Origin: an uncultured delta proteobacterium
GTDB lineage: Bacteria; Myxococcota_A; Polyangia; Polyangiales; Polyangiaceae
Reading direction: 5' to 3'
Length of the DNA: 64,000 bases
NCBI GenBank assembly: GCA_963782055.1
Contig: CAWAIF010000002.1
Coordinates: forward strand, 96,001 to 160,000
Shown: positions 1 through 64,000 of the stretch, piece after piece
Layout: each line of letters starts with the position of its first letter
How positions within the stretch are numbered: position 1 is the stretch's first letter
Position numbers and translations under genes: made by a program
Notes under the pieces: generated by a model
Told to the model about the DNA's origin: nothing
The model's database searches: none
What the model saw: only the letters and a program-made list of their open reading frames with translations

Positions 1-730
1 CCCAGTACCCGCCCCAGCCGAGCTCCTCGTAGGCCCAGAGCATGCCGAGGGTGTTGCCGATGGCGAGGAACATCCACGCGAAGAGGGTCCACTTGCGGCT
101 GGCGACGATCCACTCCGAGTCCAGCCGCCCCGTGACGAGCGCCGCCACGGCGAAGGCGAAGGGCACGGTGCACCCGACGAAGCCGGTGTAGAGGCTCGGC
201 GGGTGGATGATCATGTAGAAGTTCTGCAACAGGGGGTTGAGGCCCTCGCCGTCCACCTTGGCCCCGCCGATGCTCGTGGCGAAGGGGTTGGCGGAGAAGG
301 TCATCAGGATGCAGAAGAAGAGGACCACGGCCATCAGCGTGGCGATGATGTACGGCTGCAGCTCCAGGTACCGGTTACCCAGCCACTTCACGCACGCGCC
401 GATGTAGACGCTCAGCAGGAAGGTCCACCAGAGGAGCGAGCCGTCCTGCCCGCCCCAGAGGGCCGTGAGCAGGTAGCCGACGGACATCGACCGGTCGGAG
501 TAGTGGGAGACGTACCGGACGCGGAAGTCGTGGCTGACGAAGGCGTAGGCGAGGCAGAGCACCGCGACCGCGATGAGGCCGACCGTGCCGTACGCCCCGT
601 AACGCGCGGCCTGCAGCGTGCGCACGCGGCCAGACGACCCCGCCGCCAGGGCGACGGCGAAGGTGTAGCTCGCGGCGAGCATGACGCAGAGGAGCAGCGC
701 GCTGCCGAACAGGGGGAATGTATTCCACAT
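1..730 (-). CDS. ccmF: Cytochrome c biogenesis heme lyase CcmF (5' part, runs off window start)
   Basis: Reverse strand reads MWNTFPLFG...WGGQDGSLLWW...GLNPLLQNFYMIIHPPSLY...WAYEELGWGGYW, the CcmF signatures. Not in the ORF track because it is truncated. Confidence 0.92.
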   Translation of the reverse strand, partial: MWNTFPLFGSALLLCVMLAASYTFAVALAAGSSGRVRTLQAARYGAYGTVGLIAVAVLCLAYAFVSHDFRVRYVSHYSDRSMSVGYLLTALWGGQDGSLLWWTFLLSVYIGACVKWLGNRYLELQPYIIATLMAVVLFFCILMTFSANPFATSIGGAKVDGEGLNPLLQNFYMIIHPPSLYTGFVGCTVPFAFAVAALVTGRLDSEWIVASRKWTLFAWMFLAIGNTLGMLWAYEELGWGGYW

Positions 731-781
731 GAGTTGGGGGGACCTCGGGTGGGGAGTGTAGCTCACGAAGCACGCGCTACA

Positions 782-1330
782 ATGCGCGCGGTGCGGTTGA
801 TCGGACTCTTCTTTCTGGCGTGCACGGCGTGCGGCGCGAGCACGCGCGCGCTGCCCGACGACGTGATGCCTCTGCCCGGCTCGAGCGCTGCGCCGCTGCC
901 CGTGCTCGCCACGGCAGAGCGTCCCGACGCGGGCGGAGGCCGTATCGCCGAGCTCTCCGACTCCGCCGATGAGCCCGCGCCGCGCTGCGCGGCTCGTGTG
1001 CGGCGTCTTGCCGCGGACCACGTGGTGGTGGGGCGGAGCATGCTCTCTCTCCTCCGTCGCGAGCGCAGCGCCTCGATGGGCCCCCGCGTCGACCCGAAGA
1101 CGCAGCAGATCGACGGGCTGCTCATCGAGTCGCTGGAGCCCGGCTCGTGCCTGGTGGCGCTCGGCTTCCTGCCGGGGGACGTGCTGGTGTCCCTCAACGG
1201 GATCCCCATCGACGGCGTGCCCTCGCTCATGCGAGCGTACGCGTCCGTGCAGAAGGACGGGTCGGCGCTGGTGACGCTGGAGCGGCGCGGGACCACCCTG
1301 CGCGTGCTGTACGAGATCGACTCTCGGTGA
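782..1330 (+). CDS. Putative lipoprotein with C-terminal PDZ domain (GspC-PDZ-like)
   Basis: Signal/lipobox-like LACTAC, then PDZ-like GLLIESLEPGS..LGFLPGDVLVSLNG..VTLERRG. Confidence 0.6.
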   Translation: MRAVRLIGLFFLACTACGASTRALPDDVMPLPGSSAAPLPVLATAERPDAGGGRIAELSDSADEPAPRCAARVRRLAADHVVVGRSMLSLLRRERSASMGPRVDPKTQQIDGLLIESLEPGSCLVALGFLPGDVLVSLNGIPIDGVPSLMRAYASVQKDGSALVTLERRGTTLRVLYEIDSR

Positions 1331-2304
1331 CCGCGCCCTCCCTCGCATCCTCCCCCGCGCGCCCGGCGGGCGCGTACCGGACCCACCTCGCGCTGGCGGT
1401 GGTGCAGATCGCCTTCGCGTCGCAGGCCGTGGAGGGCAAGATCGTGATGTCGCCGAGCGCGCTCGGCGGCGAGGCGGTGGCGCCGGTCGCGCTGGCGATG
1501 ACGCGGATGGCGGGCGCCGCGCTCTTCTTCCTCGTGGTCACGCGCGTGGCGCGTCCCGGTCGCGCGGCGAGCTGGCGGACGCGTACCCCGACGACGGCGC
1601 GCGATCACCTGGCGCTCGCCGGGCTGAGCGTGCTGGGCATCGTGCTCAACCAGACGCTCTTCTTGCTGGGGCTGCGGCTCACCACGCCGGTCTCCGCGGC
1701 GCTGCTCTCGGTCACCATCCCGGTCTTCACCGCGGCGCTCGCGGTGCTCTCGCGCGTGGAGCGGCCGAGCGCGCGGCTGGGCGTCGGTCTGGTGCTCGCG
1801 CTCTTTGGGGTGCTCTGGCTCGTCGGCGTGCGGTCCGTCGATCGCGGCGCGCTGCTCGTGAGCATCAACGCCGTCTGCTACTCGACGTACATCGTCTCGG
1901 CGCGCTCGGTGATCCGGCGGCTGGGCGCGCTCACTGTCGTCACGTGGATCTTCGTGTGGGGGGCGCTCCTGTTCGCGCCCGTCGGGGCGCCGGCGCTCGT
2001 GCGCGACGTGGTCCACTGGTCGCCGCGCGCGTGGGCGTTCGTGGCGTACATCCTGCTGATGCCGACGATCGTCGCTTACTCGTGCAACGCGTGGGCGCTC
2101 GGGCGATCGTCCCCCACGCTGGTGACCATCTACATCTACGCGCAGCCGGTGCTCGCCGCGCTGCTCGCGTGGGTGCAGCTCGGGCAGCCGCTCTCGGCGC
2201 GCCTCGCCTTCGCCGCGGCGCTCATCCTGGCCGGGGTGGGCGTGGTGGCGACGCGGCCCGCTAGGGCTTCGTCGCCTTCGCCTCGAACGTCGCCTCGCGG
2301 ATGA
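1327..2304 (+). CDS. EamA/DMT family transporter
   Basis: About 10 hydrophobic segments in two repeats; GTGA overlap with the upstream stop. Confidence 0.85.
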   Translation: MTAPSLASSPARPAGAYRTHLALAVVQIAFASQAVEGKIVMSPSALGGEAVAPVALAMTRMAGAALFFLVVTRVARPGRAASWRTRTPTTARDHLALAGLSVLGIVLNQTLFLLGLRLTTPVSAALLSVTIPVFTAALAVLSRVERPSARLGVGLVLALFGVLWLVGVRSVDRGALLVSINAVCYSTYIVSARSVIRRLGALTVVTWIFVWGALLFAPVGAPALVRDVVHWSPRAWAFVAYILLMPTIVAYSCNAWALGRSSPTLVTIYIYAQPVLAALLAWVQLGQPLSARLAFAAALILAGVGVVATRPARASSPSPRTSPRG

Positions 2305-2779
2305 TCTGCGCCTGGTACGCCGAGAGGTGCATGGTGCCCTGCACGGTGCCGGCGTCGTCCAGCGTGCCCACGCCGGTGCCGGTGACGCCCTTGTCCTCCG
2401 GGTCCTTGCGGATCACGCTGAAGGTGACGTCGGGGCCGCGGACGATCCCGCGCAGCAGGACGGGGCCGAGCGGGCCCTCCCCCTCGCCGGAGAGGGTTCC
2501 GGCGTCGGGCCCCACGGTGAAGTGGAGCTTGCCCGCGCCGAGCGCATCGCCCGCGTCGTCGCCGCGGAACTTCACGCCGGACCACGCCGAGCCGTCGGGG
2601 ACGTAGAAGGTGGCGTGCTTGGACGTGTAGGTGCCGGCGTAGGTCTTCGGCCCGGGCGGGGGCTCGGGCGCGGCGGACGCCGACGCCGACGCCGCGGGCG
2701 CGGGGGGCGGCGTCTTCTTGTCGCACCCGAGGGCGAGCGCGAGGAGCGCGGCGAGGACGAGCGGCGCGCGCGAGGTCAC
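2261..2779 (-). CDS. Hypothetical lipoprotein
   Basis: Lipobox LALGC, Pro/Ala linker and beta-rich domain; coupled to the upstream gene by a GTGA overlap. Confidence 0.7.
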   Translation of the reverse strand: MTSRAPLVLAALLALALGCDKKTPPPAPAASASASAAPEPPPGPKTYAGTYTSKHATFYVPDGSAWSGVKFRGDDAGDALGAGKLHFTVGPDAGTLSGEGEGPLGPVLLRGIVRGPDVTFSVIRKDPEDKGVTGTGVGTLDDAGTVQGTMHLSAYQAQIIREATFEAKATKP

Positions 2780-3906
2780 GAGCTCGCCCCGGCGCGGGAG
2801 ACGACGCGGACCGCCACCTCGCCCTCCACGTCCACCAGCTCACCCCGCGCGACCTCCACGCCGCCGACGCGCAGCACCACCGGCTCGCCGATGCGGCGCC
2901 CCAGCGCGATCACGTCGCCCGGCGCCATCGCCGCCCACTCGCGCGCGGACAGCTGCGCGGTGCCAATCTCGACGCGCACGAGCACCGGCACCTCGCCCAC
3001 TGCATCGAGAAGCGCGTCCTTGTCGGTCATCGCCCGGTCCTCCTCCTCGCCCTCGAGCTCCGCGAGCGGCTCGGTGCCGTCCCCTAGCACGAGTCGGCCG
3101 TCCTCGCCGAGCCGCGCGCGCAGGCCGCGGTCGGATGTGGGCGCCGCGAGCAGGACGTCACCGGTCCAGCCCGCCTCGCCGCGCGCGACCCCGCCGCCGA
3201 TGACCAGGGCGTCGCCGGGGGCCAGCGCGGCGAGCTCCGCCGCCGGAAGGGAGGTCACGGCCCCGACCACAGTCAGCCCGAGCGGGAGCTCGCCGAGCGC
3301 CTCGAGCGTCGCGGCGTCGAAGTCCGGCGGCGGCGACTCGCGGAGCGCCTCGCGCGGGACCACGGCGTGCGCGAGGTAGGCGTCGTGGTCCACGACGACG
3401 GTGAACGTCGCGCACGCCGGCGCGGGATCCAGCACGAGCACGTCGGCGAGCAGCCGCGCGCCGGCGCTCGCCGCGAGCACGGTCAGCGGGGCCTCGGCGC
3501 CGCGGCGCGCCGCGGCCACCAGCACCGCGGCGGCGGCCCCGGCGAGGGCGGGGGCGTGCTCCCTCGACGCGTCCACCACCCGCGGGGAGCTCCGCTTGAG
3601 CGCGCGGGCGACGAGCGCGGCGGCGAGCGCGCCCTCCATCACCACCAGCATGCCCTGCCGAGCCTCCGGCCGCTCCGCCGGGGCGAGCATCGCCCCCACG
3701 GCGTCGGCGTCCAGTCGCGGGGGGCCGGCGGTGACGCCACGGAGGCGCACCTGCACCTCCGCGCCGAGCAGGTCGGCGAGCGCCTGCCGCGCGGACGAAG
3801 GCCGCACGGCGCGTGCGGCGAGGCGGCGCAGAGCGGCGAGCACCGGGACATCGGTGCGCCGCAGCGAATCCAGGGAGGCCCAGGGGAAGGGAGAGGCTGG
3901 GCTCAT
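2776..3906 (-). CDS. SctQ/YscQ-HrcQ or FliM/FliN-family C-ring-like protein (two SpoA domains)
   Basis: C-terminal SpoA motif VPVLVRVEIG..LAPGDVI..VVLRVGGVEVARGELVDVEGEVAVRV plus an upstream SpoA-like repeat (ELAALAPGDALV). Start chosen at MSPASPFPW. Confidence 0.8.
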   Translation of the reverse strand: MSPASPFPWASLDSLRRTDVPVLAALRRLAARAVRPSSARQALADLLGAEVQVRLRGVTAGPPRLDADAVGAMLAPAERPEARQGMLVVMEGALAAALVARALKRSSPRVVDASREHAPALAGAAAAVLVAAARRGAEAPLTVLAASAGARLLADVLVLDPAPACATFTVVVDHDAYLAHAVVPREALRESPPPDFDAATLEALGELPLGLTVVGAVTSLPAAELAALAPGDALVIGGGVARGEAGWTGDVLLAAPTSDRGLRARLGEDGRLVLGDGTEPLAELEGEEEDRAMTDKDALLDAVGEVPVLVRVEIGTAQLSAREWAAMAPGDVIALGRRIGEPVVLRVGGVEVARGELVDVEGEVAVRVVSRAGASS

Positions 3907-4006
3907 ACGACCTTCCGGCGTGTCACCGCTCGACAGTAGATCATGGCGCTGCGCCCGGCGAGGGCGCGGTTGAGGCGCGGCTCCGGGGTCTGGTACGCTT
4001 CGGGCC

Positions 4007-4639
4007 ATGAGGCTGCGCCCCACCCTGGTCTTGCTCGCGGGCACCGCCGCCGCGGCGCTGCTCGTCTCCACGGCGTACGCGGCCAAGCCGAAGCCGAAGG
4101 CCAAGGCCGCCGCGCCCGCCGCGGCCGACAAGTACGACCCGGACAACCGCGCGCACATCAGCCACTTCATGGAGACGGTGGCGCAGGGCAACGCCAAGGT
4201 CGCCGCGCGAGACTTCCCCGGCGCGATCGAGCTGTACCGCAAGGCGATCCAGCTCGCGCCGAACGACCCGCTCGGTCACTACCTGCTGGGCGAGGCGCAG
4301 CTGGAGAACGGCAACATGACGGAGGCGGAGGCCTCCTGGCAGCACGCCGCCAACGCCGCCGGCAAGGACGACCCCCTCCACGCGAAGGTGCTCTTTTGCC
4401 TGGCCGATCTGCGCGAGCGCCAGAAGAAGTGGGACGACGCCAAGGCGGCGTGGCAGCAGTACGCCGACTTCGCCAAGTCGCACACCGACGCCGGGGCCTT
4501 CCCCGACTCGGCCACGCAGCGCATCGCCGCCATCGAGGCCATGCAGAAGCAGGACAAGGCGTACGAGGTGGTGCGCAAGCGCATCGCCGACGAGGAGAAG
4601 GCGGCGGCGAAGGGCGGCGCGAAGAAGGGGAAGAAGTAG
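4007..4639 (+). CDS. Secreted tetratricopeptide repeat protein
   Basis: Signal peptide ending AYA; TPR motifs (AIELYRKAIQLAPND..HYLLGEA). Confidence 0.85.
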   Translation: MRLRPTLVLLAGTAAAALLVSTAYAAKPKPKAKAAAPAAADKYDPDNRAHISHFMETVAQGNAKVAARDFPGAIELYRKAIQLAPNDPLGHYLLGEAQLENGNMTEAEASWQHAANAAGKDDPLHAKVLFCLADLRERQKKWDDAKAAWQQYADFAKSHTDAGAFPDSATQRIAAIEAMQKQDKAYEVVRKRIADEEKAAAKGGAKKGKK

Positions 4640-4640
4640 G

Positions 4641-7600
4641 TCAGCGGCCGAGGACGATCTCTCGTTCGAGGGCGGCGTCGGCTTGCTGGACGAACTTCTG
4701 GAAGGCGGCGTACTCGGCGCCGGGCTGGACACGCCCGGCGGGCAGGTCGATGACCCGGTCCAGGTGCAGCTCGTGGCCGCGCACCGCGTCCTTCACGGTG
4801 ACCACCCGCTCGCCGTTGTGCAGGTCGAGCGGCGGCAGGCTCGCCGGCATGCGCAGCGAGGCCGGCGCGACCACGTCGAAATGCGTCTCCACGTGCGAGG
4901 CCGCGCCGAGCAGCAAGGGCGTCTGCCGCGTCGGCAGGGTGGCGAGCTGCGCCAGGTGCACGCCGAAGAGCGGCTTGAGCACGACGTCCTTGCCAGTGAC
5001 CCTCGCGATGGACGGCACGTCGGCGGTGACGTGCACGACGACAGGCTCGTCCAGATCCGCCTTGTGCTCGATCTTCAGCGTGCGCACACGCGCGCCGGGG
5101 AGCGTGCCGGCGAGCAGCCGTGACTCCACGAAGGTGTGGAGCTGGCTTCCGGGCACCTTGTCCAGCACGTTGCGCATGCGGATGCCCAGCTTGCCGCTGT
5201 AGCTCTCCGAGAGGTCCACCTTCGCCGAGCCGTCCGCGGCGAGGTCGGCGCGGCCGGAGAAGGCGACGCCGTCCTGGATGCCCGCGGCGGGCGTGGTGTC
5301 ACGCGGCGTGCCTTTGATGAGGCGGATCGCCGGCTGGCCGCGCACATCCGCGGGGAGGTAGCCGAACGGCGCGAACTTGTCCGACACGGTGAGCCAGCGC
5401 GTGCCCTGCTTGCCGAGGTCCAGCCGCAGGACGAGGCTGTCGTAGTCCTCCACCTCGCTCATCTTGCCGATGGGCGGCAGCGCGAGGCGGTTCTTCACCA
5501 GCGCCAGCTCCACCGGGATGCCGAGCTCGCGCATCAGGTAGTGGAAGGCGGCCTGTCGCGAGCCGGACTTGCCGAAGATGACGCGCCGGCCGTCCTTCTC
5601 GTTGCCGTCCTGGATGTTGTCGAGCACGGCGCGGTAGACACGCTTCGCGCGGGTGGCCAGGTCCTTCGCGGGCACGCCGGCGACGAGCTTCTGCGCGTAA
5701 GCGGCGAGGCGCGGGTCGAGGGGCGTCTCGTCGCTGACCAGGTCCGCGAGGCGGAGCAGGGTATCGTCCAGGGAGATGCCCCAGCCGATGCGCACGCTGG
5801 GCAGGTACTCCTGCGCCGGCACCGAGTCGGGCTCCTCCGGCAGGGGCGGGCTCTCGTCGACGCGCCACCGGCGCTCCACGAAGGTGCCGCGCTCGCGCAT
5901 CTTCGGGGCGCCGACGCCGCCTCGCGTCTCCACCTCCAGGTGCTTGTCCTTCGGGCTGATCACCACGAACTCGCTGCGCCAGTAGCCCTTGTCCTGCTCG
6001 CGGAAGAGCCACATCGGCCCGCGGTAGCGCTTGCCGTGATCGCCCGTCGCCTGCGTGGAGGAGACGTGCTCGATCTCCAGGTAGTCACCCACCTCCAGGT
6101 TGGGCATGGTGAGCGTCGGCTTGCCCGCGACCGGCTCCGGCTCCAGCGTCGTGCCGTCCGGCTTGATGACGCGCAGCCGGAGCACCAGGCCGCTCGGCGG
6201 CTGCTGCTCCGACTCCGCGCCCACCGCCTCCTGCGACTGGATCTTGAGGATCTCGTGCTCGAGCATCTGACTGGAGCCGTCGGGGTGGATCCAGAGCGCG
6301 GAGTAGTCGAGCACGCGCGCGCTGACGCCCGCCATCTTCTTGCCCTTCTTCTCCCAGGCCTCGAACTCGCGGATGACCTTCTTGCCGTCGATGCGGTACG
6401 GCTCCAGGTCGGTCGTGCCCTCCAGCAGGTCGATGGCGTCGCGCAGATCGTCGCCGCTCGCGCCCACCTGGAGCGACTCGGCCAGGGCGCGGCGCAGCGC
6501 GTTGTCGTCGCCCGCGGCGTAGGCGCGATCGGCGAGGCGGAAGCGCGACGTCGCGTCCTTGGGGTTCTTCTTCAGCGCCTTGCGCAGCTCGGCGGCGGCC
6601 GCGCTCGGGTCGCCCGCCTTCTGCAGCACGTCGGCGATGCGGCTCGCCATCTCCTTGCGGTCCGGCCTCCGTGCCTGGATGCGCTTCAGCTCGGCGATGG
6701 CGGCCTTCCAGTCCTCCCGCGCGAGGGCGCGATCGAGCGTCACCTCCGAGTCGGCGTCCAGCGACTGCACGCGCTTGGCGACGGCGTCGGCCTCCTTCGC
6801 CGATCCGTCGGCGTCCAGGGCGTCCAGGAAGGCGCGCTGGGCGCGCACGTCGTCGGGGAAGCGCTTCACCAGATCGCGCAGCGCCGTCATGCGCTCGGCA
6901 CGCCAGCCCAGCTTGCCGTACACGCGCGCCAGCTCCTCCAGGAGCTCCGGCTCGGAGCGGAAGGAGTCGGCCAGCTTCCGCAGCGGCTCCACCGCGTCGA
7001 CCATGCCCTTCTGCTCCGAGTCGTCGAGCACCAGCCAGACGCGCGCGTACCAGAGCCTGGGGTCCTTGGCGGCGGAGCGGAGCATGCGCTCGCGCTCCCG
7101 CCGGTGGCGTGCGTCCTGCGGGTAGGCGGGATCGCTCGAGGCGTAGGAGGCGGCGGCCTCCAGCGTGGTGCCTGCGGCGTCCTTCGGCTCGGCGTACGGC
7201 TCGATGAGGACCGAGGCGACATCGTCCAGCCCCTCGACGTGGGCGAGGAAGGCGGCGACGTACGCCTCGGCGGGGCCGCTGGCCTTCTGCGCGCGCACCA
7301 TCGGGTCGAGCGCGTTGGGGTCGGGCAGCAGCTTCGGCGGGACGAGGCGGTAGGCCGAGCGCGGGTCGGTCACCGAGGTCACCGGCGCCGGGCGGCCGTC
7401 CAGGTCCAGCACGCGGATGGCCGAGCGGTCCTCCAGCGTGCGCGCGAGGATGCGGTGCCTGCCCGCGCCGAGGTGAACCGAGACGCCGAAGCGCTGCCAC
7501 ACGCCCCAGTCGCGCAGGTCGCGCGAGAGGACCTGCGTGTCGTCGACCCACACGGCCAGGCCGCCTTGCACCGCGAGGATGACGTCGCGGTCAGCGCTCA

Positions 7601-8405
7601 GGTCGAAGTAGCCCTGGATGTAGAAGACGCCGGGGGCCGTCTCCTCGGTGCCGGCGACGAGGCACCCTGTCTGCTTCGCCTTGACGACGTGCGGCGGTGC
7701 GGTGCGCGAGGGATCCGGCGGCCACGACGTGGGCCACGGCCCCGGCTGCTCGGCCGGGAAGCTGCGGCGCCTGTCCGGCGCGGTGCCGCGGCCGAAGGGG
7801 CCGGCGATCTGCAGTCCGGTGAGGCACCCGCTCGTGCGCACGACGAAGGCGTCGTACGCCTTGCCCTTGTACTCCGCGGTCCGGTACGCCTCCGACTCCA
7901 CCCAGTCGGAGAGCTCGGCGACGGCGCGCCAGCCGAGCGAGCCCGGCTGCTCCAGGAGCGACTTCACCGCGGCGCGGTGCCGGGCGTAGAGGCCGGCGAC
8001 CGAGCCGCGCAGCCCGCGCACGCGGTTGGCGGCGAGCCAGGCGTAGATGGAGGTGTCCCTCTCGGCGCTCTTGCGCGCGGCGACGAGCACCGCCATGTAC
8101 GCGTCGGCGGCGTTGGCGGGCAGGCCGTGCTCCTCCGACCAGAGGGCGCGCGCGAAGCTGGCGACCATCCCGGTGGCGTGGATCGCGTCCAGCCGGTGCA
8201 GCGCGGCGACCGCCTGCGTGGCGTCGCCGCCGGGGGCCACCTGTTCGGCCAGCGCCCAGCGGCCGACCTCCTCGCCGTCATCGGAGCTCTTGCCGGCGTC
8301 GCGCAGCGCGGTGACCGGCGTGTTCGGCGCGAGGCCCTGCGCCGCGCCGCCGCACGCGGCGACAGCGACCGCCACGGCCAGGAGGAGGAGGAAGCGGCGG
8401 ATCAC
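4641..8405 (-). CDS. Large TPR + DUF3857 + degenerate transglutaminase-like lipoprotein
   Basis: True start is probably GTG at 8405 (overlaps the upstream TGA), giving lipobox VAAC. Has TPR helices and DUF3857-like MPNLEVGDYLE; no catalytic GDC motif. Confidence 0.75.
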   Translation of the reverse strand: MIRRFLLLLAVAVAVAACGGAAQGLAPNTPVTALRDAGKSSDDGEEVGRWALAEQVAPGGDATQAVAALHRLDAIHATGMVASFARALWSEEHGLPANAADAYMAVLVAARKSAERDTSIYAWLAANRVRGLRGSVAGLYARHRAAVKSLLEQPGSLGWRAVAELSDWVESEAYRTAEYKGKAYDAFVVRTSGCLTGLQIAGPFGRGTAPDRRRSFPAEQPGPWPTSWPPDPSRTAPPHVVKAKQTGCLVAGTEETAPGVFYIQGYFDLSADRDVILAVQGGLAVWVDDTQVLSRDLRDWGVWQRFGVSVHLGAGRHRILARTLEDRSAIRVLDLDGRPAPVTSVTDPRSAYRLVPPKLLPDPNALDPMVRAQKASGPAEAYVAAFLAHVEGLDDVASVLIEPYAEPKDAAGTTLEAAASYASSDPAYPQDARHRRERERMLRSAAKDPRLWYARVWLVLDDSEQKGMVDAVEPLRKLADSFRSEPELLEELARVYGKLGWRAERMTALRDLVKRFPDDVRAQRAFLDALDADGSAKEADAVAKRVQSLDADSEVTLDRALAREDWKAAIAELKRIQARRPDRKEMASRIADVLQKAGDPSAAAAELRKALKKNPKDATSRFRLADRAYAAGDDNALRRALAESLQVGASGDDLRDAIDLLEGTTDLEPYRIDGKKVIREFEAWEKKGKKMAGVSARVLDYSALWIHPDGSSQMLEHEILKIQSQEAVGAESEQQPPSGLVLRLRVIKPDGTTLEPEPVAGKPTLTMPNLEVGDYLEIEHVSSTQATGDHGKRYRGPMWLFREQDKGYWRSEFVVISPKDKHLEVETRGGVGAPKMRERGTFVERRWRVDESPPLPEEPDSVPAQEYLPSVRIGWGISLDDTLLRLADLVSDETPLDPRLAAYAQKLVAGVPAKDLATRAKRVYRAVLDNIQDGNEKDGRRVIFGKSGSRQAAFHYLMRELGIPVELALVKNRLALPPIGKMSEVEDYDSLVLRLDLGKQGTRWLTVSDKFAPFGYLPADVRGQPAIRLIKGTPRDTTPAAGIQDGVAFSGRADLAADGSAKVDLSESYSGKLGIRMRNVLDKVPGSQLHTFVESRLLAGTLPGARVRTLKIEHKADLDEPVVVHVTADVPSIARVTGKDVVLKPLFGVHLAQLATLPTRQTPLLLGAASHVETHFDVVAPASLRMPASLPPLDLHNGERVVTVKDAVRGHELHLDRVIDLPAGRVQPGAEYAAFQKFVQQADAALEREIVLGR

Positions 8406-11400
8406 TTCGCGCCCCCGACGAGGAGACGCTGGCCGAGTCCCTTGTCCACCTGCTCGCACCACGCGCGGAAGGCGGGGTACTCGGCGACCGGGATGCGCAT
8501 CTTGGAGAAGACGACGGTGGTGTGGACGTGCACGCCCCCGGGCACCGTCTCCACGGTGACATGGTGCGAGCCGAAGGGGCTGGTGGAGCTGGAGGGCGAG
8601 GGCGAGGAGAGCACCTTGGCGCCGGGCGGCAGCTTCACCACGTAGTCGGTCTCGCTGGTGGTCCTGGCGTGGAAGCGCAGGTCCAGCTTGCGCGTGGAGA
8701 GCGAGGCGAAGTCGCGCACCATGTGCTCGCTCGGTCCGACCGGGACGCTGAGCGACGTGCCGTCCTTGCGGGCGAAGGCGGCGACCTTGCCGCGCACCTT
8801 CAGCGAGGGCGGCGTCTCGACGTCCTCCAGATCGTTCGCCTGGACGGACTGGACGGCCAGCCCGGAGAGATCGGAGCCGAGATCCTCCTGCACGCGATCC
8901 TTGCGGGTCGCGTCGGCGTGGTAGCGGACGCGCCACGACGCGGCGGCGGCGCCGGTGACGGAGCCGCTCCAGTCCAGCTGCGCCGAGCCGTCGGGCGCCA
9001 GCGTGGCGACGATGGAGCGCGAGACCACGCTCGCGCTCGCCGGCGGCTGCGGGAGGTGCACCAGCTTGGGCTTGCCCTGGTTGACCTGCAGCGCGAGCGC
9101 GCCGCGGTCCATCGCGGGCAGCTCGGTGGAGCCGGTGTACTCGGCGGTGCCGTCCAGGTACATGTCCAGCGAGGGAACGTACGCGATGGCGTGGTCGAAG
9201 GGCGCGAGGCTCGCCGGGTAGTCCTCGAAGTCCCCGCGCAGCCCGGTGCGGACGATGACGATGGTGGCGGGGATGCCCGCCTCCTGCAGCATGGTGACGA
9301 TGAGCGTCGCCTTGTCTTTGCAGTCGCCGTAGCCCCGCGCGAAGATCTGCGCGCACCGGTACGGCTTGAAGCCGTGGATGCCGAACTCCAGCGCCACGTA
9401 GCGCGTCTTCTGGACGACGTAGTCGTAGATGGCTCGCACCTTCTCGATGTCCGTCTTCTTGCCCTTGGTCACCATCGCCACGCGGCGGCGGACCTCGTCG
9501 TCGGCGGTGAACTGGTCCTTGACCAGGCCCCAGTACCACGCGCCCATCTCGTCCCAGCTCTTGTACGTGGAGACGTGCACGTGGCCGAGCAGCTCGGTGT
9601 AAGGCGGCTGGTTCGGCTCCGGCTCGATGGGCGGCACGTTCTCCGCGACGAAGCGGTAGACGCGGGTGTCGCCCTTGTCCTGCACGGTCTTGTGGAGGCC
9701 GGGCACCTTCGGCTGGTTGAAGTAGAAGGTGCGCGTCTTGGGCGTGAGCAGCACGTACTCCGCGTGGTGCAGCGGCTCGTCCGACTGCAGGTACCCCACG
9801 TCTCCGAAGTAGTCGGCGAAGGCGTTGCGCTGCGCCACGTCCTCCACGCGGTAGTCCAGCTCCACCACGTCCCCCGCCGAGAGCCGCGGGAACTGGACGC
9901 GGTACGTCGCCGAGCTGGTGTACGTGGCGATGGACGGGTCGTCCGCGCCGCCGACGGAGGAGTCGAAGGTGTCGTCCACCTCGCCGCTCTTCCGGTAGAC
10001 GTGCACCCCGCGGAGCTGCACCGCCTGCGAGTCGGTCTCGTAGGCGAAGGCGTACACGCGGGACGACTGCGCAGCGCGGTCGGTGAGCGGCTGGAACACC
10101 ACCTGGTGGAACTTGCTCGACAGCCCGTTGGGGAAGACCGTCGTCACGGTGAGGTCGACGAGGGTGCGGCGATCCCGGCCGGCCGCCGGCGCGCCTCGCC
10201 ACGCGAGGAAGGTCTTGGAGGGCAGGGCATAGGCCTCGTCCGGACGCGGCTTGCTCGGCTCCAGGTGGGCGAGGTGCTCGCGCACGTCCTTGTCCTGCGG
10301 GCGCAGCGCCAGCACCTTCTTGAGCAGCGCCACCTGCTCGCCCTGCTCGCCGCCCAGCGCGTACAGATCGGCCAGGCCCGTCATGGTGTCGACATCCTCC
10401 GGGGCGTGCTGCAGCGCCAGCTTGTAGAGCGCGACGGCGCGCGCGCGGTTGCCGAGGGTCACGTAGGCCTGCGCCGCGCTGACCAGCTTGTCGGTCCCGT
10501 CGGGGTCGGTCGCCACCAGCCTGTCGATCCAGCGCTGGGCGGCCTGCGTGTCCCGCCGCGCGACCGCGAGATCGATGCGCCCCTGGAGGAAGGTGGAGTC
10601 GTCGAAGCGGAGCTGCGCGTAGCGGTCCTCCATCTCGTCCGCCTCGGTGGTGCGGTCCTCCTGGCGCAGGGAGTCCACCATCGCCCGCACGAGCGCCACG
10701 CTGCGAGGGCGCCGCGCGAGCGCGTGCCGCAGGAAGGTGAGGGCGGTGGCGCGCAGGTTGGCCTCGCCATAGAGCTCCACGCGGGCGAGCACCGCGGCGA
10801 CGTTGTCCGGGTCGATCGCCAGCACGCGGTCGTAGTACGGGACGGCGTCGCGCCAGTTGGTGCCGGAGCGCTCGTGCGCGGCCCGCGCAAGGAGGGTGTG
10901 GATGCGGTCCTCGCTGGACACGCCGCCCTTCTTCACCAGCGCCTCCGCCTTGGCGATCCACTCGGCGCTCTGGTTGCGGCCCTCGACGAGCTGCGCGGCG
11001 AGCAGCAGCCTGCGCACCGTGGGGGCCTTGGTGGCCGCGCGCGTGGCGAGGTCCCGGGCGAGGTGATCCGACTCGTCGTCCGACTGGGTGAGCACCAGGT
11101 ACTCCGCGTCCGCCTCCAGGGTGGCGGGCGAGCCGCCGTACGCTTCGGCGCCCGTCGCGTCCTTCTTCCCCGTCCCCGCGCCGCGCGCAGCCTTCTCCAG
11201 CGCGGCCAGGGGGCCGAGCACGCCTCCCGCGGGGAGCGGGGCCTTGCTCGCCCACGTCGCCTGCGCGTCGGCGAAGTGCGCCGCCTCCACGTCCGCCTCG
11301 ACGCTCGGGTCCGGCGAGCCGTCGGCGGCGCCCACGCGCAGCGCGAAGACGGGCGCGGACCCGCTGCCGCACACCTTGACCAGGATACGGTTGTATCCTG

Positions 11401-12148
11401 CATGCATCGTGACCGCGCGCCCCTCCCTGTCGGAGTCGAAGTCGCGGTACTTGCCGTCGTCGATGGCCAGCGTGCCATCGAACCACACGCGCACCGCGCC
11501 GGAGCTGCCGACCCAGAGCGTCGCGCGGCGGCTCCGCCCGGCGGCCAGCTTCGGATCGCGCACCAGGGTGGTCGCGTAGACGCACACGTTCTCGGTCGGG
11601 CGCACGAGCGCGCCGGTGTCGACCCAGCCGTAGGGCGAGCGGCCCGGCGAGACGCGCCACTTCACCTTCCGCTCCTTGCCCTCGTACGTCTTCGTGAAGA
11701 TCGCGCCGTCGGCGGCGGTCTCCGGCTGGAAGGCGCGGGTGAGCCCCGTCTTGCCCTCGTTGTCGAAGGACCCGACGATCGCCCACTTGCCGACGTAGCC
11801 GAGCGCGGCGATGCGCGACCGGGCGCCGTCCAGGTCCCCGCGGCGGCGGCGGGCGTAGGCCTGCAGGAGCTCGGCGTAGACGCGCGTGGCCCCGCGGCGG
11901 GCGTGGGCGATGGCGTCCAGCGACGCCTCCACCTCAGCCGGGTCCCCCCGGTCCCACTGCAGCCAGACGCGCCGCATGGCCGCGTAGGACTGGGCGTCGG
12001 GGGCCCGCTCCGCCTCGGCCGTGAGGCGAGCCAGGCGGGGGAGGTGATCGCCCACGTCGGCCCGGGCGGGGCTGACGCCGGCGGCGGTAGCGACGAGGAC
12101 GACGGCCGCGATCAGACCGAGAGGTGCGCGCACGGCACGCAGTCTCAT
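8402..12148 (-). CDS. TPR + DUF3857 + transglutaminase-like domain protein
   Basis: Signal peptide, TPRs, FPRLSAGDVVELDY, and Cys-His-Asp triad motifs GDCKDKA / FDHAIAYV / YLDGT. Confidence 0.85.
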   Translation of the reverse strand: MRLRAVRAPLGLIAAVVLVATAAGVSPARADVGDHLPRLARLTAEAERAPDAQSYAAMRRVWLQWDRGDPAEVEASLDAIAHARRGATRVYAELLQAYARRRRGDLDGARSRIAALGYVGKWAIVGSFDNEGKTGLTRAFQPETAADGAIFTKTYEGKERKVKWRVSPGRSPYGWVDTGALVRPTENVCVYATTLVRDPKLAAGRSRRATLWVGSSGAVRVWFDGTLAIDDGKYRDFDSDREGRAVTMHAGYNRILVKVCGSGSAPVFALRVGAADGSPDPSVEADVEAAHFADAQATWASKAPLPAGGVLGPLAALEKAARGAGTGKKDATGAEAYGGSPATLEADAEYLVLTQSDDESDHLARDLATRAATKAPTVRRLLLAAQLVEGRNQSAEWIAKAEALVKKGGVSSEDRIHTLLARAAHERSGTNWRDAVPYYDRVLAIDPDNVAAVLARVELYGEANLRATALTFLRHALARRPRSVALVRAMVDSLRQEDRTTEADEMEDRYAQLRFDDSTFLQGRIDLAVARRDTQAAQRWIDRLVATDPDGTDKLVSAAQAYVTLGNRARAVALYKLALQHAPEDVDTMTGLADLYALGGEQGEQVALLKKVLALRPQDKDVREHLAHLEPSKPRPDEAYALPSKTFLAWRGAPAAGRDRRTLVDLTVTTVFPNGLSSKFHQVVFQPLTDRAAQSSRVYAFAYETDSQAVQLRGVHVYRKSGEVDDTFDSSVGGADDPSIATYTSSATYRVQFPRLSAGDVVELDYRVEDVAQRNAFADYFGDVGYLQSDEPLHHAEYVLLTPKTRTFYFNQPKVPGLHKTVQDKGDTRVYRFVAENVPPIEPEPNQPPYTELLGHVHVSTYKSWDEMGAWYWGLVKDQFTADDEVRRRVAMVTKGKKTDIEKVRAIYDYVVQKTRYVALEFGIHGFKPYRCAQIFARGYGDCKDKATLIVTMLQEAGIPATIVIVRTGLRGDFEDYPASLAPFDHAIAYVPSLDMYLDGTAEYTGSTELPAMDRGALALQVNQGKPKLVHLPQPPASASVVSRSIVATLAPDGSAQLDWSGSVTGAAAASWRVRYHADATRKDRVQEDLGSDLSGLAVQSVQANDLEDVETPPSLKVRGKVAAFARKDGTSLSVPVGPSEHMVRDFASLSTRKLDLRFHARTTSETDYVVKLPPGAKVLSSPSPSSSTSPFGSHHVTVETVPGGVHVHTTVVFSKMRIPVAEYPAFRAWCEQVDKGLGQRLLVGGAK

Positions 12149-12287
12149 CCCGCGGTGTCGGTCAGGCAAGCCCAGACGCGGCCGGGGCGCAGCTCTGGCG
12201 GAGAGCCCTCTTCCCCCGGACCAAGAGGACGAAGTAGGCTCCTTTTTGTGGCATTTCGCCTGGCGCGCGGTATGACGACGCGGTGCG

Positions 12288-13307
<1,020 letters not shown>

Positions 13308-13311
13308 GGCC

Positions 13312-14094
13312 TCAGAGCACCAGGACCCAGACGTCGTAGAGGGCGTGGGCCCACACGGCGGCCGCGAAGCCGCGGAATGCGTAGATGAGGCTCAGGAAGA
13401 CGCCGAGCACCATCCGGAAGATGAAGGTCTGGAGCTGGAAGGGATCCCCCAGCGGGCCGATGTAGTGGACGGCGCTGAAGACGGCGGCGGAGACGAGTCC
13501 CCAGGCGACGGTGATCATCGCCGACTTGAAGGTGAAGCCGGAGCCCTTGGCCACGCTGACCTTCTGCCGCGTGAGCAGCCACACCAGGAGCTTGCTGCCC
13601 AGGCCGAAGAGCAGGACCCGGTAGGTCACCTCCTCGTAGAAGCCGGCGCCCATCGACATGATGAAGCCCGGGAAGCCGCCGAGGGTGATCTTGCCCGCGA
13701 AGAGGGAGCCCACGACGTACGCCCCGCCCAGCCGCATGAGCAGCGCGTAGACCACCCCCTCCAGCGCGATCTGCAGGAACTTGCGCGCGCGGAAGGCCTG
13801 CCCGCGTCCGAGCCAGGTGAAGATGCCGGCCAGGACCACGCCGATCGCCGCGGTGAAGATCAGGTAGAGCGCGCGGCTGCCCTCGGCGAGCTGCAGCACC
13901 AGCCCCGTCACCACGTCGGAGGCGTTCTGCACGTTCAAGAAGACGACGCCGAGCTGGTAGGCGAGAAAGACGGGGAGCGTCAGTCCCAGGTCCACCCACG
14001 GCCCCGGCCGCGCCGTCAGCTTGCTCCCGGCGGGAGGGCTGGCCTTCGGCGCGCGGCCTGCGGCGGGCGAGAGCGCGGGCGCGTCGTCGGTCAT
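13312..14094 (-). CDS. CPBP (Abi/CAAX) family intramembrane metalloprotease
   Basis: EEVTYR, FSAVH and HALYD motifs in a multi-TM protein. Confidence 0.85.
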   Translation of the reverse strand: MTDDAPALSPAAGRAPKASPPAGSKLTARPGPWVDLGLTLPVFLAYQLGVVFLNVQNASDVVTGLVLQLAEGSRALYLIFTAAIGVVLAGIFTWLGRGQAFRARKFLQIALEGVVYALLMRLGGAYVVGSLFAGKITLGGFPGFIMSMGAGFYEEVTYRVLLFGLGSKLLVWLLTRQKVSVAKGSGFTFKSAMITVAWGLVSAAVFSAVHYIGPLGDPFQLQTFIFRMVLGVFLSLIYAFRGFAAAVWAHALYDVWVLVL

Positions 14095-14125
14095 GCCCGA
14101 AGCATGGCCCTTCCGGCGGTGCGTC

Positions 14126-14542
14126 TCAAACTTCCTGATCGTCCTCGCCGGCGATCTCGTCGAAGCGGGCCTGCCACGAGCGCAGAGACGGCGAGCTCTC
14201 CGCCTCCAGGTCCAGCACTTCGTCGCTCTCGCAGTCCACCGCGCTCGCCCCGAGGGCGGTCGCGGAGGTGCGCAGCACGCCGTACGCCGCGTCGGAGCCC
14301 AGGATGTGGACCAGCACGTGGTCGAGCACCTCGGCGGGCCCCAGCTCCAGCTCCACCACGAAGTCGTCCTCCCTGACCACGGCCAGGAAGGTGCCGAGCG
14401 GCTCCAGCGCGGGCAGCGCGTCGGACAGCGCCCGCGCCACCTGCTCTCGCGGCCCGAGCGGATGGGGCGCAAAGTCCGCGGGGAGCTCGCGCAAGGACGC
14501 CGTCCCCTCGGGCAGGCGGAGCAAGAGCACGTCCCACGTCAT
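14126..14542 (-). CDS. Hypothetical protein
   Basis: Globular-looking 138 aa ORF with normal composition that fills the gap between genes. Confidence 0.65.
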   Translation of the reverse strand: MTWDVLLLRLPEGTASLRELPADFAPHPLGPREQVARALSDALPALEPLGTFLAVVREDDFVVELELGPAEVLDHVLVHILGSDAAYGVLRTSATALGASAVDCESDEVLDLEAESSPSLRSWQARFDEIAGEDDQEV

Positions 14543-14627
14543 CGCGGCCTGATACGCCGCGCGGTGGACGACCTTCCCTTAACCCGGGCGGCCAGCGCGC
14601 CGTTTCTAGGGGGGTGAGGAGCTGCCC

Positions 14628-14927
14628 ATGACCGCACCCGAGCCCATGCTCATCGAGCTGCTTACCGTGACCCGCGAGCTCGTGGAGCTCGGCGACGATG
14701 GGCTCGCCGACCCCCCGTCCCAGCGCTGCGCCGTGCTGCGCCTGCGCCAGAAGGCACTCTTCGAGCTGCTCTACGTGACCATCGAGCGCTCCCGGCAGAC
14801 CGACGCCGCCGATCTCGTCGAGCAGCGCGAGGAGGAGCGGCGGAGCCGCCCCACGGTCAGGCCGGCGAGCCGGAGCTCGCGGCGGCCTGTGAGCCAGGTC
14901 CGGTGCGTGGACCGCCGCTCGTCATAG
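14628..14927 (+). CDS. Hypothetical protein
   Basis: Shine-Dalgarno GAGGAG upstream of ATG; 99 aa. Confidence 0.55.
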   Translation: MTAPEPMLIELLTVTRELVELGDDGLADPPSQRCAVLRLRQKALFELLYVTIERSRQTDAADLVEQREEERRSRPTVRPASRSSRRPVSQVRCVDRRSS

Positions 14928-16652
14928 GAGGCGCAGCGCCTCCACGCAGAAGGCGAGCACACGCTCGCCGGCGCCCAGGTGCGCCATCGTCGCGTGGAGG
15001 GTGGCCTCCGGACGCAGCGCGTCGGCCCAGCGCCTGTCCAGGCCCAGAAGGGCGATCGCCGCGTCCAGCCAGCTCCCCGGCGCGGGGGTGCGCGGCACGG
15101 GCAGCGGCAGGACGCGCGTCAACGGCGGCCGCACCGTCGCCGGCTCCAGCCGCGCCCCGGCGGGGCCGACCCGCGCGCGCACGGCGGCGAGCGCCGTCCG
15201 GAACCCGCCCAGCTCGTCCACCAGGCCGTGCGCCAGCGCCGCCCGTCCCGTCCAGACGCGCCCGCGGGCGACGCGGTCGATCTCCTCCGCGGACCGCTTG
15301 CGCCCCTGCGCCACCACGCCCACGAAGGCGTCGTAGACGCCGCGCATCTCGCCGAGCAGCGCCTCGCGGTCGCTCTCGGTGATCTTGCGCAGCGGGTCGA
15401 GCAGGCTCGCGCGCGCCCCCCGCGAGAGCGTCTCGGTGGTCACGCCCAGCCGGTCGAGCAGCGCGTCGGCCGACAGCCGCGCGGAGACCACGCCGATGGA
15501 CCCGGTGATGGTGGTGGGCTGCGCGACGACGTGGTGCGCCGCCGCCGCCACGTAGTACCCGCCGCTCGCCGCCACGTTGGTGAAGCAGGCCACGACCGGC
15601 TTCTCGCGGGCGAGCTGCGCGACCTCGTGGTGGATGCGGTCGGAGGCGAGGGCGCCGCCGCCGGGGGAGTCGACGTGGAGCACCACGCCGCGCACGCGCT
15701 TGCTCGCCCGCGCCACGCGCAGGGCCGCCATCACCCGCTCGTCCATGGCCAGGGGACCCACGCCCCCCGCGATGACGCCGTGCACTCCGACCACGCCGAT
15801 CACCGGCGGCCGGACCAGCCGAGGGAGCAGCCGGCTCCGCTTCCCGCGGAGGTAGCGCGTCGCGTGCATGATGGGCGCCGCGCCCTTCTGGTCCGTGAGC
15901 CACGCCGGCAGCTCGTCGTCGTAGAGGGCGGCGTCCACCAGCCCGAGCTCCACCGCGCGCGACGCCCGGTGCGGCGAGTCGTCAATGACCGCGCGCGCCT
16001 GCTCCTCGGTCATGCCGCGGCCGTGCACCAGCGCATCCAGCAGCGCGCCGTGCATCTCGTCCAGGATGGCGCCCACCTGCTCGCGCTGGGCGTCGCTCAT
16101 CCCGTCGCGCACGAGCGCCTCCCCCGCGCTCTTGTACTCCCCGCACGCGAGCACCGCCGGCTCCACGCCCACCTTCGCCAGCGCGCGCTTCACGTACCGC
16201 GCCGCGCTGGCGAAGCCCACCGGCGCCAGCGCCGCCTGCGGCCCCATCACCACGCGGGTCGCCGCCGACGCCACGTACACCTCCTTCGACCCGCCGCCTT
16301 GCGGCAGGTGGACCACCACCTCCTTGCCCAGCTCACGCGCGCGCGCGAGCACGTTGCGCAGGGAGGTGGCGGTCGCCATCCCGGCGTGGAGCGGCTGGAG
16401 CATCACCAGGAGCCCGCGGACGCGCGGGTCGCCGTCCATGGCGTCCACCAGCGTCTCCAGCGCGTGCAGCGAGGTGACGCCCCGCCCGGCCCACCGCGCG
16501 AGGAAGCGCGAGGGCGGGAGATCTGCCACCGCTCCGTCGATCTCCACCAGCAGCCACGCGCCGCGCGTCACGCGGCCGCGCAAGACCCAGAAGGGCAGCC
16601 AGACCGGCAGCGTCACCAGGCGCACGACGAACCAGAGCAGGCGAGGGATCAT
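14922..16652 (-). CDS. sppA: Signal peptide peptidase SppA (S49, two-domain)
   Basis: GEYKSAGE, VDSPGG, VAASGGYY, TITGSIGV, GRVWTG and GLVDELGG motifs. Confidence 0.92.
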   Translation of the reverse strand: MIPRLLWFVVRLVTLPVWLPFWVLRGRVTRGAWLLVEIDGAVADLPPSRFLARWAGRGVTSLHALETLVDAMDGDPRVRGLLVMLQPLHAGMATATSLRNVLARARELGKEVVVHLPQGGGSKEVYVASAATRVVMGPQAALAPVGFASAARYVKRALAKVGVEPAVLACGEYKSAGEALVRDGMSDAQREQVGAILDEMHGALLDALVHGRGMTEEQARAVIDDSPHRASRAVELGLVDAALYDDELPAWLTDQKGAAPIMHATRYLRGKRSRLLPRLVRPPVIGVVGVHGVIAGGVGPLAMDERVMAALRVARASKRVRGVVLHVDSPGGGALASDRIHHEVAQLAREKPVVACFTNVAASGGYYVAAAAHHVVAQPTTITGSIGVVSARLSADALLDRLGVTTETLSRGARASLLDPLRKITESDREALLGEMRGVYDAFVGVVAQGRKRSAEEIDRVARGRVWTGRAALAHGLVDELGGFRTALAAVRARVGPAGARLEPATVRPPLTRVLPLPVPRTPAPGSWLDAAIALLGLDRRWADALRPEATLHATMAHLGAGERVLAFCVEALRLL

Positions 16653-16697
16653 GGGGCGAAGGGTAGGTCGCCGCGCCCGCCCCGGCCACGAAAGCGA

Positions 16698-17204
16698 TCA
16701 CTCCTCCGCCTGCCGGAGGGTGCGCGTGAGCAGCACCCGGAAATGGCCCGCGCGGGGCTCCCAGCGATGACCCGCGGGGACGTCGGTCTCGAAGAGGACG
16801 AGCTTCATCTCCGCCGCGTACCGGGTGCCCGCCTGCGGGATGCCGTCCTGGCGTGTGTTCCACACCGACTGACCCACGTCGAAGGACGTCCCGGAGGTGT
16901 AGCCGCGGCGCGGCGCCCCCGCCGTGCCGTGTCCGTCGCGCGGGAACACCCGGGTCTCCGACTCCACCCCCAGCACCATGCCCGGGTCCGCGCGCACCGT
17001 CGTGTCGGCGCCCGCCGCCGGGTCGATCTCGACCGAGAGCGTGTCCAGCCCGCGGGCGAGGCGGAGCGCGCCCGGGACGCGCACGGCGATCGCCCCCGAC
17101 GCCGTCGCGTCCCCCGCGGGTGAGCCCGCCGTCTCCCGGCACGCCGCCAGCGAGGCGGCGCACGCCACGAGAATGAAGATCCGTCTCCCGGGTGCCCGAG
17201 CCAT
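16698..17204 (-). CDS. Hypothetical lipoprotein
   Basis: Lipobox LAAC after a basic/hydrophobic N-terminus. Confidence 0.55.
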   Translation of the reverse strand: MARAPGRRIFILVACAASLAACRETAGSPAGDATASGAIAVRVPGALRLARGLDTLSVEIDPAAGADTTVRADPGMVLGVESETRVFPRDGHGTAGAPRRGYTSGTSFDVGQSVWNTRQDGIPQAGTRYAAEMKLVLFETDVPAGHRWEPRAGHFRVLLTRTLRQAEE

Positions 17205-17287
17205 GAGACAGGCTAGCGCGATCGGAGGCTGGAAGACCCGGCGCGGGTGCTAGCCTGGTCGCCTCACCGAGCGAGGCCAGTGATCCT

Positions 17288-18766
17288 GTGACCCAAGCCA
17301 CCGAATCCGTGCCGGCCGGAGGCCCCGGCGGCAGCGAGAACGCCCCCGCCACGTCGCTGCGAGCCTACATGCTCATCGTCGCCGTCGGCGCCTTCGCGAC
17401 GACGTTCGCGCAGCAGCGCGTGACGCTCGGCAACTACCCCATCCTCTTCCACCTGAAGAACAACCTGCACTTCAGCCGGCAGCAGGTGAGCACGTTCTTT
17501 CTCTGGGCGACCTTCGCGTGGAACGTCAAGCCGCTCGCCGGCGTCCTCACCGACGCCTTCCCCATCCGCGGCTCGCGGCGGCGCGTGTACATGATCCTCG
17601 GCGGCCTCGTCGGCGGCGTCGCGTGGGCCGTGCTGAACTTCGTCCGCTTCGACTACTCGCTCTTCCTCGCCACCTCGGTCCTGCTCAACGTCGGCCTGGT
17701 CTTCGGCAGCACCGCGATGGGCGGCCTCCAGGTCGAGGCCGGCCAGGTCTACGGCGTGTCCGGGCGCGTGTCGTCGCTGCGGCAGGTGGTCATGTCGGCG
17801 TCGGGGATCGCGGGGCCGCTCATCGGCGGCTTCCTCGCCGAGCGCTGGTTCGGGTACACGGCGGGCGTCGGCGCCTTCGTGATGCTCATGCTCGCGGTCT
17901 TCGCCTTCGCCTTCTTCCACGAGCCGCGTCTGCCCCCCCCGCCGAAGGTGAGCGACGAGGACCTGACGCGCCCGCGCTACAGGCCAACGCCGGCGATCCT
18001 CGTGGCGATCGTCGTGATCGCCAGCGCGGGGACGGTGGGCGTCATGGTCCACGGGATGCTCAACATCGGGCTGTCGCTCTTCGCGCTGCTCGCCGTGTTC
18101 CTCCTCGTCCTCGGCCTCGCGATGGCGCGCGTGCGCAACGCCGTGCTCTTCAAGGCGCAGGGGCAGCTCTCGCAGATCTTGAGCTCCAGGACGCTCTGGC
18201 TCGCAGTCGGCATGTTGCTCCTCGTGTACATGGTGCCCGGCCTGTACACCGCGCTCACCTTCCGGCAGAGCGACAAGCTGCACTTCTCCGACCACTTCAT
18301 CGGCACCCTCGCGAGCATCGAGGGGGGCTCGGGTGTCCTCTGCGCCATCCTCTACGCGGTCATCTGCCGCAGGTTCACCCTGCGCACGCTGCTCATCGGC
18401 GCGATCGGCCTCAACGCCGTGGCCACGCTGCTCTACCTCGTCTACAACGCGCACACCGCGATGTACGTCCACGCGACGGTCGGCGGCATCGGCGTGATGG
18501 CGGAGCTCTCCCTGATGGACCTCTCGGTGCGCTCCACCCCGCGCGGGTGCGAGGCGCTCGGCTTCGCCCTGATGATGAGCGTCCGCAACTTCGGCATCGG
18601 CGTGAGCGACGTCGTGGGCTCCAAGCTGATGGACCAGCTCCACTTCCGGTTCAGCACGCTGGTGCTCATCAACGCCGGCACCACCTTGCTGGTGCTCGCC
18701 TTCGTCCCGCTGTTGCAGAAGTCCCTCGTCAATCGCAAGGAAGGCGAGATCGGCGACGCGGCGTGA
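17288..18766 (+). CDS. MFS transporter, folate-biopterin (BT1)-like
   Basis: WNVKPLAGVLTDAFPIRGSRRR and TPRGCEALGFALMMS resemble FBT motifs; at least 12 TM segments. Confidence 0.8.
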   Translation: MTQATESVPAGGPGGSENAPATSLRAYMLIVAVGAFATTFAQQRVTLGNYPILFHLKNNLHFSRQQVSTFFLWATFAWNVKPLAGVLTDAFPIRGSRRRVYMILGGLVGGVAWAVLNFVRFDYSLFLATSVLLNVGLVFGSTAMGGLQVEAGQVYGVSGRVSSLRQVVMSASGIAGPLIGGFLAERWFGYTAGVGAFVMLMLAVFAFAFFHEPRLPPPPKVSDEDLTRPRYRPTPAILVAIVVIASAGTVGVMVHGMLNIGLSLFALLAVFLLVLGLAMARVRNAVLFKAQGQLSQILSSRTLWLAVGMLLLVYMVPGLYTALTFRQSDKLHFSDHFIGTLASIEGGSGVLCAILYAVICRRFTLRTLLIGAIGLNAVATLLYLVYNAHTAMYVHATVGGIGVMAELSLMDLSVRSTPRGCEALGFALMMSVRNFGIGVSDVVGSKLMDQLHFRFSTLVLINAGTTLLVLAFVPLLQKSLVNRKEGEIGDAA

Positions 18767-18962
18767 TCGCGCAGGACGACCTGCCCGACGTGGACCGCGA
18801 GAGCGGCACGGCGTTCGGCTTCCGGGGCGGGGACTCCTGGCCGTGCACCACGCCCGACGTGCAGACCGCCACGCGCTACGACCCCGCGACCGAGACGGCG
18901 ATCACGACCGCCACGACTCCGCGCCCATCGTCGGCGCCGGCGTCTCCACCTGCGCGCCGAAC

Positions 18963-20303
18963 CTACGCGGCGCCCCCCGCGTGCTTCTGCGGAAGGCTCA
19001 CGCGGATCGTCCGTCCGGTGAGCTTGCGGTAGACCGTCTCCACCGTCACCGAGAGTCCCACCAGGGCCGCGAGGACCCACAGCCGCGCGGGCGCGGTGGT
19101 GGCCGTCTCCCAGACGAGCGCGGCGAGCGCGGCGAGGCACGCGACGACGCCCACGACACCAATCCACCGGCGCGCGCCGGTCTCTGCGGCGAGGCGCACG
19201 TTCGCCGCGTTGACGGCGGCGAAGACGAGGAGGAAGCCGGCGCTCCCCATCGTGGAGATGCTGGAGAGGTCGAGCAGGTTGGACACGAGCAGCGCCGCCC
19301 CCGCCGTCAGCAGCAGACCCTCCGCGGGCTCGCTCCAGATCTTCTTCTCCAGCGCCTCCGGGAGCTCTCCGTCCTTGGCCATGACGTAGCTCAGCCTCGC
19401 CGACCCGTAGAGGGTGGCGTTGATGGCGGACGCGGTGGAGAGCATCGCGGCGACGGCGATCAGCGTGAAGCCGGCCTGGCCGAGGAAGGGGCGCGCCGCG
19501 GCCGCGAGGGCGTAGTCCTTCGCGTCGACGATGCGCGCGACGGGCAGGTTGCCCACCGTCACGATCGCGACGAGCACGTACAGGGCGATCACGAACCCCA
19601 CCGACACGAAGAGCGCCCGCGGGATGGTCTTGCCCGGATCGCGCGCGTCCCCCGCGGCGTTGGCGATCAGCTCGAACCCCTCGTAGGCGAGGAAGATGAT
19701 CATGCCGCCGGCGGCGAGGTGAAAGGGCGACTCCCACGTCGCGGGGGCGAGCCGCGCGGTCTGGACGCCGGACATCCCCACCGCCACGAAGAAGAGGAGG
19801 ATGGCGATCTTGATCCCTACGATCCAGTCCTCCACCTTCCCCACCACCTCCGCGCTCAGCAGGTTGAGCCCGGCGATCACGACGATGGCGCCGCTGACGA
19901 GGACGTGCTTCCACACGCCCTGCGTGCCGGCGGGGAAAAACGTCGCCCCGTAGCTCCCGAAGGCGAAGGCGTAGAGGGAGAGCATGACGATGTAGCTGAG
20001 CCACAGGAGGACGTTGAGCGATCCGGTGACGGACCCCTCGCCGAAGGCGCGGTTGAGATACGAGACCGTCCCTCCCTGGCCGGGGAACGTCACGGCCAGA
20101 CGGCTGTAGGAGTAGGCCGTCACCAGCGCCACCGCGCCGGCGACGAGAAAGGCGACCGGGGTGCCGCCGCCGGCGAGCTTCACCGCCAGGCCGAGCACGG
20201 CGAAGATCCCCCCGCCGACCATCCCCCCCACGCCGATGGATGTGGCCTCGAGGAGGCCGACGCCTCCGGATCGCTTCGCCGCGCCACGCGCGCTCATCGT
20301 CAC
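18963..20303 (-). CDS. APC family amino acid permease
   Basis: GGMVGGGIF and FLAYEGFELI motifs; about 12 TM segments. Confidence 0.9.
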   Translation of the reverse strand: MTMSARGAAKRSGGVGLLEATSIGVGGMVGGGIFAVLGLAVKLAGGGTPVAFLVAGAVALVTAYSYSRLAVTFPGQGGTVSYLNRAFGEGSVTGSLNVLLWLSYIVMLSLYAFAFGSYGATFFPAGTQGVWKHVLVSGAIVVIAGLNLLSAEVVGKVEDWIVGIKIAILLFFVAVGMSGVQTARLAPATWESPFHLAAGGMIIFLAYEGFELIANAAGDARDPGKTIPRALFVSVGFVIALYVLVAIVTVGNLPVARIVDAKDYALAAAARPFLGQAGFTLIAVAAMLSTASAINATLYGSARLSYVMAKDGELPEALEKKIWSEPAEGLLLTAGAALLVSNLLDLSSISTMGSAGFLLVFAAVNAANVRLAAETGARRWIGVVGVVACLAALAALVWETATTAPARLWVLAALVGLSVTVETVYRKLTGRTIRVSLPQKHAGGAA

Positions 20304-20384
20304 CTCCGTGCGCTCGCAGGAGCTTGGATGTCACGCGCCGCCCGCGCGTCCCGGCGCGCGCAGGAAATGCTCACCCGGGAGCGG

Positions 20385-22199
20385 TCAGAGCGCGACGACC
20401 TGATCCTGCGGGACGAGGATCATCGCGCTCTGCGCGGGCACCTGCACGGTGAGCGAGCCGTCGCTCGCGACGGTGTAGGTGGCCTGGTTGGGATCCAGCA
20501 CGTCCACCAGCACCGTCCCCGGCGCCGCGGTGAGCTTCAAGGGCGTGGTGCCGTCGGTCGTCGAGCTGGTCTTTCTGCCGTTGGTGTTCAGCACGACGAG
20601 CGCGTACTGGCTGCCCGCGTCCCCGCCGGTGCGCTCGAAGGCGAAGATGCCCGCGTCCCCCTCGCTGCCGGTGTGCGCGGTGGCGTAGACCACGTTGGTG
20701 TCGCCGCGGCGCAGCGCGAGGTACGCCTTGCGGATGCGCGTCAGCTTGGCGACGTGGCGGAAGGTGTCGCCCGTCGTGTCGAATCCGGTGTTCCAGAGCA
20801 CCTCGCGGTTCGCCGGGTCGTTGCCGCCGGAGAAGTCCTGCTCGGTGCCGTAGTAGATGCAGGGGATGCCGTCCTCGGTCAGCAGCAAGGTGAGCGCGTT
20901 GCGCAGCGCCGCCTTGTCGCCCTGCGCGTCGAAGAGGAAGCGCGCGACGTCGTGGTTGTCGAGGAAGTTCACCAGCGCCTTGGTGGGCGGGATGCCGATG
21001 CCGCCGTCCTGCGGCGTGGTGCCGTAGTTCTGCGGGCGCGACTCCCAGAGCGCCTTGATCTGGTCGGTGCCCTTCTGCGCGCTCGGGTCGTGCGCGTTCT
21101 CGAAGACGTCCTGGAAGACCTGGTAGTGCTGCGAGAAGTAAAAGACGCTGTCGAGCTCGCCCGGCACCGTGTAGCTGCCGAGGAGCTGGTCGTTGCCGTC
21201 GAAGGCCTCGCCGAACATGAGGAAGTTGTTCTTCCCCTCCGCCGCGAGGCGCTGGCGCACGCCCTTGGTGAAGACCTGCCAGAACTCGTGCTCGACGTGC
21301 TTCACCGTGTCGATGCGGAAGCCGTCGAAGTCCGCCAGCTCCACCCAGCGCGAGTACGCGTCGATCATGAGCTGCCGCACCTCCGGCAGCTCGGTCGCCA
21401 CGTCCTTCAGGCCGCCGGGGAAGTCGCCGAGGGTGCGCTGCTTCGGGTCGTCGTAGTTCAGGATGCGGCCGAAGCCGTGGTACGCGCGCGCCGTGCCGAG
21501 CAGGCCGGGCGGGGGCACGCGGTTGATCGACGGCATGTTCAGGAAGATGATCGGCGCGCGCCCGGCGGGGCCCGCCGAGGAGAAGGACTGCACGCCCTCC
21601 GGGTTCCAGTCCGGGTCGTACTCGCTGATGCGCGTGACGGGCGAGGTGGAGCCGGTGCCGCCGATGTACTCGTCCGGCTGCCCGTTGCGGTTGATGTCGT
21701 AATAAAAGAGCTGCCCCATGTGGTTGGTGACGATGTCCAGCACCACCTTCATGCCGCGCTCGTGCGCCGCGGCGACGAGGCTGCGGAGGCTGGCGATGTC
21801 GCCGAAGTGGGGGTTGGGCTGGTAGAGGTCCTGCGACCAGTAGCCGTGGTAGGAGTCGACGCCGGCGTCGGTATCCACGTTCTTCACGACGGGGGAGATC
21901 CACATCGTGGTGACGCCGAGCGCCTGCAGGTAGCCCAGGTGCTCCTCGAGGCCCTTCCAGTCGCCGCCCTGGAAGCGCGCGAGGTGGCCGGGCTGCACCG
22001 TCCAGTCGTTGTTCAGGTCGCCGTCGGCGAAGCGGTCGACGAGGACCTGGTAGATGACCTCGTCGCGCCAGTCGTCCACGTGGGTGGCGAGCTGCGCGGG
22101 CTTGCCGGTGTCGGGGAGGCCGACGCACGCCGTCTCGGGGAGCGCGGCGCTCGCGATGGCGAGCGCGGTCAGAATCCCGCGTACGAGCCCTAGACGCAT
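20385..22199 (-). CDS. GH13 alpha-amylase family protein (probable lipoprotein)
   Basis: Catalytic regions DGFRIDTVKH, GEAF and FLDNHD; YHGYW; N-terminal signal ending in Cys. Confidence 0.92.
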   Translation of the reverse strand: MRLGLVRGILTALAIASAALPETACVGLPDTGKPAQLATHVDDWRDEVIYQVLVDRFADGDLNNDWTVQPGHLARFQGGDWKGLEEHLGYLQALGVTTMWISPVVKNVDTDAGVDSYHGYWSQDLYQPNPHFGDIASLRSLVAAAHERGMKVVLDIVTNHMGQLFYYDINRNGQPDEYIGGTGSTSPVTRISEYDPDWNPEGVQSFSSAGPAGRAPIIFLNMPSINRVPPPGLLGTARAYHGFGRILNYDDPKQRTLGDFPGGLKDVATELPEVRQLMIDAYSRWVELADFDGFRIDTVKHVEHEFWQVFTKGVRQRLAAEGKNNFLMFGEAFDGNDQLLGSYTVPGELDSVFYFSQHYQVFQDVFENAHDPSAQKGTDQIKALWESRPQNYGTTPQDGGIGIPPTKALVNFLDNHDVARFLFDAQGDKAALRNALTLLLTEDGIPCIYYGTEQDFSGGNDPANREVLWNTGFDTTGDTFRHVAKLTRIRKAYLALRRGDTNVVYATAHTGSEGDAGIFAFERTGGDAGSQYALVVLNTNGRKTSSTTDGTTPLKLTAAPGTVLVDVLDPNQATYTVASDGSLTVQVPAQSAMILVPQDQVVAL

Positions 22200-22218
22200 G
22201 GCGAACCCTCCACTCCTC

Positions 22219-23787
22219 TCACGGGTACGACGACGAGTTGAACCACCACTCCACCTGCAACCCCAGGTAGTGCTCCACGTCGCGCTGCGAGCGCACGTCG
22301 CTCGCGGGGTAGAGCTCGCGCGCGCCGTCGTCGGGCACGCTGAGCGCGTAGACCACGCGGAACTGCGGGCGCTTGTAGGATCCGCGGCCGCTGGGGGAGA
22401 AGTAGGGGAGCAGGGCGAAGCGCCACATGGATGCGACGAGCGGGCCCTGGCCGCCGCTCGCCGGGTCGGGGAAGGCGTAGCGGCGCGCCTGGTAGCTCGC
22501 CTCGCCGGCGACGCCGAAGTAGTTGCCCAGGAAGAGCTCCGGGCGCAGCACCAGCGTCCCCTCGTCGTAGCGCTGCAGGGAGGTGGGAGACTGGCTGCCG
22601 TCGCTGAAGTAGCGCAGGTAGCCGCCGGCCAGCAGGCCGAAGGCGCCCGTCTCCCAGTTGCCGCTCACCGCGAAGAGGGCCTCCTGCGCGTCGCCGGTGG
22701 TGCGGTCGTTGGCGAAGGTGGTGGGCGCCTCCAGCGTGTCGTACGCCGCGAGCCCGTGCGCGTAGCGCAGGAACATGTTGACGTAGGTGTCTCGCTGGCC
22801 GGTCCAGAAGCCCACCTGCGCCCCCACCAGGAAGCCGGTGTCGGAGGGGAGGCCGACGTCCTGGTTGCTGACCGGGTCGCGGTAGACGCCCGCGCCGATC
22901 TCGTGCGCCTCGCCGTAGAGCGCAGCCTTCATCCCCGCCTTCGGGTCGTGGAGGAGCCGCCCGTTCTGGAAGAGCTGCAGCACCTTCAGCGACTCGACCA
23001 TGCGCGGGCGGTCGAGCGACTCCACCCCCACCGAGCCGATGCCGAAGGGCGCCACGTCCTGCGTCGTCTGGTGCTGGTAGGGATCGTCCAGGCGCTGCAT
23101 GCCGACGTGCAGCGCCACGCTGGTGCCCGTCTTCTGGAAGGTGTACCCGCCGCCGCCACCGATGGTGTTCTGGTTGTCCAGCGGCCACCAGTCGAGCAGG
23201 TAGATGTCGTCGCCGCGGTACATGCGCGAGCCGATCCAGACGACGGCGTTCTTGTAGCGCGCCTGCGCGTACAGGTTGCGGACGAGGATCCCCTGCTCGG
23301 GGTGGCCGGTGAAGTGGAAGAAGGGCCCGGCGAAGGCCACCGTGGCGACCACGCGGGAGTCGATGTCGCCGGAGAAGGTGTCCTCGCGGCGCAGCTCCAG
23401 CTCGGCGTAGCTCTCCTCGTCGATGCGGGTGCCGTGCGACACCACGTTGATGGGCTGGGCGATGCGCCCCTCCAGGTCGCTGGCGATGCCCACGCGCCCG
23501 TAGGAGCCGAACTCGAAGTGGCCGGTGTGCGCCTGGCGCGCGGCGGGCGCGGCGCCGGGGGCGCGGGCGAGCCCCGGGTTGGTGGTCCCGCCGGCCGTGG
23601 CGTCGGGAGGTGCGTCGGTGCCGGCGGCGGGCGCGGGAGGCGTCGCCGGAGGCGGTGTGGCCGCCGCCGCGGTCGCCGACGCGCTCGGCGCGCTCGGCGC
23701 AGGAGGCGCGCCGGACTGCGCCGCCGCCGTGGCGCTCGCCAGCAGCAGCGCCGCCGCGGCGCAGGTCGTTCGGAGGGTTCGCATCAT
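22219..23787 (-). CDS. LamB/maltoporin-like carbohydrate porin
   Basis: Signal peptide; GSYGRVG..ESYAELEL, WIGSRMYRGDDIYLLDWW and terminal GLQVEWWF parallel LamB motifs; flanked by amylases. Confidence 0.8.
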   Translation of the reverse strand: MMRTLRTTCAAAALLLASATAAAQSGAPPAPSAPSASATAAAATPPPATPPAPAAGTDAPPDATAGGTTNPGLARAPGAAPAARQAHTGHFEFGSYGRVGIASDLEGRIAQPINVVSHGTRIDEESYAELELRREDTFSGDIDSRVVATVAFAGPFFHFTGHPEQGILVRNLYAQARYKNAVVWIGSRMYRGDDIYLLDWWPLDNQNTIGGGGGYTFQKTGTSVALHVGMQRLDDPYQHQTTQDVAPFGIGSVGVESLDRPRMVESLKVLQLFQNGRLLHDPKAGMKAALYGEAHEIGAGVYRDPVSNQDVGLPSDTGFLVGAQVGFWTGQRDTYVNMFLRYAHGLAAYDTLEAPTTFANDRTTGDAQEALFAVSGNWETGAFGLLAGGYLRYFSDGSQSPTSLQRYDEGTLVLRPELFLGNYFGVAGEASYQARRYAFPDPASGGQGPLVASMWRFALLPYFSPSGRGSYKRPQFRVVYALSVPDDGARELYPASDVRSQRDVEHYLGLQVEWWFNSSSYP

Positions 23788-23791
23788 CGGG

Positions 23792-26700
23792 TCAGGGCGC
23801 GAGGATCGCCGCGCCGCGCGCCCCCAGCGTGAGGGAGATCGCGCCGCCGGAGACCACGACGTCGGGGCCGCCGAGCTTGTCTTTCAAGTGCGTCCCGTCT
23901 GCAAGGAAAAGCGTGACGGGCAGCGCGGTGGCGAGCGACTGCGGACCGTCGGTGTCGTTGATGGCGACCAGCGCCACGTCGCTCCCCGCCTGCCGCGCGA
24001 AGACGAGCACCTGGTCGGAGGCGTAGACGTGGCGATAGGCGCCGCGGCGCAGGGCGACCAGATCGCGCCGCGCCTCGCCCACCTTGCGGGTGAAGTCCAG
24101 CGTCGCCTGCTCGTCGGCGGAGAGGGTCTGCTCTCCGCGCCACATGTGGCGGTTGTTGGGGTCCGCCCCGCCCCACTCGCCGTACTCGTCGCCGTAGTAG
24201 AGCATCGGCGCGCCGGGCTGGGTGAGCAGCCAGGCGAGCGCCTCGCGGTGACGCGCGTACGGCTCAGCGTCGCCCGGCGCCTGCGCCACGTTCGTCCACT
24301 GGTTGCCCGGGATGCCCATGTCGTGCGCCTGGTCCTGTCCGCGGTAGTCCGCGAGCGTGACGTCGCGCGCGGTGTCCTGGCTGCCGATGTACGGCGACAT
24401 GATGGCGCCCTGCGGGTACTCCCACCCGCTCGCCTGCGCCCAGTAGTCGGCGTGGATCATCCCCTTCTGCCCGTAGTCGAACACCCGGTACGAGACGGCG
24501 TGATAGAGGACGAAGTCGAACTGGCCGTCCAGCTGGTACGGGCCGATGTAGCGCGAGATGGTGTCGTACTGGTCCTGGTTGCAGGCGAGACCGCAGTCGC
24601 TCCAGCCCATCGCCGTCTCGCCCGTCAAGAAGAACTTGGTGCCGCTCGCCTCGAACTCGTGACGCAGGCGGGTGCTCACGTTCATGACGGCGGCGTCCTG
24701 CAGGTGCTTGACCGCGTCGATGCGGTAGCCGTCCAGGTCGTAGGTGCTGGCCCACCAGACGGCGTCGTCGGTCCACTGCGCGCTCACCTCCGGCTTGGTC
24801 CAGTCGACGCGGGGCAGGTACGAGGCGAAGACGCAGTCCAGCCGGTGCGTCGTCCAGTCGCAGTTGTTGGTGCCGCACACGCAGCCCTGGATGAACCAGT
24901 CGGGGTGCGCCTTCACGTACTCGTGGTCCTTGTGCACGTCCCCGAGCATCAGGTCCATGATCACGCGGATGCCGTGCTCGTGCGCCGTCTTCACCATCGC
25001 CTTCAGGCCGGCGTCGCCGCCCAGGCGCGGGTCCACCTCCCGGGCCTTGATGGGCCAGTAGCCGTGGTAGCCGGTCACCTGGGTGACGCCGTCGGCGGCG
25101 GGGAAGGCGTCGGGCGTCGCGGTGTAGAAGGGCGTGAGCCAGATGGCGCGCACGCCCAGCTTGTCGAGGTCCCCGGCGGCGATGGCCTGCTGCACGCCCT
25201 CCAGGTCGCCGTTCTGGAAGTTGGCGCGCACGTCGACGCCCTGCACGGGCGGCACGTCGTTGGAGGTGTCGCCGTTCTTGAAGCGGTCGGTCACCGCCAT
25301 GTAGATGAGCGCGTCGTGCCAGTCGAAGGTCTCCGCCTCGACCCAGAAGACCAGGCGCAGGGTGGGCGCGGCGCGGCCCAGGCGGTCCTTCGCGTCGACG
25401 AACAGCGTGTACTTGCCGTCGGCGAGGTTCTGCAGGTCGAAGGCGATGGTGTCGCCCACGGCGTCCACCTGCGCCGGGGCGTCGCCGTCGGCGAAGTCCT
25501 TGCGGAGGGTGCCCTTCACGGTGGCGGGGTCGACGCCGGTCTGCGCCCAGCCGGGGAGGAAGTCGACGGTCGCCTGGTAGCGCCCCTGCCCCGGTGCTTG
25601 ACGGGTCAACGAATGCGTCTTCAGCGCGAGGGAAGGCGCGTAGCAGTCGGTCACCTGCACCGACGAGTTCTCCGTTCCGCCGACGAACTTGCGCGTCGTC
25701 GACGCCGGGTCGAACTGCCAGTTGCCGTCGACGACGAGCTTGTAGGCGTACAGGCCGGGTGACAGCGGGACCTTCGCGGTGAAGGCGCCGCTCCCGTCCG
25801 GGCCGGTCATCACCGCGCCGGGGGACTGGAATCCGTCCCACTCCCCGGCGACCGAGACGCTCTTGGGGATGGTCCCCGCGGCGGGGACGTAGCGGAAGGT
25901 GGTGGTGCACGCGCCGGCGTCCACGTCGACGGGCGGCGGCAGCGGTACGTCGGCACCGGCGTCGATCGGCGTCTGCCCGTCGCCGCCGGCGTCCGCGCCC
26001 GGGGGTGTGTCGGGGTTGCTGGAGCAGCCGAAGAGCGCGAGGGAGACGGCCGCGGTCGCCGCGACAATCCCGGCGCGCCGGCGCGCGCGGCGCAGGACGA
26101 GCAGCACACCGAGGAGCAGGATGGCGAGGGCGCCGGAGGGGGAGGCCGCGCCGGTCCCGATGGAGCAGCCGCCGTCGTTGCCGGGAGGGGTCGACGCGCC
26201 CGCGTCGGCGCCGCCGCCCGCGTCATCCATCGGGCCGGCGTCGCCCGCGTCGGGCGTCGCGGCGTCGGCGCCGGCGTCGCCCGGCTCGTCCGGCTCTGCG
26301 GCGAACGCGCCGCAGCTCGGCGTCACCGGCTCGCCGCGGTCCAGCAAGGACAGGAGGTACGCGCCCGCGCCGAAGCCGACCATCGGCGCCTCACCGGCGT
26401 AGTCGGCGGTGACGCGGTCGTGCAGCTCGGAGAAGAGGCCGAAGTTCTCGGCGGCCTGGTCCACGTTCCACGCCAGGCCGTCGGTCGCCGCCTGCGTGGC
26501 GCCGGTGAGCTCCAGCGCGTGGCCCGCGCGCAGGTCGACGAAGACCCACTCCTGCGAGTCGTACCAGCCGCCGGAGTCGTTGCGCATGAAGCCGCGGCCG
26601 CTCGGGGGCACGAGGCCCGCCTGCATCGCGTGGACGGTCGCCCTCGCGGTGTGCTTGGCGGGGTCGAAGAGGCCGAAGTTGATCGCCTCCACGGCCGCGG

Positions 26701-28384
26701 CGTCCAGCCACGCCTTGTCGGCGGCGAGCGACTCGGTCGCCTGCCCGATGGTGCCGTCCGGCGCGCGGAGCAACCCGAGGATGGCGTCGCGAGCCTTCTC
26801 GCCGGCCGTGAGGTACTTCGCCGAGTCGGCCGCGTCGTTCATCTGCGTGGCGAGCCCGGCGGCGGCGCACAGGCCGCGCGCGGCGGTGATGGTGGTGTAG
26901 GCGAAGTGCTTCTGCTGCCCGTTCCAGTGCACCTCCCAGATGCTGGAGTCCGGCGCGATGAGCCCGCTCGGCTCCTGCAGGCCCGCGAGCACGTCGGCGA
27001 CCTTGGACTGCACGGTGGGCCACCAGGCGGTGAGCGCCGCGGTGTCGTTGGACGCTTGCACGTACTCCGCGAGCTCCCACAAGAAGAGGCCGAAGCCGTC
27101 GAACTCGACGTTGGGGCCGTCCTGGTTGGTGTCGCTCTCCTCGGTGCCGTCGCCGTAGTAGCGCACGACCGAGATCTGGTACGGGGCGCCGACGTACGAC
27201 TCGTAGCCGCCGACCGTCGCCTTCATCTGGAAGTCGATGGCGCGCTTCGCCTCCGCCAGGTGTCCGCTGCGCGCGAGCGCGACGGTGGCGTAGGCCATGT
27301 CGCGCACCCAGGCGATGTTCCACTTGCCGGGGGCGATGCTGGCGAGGATCTGCCCGTCGCTCTTGTCCCCGGCGGCGACCTGCGCCATCCGCAGCACCGC
27401 CTGCGCCTGGGCGGCGTCGGCGGCCTCCACGGCCGTCGTGCCCTGCGGCGCGGGCTTCTGCCACGCGCTCCACGCGGCGATCTCGTCGGCGAGGATCTTG
27501 TCCGGCGCGCGCCCGGCGATCCAGGTGCGCACGCGGTCGACCGCGGCCTGCGCGTCGGCGTCGGCGGCGAGCACCGAGAACCACCCGGCGTACGCAGTGG
27601 CGTTCTGCGCGATGTCCCCCAGGCTGGACTGGAAGCCGCACACCGCGTCGTTGGTGGGGCTGCCCGGGCCCGCGTCGTCGGCGAGGTTCTGTCCGTTGAC
27701 GAGGCGCGTGTACGGGTTGTTCGGCGTCGCCCCGTGGTGCGTGGACGCCGCGATGCTCGCGTGCCCGAAGGCGACGCCGCTCGGCCCCCACTCGTAGTAG
27801 GCGTCGCGCCCGGCGTTGTACGCCATGCCCTCCGCGGTGGAGCTGGGCGCGGGGCTGCCGCTGCCCAGGTGGTAGTTCATGAGCGTGTACGCGTCGATCG
27901 CGCCGGAGCCGCTCTGCCGCGTCACCTTCAGCACGGTGAAGGCGGCGTTCTCCGCGAGGCCCATCGGCGCGAAGTCGAACTCCTCCACGGTGAGGCCCTG
28001 CCAGGAGCGCACCACGTGGATGATCCCGGTGCCCGGCACGTACTCGATCTTGCTCGGCGTGATGGTGTTCAGCCACGCGCCGGTGGTGCCCACGCGCAGG
28101 CCGGGGTACGCGTCGTAGAGGAAGTTGCGCGACTCCACCCCCGCGCTCGGGTACCGGTAGGGGTGCTCCAAGAACTGCGTCAGCTTGAAGGCGTTCGTGT
28201 CGAAGGCGATCGCCGCGCGGCCGTTGGAGGACGGGAGGGCGCCGATGGAGCGGTGAGGCTCGGCGGCCCGCGCCGTGGAGGTGGTCAGGAGGGCGAGCAC
28301 CGCGCCGAGGAGGAGCAGGCGCGCCCGGAAAGACAGGACCCAGAGCTTCGATACGGCCACCACGCCTCCTCCCGGAAGAGCCAT
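23792..28384 (-). CDS. Multidomain glucanase: GH15-like (glucoamylase-type) domain, internal MYXO-CTERM + lipobox, CBM48-like domain, GH13 domain
   Basis: GH15-like WVRD and DSSIWE; CBM48-like VAGEWDG..YAYKLVVDGNW; GH13 DGYRIDAVKH, GET and SQD. Start codon uncertain within about 30 nt. Confidence 0.85.
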   Translation of the reverse strand: MALPGGGVVAVSKLWVLSFRARLLLLGAVLALLTTSTARAAEPHRSIGALPSSNGRAAIAFDTNAFKLTQFLEHPYRYPSAGVESRNFLYDAYPGLRVGTTGAWLNTITPSKIEYVPGTGIIHVVRSWQGLTVEEFDFAPMGLAENAAFTVLKVTRQSGSGAIDAYTLMNYHLGSGSPAPSSTAEGMAYNAGRDAYYEWGPSGVAFGHASIAASTHHGATPNNPYTRLVNGQNLADDAGPGSPTNDAVCGFQSSLGDIAQNATAYAGWFSVLAADADAQAAVDRVRTWIAGRAPDKILADEIAAWSAWQKPAPQGTTAVEAADAAQAQAVLRMAQVAAGDKSDGQILASIAPGKWNIAWVRDMAYATVALARSGHLAEAKRAIDFQMKATVGGYESYVGAPYQISVVRYYGDGTEESDTNQDGPNVEFDGFGLFLWELAEYVQASNDTAALTAWWPTVQSKVADVLAGLQEPSGLIAPDSSIWEVHWNGQQKHFAYTTITAARGLCAAAGLATQMNDAADSAKYLTAGEKARDAILGLLRAPDGTIGQATESLAADKAWLDAAAVEAINFGLFDPAKHTARATVHAMQAGLVPPSGRGFMRNDSGGWYDSQEWVFVDLRAGHALELTGATQAATDGLAWNVDQAAENFGLFSELHDRVTADYAGEAPMVGFGAGAYLLSLLDRGEPVTPSCGAFAAEPDEPGDAGADAATPDAGDAGPMDDAGGGADAGASTPPGNDGGCSIGTGAASPSGALAILLLGVLLVLRRARRRAGIVAATAAVSLALFGCSSNPDTPPGADAGGDGQTPIDAGADVPLPPPVDVDAGACTTTFRYVPAAGTIPKSVSVAGEWDGFQSPGAVMTGPDGSGAFTAKVPLSPGLYAYKLVVDGNWQFDPASTTRKFVGGTENSSVQVTDCYAPSLALKTHSLTRQAPGQGRYQATVDFLPGWAQTGVDPATVKGTLRKDFADGDAPAQVDAVGDTIAFDLQNLADGKYTLFVDAKDRLGRAAPTLRLVFWVEAETFDWHDALIYMAVTDRFKNGDTSNDVPPVQGVDVRANFQNGDLEGVQQAIAAGDLDKLGVRAIWLTPFYTATPDAFPAADGVTQVTGYHGYWPIKAREVDPRLGGDAGLKAMVKTAHEHGIRVIMDLMLGDVHKDHEYVKAHPDWFIQGCVCGTNNCDWTTHRLDCVFASYLPRVDWTKPEVSAQWTDDAVWWASTYDLDGYRIDAVKHLQDAAVMNVSTRLRHEFEASGTKFFLTGETAMGWSDCGLACNQDQYDTISRYIGPYQLDGQFDFVLYHAVSYRVFDYGQKGMIHADYWAQASGWEYPQGAIMSPYIGSQDTARDVTLADYRGQDQAHDMGIPGNQWTNVAQAPGDAEPYARHREALAWLLTQPGAPMLYYGDEYGEWGGADPNNRHMWRGEQTLSADEQATLDFTRKVGEARRDLVALRRGAYRHVYASDQVLVFARQAGSDVALVAINDTDGPQSLATALPVTLFLADGTHLKDKLGGPDVVVSGGAISLTLGARGAAILAP

Positions 28385-28491
28385 CGCCTAGCATTGTCCT
28401 GCAGCGGCGCCACCAAAAAAGTAACTCACGCCTGCGTTACGGTTGGCGGCCGCGGGAGATCGTTAGCCGGCGAATGAGCGCCCATGCTCGC

Positions 28492-30255
28492 CTAGCGGAA
28501 GGGACCGGCGCCGGCCAGGCCCCGTTTCGCGCGCAGGAGCCGGGCGATCGCCTCCAGCCGGGGGCGCAGCGTCTCGGGGTCGGGCGTGGGCTCGGGGACC
28601 AGGTAGCCCGCCTCCTCCCGGCGCACGTGGAGGTGGACGGCCTCCTCCAGCTCCTGGAGGAGCTCGCGGGTGGCGGGCGAGAGGGTGGGATCGTCCGGGC
28701 TGAGGTCCTGCTCGAGGGGCGGGTCGATGGGGAAGCTGACCAGCGTCCCCATCAGGGTGCCGTTCGGCTGCCAGACCGTGCCCACGTCGAAGCGGTCGAC
28801 CCCCAGCGCGCCGCCGTGCACCCACATGCGGCCGGCCTCGAAGTGGCCGCCCACCCGCTCGGCGAAGGCGCGCCACGCCCCCGCGTCCTCGGCCATCGCC
28901 GCGGGGGGAGGCACCCGCGCCACCGCCTGCGCGAGCGCCTCCAGCAGGGCCACGGCCTCCGTCGCCAGCTTCTCCAGGCTGGCGGTGGACCCTGGCGAGC
29001 CGCTGAAGGTGACGACGGCGCCGTCGTCGTCCATGGTCACCGAGGCGCCGCGCACGAGCCGGTCCAGCAGGTCGTCGTCGAAGAAGGCCTCGATCTGCGC
29101 CGCCTCCCGGCCGCGGATGGTGAAGCGGTCCCCCGCCTTCCCCGGCGCCGCCCAGGTGCGCCCCAGCACGTCGGTCCAGCGCTTCTCGCCGACGTGCAGG
29201 TCCAGCCCGAGGTGCGGCCACGCGTAGCGCGCGGCGGTGGCCAGCGCGCCCTCCCGCAGCTCTCGCCCGAGCTGCAGCTTCACCTCGCCCCGCTCGGCGT
29301 GAAGTGAGCCCCTGCCGGGGTCGAACTCCAGCTCCAGCCGCTCGCCCACCTGCGACCAGATGCGTGCCATCCGGTCGCGCCCCACCGGCCACACGCGCCC
29401 GGAGGGCTTCTTGCGCGTCGCGCCGGGAGGGGGCCGCAGCACCTTGAGGGGGATGCTCACCACCAGGTCGCGCCCGAGCACCACGTCGGCGCGCACCTCC
29501 ACCCGCCAGTCGAAGCCGAAGAAGCTCGCGCGGAAGGTGGGCGGCGCCTCCGCCGGCATCGTCACGCGGAAGCGCAGCGGCTCCCCCTCCGGCGGCGGCC
29601 CGGAGACGACGAGCGCGCGGTAAAAGCGCGTGTCGTACGCGCCCAACGTCGGCTTGAAGATGCGCTCCGTCCCGACGAAGGTCACGTACACCGCGCGGAT
29701 GCGCGCCGCGTGCACGTTGTTGAAGGAGACGGCGCCGGTGAGCGCGTCGCCTGGCGCGAGCTGCGTCGTGTCCACCGACACCTCGGCGTAGACGGCGCCC
29801 GGCTGGGGGCCCTTCGGCGAGCTGGCGACCAGCACCGGCGCGGTCGGCTCGGGGAGGGCGAAGGTCGGCGCCACCGAGAGGGTGAAGCTGGTGTGCCTGT
29901 CCGGCCACCACGGGATGTCCACGTGCACGTCCACCGTGTACGTCGACTGCGCGTGCTGCCCGGTGAAGGTGGGCGGCGACCCGGCGGGCACCGAGAAGCG
30001 GAAGCGCCGCTTGTACTCCCCCACGCCAAGCTCCCCCGGAGTCCAGCGCTGCGGCAGGCGAAGCCACGGGCGGTGGAGGACCTGCATCCCTCGACCGTCC
30101 CCCACCACGGTGCGCTCGCTCGCGGAGAAGACGAGGTCGACGAAGCGGGTCGGCGTCGCCGACCGGCTCCCCAGCACCACGATGAGCTCGAACGGCTCCC
30201 CGGCGACGAGCGGCTTCTTCGACACGAGGAGCCTCACCGTCGGCCGACTGCGCAT
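28492..30255 (-). CDS. Protein with two arrestin/SpoOM-like beta-sandwich repeats
   Basis: Two repeats: FRFSVPAGSPPTF..YTVDVHVDIPW and FRVTMPAEAPPTF..WRVEVRADV. Confidence 0.55.
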   Translation of the reverse strand: MRSRPTVRLLVSKKPLVAGEPFELIVVLGSRSATPTRFVDLVFSASERTVVGDGRGMQVLHRPWLRLPQRWTPGELGVGEYKRRFRFSVPAGSPPTFTGQHAQSTYTVDVHVDIPWWPDRHTSFTLSVAPTFALPEPTAPVLVASSPKGPQPGAVYAEVSVDTTQLAPGDALTGAVSFNNVHAARIRAVYVTFVGTERIFKPTLGAYDTRFYRALVVSGPPPEGEPLRFRVTMPAEAPPTFRASFFGFDWRVEVRADVVLGRDLVVSIPLKVLRPPPGATRKKPSGRVWPVGRDRMARIWSQVGERLELEFDPGRGSLHAERGEVKLQLGRELREGALATAARYAWPHLGLDLHVGEKRWTDVLGRTWAAPGKAGDRFTIRGREAAQIEAFFDDDLLDRLVRGASVTMDDDGAVVTFSGSPGSTASLEKLATEAVALLEALAQAVARVPPPAAMAEDAGAWRAFAERVGGHFEAGRMWVHGGALGVDRFDVGTVWQPNGTLMGTLVSFPIDPPLEQDLSPDDPTLSPATRELLQELEEAVHLHVRREEAGYLVPEPTPDPETLRPRLEAIARLLRAKRGLAGAGPFR

Positions 30256-30383
30256 CGCGCCGAGCATACCCCAGCGCGTCCGGCCCCGAACCGCCGCGGC
30301 CCCAGGGCCGATACGCACGGCTGGGTCCGGTCGTTGAGGTCTGGCGCGGCGGCTCGTCCCGCGCTAACACCCCCGCCGGACCC

Positions 30384-31667
30384 ATGCCCCAGAAGTCAAA
30401 AGTCGCCATCCTCCGCACGAAGCCCGAGACCGTCCTCGCCGACTACCACCGCCTGATGAACCTGGCGGGTTATCAGGATGTCGTCGCCAAGGACGCCGAC
30501 ACCGGCCTGAAGGTCAACATCTCCTGGCACTTCTTCTACCCGGCGTCCTCCACGACGCCGTGGCAGCTGGAGGGCGTCATCGGCGCCATGGAGGAGGACG
30601 GCTACAAGCGCGACCTCATCCACGCCTGCCACAACCGCACCGTCGTCATCGACGCCCACCTGGGCGAGCGGGAAAACAAGCAGATCGATGTGGTGCAGGC
30701 CCACGGCCTGCGCAACGTGCACCTGTACGAGGGCGAGGAGTGGATCGACGTCCGCGATGCGGTGGGCGATCTCACCAAGAAGTTCCTCTGCCTCAACGAC
30801 GTCTACCCGAAGGGCTTCAGCATCCCGAAGCGCTTCATCGGGGAGAACATCATCCACCTGCCGACGGTGAAGACCCACATCTTCACCACGACGACAGGCG
30901 CGATGAAGAACGCCTTCGGCGGGCTGCTCAACGAGCACCGCCACTGGACCCACCCGGTCATCCACGAGACGCTGGTCGACCTCTTGATGATCCAGAAGAA
31001 GATCCACCGCGGGATCTTCGCGGTCATGGACGGCACCTTCGCCGGGGACGGCCCCGGCCCGCGCTGCATGATCCCGCACGTGAAGAACGTGCTGCTCGCC
31101 AGCTCCGATCAGGTCGCCATCGACGCCGTCGCCGCCAAGCTGATGGGCTTCGACCCCATGCGCGACTGCAAGTTCGTGCGCCTCGCGCACGAGCAGGGGC
31201 TCGGCACCGGCGACCCGCGCGACATCGAGATCGTCGGGGACGTGGACGCCGCCTCGCAGAGCTGGAACTTCGAGGGTCCGTTCAAGAACATGACCTTCGC
31301 CTCGCGCAACCAGCACCGCATCTACTGGGGCCCGCTGAAGAAGCCGGTGGAGTGGTCGCTCAAGACGTGGCTGGCGCCGTGGGCCTACGTGGCCAGCGTC
31401 ACCTACCACGACATGTTCTGGTACCCGTTCCACGGCAAGCCGCGCATCCAGGCGGCGCTGGAGAGCGAGTGGGGCCGCCTCTTCTCCAACTGGGGCAAGG
31501 TCCAGCGCACCAAGGAGGGCTTCCCCGAGGTGGGCGACGCGCACCCGGAGCTGGTGCGCATGGGCCTCAAGCACTTCATGGAGGGCAGCCGCCTGGTGGG
31601 CATGGCCGTCGCGGAGTCCCCGGAGATGAAGGCGCGCAAGCGCCGCCGGGAGATGGCTCACCCCTGA
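30384..31667 (+). CDS. DUF362 domain protein
   Basis: LKVN, LPTVKTH, TGAMKNAFG, GDGP and DQVAIDAVAAKLMG motifs. Confidence 0.85.
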   Translation: MPQKSKVAILRTKPETVLADYHRLMNLAGYQDVVAKDADTGLKVNISWHFFYPASSTTPWQLEGVIGAMEEDGYKRDLIHACHNRTVVIDAHLGERENKQIDVVQAHGLRNVHLYEGEEWIDVRDAVGDLTKKFLCLNDVYPKGFSIPKRFIGENIIHLPTVKTHIFTTTTGAMKNAFGGLLNEHRHWTHPVIHETLVDLLMIQKKIHRGIFAVMDGTFAGDGPGPRCMIPHVKNVLLASSDQVAIDAVAAKLMGFDPMRDCKFVRLAHEQGLGTGDPRDIEIVGDVDAASQSWNFEGPFKNMTFASRNQHRIYWGPLKKPVEWSLKTWLAPWAYVASVTYHDMFWYPFHGKPRIQAALESEWGRLFSNWGKVQRTKEGFPEVGDAHPELVRMGLKHFMEGSRLVGMAVAESPEMKARKRRREMAHP

Positions 31668-31709
31668 CCTCACCCCCCGGCCCCCTCTCCCTACGAGGGA
31701 GAGGGGGAG
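31668..31709. repeat. REP-like palindrome, possibly a bidirectional terminator
   Basis: CCTCACCCCCCGG followed by a perfect 12-bp stem CCCCCTCTCCCT-ACG-AGGGAGAGGGGG between convergent genes. Confidence 0.7.
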
Positions 31710-31721
31710 AAGAGGGGACGC

Positions 31722-33725
31722 TCAGGGCTTGGCGTAGATGCGGACCTGGCGGGCGGGGATGGTGACAGTGGGGCCCGTCGTCGGCGTGCCCGTGATGAGC
31801 TCGTTCAGCGCCTGCGACGGGAGGCCGCCGAGGGTCTTGTCGCTGTCGCCGCGGTTGATGGCGACCCACACCTGATCCTTCGGTGTCACCACGGTGAAGA
31901 GCCAGTGGTCGGCGCTGGAGCTGATGGTGGTGCGCAGGCCGTGGCGGATGGACTCGTGCGCGGCGCGGATGGCGAGCAGCGCCTTCACCCGGTCGTGCAG
32001 GTACTGCTGGCCGGCGCTGTAGCCGCTCCACTGCATGAAGCGGCGGTTGTCTGGGTCGCCGGCGCCGGGCATGCCCCACTCGTCGCCGTAGTAGATGAGC
32101 GGCGCGCCGTGGTTGGTGAGCATCACCGCGAAGGCGTTGGCGAGCTTCTCGTACGCCTTCTGCTGCGTCACGATGCCCGGCTGGTTCTGCCACGCCAGGT
32201 TCTTGCCGTCGGAGCCCTGGTCGGTCCAGAGCGGGGGCTCCTGCGCGAGGTGGATGACGCGCGGCAGGTCGTGGTTGCCGAGGAAGGGGCTCATCACCGC
32301 CGTCGAGCCGTAGAAGTAGTCGTTGGAGTCGTAGAAGCTCGCGAGCTGGTCCATGCCCTGGTACTTGAGCAGCATCGTCTCGACGAGCATGCGCCGCGCG
32401 GGGAAGTCGAACTGGCCGTCCAGCTTGGTCTTCGGGTCGACGAAGGACTTGATGTAGTCGCGGTTGAAGAAGTCGTACGTCTCCCCGACCATGTAGAAGC
32501 GCTGCGGCGGGCTCTCCTTCGCCACGACCTCGGTCTGGATGTCGCTGCGGAGCTGCAGCAGCCAGCTCTGGTCGACGTGCTTGATGGCGTCCAGCCGGAA
32601 GCCGTCGGCGCCGGTGTCGGTGATCCACTTGACCGCGTTGTTGACCGAGTAGTCGCGCGCGGCGGGCACGGTGTAGTTCCAGTGCGGGAGGTAGCTGGTG
32701 AACCAGCAGCGGTCCGCCTGCGCGTCCCAGCTGCAGTTCTGCCCGCAGATGCAGTCGCCGCCGTTGTAGGAGTTGGGCCAGAACCAGCCGGGGTTCTGCT
32801 GGTAGATGGGGCTGTCGATCTCGACGTGGACCATCGCGTAGTCGAAGAGCACCTTCAGGTTCTTCGCGTGGGCGGCGGTGACCAGGTTCTTCAGGTCCTG
32901 CAGCGTGCCGAACCGCGGCTCCGGCTGCGAGGGGTCGTAGGGCCAGTAGCCGTGGTAGGCGGAGTACAGGTGCGAGTCGCCGCCGGTGCCCTGCCCGGCG
33001 AAGGTGTCGGCGTTCTTCACCGGCACGGTGATCCAGAGGGTGTTGACGCCCAGGTCGGTGAAGTACCCGGCGTTGATCTTCTGGGTGACGCCCTTCCAGT
33101 CGCCGCCCTGGTACTGCGCGGGCGGCAGCACGCCGCCGAGGGGGGAGCCGTTGTTGCTGGGGTCGCCGTCGAAGAAGCGGTCGACGAAGACGAAGTAGAT
33201 GACCGCGTCGCGCCAGTCGTAGACGCCCGCCGGCGGGGAGGGCGGCTCCTCGCAGATGGCCGGGTTGCAGGTGACCGGCTGCAGCAGGTTGTTGGTGTTG
33301 TTGTTCTGGTCGGTGGTGGTGGGGTCGCCCGGGTTGACCAGCCACTGCGTGCCGTTGACGAGGAACTTGTACTGGACCGCCGTGTTCAGCGGCACGTTCA
33401 CCGTGACGGTCCAGGAGCTTCCCTGGTGCGTCATCGGGTCGCCGTTCTGCCAGGAGTCGGCGCCGCGGTAGTCGCCCCGCAGCTCCACGCTCGACTCGTT
33501 GTTGAACGGGAAGGTGAACGCGTGCGCGCAGCGCTTCAGCTCGTCGGGGCAGACGAAGCCCAGCGAGGTGCCCGCGTCGTAGCTGCCGCCGTTGTTGCTG
33601 CCGGGGTCGAAGAGGGCGGCGTCCGGCGGGTCGCCGTAGTCCGGGTTGTGAACCGCGTCGCTGCCGCACGCGGCGGTGAAGGCGAGCCCGCCCAGGATCA
33701 GCGGGAGTGCTACGGCGAGGCGCAT
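31722..33725 (-). CDS. GH13 alpha-amylase lipoprotein with N-terminal CBM48-like domain
   Basis: Lipobox-like TAAC; YKFLVNG; DGFRLDAIKH, GETY and FLGNHD. Confidence 0.92.
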   Translation of the reverse strand: MRLAVALPLILGGLAFTAACGSDAVHNPDYGDPPDAALFDPGSNNGGSYDAGTSLGFVCPDELKRCAHAFTFPFNNESSVELRGDYRGADSWQNGDPMTHQGSSWTVTVNVPLNTAVQYKFLVNGTQWLVNPGDPTTTDQNNNTNNLLQPVTCNPAICEEPPSPPAGVYDWRDAVIYFVFVDRFFDGDPSNNGSPLGGVLPPAQYQGGDWKGVTQKINAGYFTDLGVNTLWITVPVKNADTFAGQGTGGDSHLYSAYHGYWPYDPSQPEPRFGTLQDLKNLVTAAHAKNLKVLFDYAMVHVEIDSPIYQQNPGWFWPNSYNGGDCICGQNCSWDAQADRCWFTSYLPHWNYTVPAARDYSVNNAVKWITDTGADGFRLDAIKHVDQSWLLQLRSDIQTEVVAKESPPQRFYMVGETYDFFNRDYIKSFVDPKTKLDGQFDFPARRMLVETMLLKYQGMDQLASFYDSNDYFYGSTAVMSPFLGNHDLPRVIHLAQEPPLWTDQGSDGKNLAWQNQPGIVTQQKAYEKLANAFAVMLTNHGAPLIYYGDEWGMPGAGDPDNRRFMQWSGYSAGQQYLHDRVKALLAIRAAHESIRHGLRTTISSSADHWLFTVVTPKDQVWVAINRGDSDKTLGGLPSQALNELITGTPTTGPTVTIPARQVRIYAKP

Positions 33726-35851
33726 GGATCACCCTTCGGCAGAAAGACGCGGACCGAGAATGGACGAGCGTCCAGATTTGTCAACTCAGGGTTGAGTGAC
33801 GCTTCCTCCCCGGACAGCGCGTCCACGTACTCACCCGCGGGCACGCCGGGCAGCGCCTCGATCATCGGCGCGAGGCCCGCGCGCATGGCCACGACGATCG
33901 CCGGGGCCGCGCCGTCCGCCTCTCGGGCGAAGGCGAGGGTCTCTCCGCCGACGACGAGGGGGCGGTACGTGCCGCGGCGAAGCGACACGGAGCACGCGCG
34001 CACCTTGCCCAGCGCCGCCACGAAGTCGCGCGTCGCCTTCTGGTCGGCGGTGAGCGTGTCGTCCGCGGGGAGCACCCGTCGCGAGTCGGGATCGTGCCGG
34101 CCGGCGAGGCCCACCTCGTCGCCGTAGTAGACGACCGGGACGCCCGGGAGGGTGAAGACCATCCCGAGCGCCATGCGCTGCCGCGCGTAGACGCCCGGGT
34201 CGGTGGGCTGCGGGGCGGGGGTGAAGCCGCTCCCGTCCGCGCTGCCGTCGCTCTCCGAGGCGAAGCGCGTCACGTCGTGGTTGCCGATCATCAGGGCCAT
34301 GATCGCGCCGGCGCCCTTCCACGTCTGCTCGCCGGTCTGCACGGCCAGATCGATGTCGGAGAGGGGCTCGGTCTCGTCGGCGATGGCGCCGCGCAGCGTC
34401 CACATGAGCGGGAAGTGAAACTCGCCGTCCAGGCCGGAGGGCCCGAGCTGGTAGCGCAGCTCGTCGTAGCCGCCGGGGCCGGTGAAGTTCTCGCCGAGGA
34501 CGTAGGTGCGGTTGCCGGGGTGGTCGAAGCGGCGCCGCAGCTCCGCGACGATGCGCCGGGTGGCGGCGCGCGGCATCATGGGCACGGCGTCGATGCGGAT
34601 GCCGTCGCCGTCGAACCGGTCGATCCACCACGCGACGTCCGCGGTCACCGTCTGCGCCACGTCGTCGCGCGTCCAGTCGAAGCTGGGCAGGTAGGGCGCG
34701 AACCAGCAGTCGGTGAGGTGCGTGCCCCAGTCGCAGGTGGCGGTGCCGCAGACGCAGTCCTTGCCCCAGTCGGTGAACCAGGCGCCGTCGGCGTGCGCCG
34801 CGACGTACGGGTGCTCCTGGTGGACGTGGTGCGGCACCACGTCGAAGAGGATGCGGATGCCGCGGGCGTGCGCGGCGGACACCAGCGCGTCCAGGTCCGC
34901 CTCGGTGCCGAAGCGCGGGTCGAGCGCGCGCGAGGCGGTGGGCCAGTAGCCGTGGTAGGCGGAGTACATGTGGCCGTCGGTGCCCGGAAACTCGCCCTGC
35001 GGGTTCTGGTAGAGCGGCGAGAGCCACAGGGTGTTGAAGCCCATCGCGGCGAACTTGCCGCTCTGGACATCCGCGAGCACGCCGGAGAGGGTGCCTCCCG
35101 CCCAGCCCGCGGGATCCGCCGGGGGCGGGAGGGCCTCGCCGCCCGGCCCGCGGTAGCGGTCCACCATCACCTGGTAGATGGACGCGTCGCGCCAGTCGAA
35201 GGGCGAAGCCTCCTCCCACACGGTGACGCGGCCGGGCTCCGCGTCCTTCCCCGAGGCATCGCGTGCCGCAACGAAAAGCGTGTGCTTGCCGGGCGCGAGA
35301 CCGTGCGCGGTGACGCTCACCGTGCCCTTCGCCGGGTCCGTCGCCACGTCCACCGTCGCGCTCGAGCCCCCGAGCTCCGTCACCCGCACGCTCGCCGGGT
35401 CGAGGGGGGACGCCGACGCGGCGGCGAGGAAGGTGAGCGAGGCCTCCGCGGTGCCGTCGGCGTGACCGGCCGCGGCATCGACGCGCAGCGCGGGCGCGGA
35501 GCAGTCGTCCACATGCACCAGCGAGACCTCGATGCCGTCGTGGAATGCGGTGGTGCCCACGTTGGGGTCCGCCATCCACTGCCCGTCCTCCACGATCCCG
35601 TACTCCTGGTCTCCGGGGGGCGGGTCGTAGCGGGTGACGCGCCAGCCGTCGCCGCGGTCGGCGGGGAGGATGCGACCGGGTTGCTTCCAGCCATCCCAGC
35701 TCGTCACCACCTCCACCTGCGCGGCGTTGCTCGCGGCGCGGTGCCACACCGTCACCTCGCACGAGCGCAGCGGGATCGACGGCGCCGGCGCGTCCTGGGT
35801 GCACGCCACGAAGGGGAGCACACCGACCAAGAGCAAGCCAAGCCACCGCAC
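33710..35851 (-). CDS. GH13 alpha-amylase lipoprotein
   Basis: GTG start gives MRWLGLLLVGVLPFVAC; DGIRIDAV, GENF and IGNHD. Confidence 0.88.
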   Translation of the reverse strand: MRWLGLLLVGVLPFVACTQDAPAPSIPLRSCEVTVWHRAASNAAQVEVVTSWDGWKQPGRILPADRGDGWRVTRYDPPPGDQEYGIVEDGQWMADPNVGTTAFHDGIEVSLVHVDDCSAPALRVDAAAGHADGTAEASLTFLAAASASPLDPASVRVTELGGSSATVDVATDPAKGTVSVTAHGLAPGKHTLFVAARDASGKDAEPGRVTVWEEASPFDWRDASIYQVMVDRYRGPGGEALPPPADPAGWAGGTLSGVLADVQSGKFAAMGFNTLWLSPLYQNPQGEFPGTDGHMYSAYHGYWPTASRALDPRFGTEADLDALVSAAHARGIRILFDVVPHHVHQEHPYVAAHADGAWFTDWGKDCVCGTATCDWGTHLTDCWFAPYLPSFDWTRDDVAQTVTADVAWWIDRFDGDGIRIDAVPMMPRAATRRIVAELRRRFDHPGNRTYVLGENFTGPGGYDELRYQLGPSGLDGEFHFPLMWTLRGAIADETEPLSDIDLAVQTGEQTWKGAGAIMALMIGNHDVTRFASESDGSADGSGFTPAPQPTDPGVYARQRMALGMVFTLPGVPVVYYGDEVGLAGRHDPDSRRVLPADDTLTADQKATRDFVAALGKVRACSVSLRRGTYRPLVVGGETLAFAREADGAAPAIVVAMRAGLAPMIEALPGVPAGEYVDALSGEEASLNPELTNLDARPFSVRVFLPKGDPCASP

Positions 35852-35961
35852 GCTGGATCCCTTAGCGCGACCTTCCTTCGGCGCAAACGCTTCCGGCCCA
35901 CGGGGCCCGATGACGCCCCTGGCGAAGTCGCCGGACGCATCGCGCCGGGGCGGCGCCCAGC

Positions 35962-36486
35962 TCAGTGCCTCGTGTCCGGCGGCGCCGTCATCGCGCCTGC
36001 GTCCGCGGGACCCAGGGCCGCCGCGCCTCCGCCCTTCGCGAAGCACATCGCCGCGAGCACGTCCGCTTCCCGCTGCTGGCCGCGTGCGCGGAGCACCTGC
36101 GCGGCACGACACTCCGCCGGATCCGGCTCGCCGTCGCGCTTCGCGGTGAAGGGATCGTAGGGGGTGGTCTGCAGGTCGTGGCGCGCCGTGTTGTCCACGC
36201 TGGCCGTGGCAACCGGAGGCGTCGGTTCGGGCACCGCCCTGTCCGGGTTCTCGCCGACCTTCACAGCCGCGCAGCGCCGGTCGAACCAGTCCAGGTGCTC
36301 GGTCCGGCCAGTCTCGCGCAGCGCGCAGGCCGCCGCGCAATCGGGGATGTCCTCGTGACAGCCCGGCGTCCTCGCGCTCATGGTCCGGATGGGCGCCGCG
36401 GCGGTCGTCGGCTCCGGCTCGTCGCCCGAGCCAGGCGGCTGGCAGGCGGCGATGAGCAGAACGAGGAGTATCGAGGAGCGGGACAT
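35962..36486 (-). CDS. Hypothetical Cys-containing lipoprotein
   Basis: MSRSSILLVLLIAAC lipobox. Confidence 0.6.
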   Translation of the reverse strand: MSRSSILLVLLIAACQPPGSGDEPEPTTAAAPIRTMSARTPGCHEDIPDCAAACALRETGRTEHLDWFDRRCAAVKVGENPDRAVPEPTPPVATASVDNTARHDLQTTPYDPFTAKRDGEPDPAECRAAQVLRARGQQREADVLAAMCFAKGGGAAALGPADAGAMTAPPDTRH

Positions 36487-36524
36487 GGGCGGGCGAGTAT
36501 ACCCGCGCTGGCCTCGCCTCGCGA

Positions 36525-37385
36525 TCAAGCTGCTTCGAAGCGGGCGACGGCAGACGAGGCGCCCCACCGGCCGCGATCGTCCAGCTCCGGCCGCGCGGCG
36601 GCGACGCCGGGGTCGTGGGTGAAGAAGAGCCACCCGCGCTCGTCCTTCACGCGCTGGAGCACCGCGCGCTTCTCCTCCACGAGCTGCTCCGGGAAGCGGT
36701 CGTAGCCCATCGTGATCGGCAGGTGCACCCACGGCACGCCCGGGATGAGGTCGGACGCGAAGGTCACCGGGCCCGACGGGCCGCGCACGGTGGTGAGCAT
36801 CAGCCCCGGCGTGTGACCCTCGGAGAAGGCGAAGGAGAAGAGGGACGCCGGGAGCGACGCAGCGCTCTCTCCGTCGACGAGCTCCAGGCGGCCGCTCCCC
36901 TCGAGCAGGGCGTTGAGGTGCGGGATGAAGGATGCCCTGTCGCGCAGGTGAGGGTGGCGCGCCCGCTCCCACGCGCGGGCGCCCACGACGAAGGTCGCCC
37001 GCGGGAAGAGCAGCCGAGGCTCCTTCCCCTCCTCCCAGGCGGAGAGCAGGCCGCCGGCATGATCGAAGTGCAGGTGCGAGAGCACCACCACGTCCACGTC
37101 CTCGTGGCGCACGCCCTGCTCGCCCAGCGAGCGAAGCAGCACGTGCTCGGCGGGCTCCACGCCGAAGCGCGCCCGCAGCTTTGGCTCGAAGAAGGCGCCG
37201 ATGCCCGCCTCGAGCAGCACCCGCCGGCCGTCGTCCAGCGTCGCGAGCAGGCACCGGCACGCGAGCCGGATCCGCCCCGCGGTGTCGGGCGGCGACCATT
37301 TCTCCCATACCGGCCGCGGGCAGTTGCCGTACATGGCCCCGCCGTCCAGGTACTGCACGTTGCCCTCGATGGAGACGAGGCGCAT
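36525..37385 (-). CDS. MBL-fold metallo-hydrolase (YtnP-like)
   Basis: [27 protein letters not shown] and HDP motifs. Confidence 0.9.
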
Positions 37386-37411
37386 CGGGCTCAGTGTACT
37401 CCCTCCGGGCC

Positions 37412-37963
37412 TCAGTCCTTCGGTCCCTCGCTCCTGCGCGGCGGCAGCAGCCCAAACGACGCCTTGCGGCGCAGATCCTCCAGCCGCTTGCCCAGCTCCG
37501 CCGTCTCGATCATGGCGAAGCGCTCGTGCAGGACGAAGGGCTCGCCCTCCCGGAGGCGGAACAGCAGCGTGGTCGGCGCCTGGAACTCCACTCGCTCCAG
37601 ATCGTCCCACGTCATGTGCAGCGCCTTGCCGTTGCGCTCGAACACCACACCATCCCCGCGCGCCGCCAGGAACGCCTCGTCGCGGAGCGACCGTGCGAGC
37701 CGCAAGATGGCGGACGCGGGCCCCACGGTGATGCACACCGCCCCGACGACGAGCAGGCCGTAGTGCACCAGCGGCTGTGTCTTGAAGAAGAGGAAGGAGA
37801 TGGCGGCCAGCGTCGGACCGAGGAACAGCACCCCCGCCCCCACGAAGAGCGCGACCAGGATGTTGCCCGCGGCCTCCACGCGGTGCCACTCGAAGACCCG
37901 CGGCGCCGCCGGGACCGGGGCCGGCTCCGTCGCGGTCGCGTCTTCGCCGGCCTCGGTGCTCAC
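37412..37963 (-). CDS. Hypothetical membrane protein
   Basis: Two TM segments plus a soluble domain; GTGA overlap with the upstream gene. Confidence 0.6.
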
Positions 37964-38613
37964 CCGCCGCTCCGGTACAGGGCATAGATGACGCCCCAGC
38001 ACATGGCGAGAAGGACCAGGAACGCCGTCCACGAGACGATGTTCATGTGGCGGAGGCCGCGCCGGCTGGAGACGACGCCCCAGCCCATGGCGAAGGTCGA
38101 GAGCCCGTTTCCCAGGTGGTACGCGACCCCGAGCGTCCCGAGCAGGTACACGACGAGCGTGGGCGTGTGCGTGCGCATCTCGTGGGCGATGTCGGCGAAG
38201 GCCTCGGCGTGACCCTCCATGAAGCGCGGCTTGAGCATGGCGAGCCACAAGTGTGCCCCGAGAAAGAGCAGGACGCCCACCGCGGACAGCCGCTGCAGCA
38301 GATACTTGAGGTTGGCGACGTACCCGTAGCGCACGTTGTTGGGGCGGCTCGTCAGCAGGCGCCCCAGGCCCCACACCGAGTGCAGCACCAGCGGCAGGAG
38401 CACCACCACCGCCGTCACGAGCTGCGCGATCGGGTGGGAGTAGGTGGTGACCGACGCCTGCCAGGCCTCCGGCCCGCTGAAGGCGGAGAGGTTGTTCCAC
38501 ACGTGAATGAACGTCCACACCGCGAGCGGGACGAGCGCGAGGAACGACCCCAGCCGGGCTCGCAGAAAACCGCCGAGCCCCTGCGCGTTCTGGGAGGTGA
38601 CGGCGGTGGCCAT
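37960..38613 (-). CDS. Succinate dehydrogenase cytochrome b558-type membrane subunit (Bacillus SdhC-like)
   Basis: Five TM segments with four His ([32 protein letters not shown]). Confidence 0.75.
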
Positions 38614-38721
38614 GGGTGGCCGAACATTTAGGGCTTTGCGTGCCCCGACACAAGCGCAGCCCGATCGTTCGCATGCTCGCGACCCGATTGGGCGTAGCCG
38701 AACGCGGCACGCCGGCATACC

Positions 38722-40194
38722 GTGGCCCGCGTGAAGCGTCTGGTCGGCGTCGCGCTCTTCTTGACCGCCTGGGCGGCCAGCGCGCCCGCCCTGGCCACGC
38801 GCCCCGCCGCCGCGCAGGCGACCCCCGCCCCGGCGCCGAGCGCCGCCACCAGCTCAGCCGCGCCCGCGACCCACGCCGCGCCGCCCCTCCCCGAGCACGC
38901 CGCCGTGCGCGAGGGCGCCATCGCCCGCGCCGAGCTCGCCGCCGGCGGCACCCGCCGCAGCGTGAGCTGGTCCGATCTGGCGTCGCTCCACGTCGACCCG
39001 GGCGCCGCGACGCTGACCCTCTCTGTCCCCGGCGATCGCGACGCGGTGCAGGTCCCGCCCTGCGCCGGCCGTGGCGCGGTGACCCTCGACGGCCACGTCT
39101 ACGCTCCGCCCCCCGGCCCCTTCGTCATACGCTTGACCCATCAAGCGTCGCCCCACACCCTGACGCTCGCCCTGCGCGTGTCCAGGTACGAGCACCGCGT
39201 CGCCTGCGGCGAGCCGGTGCGCGCGGGCAAGATGGTGCAAAAGCGCGACGGCTTCGTCACCCTGCGCTTTTCCAGCCCCGCACGCCGCGGCGGAATCGCC
39301 GTGCTCTACGTGCCGCCAGGCCACGACGTCCGCCGCCCCGGCGTGCTGCTCGTCGGCCTCCACCCGTGGAACGGCGGCGTGTGGACGTACGCCGCCTACG
39401 CGCAGCTCCTCGGCGCCGCCCGCGAGCACGACGTCGTCCTCCTCTTCCCGAGCGGCCTGGGCAACTCCCTCTACGTCGCCGCGGCCGATCACGAGGTCCT
39501 GCGCGCCCTCGACGCCACCGAGCGCGCGGTGGCGATCGACCCGCGGCGGGTGTCGGTGTGGGGCGCGTCGATGGGCGGCGCCGGCGCCACCACCATCGCC
39601 TTCCATCACCCCGATCGCTTCGCCTTCGTCGCGAGCTTCTTCGGCGACTCTCGCTACGACCTCTCCACCTACGTCCGCGCCATCCTGCACGACCAGGCCG
39701 GCGCGCACGCCGTCAACGCGCTGGACGTCGTCGACAACGCGCGCCACCTGCACGTCATGCTCGTCCACGGCGAAGCGGACAAGGTCTCGCCCATCGCGCA
39801 GAGCAAGATGCTCGCCGACGGCCTGCGCGCGCACCACGACTCGGTGCGCACGTCCTGGGTGCCCGGCAGAGGGCACGAGGGCTCCCTGGCCGAGCGGGCC
39901 ACGCCGGCGGTCGTCCAGTTCGCGGCCTCCTACCGGGGTGGGGGCCGGCCCGCGCGCGTCACCTACCGGACCGTGCGCGCGGAGGACACCGGGGCGTACG
40001 GCGTGCGGCTCGTGCGCGCGCATCCGGGCGACGCCTTCGTCGACGTCGGCTTCGAGAGCGGCAAGGTGGTGGTCTTCGCCGCGGAGAACGTGCGGGAGAT
40101 CGTCCTCGCGCCCGGAGCCCTCCATGGCGCACCTCGCGGCGCCCCCGTCGAGATCCGCCCCCGCGGCGTCAAGCTCACGCTCCGCTGGCGGTGA
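38722..40194 (+). CDS. Secreted alpha/beta-hydrolase (esterase or S9-like)
   Basis: Signal peptide; GASMGG nucleophile elbow, HGEADKV and GRGH. Confidence 0.8.
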   Translation: MARVKRLVGVALFLTAWAASAPALATRPAAAQATPAPAPSAATSSAAPATHAAPPLPEHAAVREGAIARAELAAGGTRRSVSWSDLASLHVDPGAATLTLSVPGDRDAVQVPPCAGRGAVTLDGHVYAPPPGPFVIRLTHQASPHTLTLALRVSRYEHRVACGEPVRAGKMVQKRDGFVTLRFSSPARRGGIAVLYVPPGHDVRRPGVLLVGLHPWNGGVWTYAAYAQLLGAAREHDVVLLFPSGLGNSLYVAAADHEVLRALDATERAVAIDPRRVSVWGASMGGAGATTIAFHHPDRFAFVASFFGDSRYDLSTYVRAILHDQAGAHAVNALDVVDNARHLHVMLVHGEADKVSPIAQSKMLADGLRAHHDSVRTSWVPGRGHEGSLAERATPAVVQFAASYRGGGRPARVTYRTVRAEDTGAYGVRLVRAHPGDAFVDVGFESGKVVVFAAENVREIVLAPGALHGAPRGAPVEIRPRGVKLTLRWR

Positions 40195-40762
40195 CCTTCT
40201 TCGCCGCCTTGTTGGCGAAGGCGCGCGCCGCCTCGAGCAGCCAGCTCAGCGACTGCGGGTCCGGCCGCAGCGCCACCGGCGCCAGGATGAAGCCTCCCTG
40301 GCGCACCTCGAAGTGCACCGGCGTCCGCCAGCCGAGCGTGAGCTTGCGCAGGCTCGGCGTGACGACCTGGCGCGCCTGCGCCTCCGTCTCGGCGTAGGCG
40401 ACGAACGCCGCGTCGAACGCCGCGTCGCCCGTGTACTGCCGCGGCAGCGCGACGGCCTCGTCCCGGAAAGGCGACGAGGCATCGCTGGTGGCCGCCGCGC
40501 GCCCGCCAAGCCGCTCGTCCTGCGCGATGGCGATCCAGCCCTCGTCGCCGACCCCCCACCCCTCCCGCGGGGAGAGCACGAAGCGCGAGATGGTGAGCGC
40601 CGCCGTCGTCCCCGTCGCGTGGAGCGCGTGCTCGTAGCGGATGGGCGTGCGCAGCGTCGCGTACGGCTCCCACACTCGCATCCAGCGCTCGTCCGGCTCG
40701 GCCTCGTAGCGCATCCCGGCGCGCGCGGCGAAGTCGACCATCCAGCGGACGGCGCCGGCCAT
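40175..40762 (-). CDS. Hypothetical protein
   Basis: ATG overlaps the ccmE stop (TGATG). Confidence 0.65.
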   Translation of the reverse strand: MAGAVRWMVDFAARAGMRYEAEPDERWMRVWEPYATLRTPIRYEHALHATGTTAALTISRFVLSPREGWGVGDEGWIAIAQDERLGGRAAATSDASSPFRDEAVALPRQYTGDAAFDAAFVAYAETEAQARQVVTPSLRKLTLGWRTPVHFEVRQGGFILAPVALRPDPQSLSWLLEAARAFANKAAKKVTASGA

Positions 40763-41340
40763 CAGTAGCCGGGTGTGGACTGATCCAGCGCGGCGTGCGG
40801 CATCTTCTCGCCGTGGGCCGCCTTCTGCTTCATCTCGTACTTGCTCGGGCACTTGGCGAGCACGCTCGTCGCCTCGAAGCTGCCGTCCGCCTTGAGCTGG
40901 CCCTCGACGGTGACGTTGACGTCCATCCCGGGTACGTCGCGGAAGGTGTCGGGCACCACGCACTGCGGGTAGCGCACCGGCACGTCGACGCCGTTGCTGG
41001 TGATGGTGAACCGGTACTCGCAGGGCTTCTCCCGCTTGACCAGCGTCCCGTGCACCAGCGTCCCCTCCGCGCGCACGGGGCGGTGCGCGTACTTGAGCTG
41101 GTTGTGGACGAGCTGGTCGATCGGCTTGGAGTAGATGCCGGTGTCCTTCATCATCACCATGACCAGCGCGACAATCGCGGCCGCGGCGGTGACCAGGGCG
41201 ACCACCACCGCCGGGGAGGTGCCCTTCGGCGCGGCGTCCATGCGGCGTCGGCGGCCGATGGGGACTTCGAATCCGTCTCCCTCGGGAGGGGGCTGCCCCT
41301 CCGGCGGGGGCGCGGCGGGCTGGCCCGTGTCTTCGCTCAT
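40762..41340 (-). CDS. ccmE: Heme chaperone CcmE, CxxxY variant
   Basis: TM anchor, VRAEG, VPDTF, VEG..F.A..VLAKCPSKY. Confidence 0.88.
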   Translation of the reverse strand: MSEDTGQPAAPPPEGQPPPEGDGFEVPIGRRRRMDAAPKGTSPAVVVALVTAAAAIVALVMVMMKDTGIYSKPIDQLVHNQLKYAHRPVRAEGTLVHGTLVKREKPCEYRFTITSNGVDVPVRYPQCVVPDTFRDVPGMDVNVTVEGQLKADGSFEATSVLAKCPSKYEMKQKAAHGEKMPHAALDQSTPGY

Positions 41341-41429
41341 GCGTGAAATGGTAGTCCCCGCGGAGCCGGCGTCAACATCGGGCCCCCAAACTCGCCTCTC
41401 GCCCCGCATGCTATGCTTGCTGTCAGGGC

Positions 41430-42005
41430 ATGACCGACGTTCTGTCCAGACCAGTACTCGCGCTCAATCGGTACTTCGAGCCTGTCCAGGTGACCACGGC
41501 GAAACGCGCCTTCGTGCTGCTCTACGGCGGTGCGGCTCAGGCACTCGACGAGGTCGGCGAGGCCTACGACTTCGACCTCTGGCGCTCCCTGCCCGTGCGC
41601 GAGACGGACGACGCCCTGCCCATCGTCGGCGGCGTGCTCCGGGTGCCGCGCGTGCTCCACCTGCACCGCTACGACCGTACCCCCCGCGTCACCGTCCGCC
41701 TGACTCGCAAGAACCTGATGCTGCGCGACCAGCACCAGTGCCAGTACTGCGGCAAGCGCCCCCCGCTCCGCGACCTCAACATCGACCACGTGGTGCCCCG
41801 ATCCCGCGGCGGCGACGACTCGTGGGAGAACCTGGTGACCGCCTGCCGCGTGTGCAACCTGCGCAAGGGCTGGAAGACGCCGGAGGAGGCCAACATGCGC
41901 CTCGCCCGCCGCCCCTTCCGTCCCAAGTGGACCATGACCGCGCAGATCCTCATGGGCGCCAGCTCCCGCTTCGACGAGTGGGACCCCTTCCTCAAGGCGA
42001 GCTGA
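41430..42005 (+). CDS. HNH endonuclease (McrA-like)
   Basis: VLALN..EP, RD..QCQYCG, IDHVVPRSRGG..WENLVTACRVCNLRKG. Confidence 0.92.
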   Translation: MTDVLSRPVLALNRYFEPVQVTTAKRAFVLLYGGAAQALDEVGEAYDFDLWRSLPVRETDDALPIVGGVLRVPRVLHLHRYDRTPRVTVRLTRKNLMLRDQHQCQYCGKRPPLRDLNIDHVVPRSRGGDDSWENLVTACRVCNLRKGWKTPEEANMRLARRPFRPKWTMTAQILMGASSRFDEWDPFLKAS

Positions 42006-42034
42006 GAGGAAGGGAGGCATCCTCGGCCGGAGGA

Positions 42035-43648
42035 TCAGGACGCGCCGAGGTACAGCTTGAGCGCCTGCGCGGCGCCCCGGCGATCGAACGGCACGTCGGC
42101 GATCTCCTCGCGCTTGCCGATCTGCTCGAGCAGCCCGGTCAAGAACACGTGAAACTGCTCGCACTCGGCGATGGCGCGCTCCAGCCTGTCCGGCTGCAGC
42201 AGGTCGGTCTCCTCGAGCGCGGACATCGCGCCCATGAAGGCGTCGAAGCGCGGGTAGTCGGCGGCGCGCAGCAGCGGGTAGCCCATCGCCCGGAAGTAGG
42301 AGAGAAACTCGCGCACGAACTGGAGCGGCGGCACGCCCGTCCAGCGCACCTCCCCGGTGCGCGTGGACCGCGCCTTGTGCGCGAACGCCCGGACGATCTG
42401 CGCGAACATCCACACGTCCCGCCTTAACCGCTCCGAGAGCAGCCGGCGGGCGGCCGCGTCGTCGAACACGCCCTGCTCGTCCAGGCGCACCCCCAGCGAC
42501 TTGCCGAGGAAGAGGATGCCGTTCTGCAGCGCCGGCCGCAGGTTCTTGACCGCCCGGGCGACGGCGGTGCGCACCTGCTCCGGCGGCGGCCCGAGCTCCG
42601 GCGCGGGGAAGTCGTGCTCGAAGGCGCGCCGCATCTCCAGCCGCAGGTTGGCGCCGATGCCCTCCAGCGAGGCCTTCATCTCCAGCAGGCGATGGCCCTC
42701 GGCCAGCAGGGAGTCGTAGCGCCGGGCGAGCTGCGAGGCGGGGACCGCCAGCACGTCCTTGTCGTAGCCCTCGGCGAGGACGTCCCCGGCGCGGTGTCGC
42801 AGGTACGTCGTCAGCGCGCGCGCGTCGGAGCGCAGCACGCTGAGCACGACGTACACCACCCCCGCGCTGCGGCGCGGGCCTTCGTGCGCCGTCTGGAGCG
42901 TCGTCTCCAGCAGCGACAGGTAGCGGAGCATCCGGAAGAGCGCGAGGAAGGTGAGCGCCACCAGTCGCCGCGCGTGCTCCCCGGGCACGCTGCGCATCAG
43001 CTCGAGGACGCGCGGGTTGCCGATGCGATCGAACTCCGGCCGGAACTCCAGCGCGCGCAGCGGGTTGAAGTACGCCGACTGCGCGACCTCCCGCTGGCCG
43101 ACGCCCATGACCGCGTAAAAGAGCCGGAAGGGCACCCGCGGCAGGCGCGCCACACCCGACGCCACCTCCAGAAGGTTGGTCATGCCGTGGCGCAGGTAGA
43201 AGAGCGACTCCTCCGGCGTGTCCTGCGCCGTCGCCCCGTGCACCAGCCGCGAGCGCACCGCGTCGTCGGGCAGCACCGTCTCCAGGTAGCGCTGGAACAC
43301 GAAGGCGCGATCGCGCTCGAACAGCAGGCCGCGGCAGAGGGTGGTGATGCGCCCCATCGCCTCCCGCCCCAGCGCCAGCGCCTCCCGGAAGTCCTGCGCC
43401 ACCACCGGCGGACGCCGCGTGGGGCCGGGGTGGTTTCGCGGGTTGGCGAAGCACGCCAGGCCCTTGAGCAAGATCTCCAGCTCGAAGAGCTGGTCCTCGC
43501 GTCGCGCGGCGGCGAGCCGGTTCACCCACTGCTCGCGGAGCTGCGCTTTGTCCTGCTCCAGGCTGCGCGTCTCGCGCAGCAGGTCGGTGTAGGCGTCGCG
43601 CTCGCCCGCGCTCGGAACCACGGATCGAGGAGGAGCCAGCGAAGGCAC
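42035..43648 (-). CDS. Hypothetical alpha-helical protein
   Basis: Normal-composition ORF of about 537 aa from GTG 43648; the upstream part of the track ORF is a shadow of the TrmB gene. Confidence 0.7.
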   Translation of the reverse strand: MPSLAPPRSVVPSAGERDAYTDLLRETRSLEQDKAQLREQWVNRLAAARREDQLFELEILLKGLACFANPRNHPGPTRRPPVVAQDFREALALGREAMGRITTLCRGLLFERDRAFVFQRYLETVLPDDAVRSRLVHGATAQDTPEESLFYLRHGMTNLLEVASGVARLPRVPFRLFYAVMGVGQREVAQSAYFNPLRALEFRPEFDRIGNPRVLELMRSVPGEHARRLVALTFLALFRMLRYLSLLETTLQTAHEGPRRSAGVVYVVLSVLRSDARALTTYLRHRAGDVLAEGYDKDVLAVPASQLARRYDSLLAEGHRLLEMKASLEGIGANLRLEMRRAFEHDFPAPELGPPPEQVRTAVARAVKNLRPALQNGILFLGKSLGVRLDEQGVFDDAAARRLLSERLRRDVWMFAQIVRAFAHKARSTRTGEVRWTGVPPLQFVREFLSYFRAMGYPLLRAADYPRFDAFMGAMSALEETDLLQPDRLERAIAECEQFHVFLTGLLEQIGKREEIADVPFDRRGAAQALKLYLGAS

Positions 43649-43701
43649 GGGCGCCCGAGGGTACCAGGACTCCCCCCGCCGCGCGAGCGCGCCCCCTCTG
43701 C

Positions 43702-44532
43702 TTACCGCGTCGCCCGCCGCTTCTTCGGCGCGGGCGGCAGCAGCGTGTCCAGCTTGCCCACCCTGTCCCCGAGCAGCTTGGCCATGACGCCCTCCACCGG
43801 GCGCCCGGTGCGCTGCGCGAGCAGGGTGATGTCCAGCGCGATCTGACTCGTCGCCACCTCGGCGATGGCGGCCGTCTCGCTCACCACCGCCGCGTCCCCT
43901 TCGACCTTCTCCGTCGCGCCGATGAGCGTCGTCCGGTCGTCCGCCACCACCATCAGCCGGTGCTTCCAGAACGCCTCGAGCGAGGCCTCCGGCAGCTCGT
44001 AGCTGAAGACCTCCCCCGGGAGCTTGGGCAGCGCGCAGTGCGAGAAGACCACCAGGTACGCGCCCCGCTTGGCCGCCCGCCGCAGCTCGGCGGCGAGGGT
44101 GTCCACCTCTCGCGCCCAGCCGCTCACCGCAAGCCGCGTGCTCGCCCCGCGGATGATGCGCTCCGCCTCCTCCAGGATGCGGTCGTAGCCCCGCACGCTG
44201 AACGCATCCGGCGTCGGCGGAGCCGTGTCCAGGCGGCGGATCGCCTCGGAGAGGTTGTCCGCCGACCCGTCGAAGCGCTTGCGCAGCAGCGACAGCAGGT
44301 CCTCCGGCGGCGCAGCCGCGAAGCGCTCCGGCGAGCCGGAGATGGCCCGCGCCGCGCCCGCCTTCACCAGCCGGCGAAGTACGCCGTACACCGCCGACCG
44401 CGGGATCTGCGCCCGCACGCCCACCTCGTAGCCCGTCGCCGGGCTGTCCACGAGCAACGCCGCGTATGCCCGCGACTCGTTGAGGCTGAAACCCAGCGCC
44501 TCCAGAGAAGAAACGATGTCCGCGCCGCCCAC
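43702..44532 (-). CDS. TrmB family transcriptional regulator
   Basis: LEALGFSLNESRAYAALL..IPRSAVYGVLRRLV winged HTH, then an effector domain (RLMVVADD). Confidence 0.88.
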   Translation of the reverse strand: MGGADIVSSLEALGFSLNESRAYAALLVDSPATGYEVGVRAQIPRSAVYGVLRRLVKAGAARAISGSPERFAAAPPEDLLSLLRKRFDGSADNLSEAIRRLDTAPPTPDAFSVRGYDRILEEAERIIRGASTRLAVSGWAREVDTLAAELRRAAKRGAYLVVFSHCALPKLPGEVFSYELPEASLEAFWKHRLMVVADDRTTLIGATEKVEGDAAVVSETAAIAEVATSQIALDITLLAQRTGRPVEGVMAKLLGDRVGKLDTLLPPAPKKRRATR

Positions 44533-44737
44533 GCCTGCGATCTACACGTATCCGGGGTCGCCCGCACCTCTCCCGGAGGGGGGCCGGGGCCGGAGGAGTC
44601 TTTTTTGTCCCATCCGGGGCGAAACCCTTTGTACCCTGGCGGGCGCAGAGCGTGAGGCCCTCGATGTCGAGGCTACCGCACGAGCCACAACATCCTTGGG
44701 CACACCATGCACCAGGGGAGGACAGGGAGAGACGCAC

Positions 44738-44992
44738 ATGAAGATCGGAAAGACCCTCGCTGTGACGGCCGCTTCGGGACTGCTGCTGGGCCTCATGGCA
44801 GGCTGCGGTGGTGACAACGCTTCGAGCGGCGGCGCTGCGACCCCGTCGGGCGGCGACATGGCTGCTCCGGCGGACAGCTCTGGCGGCGGCGCGAAGGCGA
44901 GCTGCAGCGGCGCCGGCGGTGGCGCGGCTCCGGCCGACACTGGCAGCGCGGCTGGTGGCGAGGCGACCCCTCCCCCCGCTCCCGCTCAGTGA
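44738..44992 (+). CDS. Small Gly/Ala/Ser-rich lipoprotein, putative MNIO (DUF692) substrate
   Basis: SD GGAGA; lipobox LMAGC (Cys23); one other Cys in KASCSG (Cys56); directly upstream of DUF692. Confidence 0.75.
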   Translation: MKIGKTLAVTAASGLLLGLMAGCGGDNASSGGAATPSGGDMAAPADSSGGGAKASCSGAGGGAAPADTGSAAGGEATPPPAPAQ

Positions 44993-45051
44993 CCTGCTGA
45001 ACCCCCTGGCCGCGGTCGTCCTCTCGGACGGAGGCGGCGCGGGTGGGGCAA

Positions 45052-45094
45052 GGACGCCGCGGCCACCTTTCGGTGCCGCGGCGTTCGTGCTTTT
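45052..45094 (+). terminator. Intercistronic hairpin or weak terminator after the precursor gene
   Basis: Stem GGACGCCGCGGCCACC-TTTC-GGTGCCGCGGCGTTC followed by GTGCTTTT. Confidence 0.6.
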
Positions 45095-45108
45095 GTGACC
45101 AGACGTCC

Positions 45109-45966
45109 ATGGGTTTTCGCGACAAGCACGGCATCGTGGACCTGGGCGTCGGCGTCGGGTTCCGTCCCAAGCACGCGGCCGACGTCCTGGAGCGCGGCGG
45201 CTCGCCCGAGGTGGCCTGGTACGAGATCGTCAGCGAGAACTTCATGGGCTCCGGCGGCCGGCCGCGCGCCCAGCTGGAGCGGCTCCGCGCGGCTTACCCC
45301 GTCGTGCCGCACGGCGTGTCCCTCTCGGTGGGCTCGGTCGCCCCACTCGACCGCGAGTACCTGGAGCGTCTCGCCGCGCTCGTGCGGCACGTCGACCCGC
45401 CCTACTTCACCGACCACCTCTGCTTCTGCCGCGCGGGCGGCCTCGACCTGCACGATCTCTTGCCGCTGCCTCTCACCCCCGAGGCCGCCGCGCACACCGC
45501 GGCGCGGGCGCGGGAAGTCCAGGACAGGATCGGCAGACCCTTCGCGATCGAGAACGCCTCGAGCTACCTCGCCTACCGCGAGAGCTCCATGCCGGAGTGG
45601 GAGTTCCTCGCCGAGATCGCCGAGCGCGCCGACATCGGCATCCTGCTGGACGTGAACAACGTCTTCGTGACCGCGCACAACCTGGACTTCGATCCGGCCG
45701 CCTACATCGACGCGATCCCCGCCGACCGCGTGGTGCAGATCCACCTCGCCGGCCACACCGACAAGGGCAGCTACCTGCTCGACACCCACTCCGATCACGT
45801 GCGCGAGGAGGTGTGGGCCCTCTACGAGCGGGCGATCCGCCGCATCGGGCCGGTCAGCACCCTCATCGAGTGGGACGAGCGCATCCCCAGCTTCGACGTG
45901 CTCGCGCGAGAGGCCGCCCTCGCCGCCGAGCACCGCGCGAAGGCCCTCGCGGAGGCCGGGCGATGA
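45109..45966 (+). CDS. DUF692 multinuclear non-heme iron oxidase (MNIO; BufB/HvfB-like)
   Basis: GVGFRPKH, ENF, HGVSLS, TDHL, IEN, LLDVNN, IHLAGH, DTH and EWD motifs. Confidence 0.93.
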   Translation: MGFRDKHGIVDLGVGVGFRPKHAADVLERGGSPEVAWYEIVSENFMGSGGRPRAQLERLRAAYPVVPHGVSLSVGSVAPLDREYLERLAALVRHVDPPYFTDHLCFCRAGGLDLHDLLPLPLTPEAAAHTAARAREVQDRIGRPFAIENASSYLAYRESSMPEWEFLAEIAERADIGILLDVNNVFVTAHNLDFDPAAYIDAIPADRVVQIHLAGHTDKGSYLLDTHSDHVREEVWALYERAIRRIGPVSTLIEWDERIPSFDVLAREAALAAEHRAKALAEAGR

Positions 45967-46766
45967 GCCGCCTCGACGAGACGCAGCGCCTCTTCGCCGA
46001 GGCCCTCCTCCACCGCCAGACGCTCGCCGAGGATGGCGCGCTCTCCGCCCGCGCGGAGGCGACCGCCGCCGGCAGCTCGCGCATGACGCCCACCGAGCAG
46101 CTCGACGTCTACCGCGAGCAGTTCTGGCTGCGTCATGTCGCCTGCCTGGCGGAGGACTACCCCGTCGTCGAGGCGCTGGTCGGGAAGGCCCCCTTCGAGG
46201 ATCTGGTGGCGGCCTACCTCGACGCCCACCCCCCGCAGCGCTTCCTCATCCGCGATCTCGGCCAGGACCTCGCGTCCTTCCTGGCGCGCACACCGCCCTG
46301 GAAAGAGGACGCGCTGCTCACCGACGTCGCCCGGGTGGAGTGGGCGTTCGTGGACGCCTTCGACGCCCCCGACGCGCCGCCCCTCGACCCGGCCTCGATC
46401 GCCGGCATCGGCGAGGACGACTGGCCGCGGGCGCGGCTGGTGCTCCACCCGTCCTTGCAGCGGCTGCAGCTCCAGCACCCCGCGCACGAGCTGCGGGTCG
46501 CGCACCGGGCGGGCCAGCCCGTCGTGCGTCCCCGGCCCGCCCCGGCGGCCGTGGTGGTCTACCGCCGCGAGCTGGGCACCTACCAGGAGATCGTCGATCG
46601 CCGCGCGCTCGCGCTGCTCGACCTCCTCGCGGCGGGCGAGCGCCTCGGCGACGCCGGCGAGCGCGTCGCGGCCGAGAGCGGTGGCGGCGACGCGGTGGAG
46701 GCCAGCATCGGCGACTGGTTCGCCCGCTGGGCCGCCCTCGGGTGGATCAGCCGCGTCGAGGTCTGA
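45963..46766 (+). CDS. DUF2063 MNIO partner protein (BufC/HvfC-like)
   Basis: QLDVYREQF..L..DYPVV..LVG..F..LV..Y and DVARVEWA; ATGA overlap with DUF692. Confidence 0.85.
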   Translation: MSRLDETQRLFAEALLHRQTLAEDGALSARAEATAAGSSRMTPTEQLDVYREQFWLRHVACLAEDYPVVEALVGKAPFEDLVAAYLDAHPPQRFLIRDLGQDLASFLARTPPWKEDALLTDVARVEWAFVDAFDAPDAPPLDPASIAGIGEDDWPRARLVLHPSLQRLQLQHPAHELRVAHRAGQPVVRPRPAPAAVVVYRRELGTYQEIVDRRALALLDLLAAGERLGDAGERVAAESGGGDAVEASIGDWFARWAALGWISRVEV

Positions 46767-46781
46767 GCCCCCGCGCGCCGA

Positions 46782-47396
46782 TCACTTCCGGTGGTGGTGC
46801 GGGTGGAAGTTGAACGGGTAGTGCGCGTGGGTCTCCACCCCGCGCGGGCTGGCGGCGAACTTGATCTTCTTGATCACCTCGCCGATGCACTTGATGACCC
46901 CGGGCTCGGCGATCTGGCTCTTCGAGGCGTCGACGCCCGTCGCGGTGACGTTGCCGTCGGGGTCGATGGTCCAGGTGATGTCCACGAACCCCTCGATGCC
47001 CGGGTGCGTCTTCTCCCCGGCGTCGTAGCAGGCGCGCGCGTCGCCCCGGTGCACCTGGATGATCCCCTGGATGTCCTGCGGGCTGCGCCCCGGATCATGC
47101 CCGCCCTTCCCCGTGCCCGGGCCCCTGGGCGCGGTCGTCGTCGAGCCGCCGTCCATCGTGACCGTGGACGACGAGGTGAGCTTGGTGCCCTGCAGGTCGC
47201 CCGCGTCCCCCAGCGTCGCGGTGGTGGTCGTCGTCGGGCCGGCGTCCACCTCAGCCGCGGCGGTCGACCCCGTGCCGCCCCCGCCCCCCGCGCCCTCCGG
47301 GGTCTGCGCGGGCGGAGAGCCGCCCCCGCACGCCGCCAATGCCAGCGTGATCGCCCCCATGCCCATCAGCCCAGCCAGACTCGTTCGCTTCGTCAT
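46782..47396 (-). CDS. Lipoprotein with AgmX/PglI C-terminal (TonB-C-like) domain
   Basis: Lipobox LAAC; RACY..G.V.I.WTIDPDG.V..CI..I.F..YPF. Confidence 0.75.
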   Translation of the reverse strand: MTKRTSLAGLMGMGAITLALAACGGGSPPAQTPEGAGGGGGTGSTAAAEVDAGPTTTTTATLGDAGDLQGTKLTSSSTVTMDGGSTTTAPRGPGTGKGGHDPGRSPQDIQGIIQVHRGDARACYDAGEKTHPGIEGFVDITWTIDPDGNVTATGVDASKSQIAEPGVIKCIGEVIKKIKFAASPRGVETHAHYPFNFHPHHHRK

Positions 47397-47525
47397 GACG
47401 GCTCCTCGGGGAGAGGACGGTAGCGGCTCGGCCCCCCGCTCCGCAAGCGCAGCGCTCCGTCGCCGGACGCCCCGGCCCCCGGCCGGGCACGCGATTGGTT
47501 TGCGATTGGACGAACCGTCTCGGTC

Positions 47526-49019
47526 GTGCTTCGATTCAAGGAGGTTTTGACCCCTCCCGATGCGCCCGCTCCTCCGGCGCCGCTGGGACGCGCCGGCGGT
47601 TACGACCTGCTGCTGGAGCTCGCCGCCGGTGGCATGGCCACGGTGTATCTCGCGCGGGCGGTGGAGCGCGACGTCATCGCTGCGGTGAAGCGCCCGCACA
47701 AGCACCTGGCGAGCGATCAGACCTTCTCCTCCATGCTCGTCGACGAGGCCCGCCTCGCCTCTGCCATCGACCACCCCAACGTCGTCAAGGTGCGCGAGCT
47801 CGGCTTCGAGGGCGCCGTCCCCTTCATCGTCATGGACTATGTCGAGGGGTGCAGCCTCTCCGATCTGCGCAAGGAGCTCGGCGCGGTGGATCGCGCGCTG
47901 GACTCGCGCGTGGCGGTGCGGGTCATCCTCGACGCCCTCGCCGGGCTGCAGGCCGCGCACGAGCTGCGCGACGAGAACGGCAAGCACCTGGGCATCATCC
48001 ACCGCGACATCAGCCCTCACAACGTGCTCGTGGGCGTGGACGGTCGCGCGCGCGTGACCGACTTCGGCATCGCCAAGGCGGAGGACAGGCTGCAGGTCAC
48101 GCGCACGCACGAGGTGAAGGGCAAGCTCGCCTACCTCGCCCCCGAGCGCGTCGATCGCCGCCGCCTCTGCACCCGCCAGAGCGACATCTTCTCCATGGCG
48201 GTCGTGCTCTGGGAGTGCCTCGCCGGGCGGCGCCTCTTCCGCGGTGACGAGGCCATCGACACCCTGCAGGAGGTCATGAAGGCCCCCATCCCCCGCCTCC
48301 GCCAGCTCGGCGCCGACATCGCACCCGGCCTGGACGACGCGCTCGCCAAGGCGCTCTCGCGCGATCTGGGGGTGCGCTACCAGACCGCCGAGGACTTCGC
48401 CCGCGCGCTGGAGCGCGGGGCGGGTCGCGGGCACATCGGCTCGTACGAGGATGTCGCGCGCGTCGTCGAGGCGGTCTTCGGCTCACGTCTGGCGCACCGG
48501 CACGACCAGGTGCGCAAGGCCGTCGGCGACGAGAAGCTCCACGCCGTGATGGCCCGCTCGCAGCTCCGCGAGCGCCCGCCGCCCGCGGGAGGACTCACCC
48601 CCGACAGCCAGCTCCTCGCCGCCATCGCGCCCGCCGCGCCGAGCGCGCGCTACGCCTTCGGAGCGCTCGCCTCCGGGTCCACGTCACGGCGTCCGCGGTG
48701 GCTCGTCCCGGTCGCGGTGGGCGCGGGCGTCGGGCTGGTGGCCGGCGTGCTGGTCATCGCGGTGATGGCGGGACGCTCCGGGCCCGCCCCGCGCGCCGCC
48801 GGTGCCTCGGGCACGCCCTCCTCGCTCGCCTCCGCGCCGACAGGCCGCCCGACCGCCACCGTCGCGCAGCCCACGCCATCGGATACCGGCGTGGAGGAGG
48901 CGATCGACCTGGGCGATGTCCTGTCCGACGCATCGACCCCCGGCGCACGCCCGCACCACGTCCACAAGGCCACGAGGCCCATCGGCACCGTGCGCGACGG
49001 CTTCACCAAGCTCCGATGA
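47526..49019 (+). CDS. Hanks-type Ser/Thr protein kinase with TM segment
   Basis: GGMATVY, AVK, HRDISPHN, DFG, YLAPE and SDIFS motifs. Confidence 0.95.
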   Translation: MLRFKEVLTPPDAPAPPAPLGRAGGYDLLLELAAGGMATVYLARAVERDVIAAVKRPHKHLASDQTFSSMLVDEARLASAIDHPNVVKVRELGFEGAVPFIVMDYVEGCSLSDLRKELGAVDRALDSRVAVRVILDALAGLQAAHELRDENGKHLGIIHRDISPHNVLVGVDGRARVTDFGIAKAEDRLQVTRTHEVKGKLAYLAPERVDRRRLCTRQSDIFSMAVVLWECLAGRRLFRGDEAIDTLQEVMKAPIPRLRQLGADIAPGLDDALAKALSRDLGVRYQTAEDFARALERGAGRGHIGSYEDVARVVEAVFGSRLAHRHDQVRKAVGDEKLHAVMARSQLRERPPPAGGLTPDSQLLAAIAPAAPSARYAFGALASGSTSRRPRWLVPVAVGAGVGLVAGVLVIAVMAGRSGPAPRAAGASGTPSSLASAPTGRPTATVAQPTPSDTGVEEAIDLGDVLSDASTPGARPHHVHKATRPIGTVRDGFTKLR

Positions 49020-49462
49020 CGCGGACCTTGCTCCTCGCGCTGGGGCTGCTGCTCGTGACCGCCGGGTGCGACGATCAGGTGCTCGCGACCTGTCGCGACA
49101 TCCCGGACGGTGGCTGCCCCGTCGCCTCCGGCGTGGCGTGCTCCGACCCGGCGTGCGCGGCCGCGTACGCGTGTCAGGCCGACGGCACGTGGGCGATCGT
49201 CCAGGTGTGCGCCGCGCAGGATGCGTCGATCGGCGACGACGCCGCGTCTCCGGTCGATGCGGGTACGCGCGACGTGTCCACCGACGTGGAAGGAGCGTTC
49301 GGTGGGCCCGGCTGCATCGATCTGCAGCCGCCGGACTGCGCGCTGGGCACCGCGCTGGCGTGCTCGGCCGGCTGCTGCGGCTGCGAGGCCCTCTTCGTAT
49401 GCCGCGCCGGCGGGTGGGATCCGTGGGGCGCGTGCGACGAGGCGGGCGTGCACGGCCCGTGA
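49016..49462 (+). CDS. Cys-rich lipoprotein
   Basis: ATGA overlap with the kinase; lipobox TAGC; many Cys. Confidence 0.7.
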   Translation: MTRTLLLALGLLLVTAGCDDQVLATCRDIPDGGCPVASGVACSDPACAAAYACQADGTWAIVQVCAAQDASIGDDAASPVDAGTRDVSTDVEGAFGGPGCIDLQPPDCALGTALACSAGCCGCEALFVCRAGGWDPWGACDEAGVHGP

Positions 49463-49472
49463 GCGGCAATAG

Positions 49473-49503
49473 TTGACACGTCATCTTTTCGCCAATCTAG
49501 ACT
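49473..49503 (+). promoter_or_regulatory. Possible sigma70-type promoter with no downstream ORF
   Basis: TTGACA-N19-TAGACT in an AT-enriched patch. Confidence 0.35.
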
Positions 49504-49578
49504 TCGAAAAGGAGACGCGTCAGGGGTCCCAGCCGCGGGGCACTGCACAGCCCTGCAGCCGTCGCAGATGGGCGGTAC

Positions 49579-49626
49579 TAAACAAAATGACAGAAGGCGC
49601 CTCCCCGTGGGGGGAAGCGCCCTCTG
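49579..49626 (-). terminator. Intrinsic terminator of the histone-like gene
   Basis: Minus strand CAGAGGGCGCTTCCCC-CCAC-GGGGAGGCGCCTTCTG (mismatches are G-U on this strand) followed by TCATTTTGTTT. Confidence 0.7.
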
Positions 49627-49689
49627 CTTCCTGCTGAGCAGCCCGACCGCTGCAGCTCAGCAAGAATGACCGGCCGCCAAAGCGGCCTT

Positions 49690-50058
49690 CTACTCTTCCC
49701 CGTCGTCCAAGCCGTGGCTGGATGTCGGAGCCCCGCCCAGCATGGACGGGACTCCTACGGGGGGAGCAGCCTTGGGAGCCGCTTTGGTGCCGCCGGTAGT
49801 ACGCCTGCCGGCGGCCCGGCCAGGGCCGGTCTTGGCCTTTGAAGCAGCCTTCTTTTTGGCAGGCTTCTTTTTGGCGGCCTTCTTTTTGGCAGGCTTCTTT
49901 TTAGCAGCCTTCTTTTTGGAGGCTTTTTTGGCACCCTTCTTCGCAGACTTCTTCTTGGCCGTGCGCTTGGCGGACTTCTTCTTCGCCGTCTTGCCAGCGG
50001 CCTTCTTGGTGGTCTTCGTCTTCTTGGGAGCCTTCTTCGCAGACTTCTTAGCAGCCAT
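49690..50058 (-). CDS. Lys/Ala-rich histone H1-like DNA-binding protein
   Basis: Repeated AKKK/PAKK motifs; SD GGAGGG; has its own promoter and terminator. Confidence 0.8.
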   Translation of the reverse strand: MAAKKSAKKAPKKTKTTKKAAGKTAKKKSAKRTAKKKSAKKGAKKASKKKAAKKKPAKKKAAKKKPAKKKAASKAKTGPGRAAGRRTTGGTKAAPKAAPPVGVPSMLGGAPTSSHGLDDGEE

Positions 50059-50093
50059 GGTGTCCCTCCAGGTTGGTGAGGTGATCTACATGA

Positions 50094-50122
50094 CCTATAT
50101 GGTCACCTACGTCAGGTGTCAA
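50094..50122 (-). promoter_or_regulatory. sigma70-type promoter of the histone-like gene
   Basis: Minus strand TTGACA-N17-TATAGG with an upstream A/T tract. Confidence 0.6.
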
Positions 50123-50397
50123 ACAAAAATCAGATCATCAACTTGATTTTTTTTTTCGGATAGTTCGTGTTTGACCAACACGAACAGGGCGGCCGGAGGT
50201 GGGGATCGCCGTTCGCGGCGGGGGGATTTGGGGGAGGCATCCGGTCGCCTCGAGGCCACGGCGCGAGGATGGAATGGGCGCGGGTTCTCGCGTGGCGCGC
50301 GCGTCGGGGGCGCGAGCGGCATGGAAGGGGAGAGGAGAGGAGAAGGGGAGAGCGGGGCGCGTGGGTGGTGGGTGGGGTGAGGGAGAGGGTGACCGGT

Positions 50398-50785
50398 CGC
50401 GAGTGGAAGAGGGAGCTCGAGCGAGCGGGAGAGGGAGCGCGGGGGCGAGCGCGGGCGCGGGGGCGGGAGTGGAGAGGGAGCGCGGGGGCGAGCGCGGGCG
50501 GGAGAGGGAGCGCGGGGGCGAGCGCGGGCGCGGGGGCGGGAGTGGAGAGGGAGCGCGGGGGCGAGTGCGGGCGAGAGGGAGAGGGAGCGCGGGCGCGGGG
50601 GCGGGAGTGGAAAAGGGAGCGCGGGGGCGAGCGCGGGCGCGAGAGTGGAGAGGGAGCGCGAGGGCGAGCGCGGGCGCGAGAATGGAGAGGGAGCGCGGGC
50701 GCGAGAGTGGAGAGGGAGCGCGATCGCGGGCGCGAGAGTGGAGAGGGAGCGCGATCGCGGGCGCGAGAGTGGAGAGGGAGAGGGG
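50398..50785. repeat. Purine/G-rich degenerate tandem array
   Basis: About 11-12 copies of core GAGAGGGAGCGCG joined by GGGGGC/GAGCGC/GGGCGC hexamers; two identical 31-mers at 50697-50758. Confidence 0.9.
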
Positions 50786-50913
50786 GTCGCTCGGGGGAGG
50801 GCATCGTCCCGCCGTGCTCGAAGTCCGCAAGGCCGGGCGGTGCTCGTGTCGCTCGCCTTCGTGGTCGGGTGAGCGCAGGCGCGAGGCCGTGACCGAAGGG
50901 CGCGAGCGACGCG

Positions 50914-51267
50914 TCACCGGGTGAGGCCGGTGAGCAGCGCCACGAGCCAATCCGCGATCCGCACGCACCGCTCCGCCGGAGCGGCGTCCGCCTCGCCGGT
51001 GGCCGCGGCGATCTCCACCGCCGCCACCGCCTCGACCGCCTCGCCCCGCGCGATGGCGAACGCCCGCGCCTTGTCCCGCCGCGTCACCCGTCCCGCGCCC
51101 TCCGTCGCGTTCAGGCACGCGCTCTTCGCGGCGCGCATCGCCTCGTCGCGCAGCTTCGCGTCGCGCACACCAGCCGCCCGCACCGCGACGAGCAGCTCCA
51201 CCGCGCCCCGAAAGGCCACCAGCTTGTGATGAGGAAGAGAGCGAGGGGTCGTGTCTTGGTCGGTCAT
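50914..51267 (-). CDS. Four-helix-bundle protein (23S rRNA IVP / TIGR02436, Avd-related fold)
   Basis: KLVAFRGAVEL..LRDEAMRAAKSACLNATEGAGR....KARAFAIARGEAVE matches the family pattern L.V...A..L / L.DQ..RAA.S...NIAEG.GR / F..IARGS..E. Confidence 0.85.
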   Translation of the reverse strand: MTDQDTTPRSLPHHKLVAFRGAVELLVAVRAAGVRDAKLRDEAMRAAKSACLNATEGAGRVTRRDKARAFAIARGEAVEAVAAVEIAAATGEADAAPAERCVRIADWLVALLTGLTR

Positions 51268-51385
51268 GCCCCCCATCGCGCGGCATGCGTGACAGCGCGA
51301 TCCGTCCCTCTCGCCCCACCCTCGCGCCAGCGCTGGCGTGCATGGTGCGCGCAAAGGCGTGACCGACCAAGACACGACCCCGCGC
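51241..51385. repeat. 30-bp inverted repeat (28/30; 22-bp perfect core) overlapping the four-helix gene start
   Basis: 51241-51270 GCGAGGGGTCGTGTCTTGGTCGGTCATGCC versus 51356-51385 GGCGTGACCGACCAAGACACGACCCCGCGC. Confidence 0.95.
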
Positions 51386-51429
51386 GCCCGCCCATCCCCA
51401 CGCGCGGCGAGCATGTCCCCCCGAGTTCA

Positions 51430-51540
51430 CCCCCCCCCGACCCCAACCCCAACCCCGACCCCGACCCCGACCCCGACCCCAACCCCGACCCGACCCCAAC
51501 CCCGACCCCGACCCCAACCCCGACCCCGACCCCGACCCGA
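51430..51540. repeat. C-rich hexamer microsatellite (CCCCGA/CCCCAA)n
   Basis: About 18 units read directly from the sequence. Confidence 0.95.
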
Positions 51541-51791
51541 GCCAAGTGACACCGAGCGCGGGGGAGAGTGTGACACCAAGAGAAAGCGCGGGAACATGGA
51601 CGCGCAAAATGCTCGAACTGGAATGCAAAGGAGTCGCTCGCGGTTCTTCCGCGCGACCAAGCCCGGGACGCCTTGACGCACGGCTACGGCGGCGGCTACC
51701 GTCCGCAACCGCTCGCGAGACGTAACCCAGCGCGGGCCGGCGGCGTCGCACGAACGTGTGCGCGCTTCTCGCGAAGCCAGGAGGTGCTCTT

Positions 51792-52655
51792 GTGATTGCG
51801 ATTGCGAAGACCATGAAGCTGGGCATCGTCGCCCTCACCACGGCGCTCGCGCTCAGTAGCGTGGGCTGCGGCTACTCCCAGGAGGAGATGGACGCGAAGA
51901 CCCACGAGGTCGAGCGTCTGACTGCGGAGCTGAAGACCGCCAACACCAAGATCTCGGACGACCAGAAGAAGTTCGCCGACGCCCTGGCCCAGCAGGCCAA
52001 GCTGCGCGACGACCTCAAGCGGGCCGGCATCGACCTCGAGGCGTCCAAGAGCAACGCCGAGAAGCTCGAGCAGGCCATGCGCGAGTACAAGCAGCGCGCC
52101 GACCAGCTCGCGGCGATCGAGGCGCGCTTCCGCGACCTCAAGACTCGGCTCGACAAGCTGAACAACGTCGGACTCAAGGTGGTCGTGCGCAACAACCGCA
52201 TGGTCATCCAGCTTCCGGGTGACGTGCTCTTCGACTCGGGCAAGGATCAGCTCAAGAAGGGCGGCAAGGACGTGCTGCTACAGGTGGCCGACGTCATCCG
52301 CAACGACTCGACCCTCAACGCCCGCACCTTCCAGGTGGCCGGCCACACCGACAACGCGAAGTACCCGCACAACGGGCCCTTCCACGACAACTGGGGCCTC
52401 TCCCTCGCCCGCGCGCGTCAGGTCCTCCTCTTCCTGACCGCCCCGGTGGGCGACCCGAAGGCCAAGGACCCGAAGAAGCACGGCGGCGGCGGGCTCGACC
52501 CGAAGCACTGGTCGGCTTCCGGCTACGGGGACACCGACCCGCAGGCGGGCACCATGGAGAAGCAGACCAAGGACGAGATGAACAAGAACCGCCGCGTGGA
52601 GCTCGTCCTCGAGCCGAACGTGGAGGAGATGCTGAACCTCAGCACCATCAAGTGA
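51792..52655 (+). CDS. OmpA/MotB-family peptidoglycan-binding lipoprotein with coiled coil
   Basis: SD GGAGG before GTG; SVGC lipobox; VLFDSG, VAGHTDN, NWGLSLARA and NRRVE. Confidence 0.9.
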   Translation: MIAIAKTMKLGIVALTTALALSSVGCGYSQEEMDAKTHEVERLTAELKTANTKISDDQKKFADALAQQAKLRDDLKRAGIDLEASKSNAEKLEQAMREYKQRADQLAAIEARFRDLKTRLDKLNNVGLKVVVRNNRMVIQLPGDVLFDSGKDQLKKGGKDVLLQVADVIRNDSTLNARTFQVAGHTDNAKYPHNGPFHDNWGLSLARARQVLLFLTAPVGDPKAKDPKKHGGGGLDPKHWSASGYGDTDPQAGTMEKQTKDEMNKNRRVELVLEPNVEEMLNLSTIK

Positions 52656-52686
52656 ACGTCCGCCCGGCCGCGGCCGGGCAGGTGAG

Positions 52687-52730
52687 GACGCGGGGTCGGT
52701 TCCTTCCGGGATCGGCCCCGCCGTCTTTTT
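52687..52730 (+). terminator. Intrinsic terminator
   Basis: GACGCGGGGTCGGTTCC-TTCC-GGGATCGGCCCCGCCGTC followed by TTTTT. Confidence 0.75.
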
Positions 52731-52743
52731 GTATGCTCGGCGG

Positions 52744-53667
52744 ATGCGCGTCGCCTCCATCGACATCGGCACCAACACCGTGCTCCTCCTCGTCGCCGAG
52801 CGGTCCGCCGCCGGCGAGCTCGTCGCCGTGCACGAGGAGGCCACCATCACGCGTCTCGGCGAGGGCGTGGACGTCGCGCGCAAGCTGAAGCCGGAGGCCA
52901 TCGCGCGCACCTCCGCGTGTCTCGTCCGCTACGCCGAGATCGTCCGCGACCTGGGCGTCGCGCGGACCGGCGTGGTCGGCACGAGCGCCATGCGTGACGC
53001 CGGCGGCGGCGACGAGGTCCGCGCGAAGGTGCGCGAGCTCCTCGGCGTGGAGGCGCGCACCATCTCCGGCGACGAGGAGGCCCGCCTCACGTTCCGCGGC
53101 GCTCTCTCCGGGCTGGACGTCTCCGGCGGCGTGGTCGTCTACGACATCGGCGGCGGCAGCACCGAGGTGGTCGGCGGGACGTGCAGCGCGGGCGCCGCCG
53201 CCGGCTTCACCTACGCGCACAGCTTCGACGTGGGGAGCGTGCGCCTGACCGAACGTCACGTGCACACCGACCCGCCGTCGGCGGAGGAGCTCGCCGCCCT
53301 GAGCCGCGCCGCGCGCGAGGCCTTCGCCGGGCTGCCGTCCCTGAAGAGCGACGGTCTGCCGGTGGGCATCGCAGGCACCGTCACCACCCTCGCCGCCGTC
53401 GCGCTCCGGATGGAGACCTACGACGGCGCGCGCGTGCACGGCCACACCATGACGCGCGACGAGCTGGAGCGGGTGGTGCGCGATCTCGCCGCGCTCCCCC
53501 TCGCCCGGCGGCGCGAGGTGCCCGGCCTGGAGCCGAAGCGCGCCGACGTGATCGTGGCGGGCGGCATGGTCGCCCTCGCGGTGCTGGACGCGCTGGGCGC
53601 CTCCGCCACGCGCGTCAGCGATCGCGGCGTGCGCTGGGGACTGGCGGAGGAGCTTTGCGGCGCCTGA
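52744..53667 (+). CDS. Ppx/GppA family phosphatase
   Basis: IDIGTNT, TRLGEG, TSAMRDA, EEA, DIGGGSTE and RADVI motifs. Confidence 0.92.
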   Translation: MRVASIDIGTNTVLLLVAERSAAGELVAVHEEATITRLGEGVDVARKLKPEAIARTSACLVRYAEIVRDLGVARTGVVGTSAMRDAGGGDEVRAKVRELLGVEARTISGDEEARLTFRGALSGLDVSGGVVVYDIGGGSTEVVGGTCSAGAAAGFTYAHSFDVGSVRLTERHVHTDPPSAEELAALSRAAREAFAGLPSLKSDGLPVGIAGTVTTLAAVALRMETYDGARVHGHTMTRDELERVVRDLAALPLARRREVPGLEPKRADVIVAGGMVALAVLDALGASATRVSDRGVRWGLAEELCGA

Positions 53668-53668
53668 G

Positions 53669-54688
53669 TCAGCCGCTGGCGCCCCAGGTCCCCGCAGGCG
53701 GCGGTGGCGGCGGGTACGGGGCGCCAGGCGGCGGGTAATAGCCGCCCGGTCCCGGCGGCGGGCCGCTCTCCTGCAGCGGCTGCATCATCTGGTACTCGGG
53801 GCCGAGCGAGGCGATGGCGTACAGGCCGTACGCGCGCTCGAGCACGTAGTACGGCGCCAGCAGCGTCTGCTGGATGACCGGAAACGCGCCCAGACAGCAC
53901 GTGCAGAAGGTGAGCACCACGGCGACGAGCCCGGCGCCCAGGCCGAGCCCCGCGCGGATGACGAAGAAGAGGAGGACGGATCCCCAGTGACCGCGTACGG
54001 CGTCGAGGAAGCGTCGCCACGCGGCCATGCACGGCAGGTCGAACTGCAGCATGAACGGCGCGACGAAGTTGCGCAGCAGCGCGCGCACCACGCCGAGCAG
54101 TATGACGAACAGTGCGCCGACGACCAGGAAGGGCAGCAGGCCCAGCGCCAGCGCGTCGGCGTCGGTCACGCCGGCGTCGACGAGGTCGACGACACGGTAG
54201 AGGGCGAAGCCGAGCAGCGGCCCCCAGAGAAGGAGGGAGATGCCGCTCAGCGCCAGGCTGAACTTGAAGAGCGACCAGGCGGGCTTGCGTGTCTCGCGCC
54301 AGTGCTCCCCGATGGCCGGCCGCCCCGTCGCCACGGCGCGGATGGACATCATCTGCCCGCGCGTGCCCAGCCAGAGCGTGACGAGCGTCAGCGCCACCAA
54401 CGTGATCACCGCCACGATGGAGAGGACCACGACCAGCGTCGCGTTGTCCGCCATCCATGTGCGGGCCTCGTCCAGCATCCGGTGCAGGTCGAGGGGCGGC
54501 GCCGTGCCCCCCGGGCCGGACGATCCGCCGAAATTGGGCTTCCGGAAGGAGCCCCCCGAGCCTCCCTCCGCAAGCATCTGCAGGAAAAAGATGACCCCGA
54601 AGGAAATCCACGTACCTGCGCGGAATGGCTTGAATAGTTGCTGACTCGTCCGTTGCCAGGCGGTGCCCAGCGAGCCCGTCACATCCAT
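53669..54688 (-). CDS. Hypothetical multi-pass membrane protein
   Basis: Several TM segments and a Pro-rich C-terminus. Confidence 0.75.
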   Translation of the reverse strand: MDVTGSLGTAWQRTSQQLFKPFRAGTWISFGVIFFLQMLAEGGSGGSFRKPNFGGSSGPGGTAPPLDLHRMLDEARTWMADNATLVVVLSIVAVITLVALTLVTLWLGTRGQMMSIRAVATGRPAIGEHWRETRKPAWSLFKFSLALSGISLLLWGPLLGFALYRVVDLVDAGVTDADALALGLLPFLVVGALFVILLGVVRALLRNFVAPFMLQFDLPCMAAWRRFLDAVRGHWGSVLLFFVIRAGLGLGAGLVAVVLTFCTCCLGAFPVIQQTLLAPYYVLERAYGLYAIASLGPEYQMMQPLQESGPPPGPGGYYPPPGAPYPPPPPPAGTWGASG

Positions 54689-54722
54689 GGCAGCCTCCGC
54701 GAGGTAGGGAAAGGTGGATGAG

Positions 54723-54787
54723 CTTGATCTAGATCAAGGCTTTTGGGTGCAATTCCTTTGACAATATGGGGTCGTTCCAACTAGAGT
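54723..54787 (+). promoter_or_regulatory. Perfect 16-bp palindrome plus sigma70-type promoter upstream of cdnL
   Basis: CTTGATCTAGATCAAG (54723-54738); TTGACA(54758)-N18-TAGAGT. Confidence 0.55.
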
Positions 54788-54986
54788 GCGCTCGCCTGAG
54801 CTTCTAGCCTCCTTTCGCGACCCGCCGGCGGACCCGTTGGCCCCCGGCAGAATTTTCGTCGCGAGTTCCCGAGGATCGAACAGCGGCACCAGAGCGCTCT
54901 CCCCGACCGCCGAGCGGATCGAGGGAACCGCATCGCTTTGGCCTGCGTCCGATGGGTTGAAGTCAGGCCAGCAACAAGGAGATGCC

Positions 54987-55496
54987 ATGCAAGCAGGTAC
55001 CGACGTCAAGTTCAAGGTCGGCGACAAGGCTGTTTACCCCAAGCACGGAGTGGGGGAGATCGTCCGCATCGTGGAGCTCGACATCGCCGGCTCGCGGCAG
55101 AAATTCTACGAGGTTCGGATCCTCGACAAGAATCAGAAGACGGTGAAGATCCCCGTCACCAACGCGTCCGCCGTCGGCCTGCGTCAGCTCGTGACCGAGG
55201 AGGAGATCGGGGAGATCTTCGACATCCTGCGCGAGCGCACGATCGCCTTCGACAAGCAGACGTGGAACCGCCGGTACCGCGGCTTCATGGCGAAGATCCA
55301 GACCGGATCCATCTACGACGTGGCGGAGGTCCTTCGTGATCTGTACCGCCTCAAGACCGACAAGCAGCTCTCCTTCGGCGAGCGAGCGATGCTCGACACC
55401 GCGCGCACACTCATCGTGAAGGAGATCGCCATCGCCCGCGGCCAGACGGAAGAAGCCGTCCGGACGGAGATCGAGGCGATCTTCATCTCCAACTGA
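54987..55496 (+). CDS. cdnL: CarD/CdnL family RNA polymerase-binding regulator
   Basis: FKVGDKAVYPKHGVG, GLR, QTWNRRYR, AEVLRDL and LSFGER; 169 aa, with no HMGA tail. Confidence 0.85.
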   Translation: MQAGTDVKFKVGDKAVYPKHGVGEIVRIVELDIAGSRQKFYEVRILDKNQKTVKIPVTNASAVGLRQLVTEEEIGEIFDILRERTIAFDKQTWNRRYRGFMAKIQTGSIYDVAEVLRDLYRLKTDKQLSFGERAMLDTARTLIVKEIAIARGQTEEAVRTEIEAIFISN

Positions 55497-55557
55497 TCGA
55501 CGCCGTACCCCGCGCGCGGCCCGCCTCCCCGGCGTGGCCGCGCGTCGCGTTTTGTCC

Positions 55558-55800
55558 TCAGGACTCCAGGACGCCGAACTCCCAGCGCTCGTCCGGCTCG
55601 CGCAGGCCCGCGACGGCGGCCTCCACGCGCCGCAGCAGCTCGCCGGGGCTCGCGTTGGGGGAAGGGCGCACGCCGACGGCGACGGCCATGCAGGCCGTCG
55701 TCTCGTCCGGCCACTGCCACACGCGCGCGCCGGCGACGCCGTCCACCGCGTAGACCACCTCCAGCGTGCGCCGGAGCTTGGGCGGAAGCGCGCTCTTCAT
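55558..55800 (-). CDS. Hypothetical small protein
   Basis: ATGA-coupled to the NosL-like gene. Confidence 0.6.
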   Translation of the reverse strand: MKSALPPKLRRTLEVVYAVDGVAGARVWQWPDETTACMAVAVGVRPSPNASPGELLRRVEAAVAGLREPDERWEFGVLES

Positions 55801-56213
55801 CCGGAGAGCACCTCGGTGGTGACGTCGTCCAGGCCGATGTTCTTCTTGCCGGCGTGGTCCTTCATGAACTTCTGCGCGCGCGCCGCGTCCACGGGCACGA
55901 GGGCAGGACCCATCGGCCCGATGACATCGCTGCCGGTGACGAAGCGCATGCCCTTCGCGTCGCGCCAGGAGCGGTCGTAGAAGTCCTGCACCTTCACCGT
56001 GCCCTTCTTGCCGTCCTCCAGCCACTTGGAGAGGGCGCAGCGCGGCGTGTCGAAGGTGAGCGTCTTGCCGCCCGGCTCCTCGATGTGCGCGAGGAAGGGA
56101 CTCTTCGGATCGATCTTCATCCCGCAGTGGGCGCAGCGCTCCTCGTGCTTGCAGGAGGCGAGGGCCACCGCGCCGACGACCAGACCGACGAACTGTCTGC
56201 GACCGAGAGTCAT
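55797..56213 (-). CDS. NosL-like copper-binding lipoprotein
   Basis: GRRQF twin-arginine-like signal with LASC lipobox; CAHCGM, FD...C and GSDVIGPMG. Confidence 0.8.
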   Translation of the reverse strand: MTLGRRQFVGLVVGAVALASCKHEERCAHCGMKIDPKSPFLAHIEEPGGKTLTFDTPRCALSKWLEDGKKGTVKVQDFYDRSWRDAKGMRFVTGSDVIGPMGPALVPVDAARAQKFMKDHAGKKNIGLDDVTTEVLSG

Positions 56214-57229
56214 GGGAACAGCGACGCGCCCCCCGTCACGATGGCATAGCGCACGATGGGGAAGGCGCCCACCGCGAGGACGACGAGCCAGGCGACGGCG
56301 CCACGTCTGAGCCGCTGCCGGGCGAAGGCGGCCATCGCCGCGCGGGCGGCAGGGCCGCGCGCGAGCAGGGCGGAGAGGGCGGCGCCCGCGCCGTAGGTGA
56401 CGGCGAAGAACATCGCGGCGAAGAGCGGGTAGCCGATGCCCCACACGTCGGCGCGCAGCAGACAGAACGGACAGTGGTGCTGCGGGACCTCGAAGGCGTG
56501 GGGCGCGACCTCCAGCAGGACGGCACCGATGGCCACGGGCAGCGCCAGCACCGAGAGCGCGCCGGCGACGGCGACGAGCGGCGCGCGCGGCTTGCGCGCG
56601 GCGACGAAGGCCACCACCACGCTGGCCAGCACGATGGATGGCCCCAGCCACGTCGCCACCACCCGTGGGCCGGTGACGTACGCCGCGCGCGCGGCAGCCA
56701 CAGGATCGAGCTGGACCGAGCAGCAGGAGGCGATGACGTTGAGGTCCAGGTTGGTGAAGAAGAGGAGCTGCAGCGCGAGGTCGGCGATCGCGATGGGCGC
56801 GAGCACCAGCGTCGCCCAGGAGAGCGCGCGCACCATGTCCATGCCGCGCACGCGCGTGTCGAAGGCGTAGAGCTGGGCCACCACGCCGGCGGCCAGCGCG
56901 GCGAGCACGCTGGCGTAGAGCGCGCGGAAGCCCCACTCGTTGGAGGCGAAGGTGCCGTACGCGCACATCGCGCCGCGGATGCCGCGGCTGAGCTTGTCGG
57001 CGGCGAGCGCGGAGAGCAGCAGCGCGACAATCTGCGCCCCCGCGCCGACCCGGACGAAGGTGCCAGCGAGCTCCACCTGCCGCTCCAGCGCGAGCTGCCC
57101 CTCCGTGGCGCGGACCACGTCGAAGTGGCGGAGCACCTTCACCGCGGTCACGCTCGCGCGCACGAGCAGCGCCACGGCGACGAGGCCGGCGAGCAGCCGG
57201 AGCAGGACCCAGGGCTCGAGGAGCTGCAC
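56210..57229 (-). CDS. Cys/His-motif multi-pass membrane protein
   Basis: About 8-9 TM segments with GAMCAYG, SCCS and HHCPFC loops. Confidence 0.75.
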   Translation of the reverse strand: MQLLEPWVLLRLLAGLVAVALLVRASVTAVKVLRHFDVVRATEGQLALERQVELAGTFVRVGAGAQIVALLLSALAADKLSRGIRGAMCAYGTFASNEWGFRALYASVLAALAAGVVAQLYAFDTRVRGMDMVRALSWATLVLAPIAIADLALQLLFFTNLDLNVIASCCSVQLDPVAAARAAYVTGPRVVATWLGPSIVLASVVVAFVAARKPRAPLVAVAGALSVLALPVAIGAVLLEVAPHAFEVPQHHCPFCLLRADVWGIGYPLFAAMFFAVTYGAGAALSALLARGPAARAAMAAFARQRLRRGAVAWLVVLAVGAFPIVRYAIVTGGASLFP

Positions 57230-57233
57230 GGCG

Positions 57234-57902
57234 CTAGCTCACCTTCCCGTCGTGGACGTCGATGACCCGGGTGACGCCCTTGGCGTCGGCGACGCGGGAG
57301 TCGTGCGTCGCCGCGATGACCGCCCGGCCCTCCCGCGCGAGGGAGGCGAGCTCGTCGGCGACCTGTGAGGTGCGTGCGTCGTCCAGGTGAGCCGTCGGTT
57401 CGTCCAGCAGGAGCACCTTGGGATTGCGGACGAGGCCGCGCGCCAGGGCGACGCGCTGCCGCTCGCCGCCGGAGAGCTGCCGCACCCGCTTGCCCGCCGA
57501 GGACTCCAGGCCGAAGCGCTTCAGCAGCTCGTGCGCACGCGCGACCTCGGGATCGGCGATGCCGTCGGGCACGCAGGGGAGCAGCACGTTGTCGATCGCC
57601 GACATGCCGTCGACGAGCTGCACGTCCTGGAAGACGAAGCCCACCTTGTGGCGGCGCACCTCGGCGCGGTGCTCGTCGCGAAGTCGGGAGGTGGGCTCGC
57701 CGTCGATGAGGATCTCGCCTCGCGTGGGCAGGAGCATCGCGCCGAGCAGGCCGAGCAGGGTGGTCTTGCCGCTGCCGCTCGGCCCGCGCAGCACCACGAG
57801 CTCGCCGGTGTCGATGCGCAGGCTCACGCCGTCGATGACGGTGCGTCGCGTGGCGCCGTCGCGAACGCGCAGGACGACATCGACGGCTTCGACGGCGGGC
57901 AT
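57234..57902 (-). CDS. ABC transporter ATP-binding protein (LolD/MacB-like)
   Basis: GPSGSGKT, LSGGERQRVALAR, LLLDEPT and THD motifs. Confidence 0.93.
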   Translation of the reverse strand: MPAVEAVDVVLRVRDGATRRTVIDGVSLRIDTGELVVLRGPSGSGKTTLLGLLGAMLLPTRGEILIDGEPTSRLRDEHRAEVRRHKVGFVFQDVQLVDGMSAIDNVLLPCVPDGIADPEVARAHELLKRFGLESSAGKRVRQLSGGERQRVALARGLVRNPKVLLLDEPTAHLDDARTSQVADELASLAREGRAVIAATHDSRVADAKGVTRVIDVHDGKVS

Positions 57903-58192
57903 GCCCCCATTTCCCTCCTAGGAGCGCGCGGCGCAAGCGGGACAGGATCGCGCGGTCGGGCCAGTCCCACTCCACCGCCCGATCGCGCCACCGCTAGCCT
58001 GCTCGCGATTGGACGCGTGGGAAGTGGATCCGGGGGAGGCCAGGGGGGCTCCGGGCGGCCGGCTCGGGGTGTGTCACCGTGTGCCAATCGCGGCCGCCGT
58101 GATCCGCCGACCACCCTGGATCTCCCGGCCTTTCCCGCATTTCCGGGATTGTGGAGCTGGCACTCCGCGTGCATTCTGGGTGGCGGGTCCTC

Positions 58193-58513
58193 ATGCGCGC
58201 CGTCCCCCTTGCAGCCTGGATTGCCATCTTCGCCCTCGGCGGAGTGGGCGTGGCGTGCTCGCTCAACCCGCAGCCGCTCCCGCCCAACGACTTGACCACG
58301 ACCGCAGACGCGGGGGCCATGGACGCGGCGCCCTTCGGGGCGGATGCCGGGTCCGACGTGGTCACCTTGCCCGCGCCGGAGGGGGGAGTCGACGCCGGCG
58401 CCGTGGACGGCGGGGCCGACGCCGCCGACGCGTCGGACGCCGGCGCGGACGCGTCGGACGCCGGGGACGCCGCCGCTGACGCCCCGAGCGATGCGCTGGA
58501 CGAGGGGGACTGA
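58193..58513 (+). CDS. Acidic low-complexity lipoprotein starting C-SLNPQPLPP
   Basis: Lipobox-like GVAC, then the motif, then DAG/DAS repeats. Confidence 0.75.
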   Translation: MRAVPLAAWIAIFALGGVGVACSLNPQPLPPNDLTTTADAGAMDAAPFGADAGSDVVTLPAPEGGVDAGAVDGGADAADASDAGADASDAGDAAADAPSDALDEGD

Positions 58514-58845
58514 TGCGCGGGCGTCGACTCCTCGTCCTCGCGGGGCTCCTCGTCGGCGCCGCGGCCGCGTGCTCGCTCAACCCGCAGCCGCTACCGCCGG
58601 GGGCGAACTACCCTGGCGACGACGCGGGCACGGGCATGGGCGTCGACGGGTCGGTCCAGCAGGACGGCGGCGCGTTCGGCGACGCCGGGTGGCCGCCGGA
58701 CGAGGACGGCGGCGTCGACGCGGCCGGTAGTCTGGACGCCGGCGACGCCGCGGTGGACGCGTCCGACGCAGGGGAGGACGCGGACGCGGACGTCGACGCG
58801 AGCGACGCGTCGGACGACGCGAGCGAGGACGCGCTGGCGGAGTAG
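58513..58845 (+). CDS. Second acidic lipoprotein starting C-SLNPQPLPP
   Basis: TGATG coupling; identical mature N-terminus. Confidence 0.78.
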   Translation: MRGRRLLVLAGLLVGAAAACSLNPQPLPPGANYPGDDAGTGMGVDGSVQQDGGAFGDAGWPPDEDGGVDAAGSLDAGDAAVDASDAGEDADADVDASDASDDASEDALAE

Positions 58846-58850
58846 CCCGG

Positions 58851-59375
58851 TCAGCGTCGCGAGACGTACTCGTCCAGCACGTTCGCCGCGATGTCCGCGA
58901 GGATGCCGTCGGTCACGCGCAGGCGCCGCGAGAGGTCACGCGCGATGTTGAGCGTGATGAGAGCGTACGACTTGAGGTCGTGGCGGTAGAGCGCGTCCAG
59001 GTCCTCCGCCGCGATGCGAAGGAGGCGCGTCGGCGCGAGGGCGCGGACGGTGGCGGAGCGCGGCTGCACGTCGATGATGGACATCTCTCCGAAGCCGTCG
59101 TTCGGCCCGAGGATGGCGACGCGCTGCGCGCGGCCGCGCCGGCTCTTCTTGAGCACCTCCACCTCGCCCTCCAGCACCACGTACATCTCGTGCGCCGGAT
59201 CGCCCTCGCGGAAGATCTCCGCGCCGGGGGAGTGCAGCGCTTGCCGGAGCGTGTCGGTGAGGTGGGTGATCACCTCGTCGGAGAGGGCCCCGAACAGGCC
59301 TATCTCCCGCAGGCGCTCCACCGAGAGCGGCTGCTGTGCGGCGGGCGCGACCGGGACGCGAGGCTGGCTGGTCAT
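58851..59375 (-). CDS. Cyclic-nucleotide-binding domain protein
   Basis: IFREGD, MYVVLEGEV and FGEMS....PRSATV; no HTH domain. Confidence 0.88.
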   Translation of the reverse strand: MTSQPRVPVAPAAQQPLSVERLREIGLFGALSDEVITHLTDTLRQALHSPGAEIFREGDPAHEMYVVLEGEVEVLKKSRRGRAQRVAILGPNDGFGEMSIIDVQPRSATVRALAPTRLLRIAAEDLDALYRHDLKSYALITLNIARDLSRRLRVTDGILADIAANVLDEYVSRR

Positions 59376-59812
59376 GGGAGCTCCTTGGTAAATACGATGC
59401 GGCGGCGACCCTTCCCGGCGTAGTCGTCGACCTCTAGCGCCTGCCATCCGACCGCAAGGTGGAAGCGGAGGGAGCCCTCGTTGCCCGCCGTGGTGATGGC
59501 CTTCATCCGCACGCAGCCGGTGGTGGCCGAAGCCTCGGTGAAGCGCGTGTACAGCTCGCGGCCCACGCCCTTGCGGCGGTGGTCGGGGTGGATGCCGACA
59601 AGGTGCACGTAGCCGGTGCGGACCGGCCGCTCCGCGACGAAGCCGAGGAGGAAACCGATCATCGAGCCCTCGTCCTCTGCCACCAGCGCCATGTCACCGA
59701 ACTCGTGGAAGAAGATGGGGTGGGCGAAGGTGCTGATGGGACCACCCCACCAGTGGTCGATCACCTCGACGATGGCGTCGAAGTCGGCCTTGACGATCTT
59801 GCGCGTGACCAT
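59372..59812 (-). CDS. GNAT family acetyltransferase
   Basis: HPDHRRKGVG acetyl-CoA motif; N..S..FH..GW. Confidence 0.88.
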   Translation of the reverse strand: MVTRKIVKADFDAIVEVIDHWWGGPISTFAHPIFFHEFGDMALVAEDEGSMIGFLLGFVAERPVRTGYVHLVGIHPDHRRKGVGRELYTRFTEASATTGCVRMKAITTAGNEGSLRFHLAVGWQALEVDDYAGKGRRRIVFTKELP

Positions 59813-59900
59813 GCGGATCGCCAGAAGACTCAGAGATTTGTGCGTCGGACGCAAGCGGGCGCTCGTGCATCGCCGCCGGTACTCGCCTATCGTGTCGGGC

Positions 59901-60584
59901 ATGGCTGCCGTGCGCATCGCTCCATCCATCCTTTCGGCCGATTTCGGGCGCCTCGCGGAGGAGGTGGCCCGCGTGGAGGCGGCGGGGGCCGACCTCATCC
60001 ACGTGGACGTGATGGACGGACGCTTCGTTCCCAACATCACCATCGGCCCGCCGGTGGTGAAGGCGCTGCGGCGGGTCACCAAGCTGCCGCTGGACGTGCA
60101 CCTGATGATCGTGGAGCCGGAGAAGTACCTGGACGCCTTCGCCGACGCCGGGGCGGACACCATCCTGGTGCACGTCGAGACGTGCCCGCACCTCAACCGC
60201 ACGCTGGACCACATCCGCAAGCGGGGGAAGCGCGCGGGCGCGGTGCTCAACCCTTCCACGCACGAGGACACGCTGCGCTACTCCGTCGACGCCCTGGACC
60301 AGATCCTGGTGATGAGCGTCAACCCCGGCTTCGGCGGGCAGTCCTTCCTTCCGCTCGTGCTGCCCAAGATCGCCGCCATCCGCGAGATGGTGGGCGCGCG
60401 CGCGGTGGACATCGAGGTGGATGGTGGCATCGCGCCGGGGACGGTGGGCAAGGCCGCGGCCGCCGGCGCGCGCGTGATGGTCGCGGGGAGCGCGGTGTTC
60501 GGCGAGGGCGACGACTACGCGAAGTCCATCGCGCGGCTCCGCGCGGAGGCCAACGAGGCCATCGGCTCAGGGGAGAAGCGGTGA
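59901..60584 (+). CDS. rpe: Ribulose-phosphate 3-epimerase
   Basis: IAPSILSADF, HVDVMDG, DVHLMI, MSVNPGFGGQ and EVDGG. Confidence 0.97.
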   Translation: MAAVRIAPSILSADFGRLAEEVARVEAAGADLIHVDVMDGRFVPNITIGPPVVKALRRVTKLPLDVHLMIVEPEKYLDAFADAGADTILVHVETCPHLNRTLDHIRKRGKRAGAVLNPSTHEDTLRYSVDALDQILVMSVNPGFGGQSFLPLVLPKIAAIREMVGARAVDIEVDGGIAPGTVGKAAAAGARVMVAGSAVFGEGDDYAKSIARLRAEANEAIGSGEKR

Positions 60585-61945
60585 GGCGCGGCGGCTGGTG
60601 CGCCGCGCTCGTCCTCGTCGCGTGCGGCGGCACCCCGAAGGCGGCGCCGGTGGCCCAGGTGCCCATGGCGCCGCCCCCCGCGACGCGCCCGCCGGACCTC
60701 CCGCCCATCACCCACGCGGCCAGCGCCCGGGAGGCGGAGGCCGCCGCGCGTGTGAAGAAGATGCTCGCCAAGGTGGTGGCGGTGCGCGGCCTCGCCCCCA
60801 CGCGCGACGTGCCCGGCGTCATCCTCTCGCGCGACGAGCTGATGGCCCAGGTGAAGAAGCACATCATCGCGGAGGTGCCGGCCGCGGACATCCGCGAGGA
60901 GGGCGAGACCTACCAGCTCCTCGGCCTCATCCCGTGGAAGTACGACTACGAGCAGGGCACCTTCGACATGCTGCACTCGCAGCTCGCCGGGTACTACGAG
61001 CCGGCGGACGGGACGATGTACATGGCGGCGGACCTGGAGGGAGATGGCGCGTACCTCACCCTGGCCCACGAGCTGGATCACGCGCTGCAAGACCAGCACT
61101 GGGACCTGAAGAAGCGCTCGAAGTACGCGCCGGGCCACTCCGACGCGCAGCTCGCCCAGTCGTGCCTCGCCGAGGGGGACGCCACCAGCACCATGCTGGA
61201 CGTGATGCTCCAGCCCACCGGCAAGACCGCCGTCGACGTGCCCGACTCCATGCTCGACTCGTCGATGCTCGCCAGCATGAGCGCGGGTTCGGGCTCCTCC
61301 GCGCCGCCCTTCATGATGACCTCGCTGGTGGCGCCCTACGCGGAGGGCATGCTCTTCGTGAACACGCTGCGGCGGCAGGGCGGCTGGGACGCGGTCGACC
61401 GCGCGTGGGATCGCACGCCGTCGACGACCGAGCAGATCCTGCACGTCGACAAGTTCGACCAGGGCGAGGCCGCGCTCGACGTCGCCGACCCCACCTTCGC
61501 CGCGCTGGGCCCCGGCTGGACGGGATCAAACGCCGACACGCTGGGGGAGCTGACGCTGCGCCTGGTGCTGGGCCAGTGGCTCGGCGAGACGCAGGGCAAC
61601 GCGCTCGCGGCGCACTGGGGAGGCGACCGCGCGCTGGTCGTCTCGGCGCACGACAAGGCGGCGTTCGTCTGGCACATCCGCTACGACGCCGACGCGCCGT
61701 CGCAGCCGTCGGCGGTGCTCAAGGCGCTCGAGCGCGTGCTGGACGCCGCCGTCGTGCGCGAGCCCACCTTCGTCTGCAGCGAGCGGGCGGAGCTCGGCCC
61801 GCTGGCGGTGGCGCGCAAGGGCCACGATGTCCTGATCCTCGCCGGCCCGGCGAACACGCCCTCCGGCGCCTGGACCTCCGCGGGGACGTGCGCCCTCGCC
61901 CGGAAGTGGGCCGCGGAGCTCCTCGCTCAGAAGCGGAAGGTGTAG
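60581..61945 (+). CDS. Lipoprotein with HExxH zinc-metalloprotease-like motif
   Basis: GTGA overlap with rpe; LVAC lipobox; LAHELDHALQDQ..EGDA; PSTTEQILH. Confidence 0.78.
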   Translation: MRRGGWCAALVLVACGGTPKAAPVAQVPMAPPPATRPPDLPPITHAASAREAEAAARVKKMLAKVVAVRGLAPTRDVPGVILSRDELMAQVKKHIIAEVPAADIREEGETYQLLGLIPWKYDYEQGTFDMLHSQLAGYYEPADGTMYMAADLEGDGAYLTLAHELDHALQDQHWDLKKRSKYAPGHSDAQLAQSCLAEGDATSTMLDVMLQPTGKTAVDVPDSMLDSSMLASMSAGSGSSAPPFMMTSLVAPYAEGMLFVNTLRRQGGWDAVDRAWDRTPSTTEQILHVDKFDQGEAALDVADPTFAALGPGWTGSNADTLGELTLRLVLGQWLGETQGNALAAHWGGDRALVVSAHDKAAFVWHIRYDADAPSQPSAVLKALERVLDAAVVREPTFVCSERAELGPLAVARKGHDVLILAGPANTPSGAWTSAGTCALARKWAAELLAQKRKV

Positions 61946-62532
61946 GTCGCGAAGGCGCCGGTGGCGCTCGCCCCCACGCGCAGATCGCGCAGCTCGCGCG
62001 CCGCGCGCATCGTCTTGGGGGGGAGCAGGTACGGGAGCAGCGCGCCGGTGAAGGAGAGCCCGCCGGTGAGCAGCAGGCGCGTGACGCGCTCCTCGGTGGT
62101 CCAGTCGAGCGGCACCGGGCCGGTGGCGATGTTCTCGAACACCGGGCCGAGCACCATCGACAGGCCGGCGATGGCGAAGGCGAGGGGCCAGCTGGTGCGC
62201 ACGACGCCCTCCGGCGGCTCGGTCGGGGCCCAGTGCATGCTGCACTTCGGCATCGCCGGGTAGATCGCGCCCGCCATCACGCCGAAGGTCAGGCCCACGA
62301 GGCCCGGGCCGATGGTGCGCACGCCGGGCTGCGGGTCGAACTTGAAGACCTGCGTGTCCAGCACGATGGCGCCCGCGAACAGCAGCGGCGGCACGGTGAG
62401 GTAGAGCCAGTCGGGCGAGCCCGCGCGATCGCACAGCTCGCGCTCGCGCGCGTCGCGCGGGTAGATGTCGGTCGCTGCCGGCGGGGGAGGGGCCGGCGCG
62501 GTCTCCGCGGGCGGAGGAGGCAGGGCGTCCAA
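61927..62532 (-). CDS. Hypothetical membrane protein
   Basis: Several hydrophobic segments, ending TYTFRF; start uncertain. Confidence 0.55.
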   Translation of the reverse strand: MDALPPPPAETAPAPPPPAATDIYPRDARERELCDRAGSPDWLYLTVPPLLFAGAIVLDTQVFKFDPQPGVRTIGPGLVGLTFGVMAGAIYPAMPKCSMHWAPTEPPEGVVRTSWPLAFAIAGLSMVLGPVFENIATGPVPLDWTTEERVTRLLLTGGLSFTGALLPYLLPPKTMRAARELRDLRVGASATGAFATYTFRF

Positions 62533-62633
62533 GGCGGCGCGAGCATAGCGCGGACGGTGCGGATGCAAAGTCCCGAGACCCGGCGGCCCGATGGAAGTCG
62601 TGTCCGGAGCGGGATGGAGGTTATGCTGGGCGC

Positions 62634-63254
62634 GTGCCGGCGCGCGCCTTCTACACTCAGGACGCAAAGAAGCGGACGGCCGAGTCCATCAAGAAGGTGG
62701 AGGCGCTGACCTCTGCCGAGGTGGTGGTCGCGGTCCGCCCGCGCGCGGGCTCCTACCGCACGACCGACGTCTACTTCGGCTTCTTCTGCGCCTGCGCCAC
62801 GCTGGGGTTCATGTGGCTCTCGCCCATCGTGTTCTCTCCGCTGGCGATGCCCTTCGACACCTTGCTCGCCTTCGCGCTGGGCACGCTGGTGTGCGCGCAG
62901 GTGATGCCGCTGCGCCGGCTGCTGACGCCGCGCCGCCTCGTCGAGCACTTCCTGCACGTCGAGGGGCGCGCCGCCTTCTACGACCTGGGCATCTCCCGGA
63001 CGACCGGGCGCAACGGCATCCTCGTCTTCGTGGCGATGCTGGAGAAGCGCGTGGCCATGCTCCCCGACGTGGGCGTGGACGTCGCGTCGCTCGGCGGCGG
63101 GTGGAGCGCCTCCGCCGCGGCCCTCGAGGCCGCGGTCCAACGCGGCGATCTGGACGGCTTCCTCTCCGCCCTGGAGACCCTCGGCCCGGTGCTGGGCGAG
63201 GCGATGCCGCGGCAGGAGGGCGACGTCAACGAGCTGCCGGACGAGCCGACGTGA
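62634..63254 (+). CDS. TPM-domain-like membrane protein
   Basis: VEALTSAEVVV, TTGRNGILVFV..E.RV..LPD.G and NELPD. Confidence 0.8.
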   Translation: MPARAFYTQDAKKRTAESIKKVEALTSAEVVVAVRPRAGSYRTTDVYFGFFCACATLGFMWLSPIVFSPLAMPFDTLLAFALGTLVCAQVMPLRRLLTPRRLVEHFLHVEGRAAFYDLGISRTTGRNGILVFVAMLEKRVAMLPDVGVDVASLGGGWSASAAALEAAVQRGDLDGFLSALETLGPVLGEAMPRQEGDVNELPDEPT

Positions 63255-64000
63255 TGCGGGGGCGACGCGTCGACATGGTCCGGGCCCTCGCGTGGCTCGG
63301 CGCCCTGGCCACCCTGCTGGTGCCCATCTGCGCCTTCGCGCGGCCGGGTGGCGGGCATTCCTTCTCCGGCTCGCACTCCTCGGGCGGCGGCTTCTCCGGG
63401 GGCCACTCCAGCTCCGGCGGCGGCAACGGCGGGGCCATCATCTACCTGATCGCGCTCTGCTTCGAGCACCCGACGATTGGCATCCCGCTGCTCTTCGTGG
63501 TCGTCGTCTTCTCCATCGTGCGCCGGCGGCTCTCCTCGTCCGCGCGCGGGTGGAGCAGCACCTCCGGGTTGGCGTCGCAGCCCTTCCAGCCGCAGCCGGT
63601 CGCGTACTCGCAGGGCGTCTCGCGGCGGTCGCTCGACCAGATCCGCCAGAACGATCCGGAGTTCTCGACGGTGCTGTTCGAGGACTTCGTGTACGTCCTG
63701 TACGCCGAGATGCAGCGCGCCCGCTCGCGGGCGGGGGGGATGTCGCTCGCCGCCTACGTCAGCCCGCAGGTGCTCGCGCAGCTCTCGCGCGAGCAGGTGG
63801 ACGCGGTGCAGGGCGTGGTGATCGGCGCCATGCGCGTCTTCAGCATCAACCGCCTCCCGACGATGTGGCAGGTGGTGCTGGACTTCGAGGCGAACCTGAC
63901 CGACGTGGTCGGCCAGCAGCAGGTGCGGCGGTACGTGGTGGACCGCGTGACCCTCGTCCGCGGCTTCCAGGCGCGCAGCCGCCCGCCGGCCCGCTCCCGC
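63254..64000 (+). CDS. Tim44-like domain membrane protein (runs off window end)
   Basis: TGATG coupling; signal, ARPGGGHSFSG Gly/Ser tract, TM segment, then DPEFS..LFEDF...LY..MQRA. Confidence 0.7.
   Translation, partial: MRGRRVDMVRALAWLGALATLLVPICAFARPGGGHSFSGSHSSGGGFSGGHSSSGGGNGGAIIYLIALCFEHPTIGIPLLFVVVVFSIVRRRLSSSARGWSSTSGLASQPFQPQPVAYSQGVSRRSLDQIRQNDPEFSTVLFEDFVYVLYAEMQRARSRAGGMSLAAYVSPQVLAQLSREQVDAVQGVVIGAMRVFSINRLPTMWQVVLDFEANLTDVVGQQQVRRYVVDRVTLVRGFQARSRPPARSR

Follow-up and report, generated by a model that had tools for sequence, protein, structure and literature searches.

A fused GH15-GH13 gene with an internal sorting tag and lipoprotein signal may encode a precursor of two anchored enzymes

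What becomes of a protein in which a sorting tag, expected at the end, and a lipoprotein signal peptide, expected at the start, stand back to back in the middle? The question is raised by an open reading frame of 1530 codons (23792..28384, minus strand) in the window, by which we mean the whole stretch of 64,000 nucleotides that was analysed, taken from an uncultured delta proteobacterium of the Polyangiaceae. An earlier interpretation of the letters alone (hereafter, the sequence-only reading) had described an uninterrupted 1530-residue protein with such an internal tag and signal, and the layout reads as described.

Two predicted glycosidases in one reading frame

No stop codon occurs anywhere within the 1530-codon frame, and GC content at third codon positions is steady at 0.95 over codons 726-800, indicating no frame slip. 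The gene probably begins with the GTG at 28360 (codon 9), which would yield 1522 residues, the length of the database protein P0002. The ATG at 28384 was rejected as the likely start on account of that length and of its weaker Shine-Dalgarno pairing (-3.5 kcal/mol, against -11.9 for the GTG). We nevertheless number residues from this ATG; with the start at codon 9, the two junction cysteines, Cys740 (26167-26165) and Cys787 (26026-26024), become residues 732 and 779. A predicted N-terminal signal peptide of the Sec/SPase I type (28262..28360, minus strand) is basic, then hydrophobic, and ends in A-R-A-A, as judged by eye and as in the homologues; signal peptides throughout were assigned by motif rules and by eye. 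A promoter and terminator scan gave signal at chance level only.

The upstream half is a GH15-like glycosidase (residues 42-695; 26300..28261, minus strand) that matches PF00723 at 34.7 bits (cut-off 22) and carries the W-x-R-D and W-E motifs. A structure model (pLDDT 93) predicts a beta-rich N-domain and a helical catalytic domain, as befits the helical barrel of GH15, and residues W359, R361, D362, W483, E484, and E653 are unchanged in 157 of 157 rows. Searching the PDB with this half as a single sequence returned no match; a profile search recovered 1LF6 and 9JU0 (glucoamylase/dextran dextrinase; E 1e-4 and 1e-13). The downstream half comprises a CBM48-like glycogen-binding domain (841-912; 25649..25864, minus strand; PF16561 35.9 bits, cut-off 26.8), and a GH13 catalytic domain (1032-1407) with a C-terminal beta domain (1448-1527), both within 23804..25291 on the minus strand (PF00128 102.7 bits, above its cut-off; PF22460 30.3 bits). 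Its Asp-Glu-Asp triad (D1223, E1256, D1337) is unchanged in 85/85 rows and in 57/57 fused rows, and its profile matched the GH13 alpha-amylases 4E2O and 5A2B (E 9e-43). Both active sites are invariant, in fused as in split forms. Relative to these PDB entries the catalytic motifs are kept and the relation is distant, and the NCBIfam matches shown for the two halves all fall under the cut-off. The assignment of GH15-like and CBM48-GH13 halves made earlier is upheld, and the two are predicted to be alpha-glucan-degrading enzymes.

Linkers rich in Asp, Ala, Gly, and Pro lie on either side of the junction, at residues 696-737 (26174..26299, minus strand; also present in stand-alone genes) and 788-826 (25907..26023, minus strand; also present in stand-alone lipoprotein genes). 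Between them, the internal MYXO-CTERM (26075..26173, minus strand) consists of GGC with Cys740, a spacer, a hydrophobic helix (751-764), and the Arg cluster RRARRR (765-770). It continues into a predicted lipoprotein signal (26024..26074, minus strand), whose 16 uncharged residues (771-786) lead to the lipobox L-F-G-C, with a small residue (G) before Cys787, and whose basic region is the same Arg cluster. The TIGR03901 match at the junction is borderline: 20.7 bits (cut-off 20) when the genome was scanned, and 18.9 bits on an excised fragment of 167 aa. Other marks of MYXO-CTERM substrates are present, namely an N-terminal signal (by eye), many tags per genome, and a cognate myxosortase; 761 residues follow the tag, which is therefore not C-terminal. 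The internal tag is not a canonical MYXO-CTERM member, though it probably acts as one does. Similarly, the lipoprotein signal is not at the N-terminus of the translation product, its Cys being residue 787. The second segment is Ala-rich and only weakly hydrophobic. Phe at position -2 lies outside the textbook lipobox; F, W, Y, and P at this position are also present in split orthologues.

The surroundings are consistent with a locus for alpha-glucan use. A LamB-like porin gene (22219..23787, minus strand; PF02264 95.5 bits) begins 4 bases past the stop codon that closes the fused frame, lacks a Shine-Dalgarno sequence at its start, and is likely co-transcribed with it; such a gene is near the GH15 gene in 29 of the 46 relatives whose downstream sequence spans at least 4.5 kb. 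Further downstream is a gene of the GH13 alpha-amylase family (20385..22199, minus strand; PF00128 183 bits) with an export signal judged by eye. Two more CBM48-GH13 genes with lipoprotein-like starts belong to the same locus (31722..36340, minus strand), the second of which probably starts well inside its listed frame.

Conservation of the junction and its split relatives

Of 207 homologous rows, 50 were removed as near-duplicates at 92% identity, and 33 of 197 loci were left out because they break off close to the junction. Among 61 non-redundant fused homologues, which are 34-72% identical in the GH15 half, 60 retain the two cysteines, the two hydrophobic segments, and the Arg cluster that the sequence-only reading had assigned to both signals; these sequences are kin rather than independent, and the length filter of the protein search favoured fused forms. 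The tag Cys itself is kept by rule in 60/61 and is visible in the remaining one. Since shuffled junctions pass the lipobox rule in only 3.4% of cases, this conservation indicates that the tag-plus-signal junction is not due to chance. Between the Arg cluster and the second Cys lie anywhere from 9 to 92 residues, and G or A precedes that Cys in 57 of 58 cases, a small residue not being required by the rule. The uncharged run of the second segment has a median of 13 residues in fused forms (n=60) and 15 in split forms (n=38), and spans only 9-13 residues in 31 of the 60; by this measure the segment remains as short as a signal peptide and falls short of an ordinary membrane helix. In one homologue of the same genus (L005/L077), an in-frame loss of the Arg cluster and the second segment has left a fusion without the hairpin; the GH13 part of that gene is also frameshifted.

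It had been asked whether orthologues keep the fusion or divide at this point, and other relatives are split there. They carry both signals too, one closing gene 1 and the other opening gene 2, and the second gene encodes a predicted lipoprotein in all 38 pairs tested. In 28 of 38 split pairs the genes overlap by 4 bases, with the Shine-Dalgarno sequence of gene 2 written in the Arg codons of gene 1. The fused label requires 10 changes on the GH15 tree (157 rows), at least 8 of them forced by well-supported branches, and 7 changes, at least 6 forced, on the GH13 tree (85 rows); both were built with FastTree only, and such counts cannot tell fusion from fission. In the clade of the present gene 23 of 25 rows are fused, and one split pair (L075) nests within this fused clade on both trees.

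Fusion arises easily from genes overlapping by 4 bases, and it is likely tolerated because processing would undo it. The claim that one gene gives the enzymes in 1:1 ratio follows from the single frame; as the reason for the fusion it found no support, because the split relatives have the 4-base overlap to begin with and fused and split states alternate repeatedly. We therefore rejected stoichiometry as a demonstrated purpose, a selective gain from a fixed ratio being possible.

Proposed processing and its alternatives

We propose, with a probability of about 0.72, that the gene encodes one precursor that forms a hairpin in the inner membrane and is cut on either side of it, releasing two alpha-glucan hydrolases, each with its own lipid anchor. 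The first signal would export the GH15 half, helix 751-764 would stop transfer and leave the Arg cluster in the cytoplasm (as is established for MYXO-CTERM), and segment 771-786 would restart export, placing the GH13 half outside as well. Following the lipoprotein pathway, Lgt would lipidate Cys787 and LspA would cut before it; Cys740 would be lipidated and MrtC would cut after it. A hairpin of ~45 residues would be lost, and the two products would be those that the split genes make. The GH15 half could then reach the surface via type II secretion, as TraA does, and both enzymes would convert starch or glycogen to sugars beside the LamB-like porin. The genome encodes a computationally assigned MrtC (NF040594, 277 bits, cut-off 195), together with 2 LspA-family and 3 Lgt-family matches.

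These processing enzymes, the conservation of the junction, the split forms with both signals, and the lack of an internal ribosome-binding site support the hairpin and two cuts put forward by the sequence-only reading. Its phrase "cleavage at each Cys" needs refining, because the proposed myxosortase cut lies distal to the tag Cys, at an unmapped site (PMC11980579, accessible in part), and SPase II cuts just before the lipobox Cys (PMC2945643, likewise). Cleavage by MrtX was shown on TraA and MXAN_4924, with lipidation only proposed, and a FLAG tag is the only addition after the motif that MrtX was shown to accept (available text of PMC11980579). Here, a second helix and about 760 residues follow the tag, which counts against the two-cut precursor, as do the borderline TIGR03901 score, the weakly hydrophobic second segment, the atypical Phe at -2, and the hairpin-less fusion L005/L077.

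If, as the sequence-only reading had allowed, the GH13 lipoprotein were instead translated from a start inside the frame, the frame would amount to two in-frame genes whose separating stop was lost. An in-frame GTG 27 codons before Cys787 would indeed yield a plausible signal peptide; its Shine-Dalgarno pairing is +1.4 kcal/mol, i.e. none, against -11.9 at the gene's own start. Strong Shine-Dalgarno sequences (reaching -6) occur at 2 of 18 fused junctions with DNA, close to the background of 10/80 arbitrary internal start codons of this frame, and at 28 of 38 split junctions; 12 of 50 split pairs, with a second gene less than 40% identical, were omitted from this test, as was L005, which has no lipobox. 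Seven of these 18 fused junctions lack any ATG, GTG, or TTG across the interval searched. Starts without a Shine-Dalgarno sequence do occur at this locus, for example in the LamB-like gene, but that start comes directly after a stop codon, which would not hold for an internal one. A hidden internal start is thus disfavoured by these pairing counts, and we regard it as quite improbable. As an origin of the fusion, an assembly error or a one-base frameshift of very recent date is in turn practically negligible in our estimate. One inserted base would fuse overlapping split pairs, and the reads gave no useful junction coverage: among the runs listed there was none of RNA, and three DNA runs from a single study contained 7-19% of the words, as short contigs of low depth, none of whose listed pieces spanned the junction. 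Yet the 61 non-redundant fused sequences come from several source collections, nearly the entire clade of this gene is fused, and the junction has lost the start codon and Shine-Dalgarno sequence while keeping its third-position GC of 0.95. An assembly artefact was accordingly rejected as contradicted by the fused homologues.

Two other explanations accept the fused chain and differ in its fate. The hairpin could form and both halves be exported, with the chain cut once or never, leaving a bifunctional or hairpin-tethered enzyme in the inner membrane. Internal cleavage by MrtC or LspA is, after all, a prediction here; in an mrtX mutant some TraA reaches the surface uncut (available text of PMC11980579), indicating that cleavage is not strictly needed; L005/L077 is an in-frame fusion without the hairpin; and the two Cys might be retained for lipidation alone or for a disulfide. 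We nonetheless consider this outcome unlikely: the small residue before the second Cys is read by Lgt and LspA and would be needless for a disulfide, the second segment has not grown to a membrane helix, a split pair sits inside the fused clade, and the chains of 4 and 10 units described below are hard to picture uncut. It is very improbable that the MYXO-CTERM works alone, MrtC freeing the GH15 half while the GH13 half remains at the cytoplasmic face or is broken down and the second signal is a relic. Such a fate would fit the weakly hydrophobic segment, whose export function is only predicted, and the mid-chain tag of HVO_0405 works, without bearing on re-export. However, a relic would decay, whereas the lipobox is kept in 60/61 and the GH13 triad in every fused row across deep divergence, and the split orthologue is a predicted lipoprotein in every pair tested.

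Related systems and wider occurrence of the layout

Bradyrhizobium japonicum FbcH, the cytochrome b-c1 precursor, is one gene with two products, cut at an internal signal peptide; it differs from the GH15-GH13 gene in its use of SPase I, its respiratory subunits, its single cut, and its lack of lipid anchors and sorting tag. Hayashi et al. (1985) reportedly studied, to go by the title, the modification and processing of internalised prolipoprotein signal sequences; unlike the gene studied here, their constructs were reportedly engineered, with no upstream exported domain and no sorting tag. HVO_0405 of Haloferax volcanii has a cytoplasmic C-terminal domain. Like the present gene, it is a natural two-gene fusion with a mid-chain sorting-protease site, the central archaeosortase site being cut in vivo by western blot; unlike it, HVO_0405 belongs to the archaeal ArtA system, is described as strain-specific, and is cut once (available text of PMC7157517).

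A mid-protein MYXO-CTERM is not unprecedented. The partly accessible report of Guo, Haft and Wall (mBio 2025, PMC11980579) describes one in MXAN_5598 of Myxococcus xanthus, attributed to fusion of genes whose counterparts, traA and traB, overlap; its N-terminal part is proposed, and only proposed, to be processed and anchored. The likeness thus extends to a two-gene fusion with overlapping counterparts, but MXAN_5598 joins an adhesin to an outer-membrane barrel/OmpA rather than two enzymes, and the passage on it makes no mention of a second signal peptide or of an export route for the C-terminal part. We sought MXAN_5598 beside ftsZ in 3 of the 5 genomes searched, and none of these had it there. 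The present gene shares with the MYXO-CTERM/myxosortase system (TraA, MXAN_4924; MrtX, MrtC; PMC11980579 and bioRxiv 10.1101/2023.06.07.544157, both accessible in part) the Cys motif, helix, Arg cluster, N-terminal signal, many copies, and MrtC. No description of a sorting tag that leads into a further signal peptide was found in the literature searched, including the accessible parts of PMC11980579, bioRxiv 2023.06.07.544157, PMC1569441, and PMC3237569, most subscription papers and supplements being outside reach.

A profile of the junction detected 76 internal junctions in 61 of its best 150 matches: 35 with a lipobox and 41 with another hydrophobic segment, 38 of these with [AVS]-x-A. The profile favours a second hydrophobic segment, so 76/76 junctions followed by one is an overstatement. 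Some multi-junction proteins reach four units, and one PEP-CTERM protein has ten. On balance, we lean towards the view that such hairpins form a general bacterial polyprotein code, in which MYXO-CTERM or PEP-CTERM tags run into SPase I or II signals and one frame yields 2 to 10 separately anchored surface proteins through housekeeping membrane proteases, with no dedicated protease and with lineages switching to and from overlapping genes. The GH15-GH13 gene would then be the simplest substrate for proof and for mapping the myxosortase cut, having assayable halves and natural split controls. Cleavage of ~160 kDa into two halves would be a large size shift for locating that cut and the role of Lgt in lipid supply; the MrtX study barely resolved its size shift on gels (available text of PMC11980579). 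If the chain is cut as predicted, many surface genes of myxobacteria and PEP-CTERM bacteria would yield more than one protein per frame, and annotation that expects tags nowhere but at the end and signals nowhere but at the start would mislabel them. Myxosortase would read its motif without a free C-terminus, and Lgt and LspA would act on natural internal signals. The junction could also be used as a building block to display two enzymes encoded in a single gene.

The present genome itself offers a second case. Among its TIGR03901 matches (examined for all but the 5 weakest of 51), 28 reached at least 20 bits; the internal ones among these 28 lie in two genes, both of which then run into a lipoprotein-like signal, and the second gene is unrelated to the GH15-GH13 gene.

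The GH15-GH13 gene and its locus

The fused ORF (23792-28384, minus strand) runs stop-free through 1530 codons, matching the mid-ORF layout with both signals that the sequence-only reading had described. It encodes a GH15 domain (residues 354-527), a CBM48-like domain (841-912), and a GH13 domain (1032-1407), each over its Pfam cut-off, and its true start is likely codon 9, a GTG with a Shine-Dalgarno pairing of -11.9 kcal/mol. The predicted model of the GH15 half (pLDDT 93) consists of a beta domain and a helical domain, and its profile weakly matched dextran dextrinase 9JU0 and glucoamylase 1LF6. At the junction, an acidic linker leads into GGC (Cys740), a spacer, a hydrophobic helix (751-764), and RRARRR, followed by 16 uncharged residues with an L-F-G end, Cys787, and a second acidic linker; GC content at the third codon position is 0.95 over the junction. 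TIGR03901 scored the internal tag at 20.7 bits in the genome scan (cut-off 20) and at 18.9 as an excised fragment. Neither element sits where its family normally does, the MYXO-CTERM tag not being C-terminal and the lipoprotein signal not N-terminal; each nonetheless likely works like its canonical family.

A LamB-like porin gene begins 4 bases 3' of the fused ORF, and three more GH13 genes lie at the locus, which points to a predicted role in starch or glycogen breakdown in the cell envelope. Just upstream, an arrestin-fold protein (28492-30318, minus strand; PF00339, PF02752) separates the fusion from GH13 genes. The window also holds an open frame of 2381 codons (4641-11786, minus strand) and a CPBP/Rce1-like protease match of 34.6 bits (~13330-13665, minus strand; locus L040), which by NCBIfam is not the myxosortase.

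Fused and split relatives

A full-length protein search, whose length filter is biased to fusions, yielded 104 proteins, and roughly half were full-length fusions. Loci were added from 151 family genomes and 401 phylum genomes, together with the top 80 among 468 loci from genomes and the top 80 among 284 from metagenomes. The 197 loci carrying the GH15 half, duplicates counted, comprised 28 fusions, 83 loci with a distinct GH13 gene next to it, 53 with none next to it, and 33 that were truncated. Pooling these loci with the fusion proteins and dropping near-duplicates, which reduced 207 rows to 157, left 61 fused and 50 split rows, plus 46 with the GH15 gene on its own. The sequence-only reading had set conservation of the fusion against division at the junction; orthologues do both (61 fused versus 50 split rows). 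The relatives are labeled Polyangiaceae, Myxococcales, and Sandaracinaceae, among others. The fused form is thus a widespread minority among genomes, and given these counts it is no accident of this assembly; an assembly artefact is hardly credible. Among the listed contig pieces from sequencing reads, none bridged the junction, and they speak neither for nor against the fusion. Two proteins, P0066 and P0067, are fused in the reverse order, with GH13 leading and the GH15-like part at the end; an EGF-like Cys-rich linker without a hairpin connects the two, making this an ordinary bifunctional fusion of these enzyme types.

In 60 of the 61 fused sequences, the Cys, a 21-32-residue spacer, the hydrophobic helix, the Arg cluster, the second hydrophobic segment, and [GA]-Cys are all kept. 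Between the Arg cluster and the second Cys lie 9 to 92 residues (median 15), and therefore the loop is free to vary while both signals are held. The lipobox rule used here fires on 3.4% of shuffled junctions; with its small-residue condition dropped, G or A still precedes the Cys at 57 of 58 sites. The second segment also retains signal-peptide length (median uncharged run 13, versus 15 in split genes). Among catalytic-half residues, GH13 D1223, E1256, and D1337 show no variation across 57 fused and 28 split rows, nor do GH15 W359, R361, D362, W483, E484, and E653 across all 157 rows, counts that are not independent trials because the rows are kin. The one sequence that departs from this pattern, L005/L077 of the same genus, is missing the Arg cluster and second segment through an in-frame loss, and its GH13 part is frameshifted. 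The junction of this orthologue (L005/L077/L033, ~5100-5180, minus strand) has collapsed to a single short hydrophobic stretch between the two Cys, which may represent decay, an error, or a path toward an uncut fusion. Leu occupies lipobox position -3 in 31 of 60 fused versus 6 of 38 split signals; the fused ones look more canonical, a difference that could stem from lineage.

In split pairs, gene 1 ends with a normal MYXO-CTERM and gene 2 begins as a normal lipoprotein. The two overlap by 4 bases in 28 of 38 pairs, with the Shine-Dalgarno of gene 2 often written in the Arg codons of gene 1's tag. One inserted base would fuse such overlapping genes, and the split state explains the origin of the fusion. 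At split loci such as L127, L129, L147, L150, L185, and L201, the tag-end Arg codons CGG-AGG form the GGAGG Shine-Dalgarno of the overlapping gene. On unrooted FastTree trees, where counts do not separate gains from losses, the fused label requires 10 changes for the GH15 half, at least 8 of them forced (mean after shuffling, 48.5), and 7 for the GH13 half, at least 6 of them forced. The clade holding the GH15-GH13 gene comprises 25 rows, 23 of them fused; one member, L075, is split without the usual overlap and reads as a later fission. Fused and split states have clearly been exchanged, and the fusion is real, conserved, and repeatedly gained or lost.

Predicted processing and its alternatives

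The genome encodes MrtC, over its cut-off, and has two LspA-family and three Lgt-family matches. From the observed layout, its conservation, the split counterparts, and these enzymes, we infer a route in which the first signal would export the GH15 half, the tag helix would act as a stop-transfer, and the second segment would drive re-export of the GH13 half. Both cysteines would be lipidated, with MrtC cutting after Cys740 and LspA before Cys787, and the products would be the same pair of lipid-anchored enzymes as the split genes produce. We assign a probability of roughly 0.72 to this reading, namely one chain, two cuts, and two lipid-anchored enzymes, via housekeeping sorting proteases. That only one cut or none takes place is rather unlikely, and that the GH13 half stays cytoplasmic is very improbable.

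Alternatively, the GH13 half could be made from its own internal start, which the sequence-only reading had named as fatal to its model. We scored the best Shine-Dalgarno pairing ahead of the junction's in-frame ATG, GTG, and TTG codons, with a threshold of -6 kcal/mol. This was reached in 28 of 38 split pairs versus 2 of the 18 fused loci with DNA, against a background of 10 in 80 internal start codons of the fused ORF. Seven of the 18 fused loci had no such codon in the junction, and the sole candidate in the GH15-GH13 gene, a GTG, pairs at +1.4 kcal/mol. An internal start is disfavored and improbable, although the adjacent LamB-like gene itself begins without a Shine-Dalgarno, which weighs against firm exclusion. 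Fixed 1:1 output is a consequence of one ORF; since translation of the split genes is probably coupled already, fusing them may be close to neutral.

FbcH, a single bacterial gene, yields two products through a cut at an internal signal peptide, and internalised prolipoprotein signals were reportedly studied by Hayashi in 1985. In the excerpted text of Guo, Haft and Wall 2025 (PMC11980579), Cys-dependent cleavage by MrtX is shown, and lipidation and the cut site are left open. The same excerpts describe MXAN_5598 as a probable two-gene fusion with an internal MYXO-CTERM and propose its processing; it shares the internal tag with the GH15-GH13 gene, but they mention no second signal for it. HVO_0405 is, according to excerpts of PMC7157517, a natural fusion cut centrally by an archaeosortase. 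The component parts and one internal-tag precedent are thus known, and our literature search turned up no publication in which a sorting tag runs into a second signal peptide. The GH15-GH13 gene is unusually easy to test for the predicted cleavage.

Other internal tag-plus-signal junctions

Of this genome's 28 TIGR03901 matches of at least 20 bits, 26 lie within 11 residues of the stop and two are internal, both running into a lipoprotein-like signal. The second internal case (L031:6116-10336, equivalent to G000:C3:2858115-2862335, minus strand; 23.4 bits) encodes a 1406-aa protein unrelated to GH15-GH13 and without a Pfam family over cut-off. Its N-terminus is also lipoprotein-like, and its first half may therefore be anchored at both ends. 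This gene has matches in 108 of the 151 family genomes; of the 30 family loci that scored highest, a ranking in which top scores favor fusions, 29 carry it fused and the remaining locus is split, its second gene having its own strong start.

A profile built on 20 junctions was run against 1.84 billion representatives and returned 253 hits. In the top 150 of these, the junction rule used here picked out 61 proteins with 76 internal junctions, an outcome that the profile itself favors; the same list held 82 hits without such a junction, mostly terminal tags. A lipobox followed the tag in 35 of the 76 and another hydrophobic segment in 41, 38 of which carry [AVS]-x-A. The 61 proteins form 25 BLAST clusters, including adhesins, Kelch and FG-GAP proteins, peptidases, and a GDSL hydrolase, and 12 hold two or three of the internal junctions. 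In P0106, P0108, P0158, and P0137, three or four MYXO-CTERM units are chained, with SPase I-like and lipoprotein junctions mixed within one ORF in P0158. Another two hits are chains of PEP-CTERM units: P0111 (2500 aa) contains ten PEP motifs, the majority with an SPase I-like signal directly behind them, and P0141 contains at least five; these would follow the same hairpin logic, with exosortase. P0171 and P0229 are fragments with a tag and then an SPase I-like signal, and the sequence after it may resemble the starts of outer-membrane barrels, possibly of the MXAN_5598 type.

Follow-up and report, generated by a model that had tools for sequence, protein, structure and literature searches.

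The 64,000-nt window (the whole stretch of DNA analyzed) comes from a 7.6-Mb genome with 72% GC and contains, between two divergent genes, an inserted interval of 1,488 bp (50185..51672, unstranded). The interval is bounded by a conserved host block ending at 50184, on the side of a histone-like gene, and by the -35 box of an OmpA-family gene at 51673. It opens with a G-rich left flank (50185..50420, unstranded) that has no clear counterpart in the rest of the genome. Next come a purine-rich hexamer array serving a type-A unit on its 5' side (50421..50784, + strand) and a truncated type-A 5' leader (50785..50870, +; leader-copy identity 79-94%) that retains only the left hairpin arm, the type-A gene itself being deleted. 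The 3' tail of a type-B gene, common to the other two type-B copies (50871..50913, -), then leads into an intact type-B four-helix-bundle gene of the IVP/S23p family (50914..51267, -), encoding 117 aa with a net charge of +3. A conserved two-tier hairpin forms the type-B leader, with its full structure on the + strand, antisense to the gene (51241..51385). Beyond it lie a GGGGTC-type hexamer array, the 5' array of the type-B unit (51435..51538, -), and an array-junction motif, after which the type-A array briefly resumes (51539..51577, +). We found no match to Rfam families or rRNA within the window. The flanking histone-like, lysine-rich gene (49690-50184) has an upstream block that is strongly conserved across its family, and in four relatives (L021-L023 and L025) this gene is split into two short ORFs. 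Elsewhere in the window, at 44793-46766, a short Cys-containing ORF and a gene for an MbnB/TglH/ChrH-family enzyme (PF05114, E 3.5e-103) are joined by a partner ORF further downstream, and the three likely make up a RiPP-type cluster.

To our knowledge, two structures have been solved for the IVP/S23p family and no function is known. The assignment of the 117-aa ORF (50914-51267, -) to this family, made in the first-pass annotation, was borne out by both curated models, with hidden Markov model scores of 37.5 bits for TIGR02436 (cut-off, 24) and 35.5 bits for PF05635 (cut-off, 33.8). Many homologs align from Met1; those that are named are mostly from Myxococcota, Polyangiaceae among them. The predicted structure of the type-B protein (pLDDT 95) superimposes on Xcc0516 (2GSC) with a TM score of 0.85, and its likeness to four-helix bundles (Xcc0516, 2GSC; BT_0352, 2RLD) reaches Z 15.2 at an rmsd of 1.5, with a profile E value of 1e-28. 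Given its resemblance to pentamers of solved structure, the protein would be predicted to form a homopentamer. Against the diversity-generating retroelement (DGR) protein Avd (4DWL), the model gave Z 11.1 and an rmsd of 2.1 over 98 residues, at a sequence identity of 5%; unrelated helical bundles also reach a Z of about 11.

Comparison with other copies in the same genome indicated that the window's copy has lost a partner. Positions 50785-50870 (+) match the first half of a type-A leader, with 97% identity over 38 nt to the pair at C3:2.534 Mb, whereas 50873-50916 match the type-B 3' tail. Relative to the two intact A/B pairs, the locus lacks 704-729 bp, a stretch that takes in the type-A gene in full. 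The G-rich array therefore served the lost partner on its 5' side, and the hairpin next to the stop codon (50845..50913, +), which is specific to this locus and crosses the deletion junction, unites two unrelated parts: its left arm is the leader of the other element and its right arm the 3' tail of the type-B gene. The pairing proposed earlier for this hairpin does exist (50845-50856 versus 50902-50913, 11/12 positions, with the wobble on the + strand only), but it is a chimera rather than the hairpin of any one element, and we ruled it out as a feature of the family. Likewise, the proposal that the ORF and its flanking structures are one unit held insofar as the gene is part of a mobile-like unit, but the G-rich array and the stop hairpin's left arm come from a second element that faces the other way and has lost its gene. 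Judged by sequence comparison, what survives here is the residue of a deletion within a tail-to-tail pair of four-helix-bundle genes. A gene-free half-leader with arrays is also present at C3:4.157 Mb, so such decay recurs.

The family is repeated in this genome and patchy among relatives. We detected 19 TIGR02436 matches, or 24 with remnants included; three of the copies, the window's among them, are type B, and the remainder fall into type A or A'. In each type-A copy inspected the parts come in the same order, a purine-rich hexamer array, a conserved hairpin leader, and then the gene. Both of the other type-B genes stand tail to tail with a type-A gene, and the genome holds 5 intact convergent pairs in all. 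Among relatives, the family was present in 20/30, with 1 to 38 copies each. Convergent pairs were seen at 10/12 loci fetched from relative G006 and at 6/7 from relative G026, sets that were partly chosen for looking paired, with the stop ends overlapping by 11-19 or 4 nt. In a set of type-B homolog loci unselected for pairing (49 found, of which 2 near contig ends were left out), a convergent partner scoring >40 bits was found at 19/47. In a quick tree, these partners were drawn from several clades, one of which mirrors its type-B mates. As a separate observation, at C3:2531900-2533400 the type-B gene is split near its ninth codon by an insert of ~1.5 kb that is bounded by short inverted sequences and carries a transposase-like ORF.

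Tandem arrays had been described on both sides of the ORF, and they are present at 50421-50784 and 51435-51538. They had further been taken as inverted copies of related hexamers that could fold back on each other and loop out the ORF, so that an RNA might be excised as from an rRNA intervening sequence (IVS). This part of the first-pass annotation was not supported. The left array consists mainly of GAGCGC/GAGGGA/CGCGGG-type units, with just 8 occurrences of GGGGGC; perfect complementarity between the two arrays runs to 5 bp at most; and the energy of the array-array duplex is no better than that of base-shuffled controls, whether as RNA or DNA and on either strand. Minimum free energy (MFE) folds of the whole locus do pair the arrays loosely, at 67-86 of 104 bases, because one is G-rich and the other C-rich. 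Inverted arrays also occur at a few loci, including 2/8 solo loci, and the gene family is found in stem-bounded IVSs (PMC4990558). Among assembled contigs from sequencing runs, none spans the element. Nevertheless, the left array is part of the deleted partner unit, and the end arrays are direct in most homologs (20/22 pairs, 5/8 solo loci, and 18/22 type-B loci with both arrays). With pairing at the level of shuffled sequence and a locus that sits between divergent genes, in a window lacking rRNA and Rfam families, we consider excision by array fold-back very improbable.

The arrays are nonetheless closely tied to the gene family, contrary to the possibility that they are equally common at unrelated loci. 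In the window's genome, 21/31 strong hexamer arrays are found no more than 800 bp away from a family gene, in neighborhoods that together cover 0.5% of the genome, and an upstream array accompanies 32/47 type-B homolog loci, compared with 25/2000 random windows. The 10-mer at the array junction of 51539..51577 recurs in the intact pair of C3:3.70 Mb, where it occupies the opposite end, a form of terminal redundancy. We know of no accepted origin for intergenic 6- to 7-mer arrays. Two candidate origins were rejected on inspection: products of DGR-like A-to-N mutagenesis, plausible in a few arrays, since variable positions are not restricted to A, and coding dipeptide repeats, since the variation is not synonymous. 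At two further sites (C3:2575176-2575417 and C3:3738220-3738560), two array types alternate upstream of type-A' genes, and in one of them the start of the leader is duplicated, which suggests either terminal redundancy or that one insertion nested at the base of the hairpin of another. Arrays of the type-A hexamer class that are orphaned, gene-free and in several cases arranged as inverted pairs, were noted at C3:924900-925400, 1468300-1469150, 3186560-3187150, and 6480180-6480480; they are likely remnants.

We then compared the interval with the corresponding sites in relatives. The site is empty in 6/6 same-genus genomes, where the host blocks stand 10-22 bp apart rather than 1,488 bp. In metagenomes, 70 loci carried the upstream host motif, none of them with a match to the family; 49 extended as far as the OmpA-family gene, and 49/49 of these were empty (some loci are redundant). 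Reciprocally, 13/39 cassette loci of relatives had adjacent flanks in the window's genome, and 13/13 of these sites were empty, with a shorter gap in 12/13; one relative's cassette site corresponds here to a 4-nt gap between convergent stop codons. No array exists at the empty sites with which to recombine. No target duplication is visible, the empty alleles being those of other species. Copies group by genome in a quick tree, and in seven groups dN/dS was 0.07-0.29 at pS 0.08-0.40. Many broken copies, frameshifted or truncated, lie beside those under selection, a pattern from which we infer birth and death of an element that needs its own protein in cis. Since the copies have diverged to pS values of up to 0.4, movement must be slow or old.

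These data bear on whether dedicated transposition need be invoked at all. The genes might instead form an autoregulated family, with the hairpin as operator or translation block, that is disseminated through horizontal transfer and through recombination or slippage at the arrays and is retained for being useful or addictive. In favor of this are purifying selection, a tandem duplication of identical proteins between direct arrays (C3:6.974-6.976 Mb), the orphan arrays, and the position of the hairpin, which covers or abuts the start codon. Most matched type-A leaders, in the window's genome and in relatives, also carry on the antisense strand an outward, -35/-10-like pattern (TTG-NNN, a 16-nt spacer, and xAxxxT; in the window at about 50800-50830, -), with a host-type TACxxT box in two of them. 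However, the empty sites offer no array for recombination, the testable orthologous sites are unshared (13/13 empty), and phage contigs and plasmids queried with the window protein gave no match. An mRNA leader would also not be expected to show the antisense and DNA-loop bias described below. We therefore judge this alternative distinctly unlikely.

The hairpin over the start codon shows strong covariation. The 30-bp inverted repeat reported there is real: its arms (51241-51270 and 51356-51385; 30 nt) are 93% complementary, and folded as DNA on the + strand, it reached z = -8.9, with 0/200 shuffles as good. The outer stem of the type-B leader spans the start codon and the first 9 codons. Across 15 leaders, 27/47 pairs of the two-tier stem covary, a level reached in 0/500 shuffles, and the stem is 90% paired compared with 30-41% in slid controls; the upstream arm follows changes in the first codons. 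Array and hairpin are both retained in homologs. An Rfam search returned just 5 matches, all sub-threshold, in five loci.

Several observations favor the antisense strand as the one that folds, as a weak hint from the + strand of the window had suggested. On the sense (mRNA) strand, the type-B stem contains 4 G-T versus 23 A-C oppositions, and the wobbles therefore sit on the antisense strand; in the window's type-B leader, the whole structure forms on the + strand only. Among 129 leaders, cGNAg triloops numbered 117 on the antisense strand versus 14 on the sense strand (39 versus 11 after dereplication), against a background of 0.25 per kb per strand. In the same leaders, GNRA tetraloops showed no strand bias (9 versus 8) and cUUCGg loops were absent. 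The cGNAg signal comes mostly from one genus; among 20 genomes with any such loop, antisense was ahead in 14 and sense in 4, and the predicted fold of the window's own type-B leader has no loop of this type. Other measures were less one-sided. The type-A stem has a near-invariant T-G on the sense strand, with G-T and A-C about equal in its inner stem, and antisense folded better in just 41/63 leaders, with RNA and DNA parameters alike. A strand-neutral stem finder gave mismatch counts of 64 G-T versus 93 A-C and 30 A-G versus 93 C-T, a supporting tally, the finder being permissive (114/250 random windows pass the same score). Mini-hairpins of the cGNAg type are far more stable in DNA than in RNA and mark single-stranded DNA (ssDNA) origins and the N4 promoter (PMC13037366); at DGR targets, too, there is a DNA hairpin whose loop is constrained (PMC3240598).

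No transposase or reverse transcriptase (RT) is linked to the cassette, and candidate mobilizing enzymes were also sought in whole genomes. The window's genome (G000, 97% complete) gave 0 matches to PF01797 (Y1 HUH), and tblastn with 12 Y1 proteins from relatives found no match in it at E 0.05. Y1/RAYT was not found in G000 or G026, and neither Y2 nor RT in G005 (98% complete, 8 copies); no single one of Y1, Y2, and RT was found in all six copy-rich genomes checked, which are metagenome-assembled genomes (MAGs), in which absence is not proof. RT matches in the window's genome numbered 13, and three that were tested are of the group II intron type; there was no RT match on contig C2. As candidates for a linked RT we considered, and rejected, three matches 4-7 kb from family genes: two that were scanned are group II-type, and one weak match is an unrelated, defense-island-like RT. 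Further enzymes were noted in passing. Eight RT copies with identical scores occupy eight C3 sites (L080-L087), and one that was scanned is of the group II intron type. At L129:5370-10503, a helicase-like ORF comes after a divergent RT-like one of 554 aa, an arrangement with the look of a defense island. A divergent Y1/RAYT-like family is abundant in G001, G004, G005, and G006 (L179-L190), with 31 matches in G001 and 15 in G006; some of its genes lie beside the same hexamer arrays, and one adjoins a cassette.

SINEs and LINEs have tails in which short tandem repeats come after a folded 3' end. By analogy, the cassette could be retro-mobile, as an RNA with such a folded end and short repeats that is bound by an Avd-like pentamer and copied in trans by a group II intron RT, the arrays arising by reiterative copying. 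The fold shared with Avd (Z 11.1) and the presence of RT matches of group II type in the genome are compatible with this route. The antisense G-U bias would suit RNA too, and cDNA would also be antisense ssDNA. Avd, an RT cofactor and RNA binder, is the only functionally characterized relative of the fold (10.1101/2023.10.23.563531). Yet the triloops are of the DNA type rather than GNRA or UUCG, the 8-copy genome G005 yielded no RT, the cassette has no linked RT, the arrays vary at bases other than adenine as well, and the Z score to Avd falls within the range of unrelated helical bundles. Retro-mobility thus appears unlikely.

We favor instead, with a probability of roughly 0.4, the reading that the locus is a decayed copy of a multi-copy two-gene cassette that moves as folded ssDNA, its own protein binding the hairpins and an unlinked enzyme cutting and joining. 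The anatomy of the cassette, its copy number, the empty sites, lineage-specific expansion, purifying selection, hairpin covariation, the antisense folding bias, and the loss of the partner are established; the steps of movement are proposed. The cassette would pass through an ssDNA intermediate, possibly a circle with the array as its junction, which would yield direct terminal arrays and terminal redundancy. A circle that opens inside the array is consistent with the direct orientation of the end arrays and with the junction motif, which two copies carry at opposite ends. The outward pattern in type-A leaders could then be a promoter driving the partner gene across the circle junction. The cassette's own protein is predicted to bind the leader hairpins in cis, and a trans-acting enzyme of the host or of another mobile element would likely cut and join. 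By analogy to IS10 and IS200, the start-covering stem may block translation of the gene on read-through transcripts from the host. Each strand of a pair would hold one of the genes in sense orientation and, at its 3' side, the folded end of the other unit, which would explain why convergent pairs recur. The window's copy, with a single gene and a single complete leader left, has probably lost its mobility, and the intact pairs at C3:3.70 Mb and in G006 and G026 are better objects of study. The covarying hairpin is a defined candidate ligand, with a named strand and a DNA-versus-RNA prediction, and movement of a marked cassette could expose an unknown transposition route.

More speculatively, and in our view somewhat doubtful, the cassette could represent a new class of mobile element free of catalytic genes, in which two convergent Avd-like genes are carried on strands that each end in a DNA mini-hairpin and a hexamer array. 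Such an element would move as single-stranded or circular DNA and seed the intergenic arrays of its hosts, with the ORFs of rRNA IVSs and the Avd of DGRs as offshoots. The cassette would also suggest an origin for the DGR accessory protein. The initial suggestion of a mobile or RNA-based element outside rRNA and without an RT was upheld in part: the cassette is mobile-like, lies outside rRNA, and has no linked RT, but an IVS-like, looped-out single cassette is not supported.

Comparison with known systems places the cassette between several of them. REP/REPIN-RAYT and IS200/IS605 HUH elements are intergenic, hairpin-ended, and strand-biased and often lie just behind stop codons. The cassette resembles them in all these respects, and in a likely ssDNA step, but it has a conserved non-catalytic gene pair instead of an HUH transposase, and its ends are hexamer arrays. 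Compared with insertion sequences and MITEs, its ends are direct arrays, and no duplication is visible against empty alleles from other species. S23p/IVP ORFs are known from 23S rRNA IVSs of Coxiella and Leptospira (PMC4990558), and the family also occurs in rRNA inserts of CPR bacteria (10.1101/2024.02.27.582315). With the 23S rRNA IVS (PMC4990558), the cassette shares the protein family, the character of a patchy, horizontally acquired selfish insert, and long stems near the ORF. Unlike it, the cassette lies outside rRNA in about 20 dispersed copies, no terminal stem or complementary termini enclose the ORF, and it has a 5'-leader hairpin, two facing genes, and direct hexamer arrays. DGRs (PMC3240598; 10.1101/2023.10.23.563531) share with it the four-helix fold of Avd and GC-rich DNA hairpins with constrained purine loops, the DGR target hairpin having a GRNA loop (PMC3240598). 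In contrast to DGRs, however, the cassette has no linked RT and no adenine-specific variation, its protein is 5% identical to Avd, and no template/variable repeat pair was found within 49800-52200. By the defining tests for each, the element is not an rRNA IVS, a DGR, or of RAYT/IS200 type, and its protein is of a known family. In the open-access literature searched, we found no description of such cassettes, and PMC5758913 and PMC8700078 contributed nothing further. Abundant intergenic 6- to 7-mer arrays, sometimes in inverted pairs, have been described for TAACTGA (PMC4679880) and GGGAATC (PMC4692102), in main texts from which four-helix-bundle and IVS terms are absent. Unlike those arrays, 21/31 here adjoin four-helix-bundle genes, and the cassette thereby links the IVP/S23p family to the intergenic 6- to 7-mer arrays.
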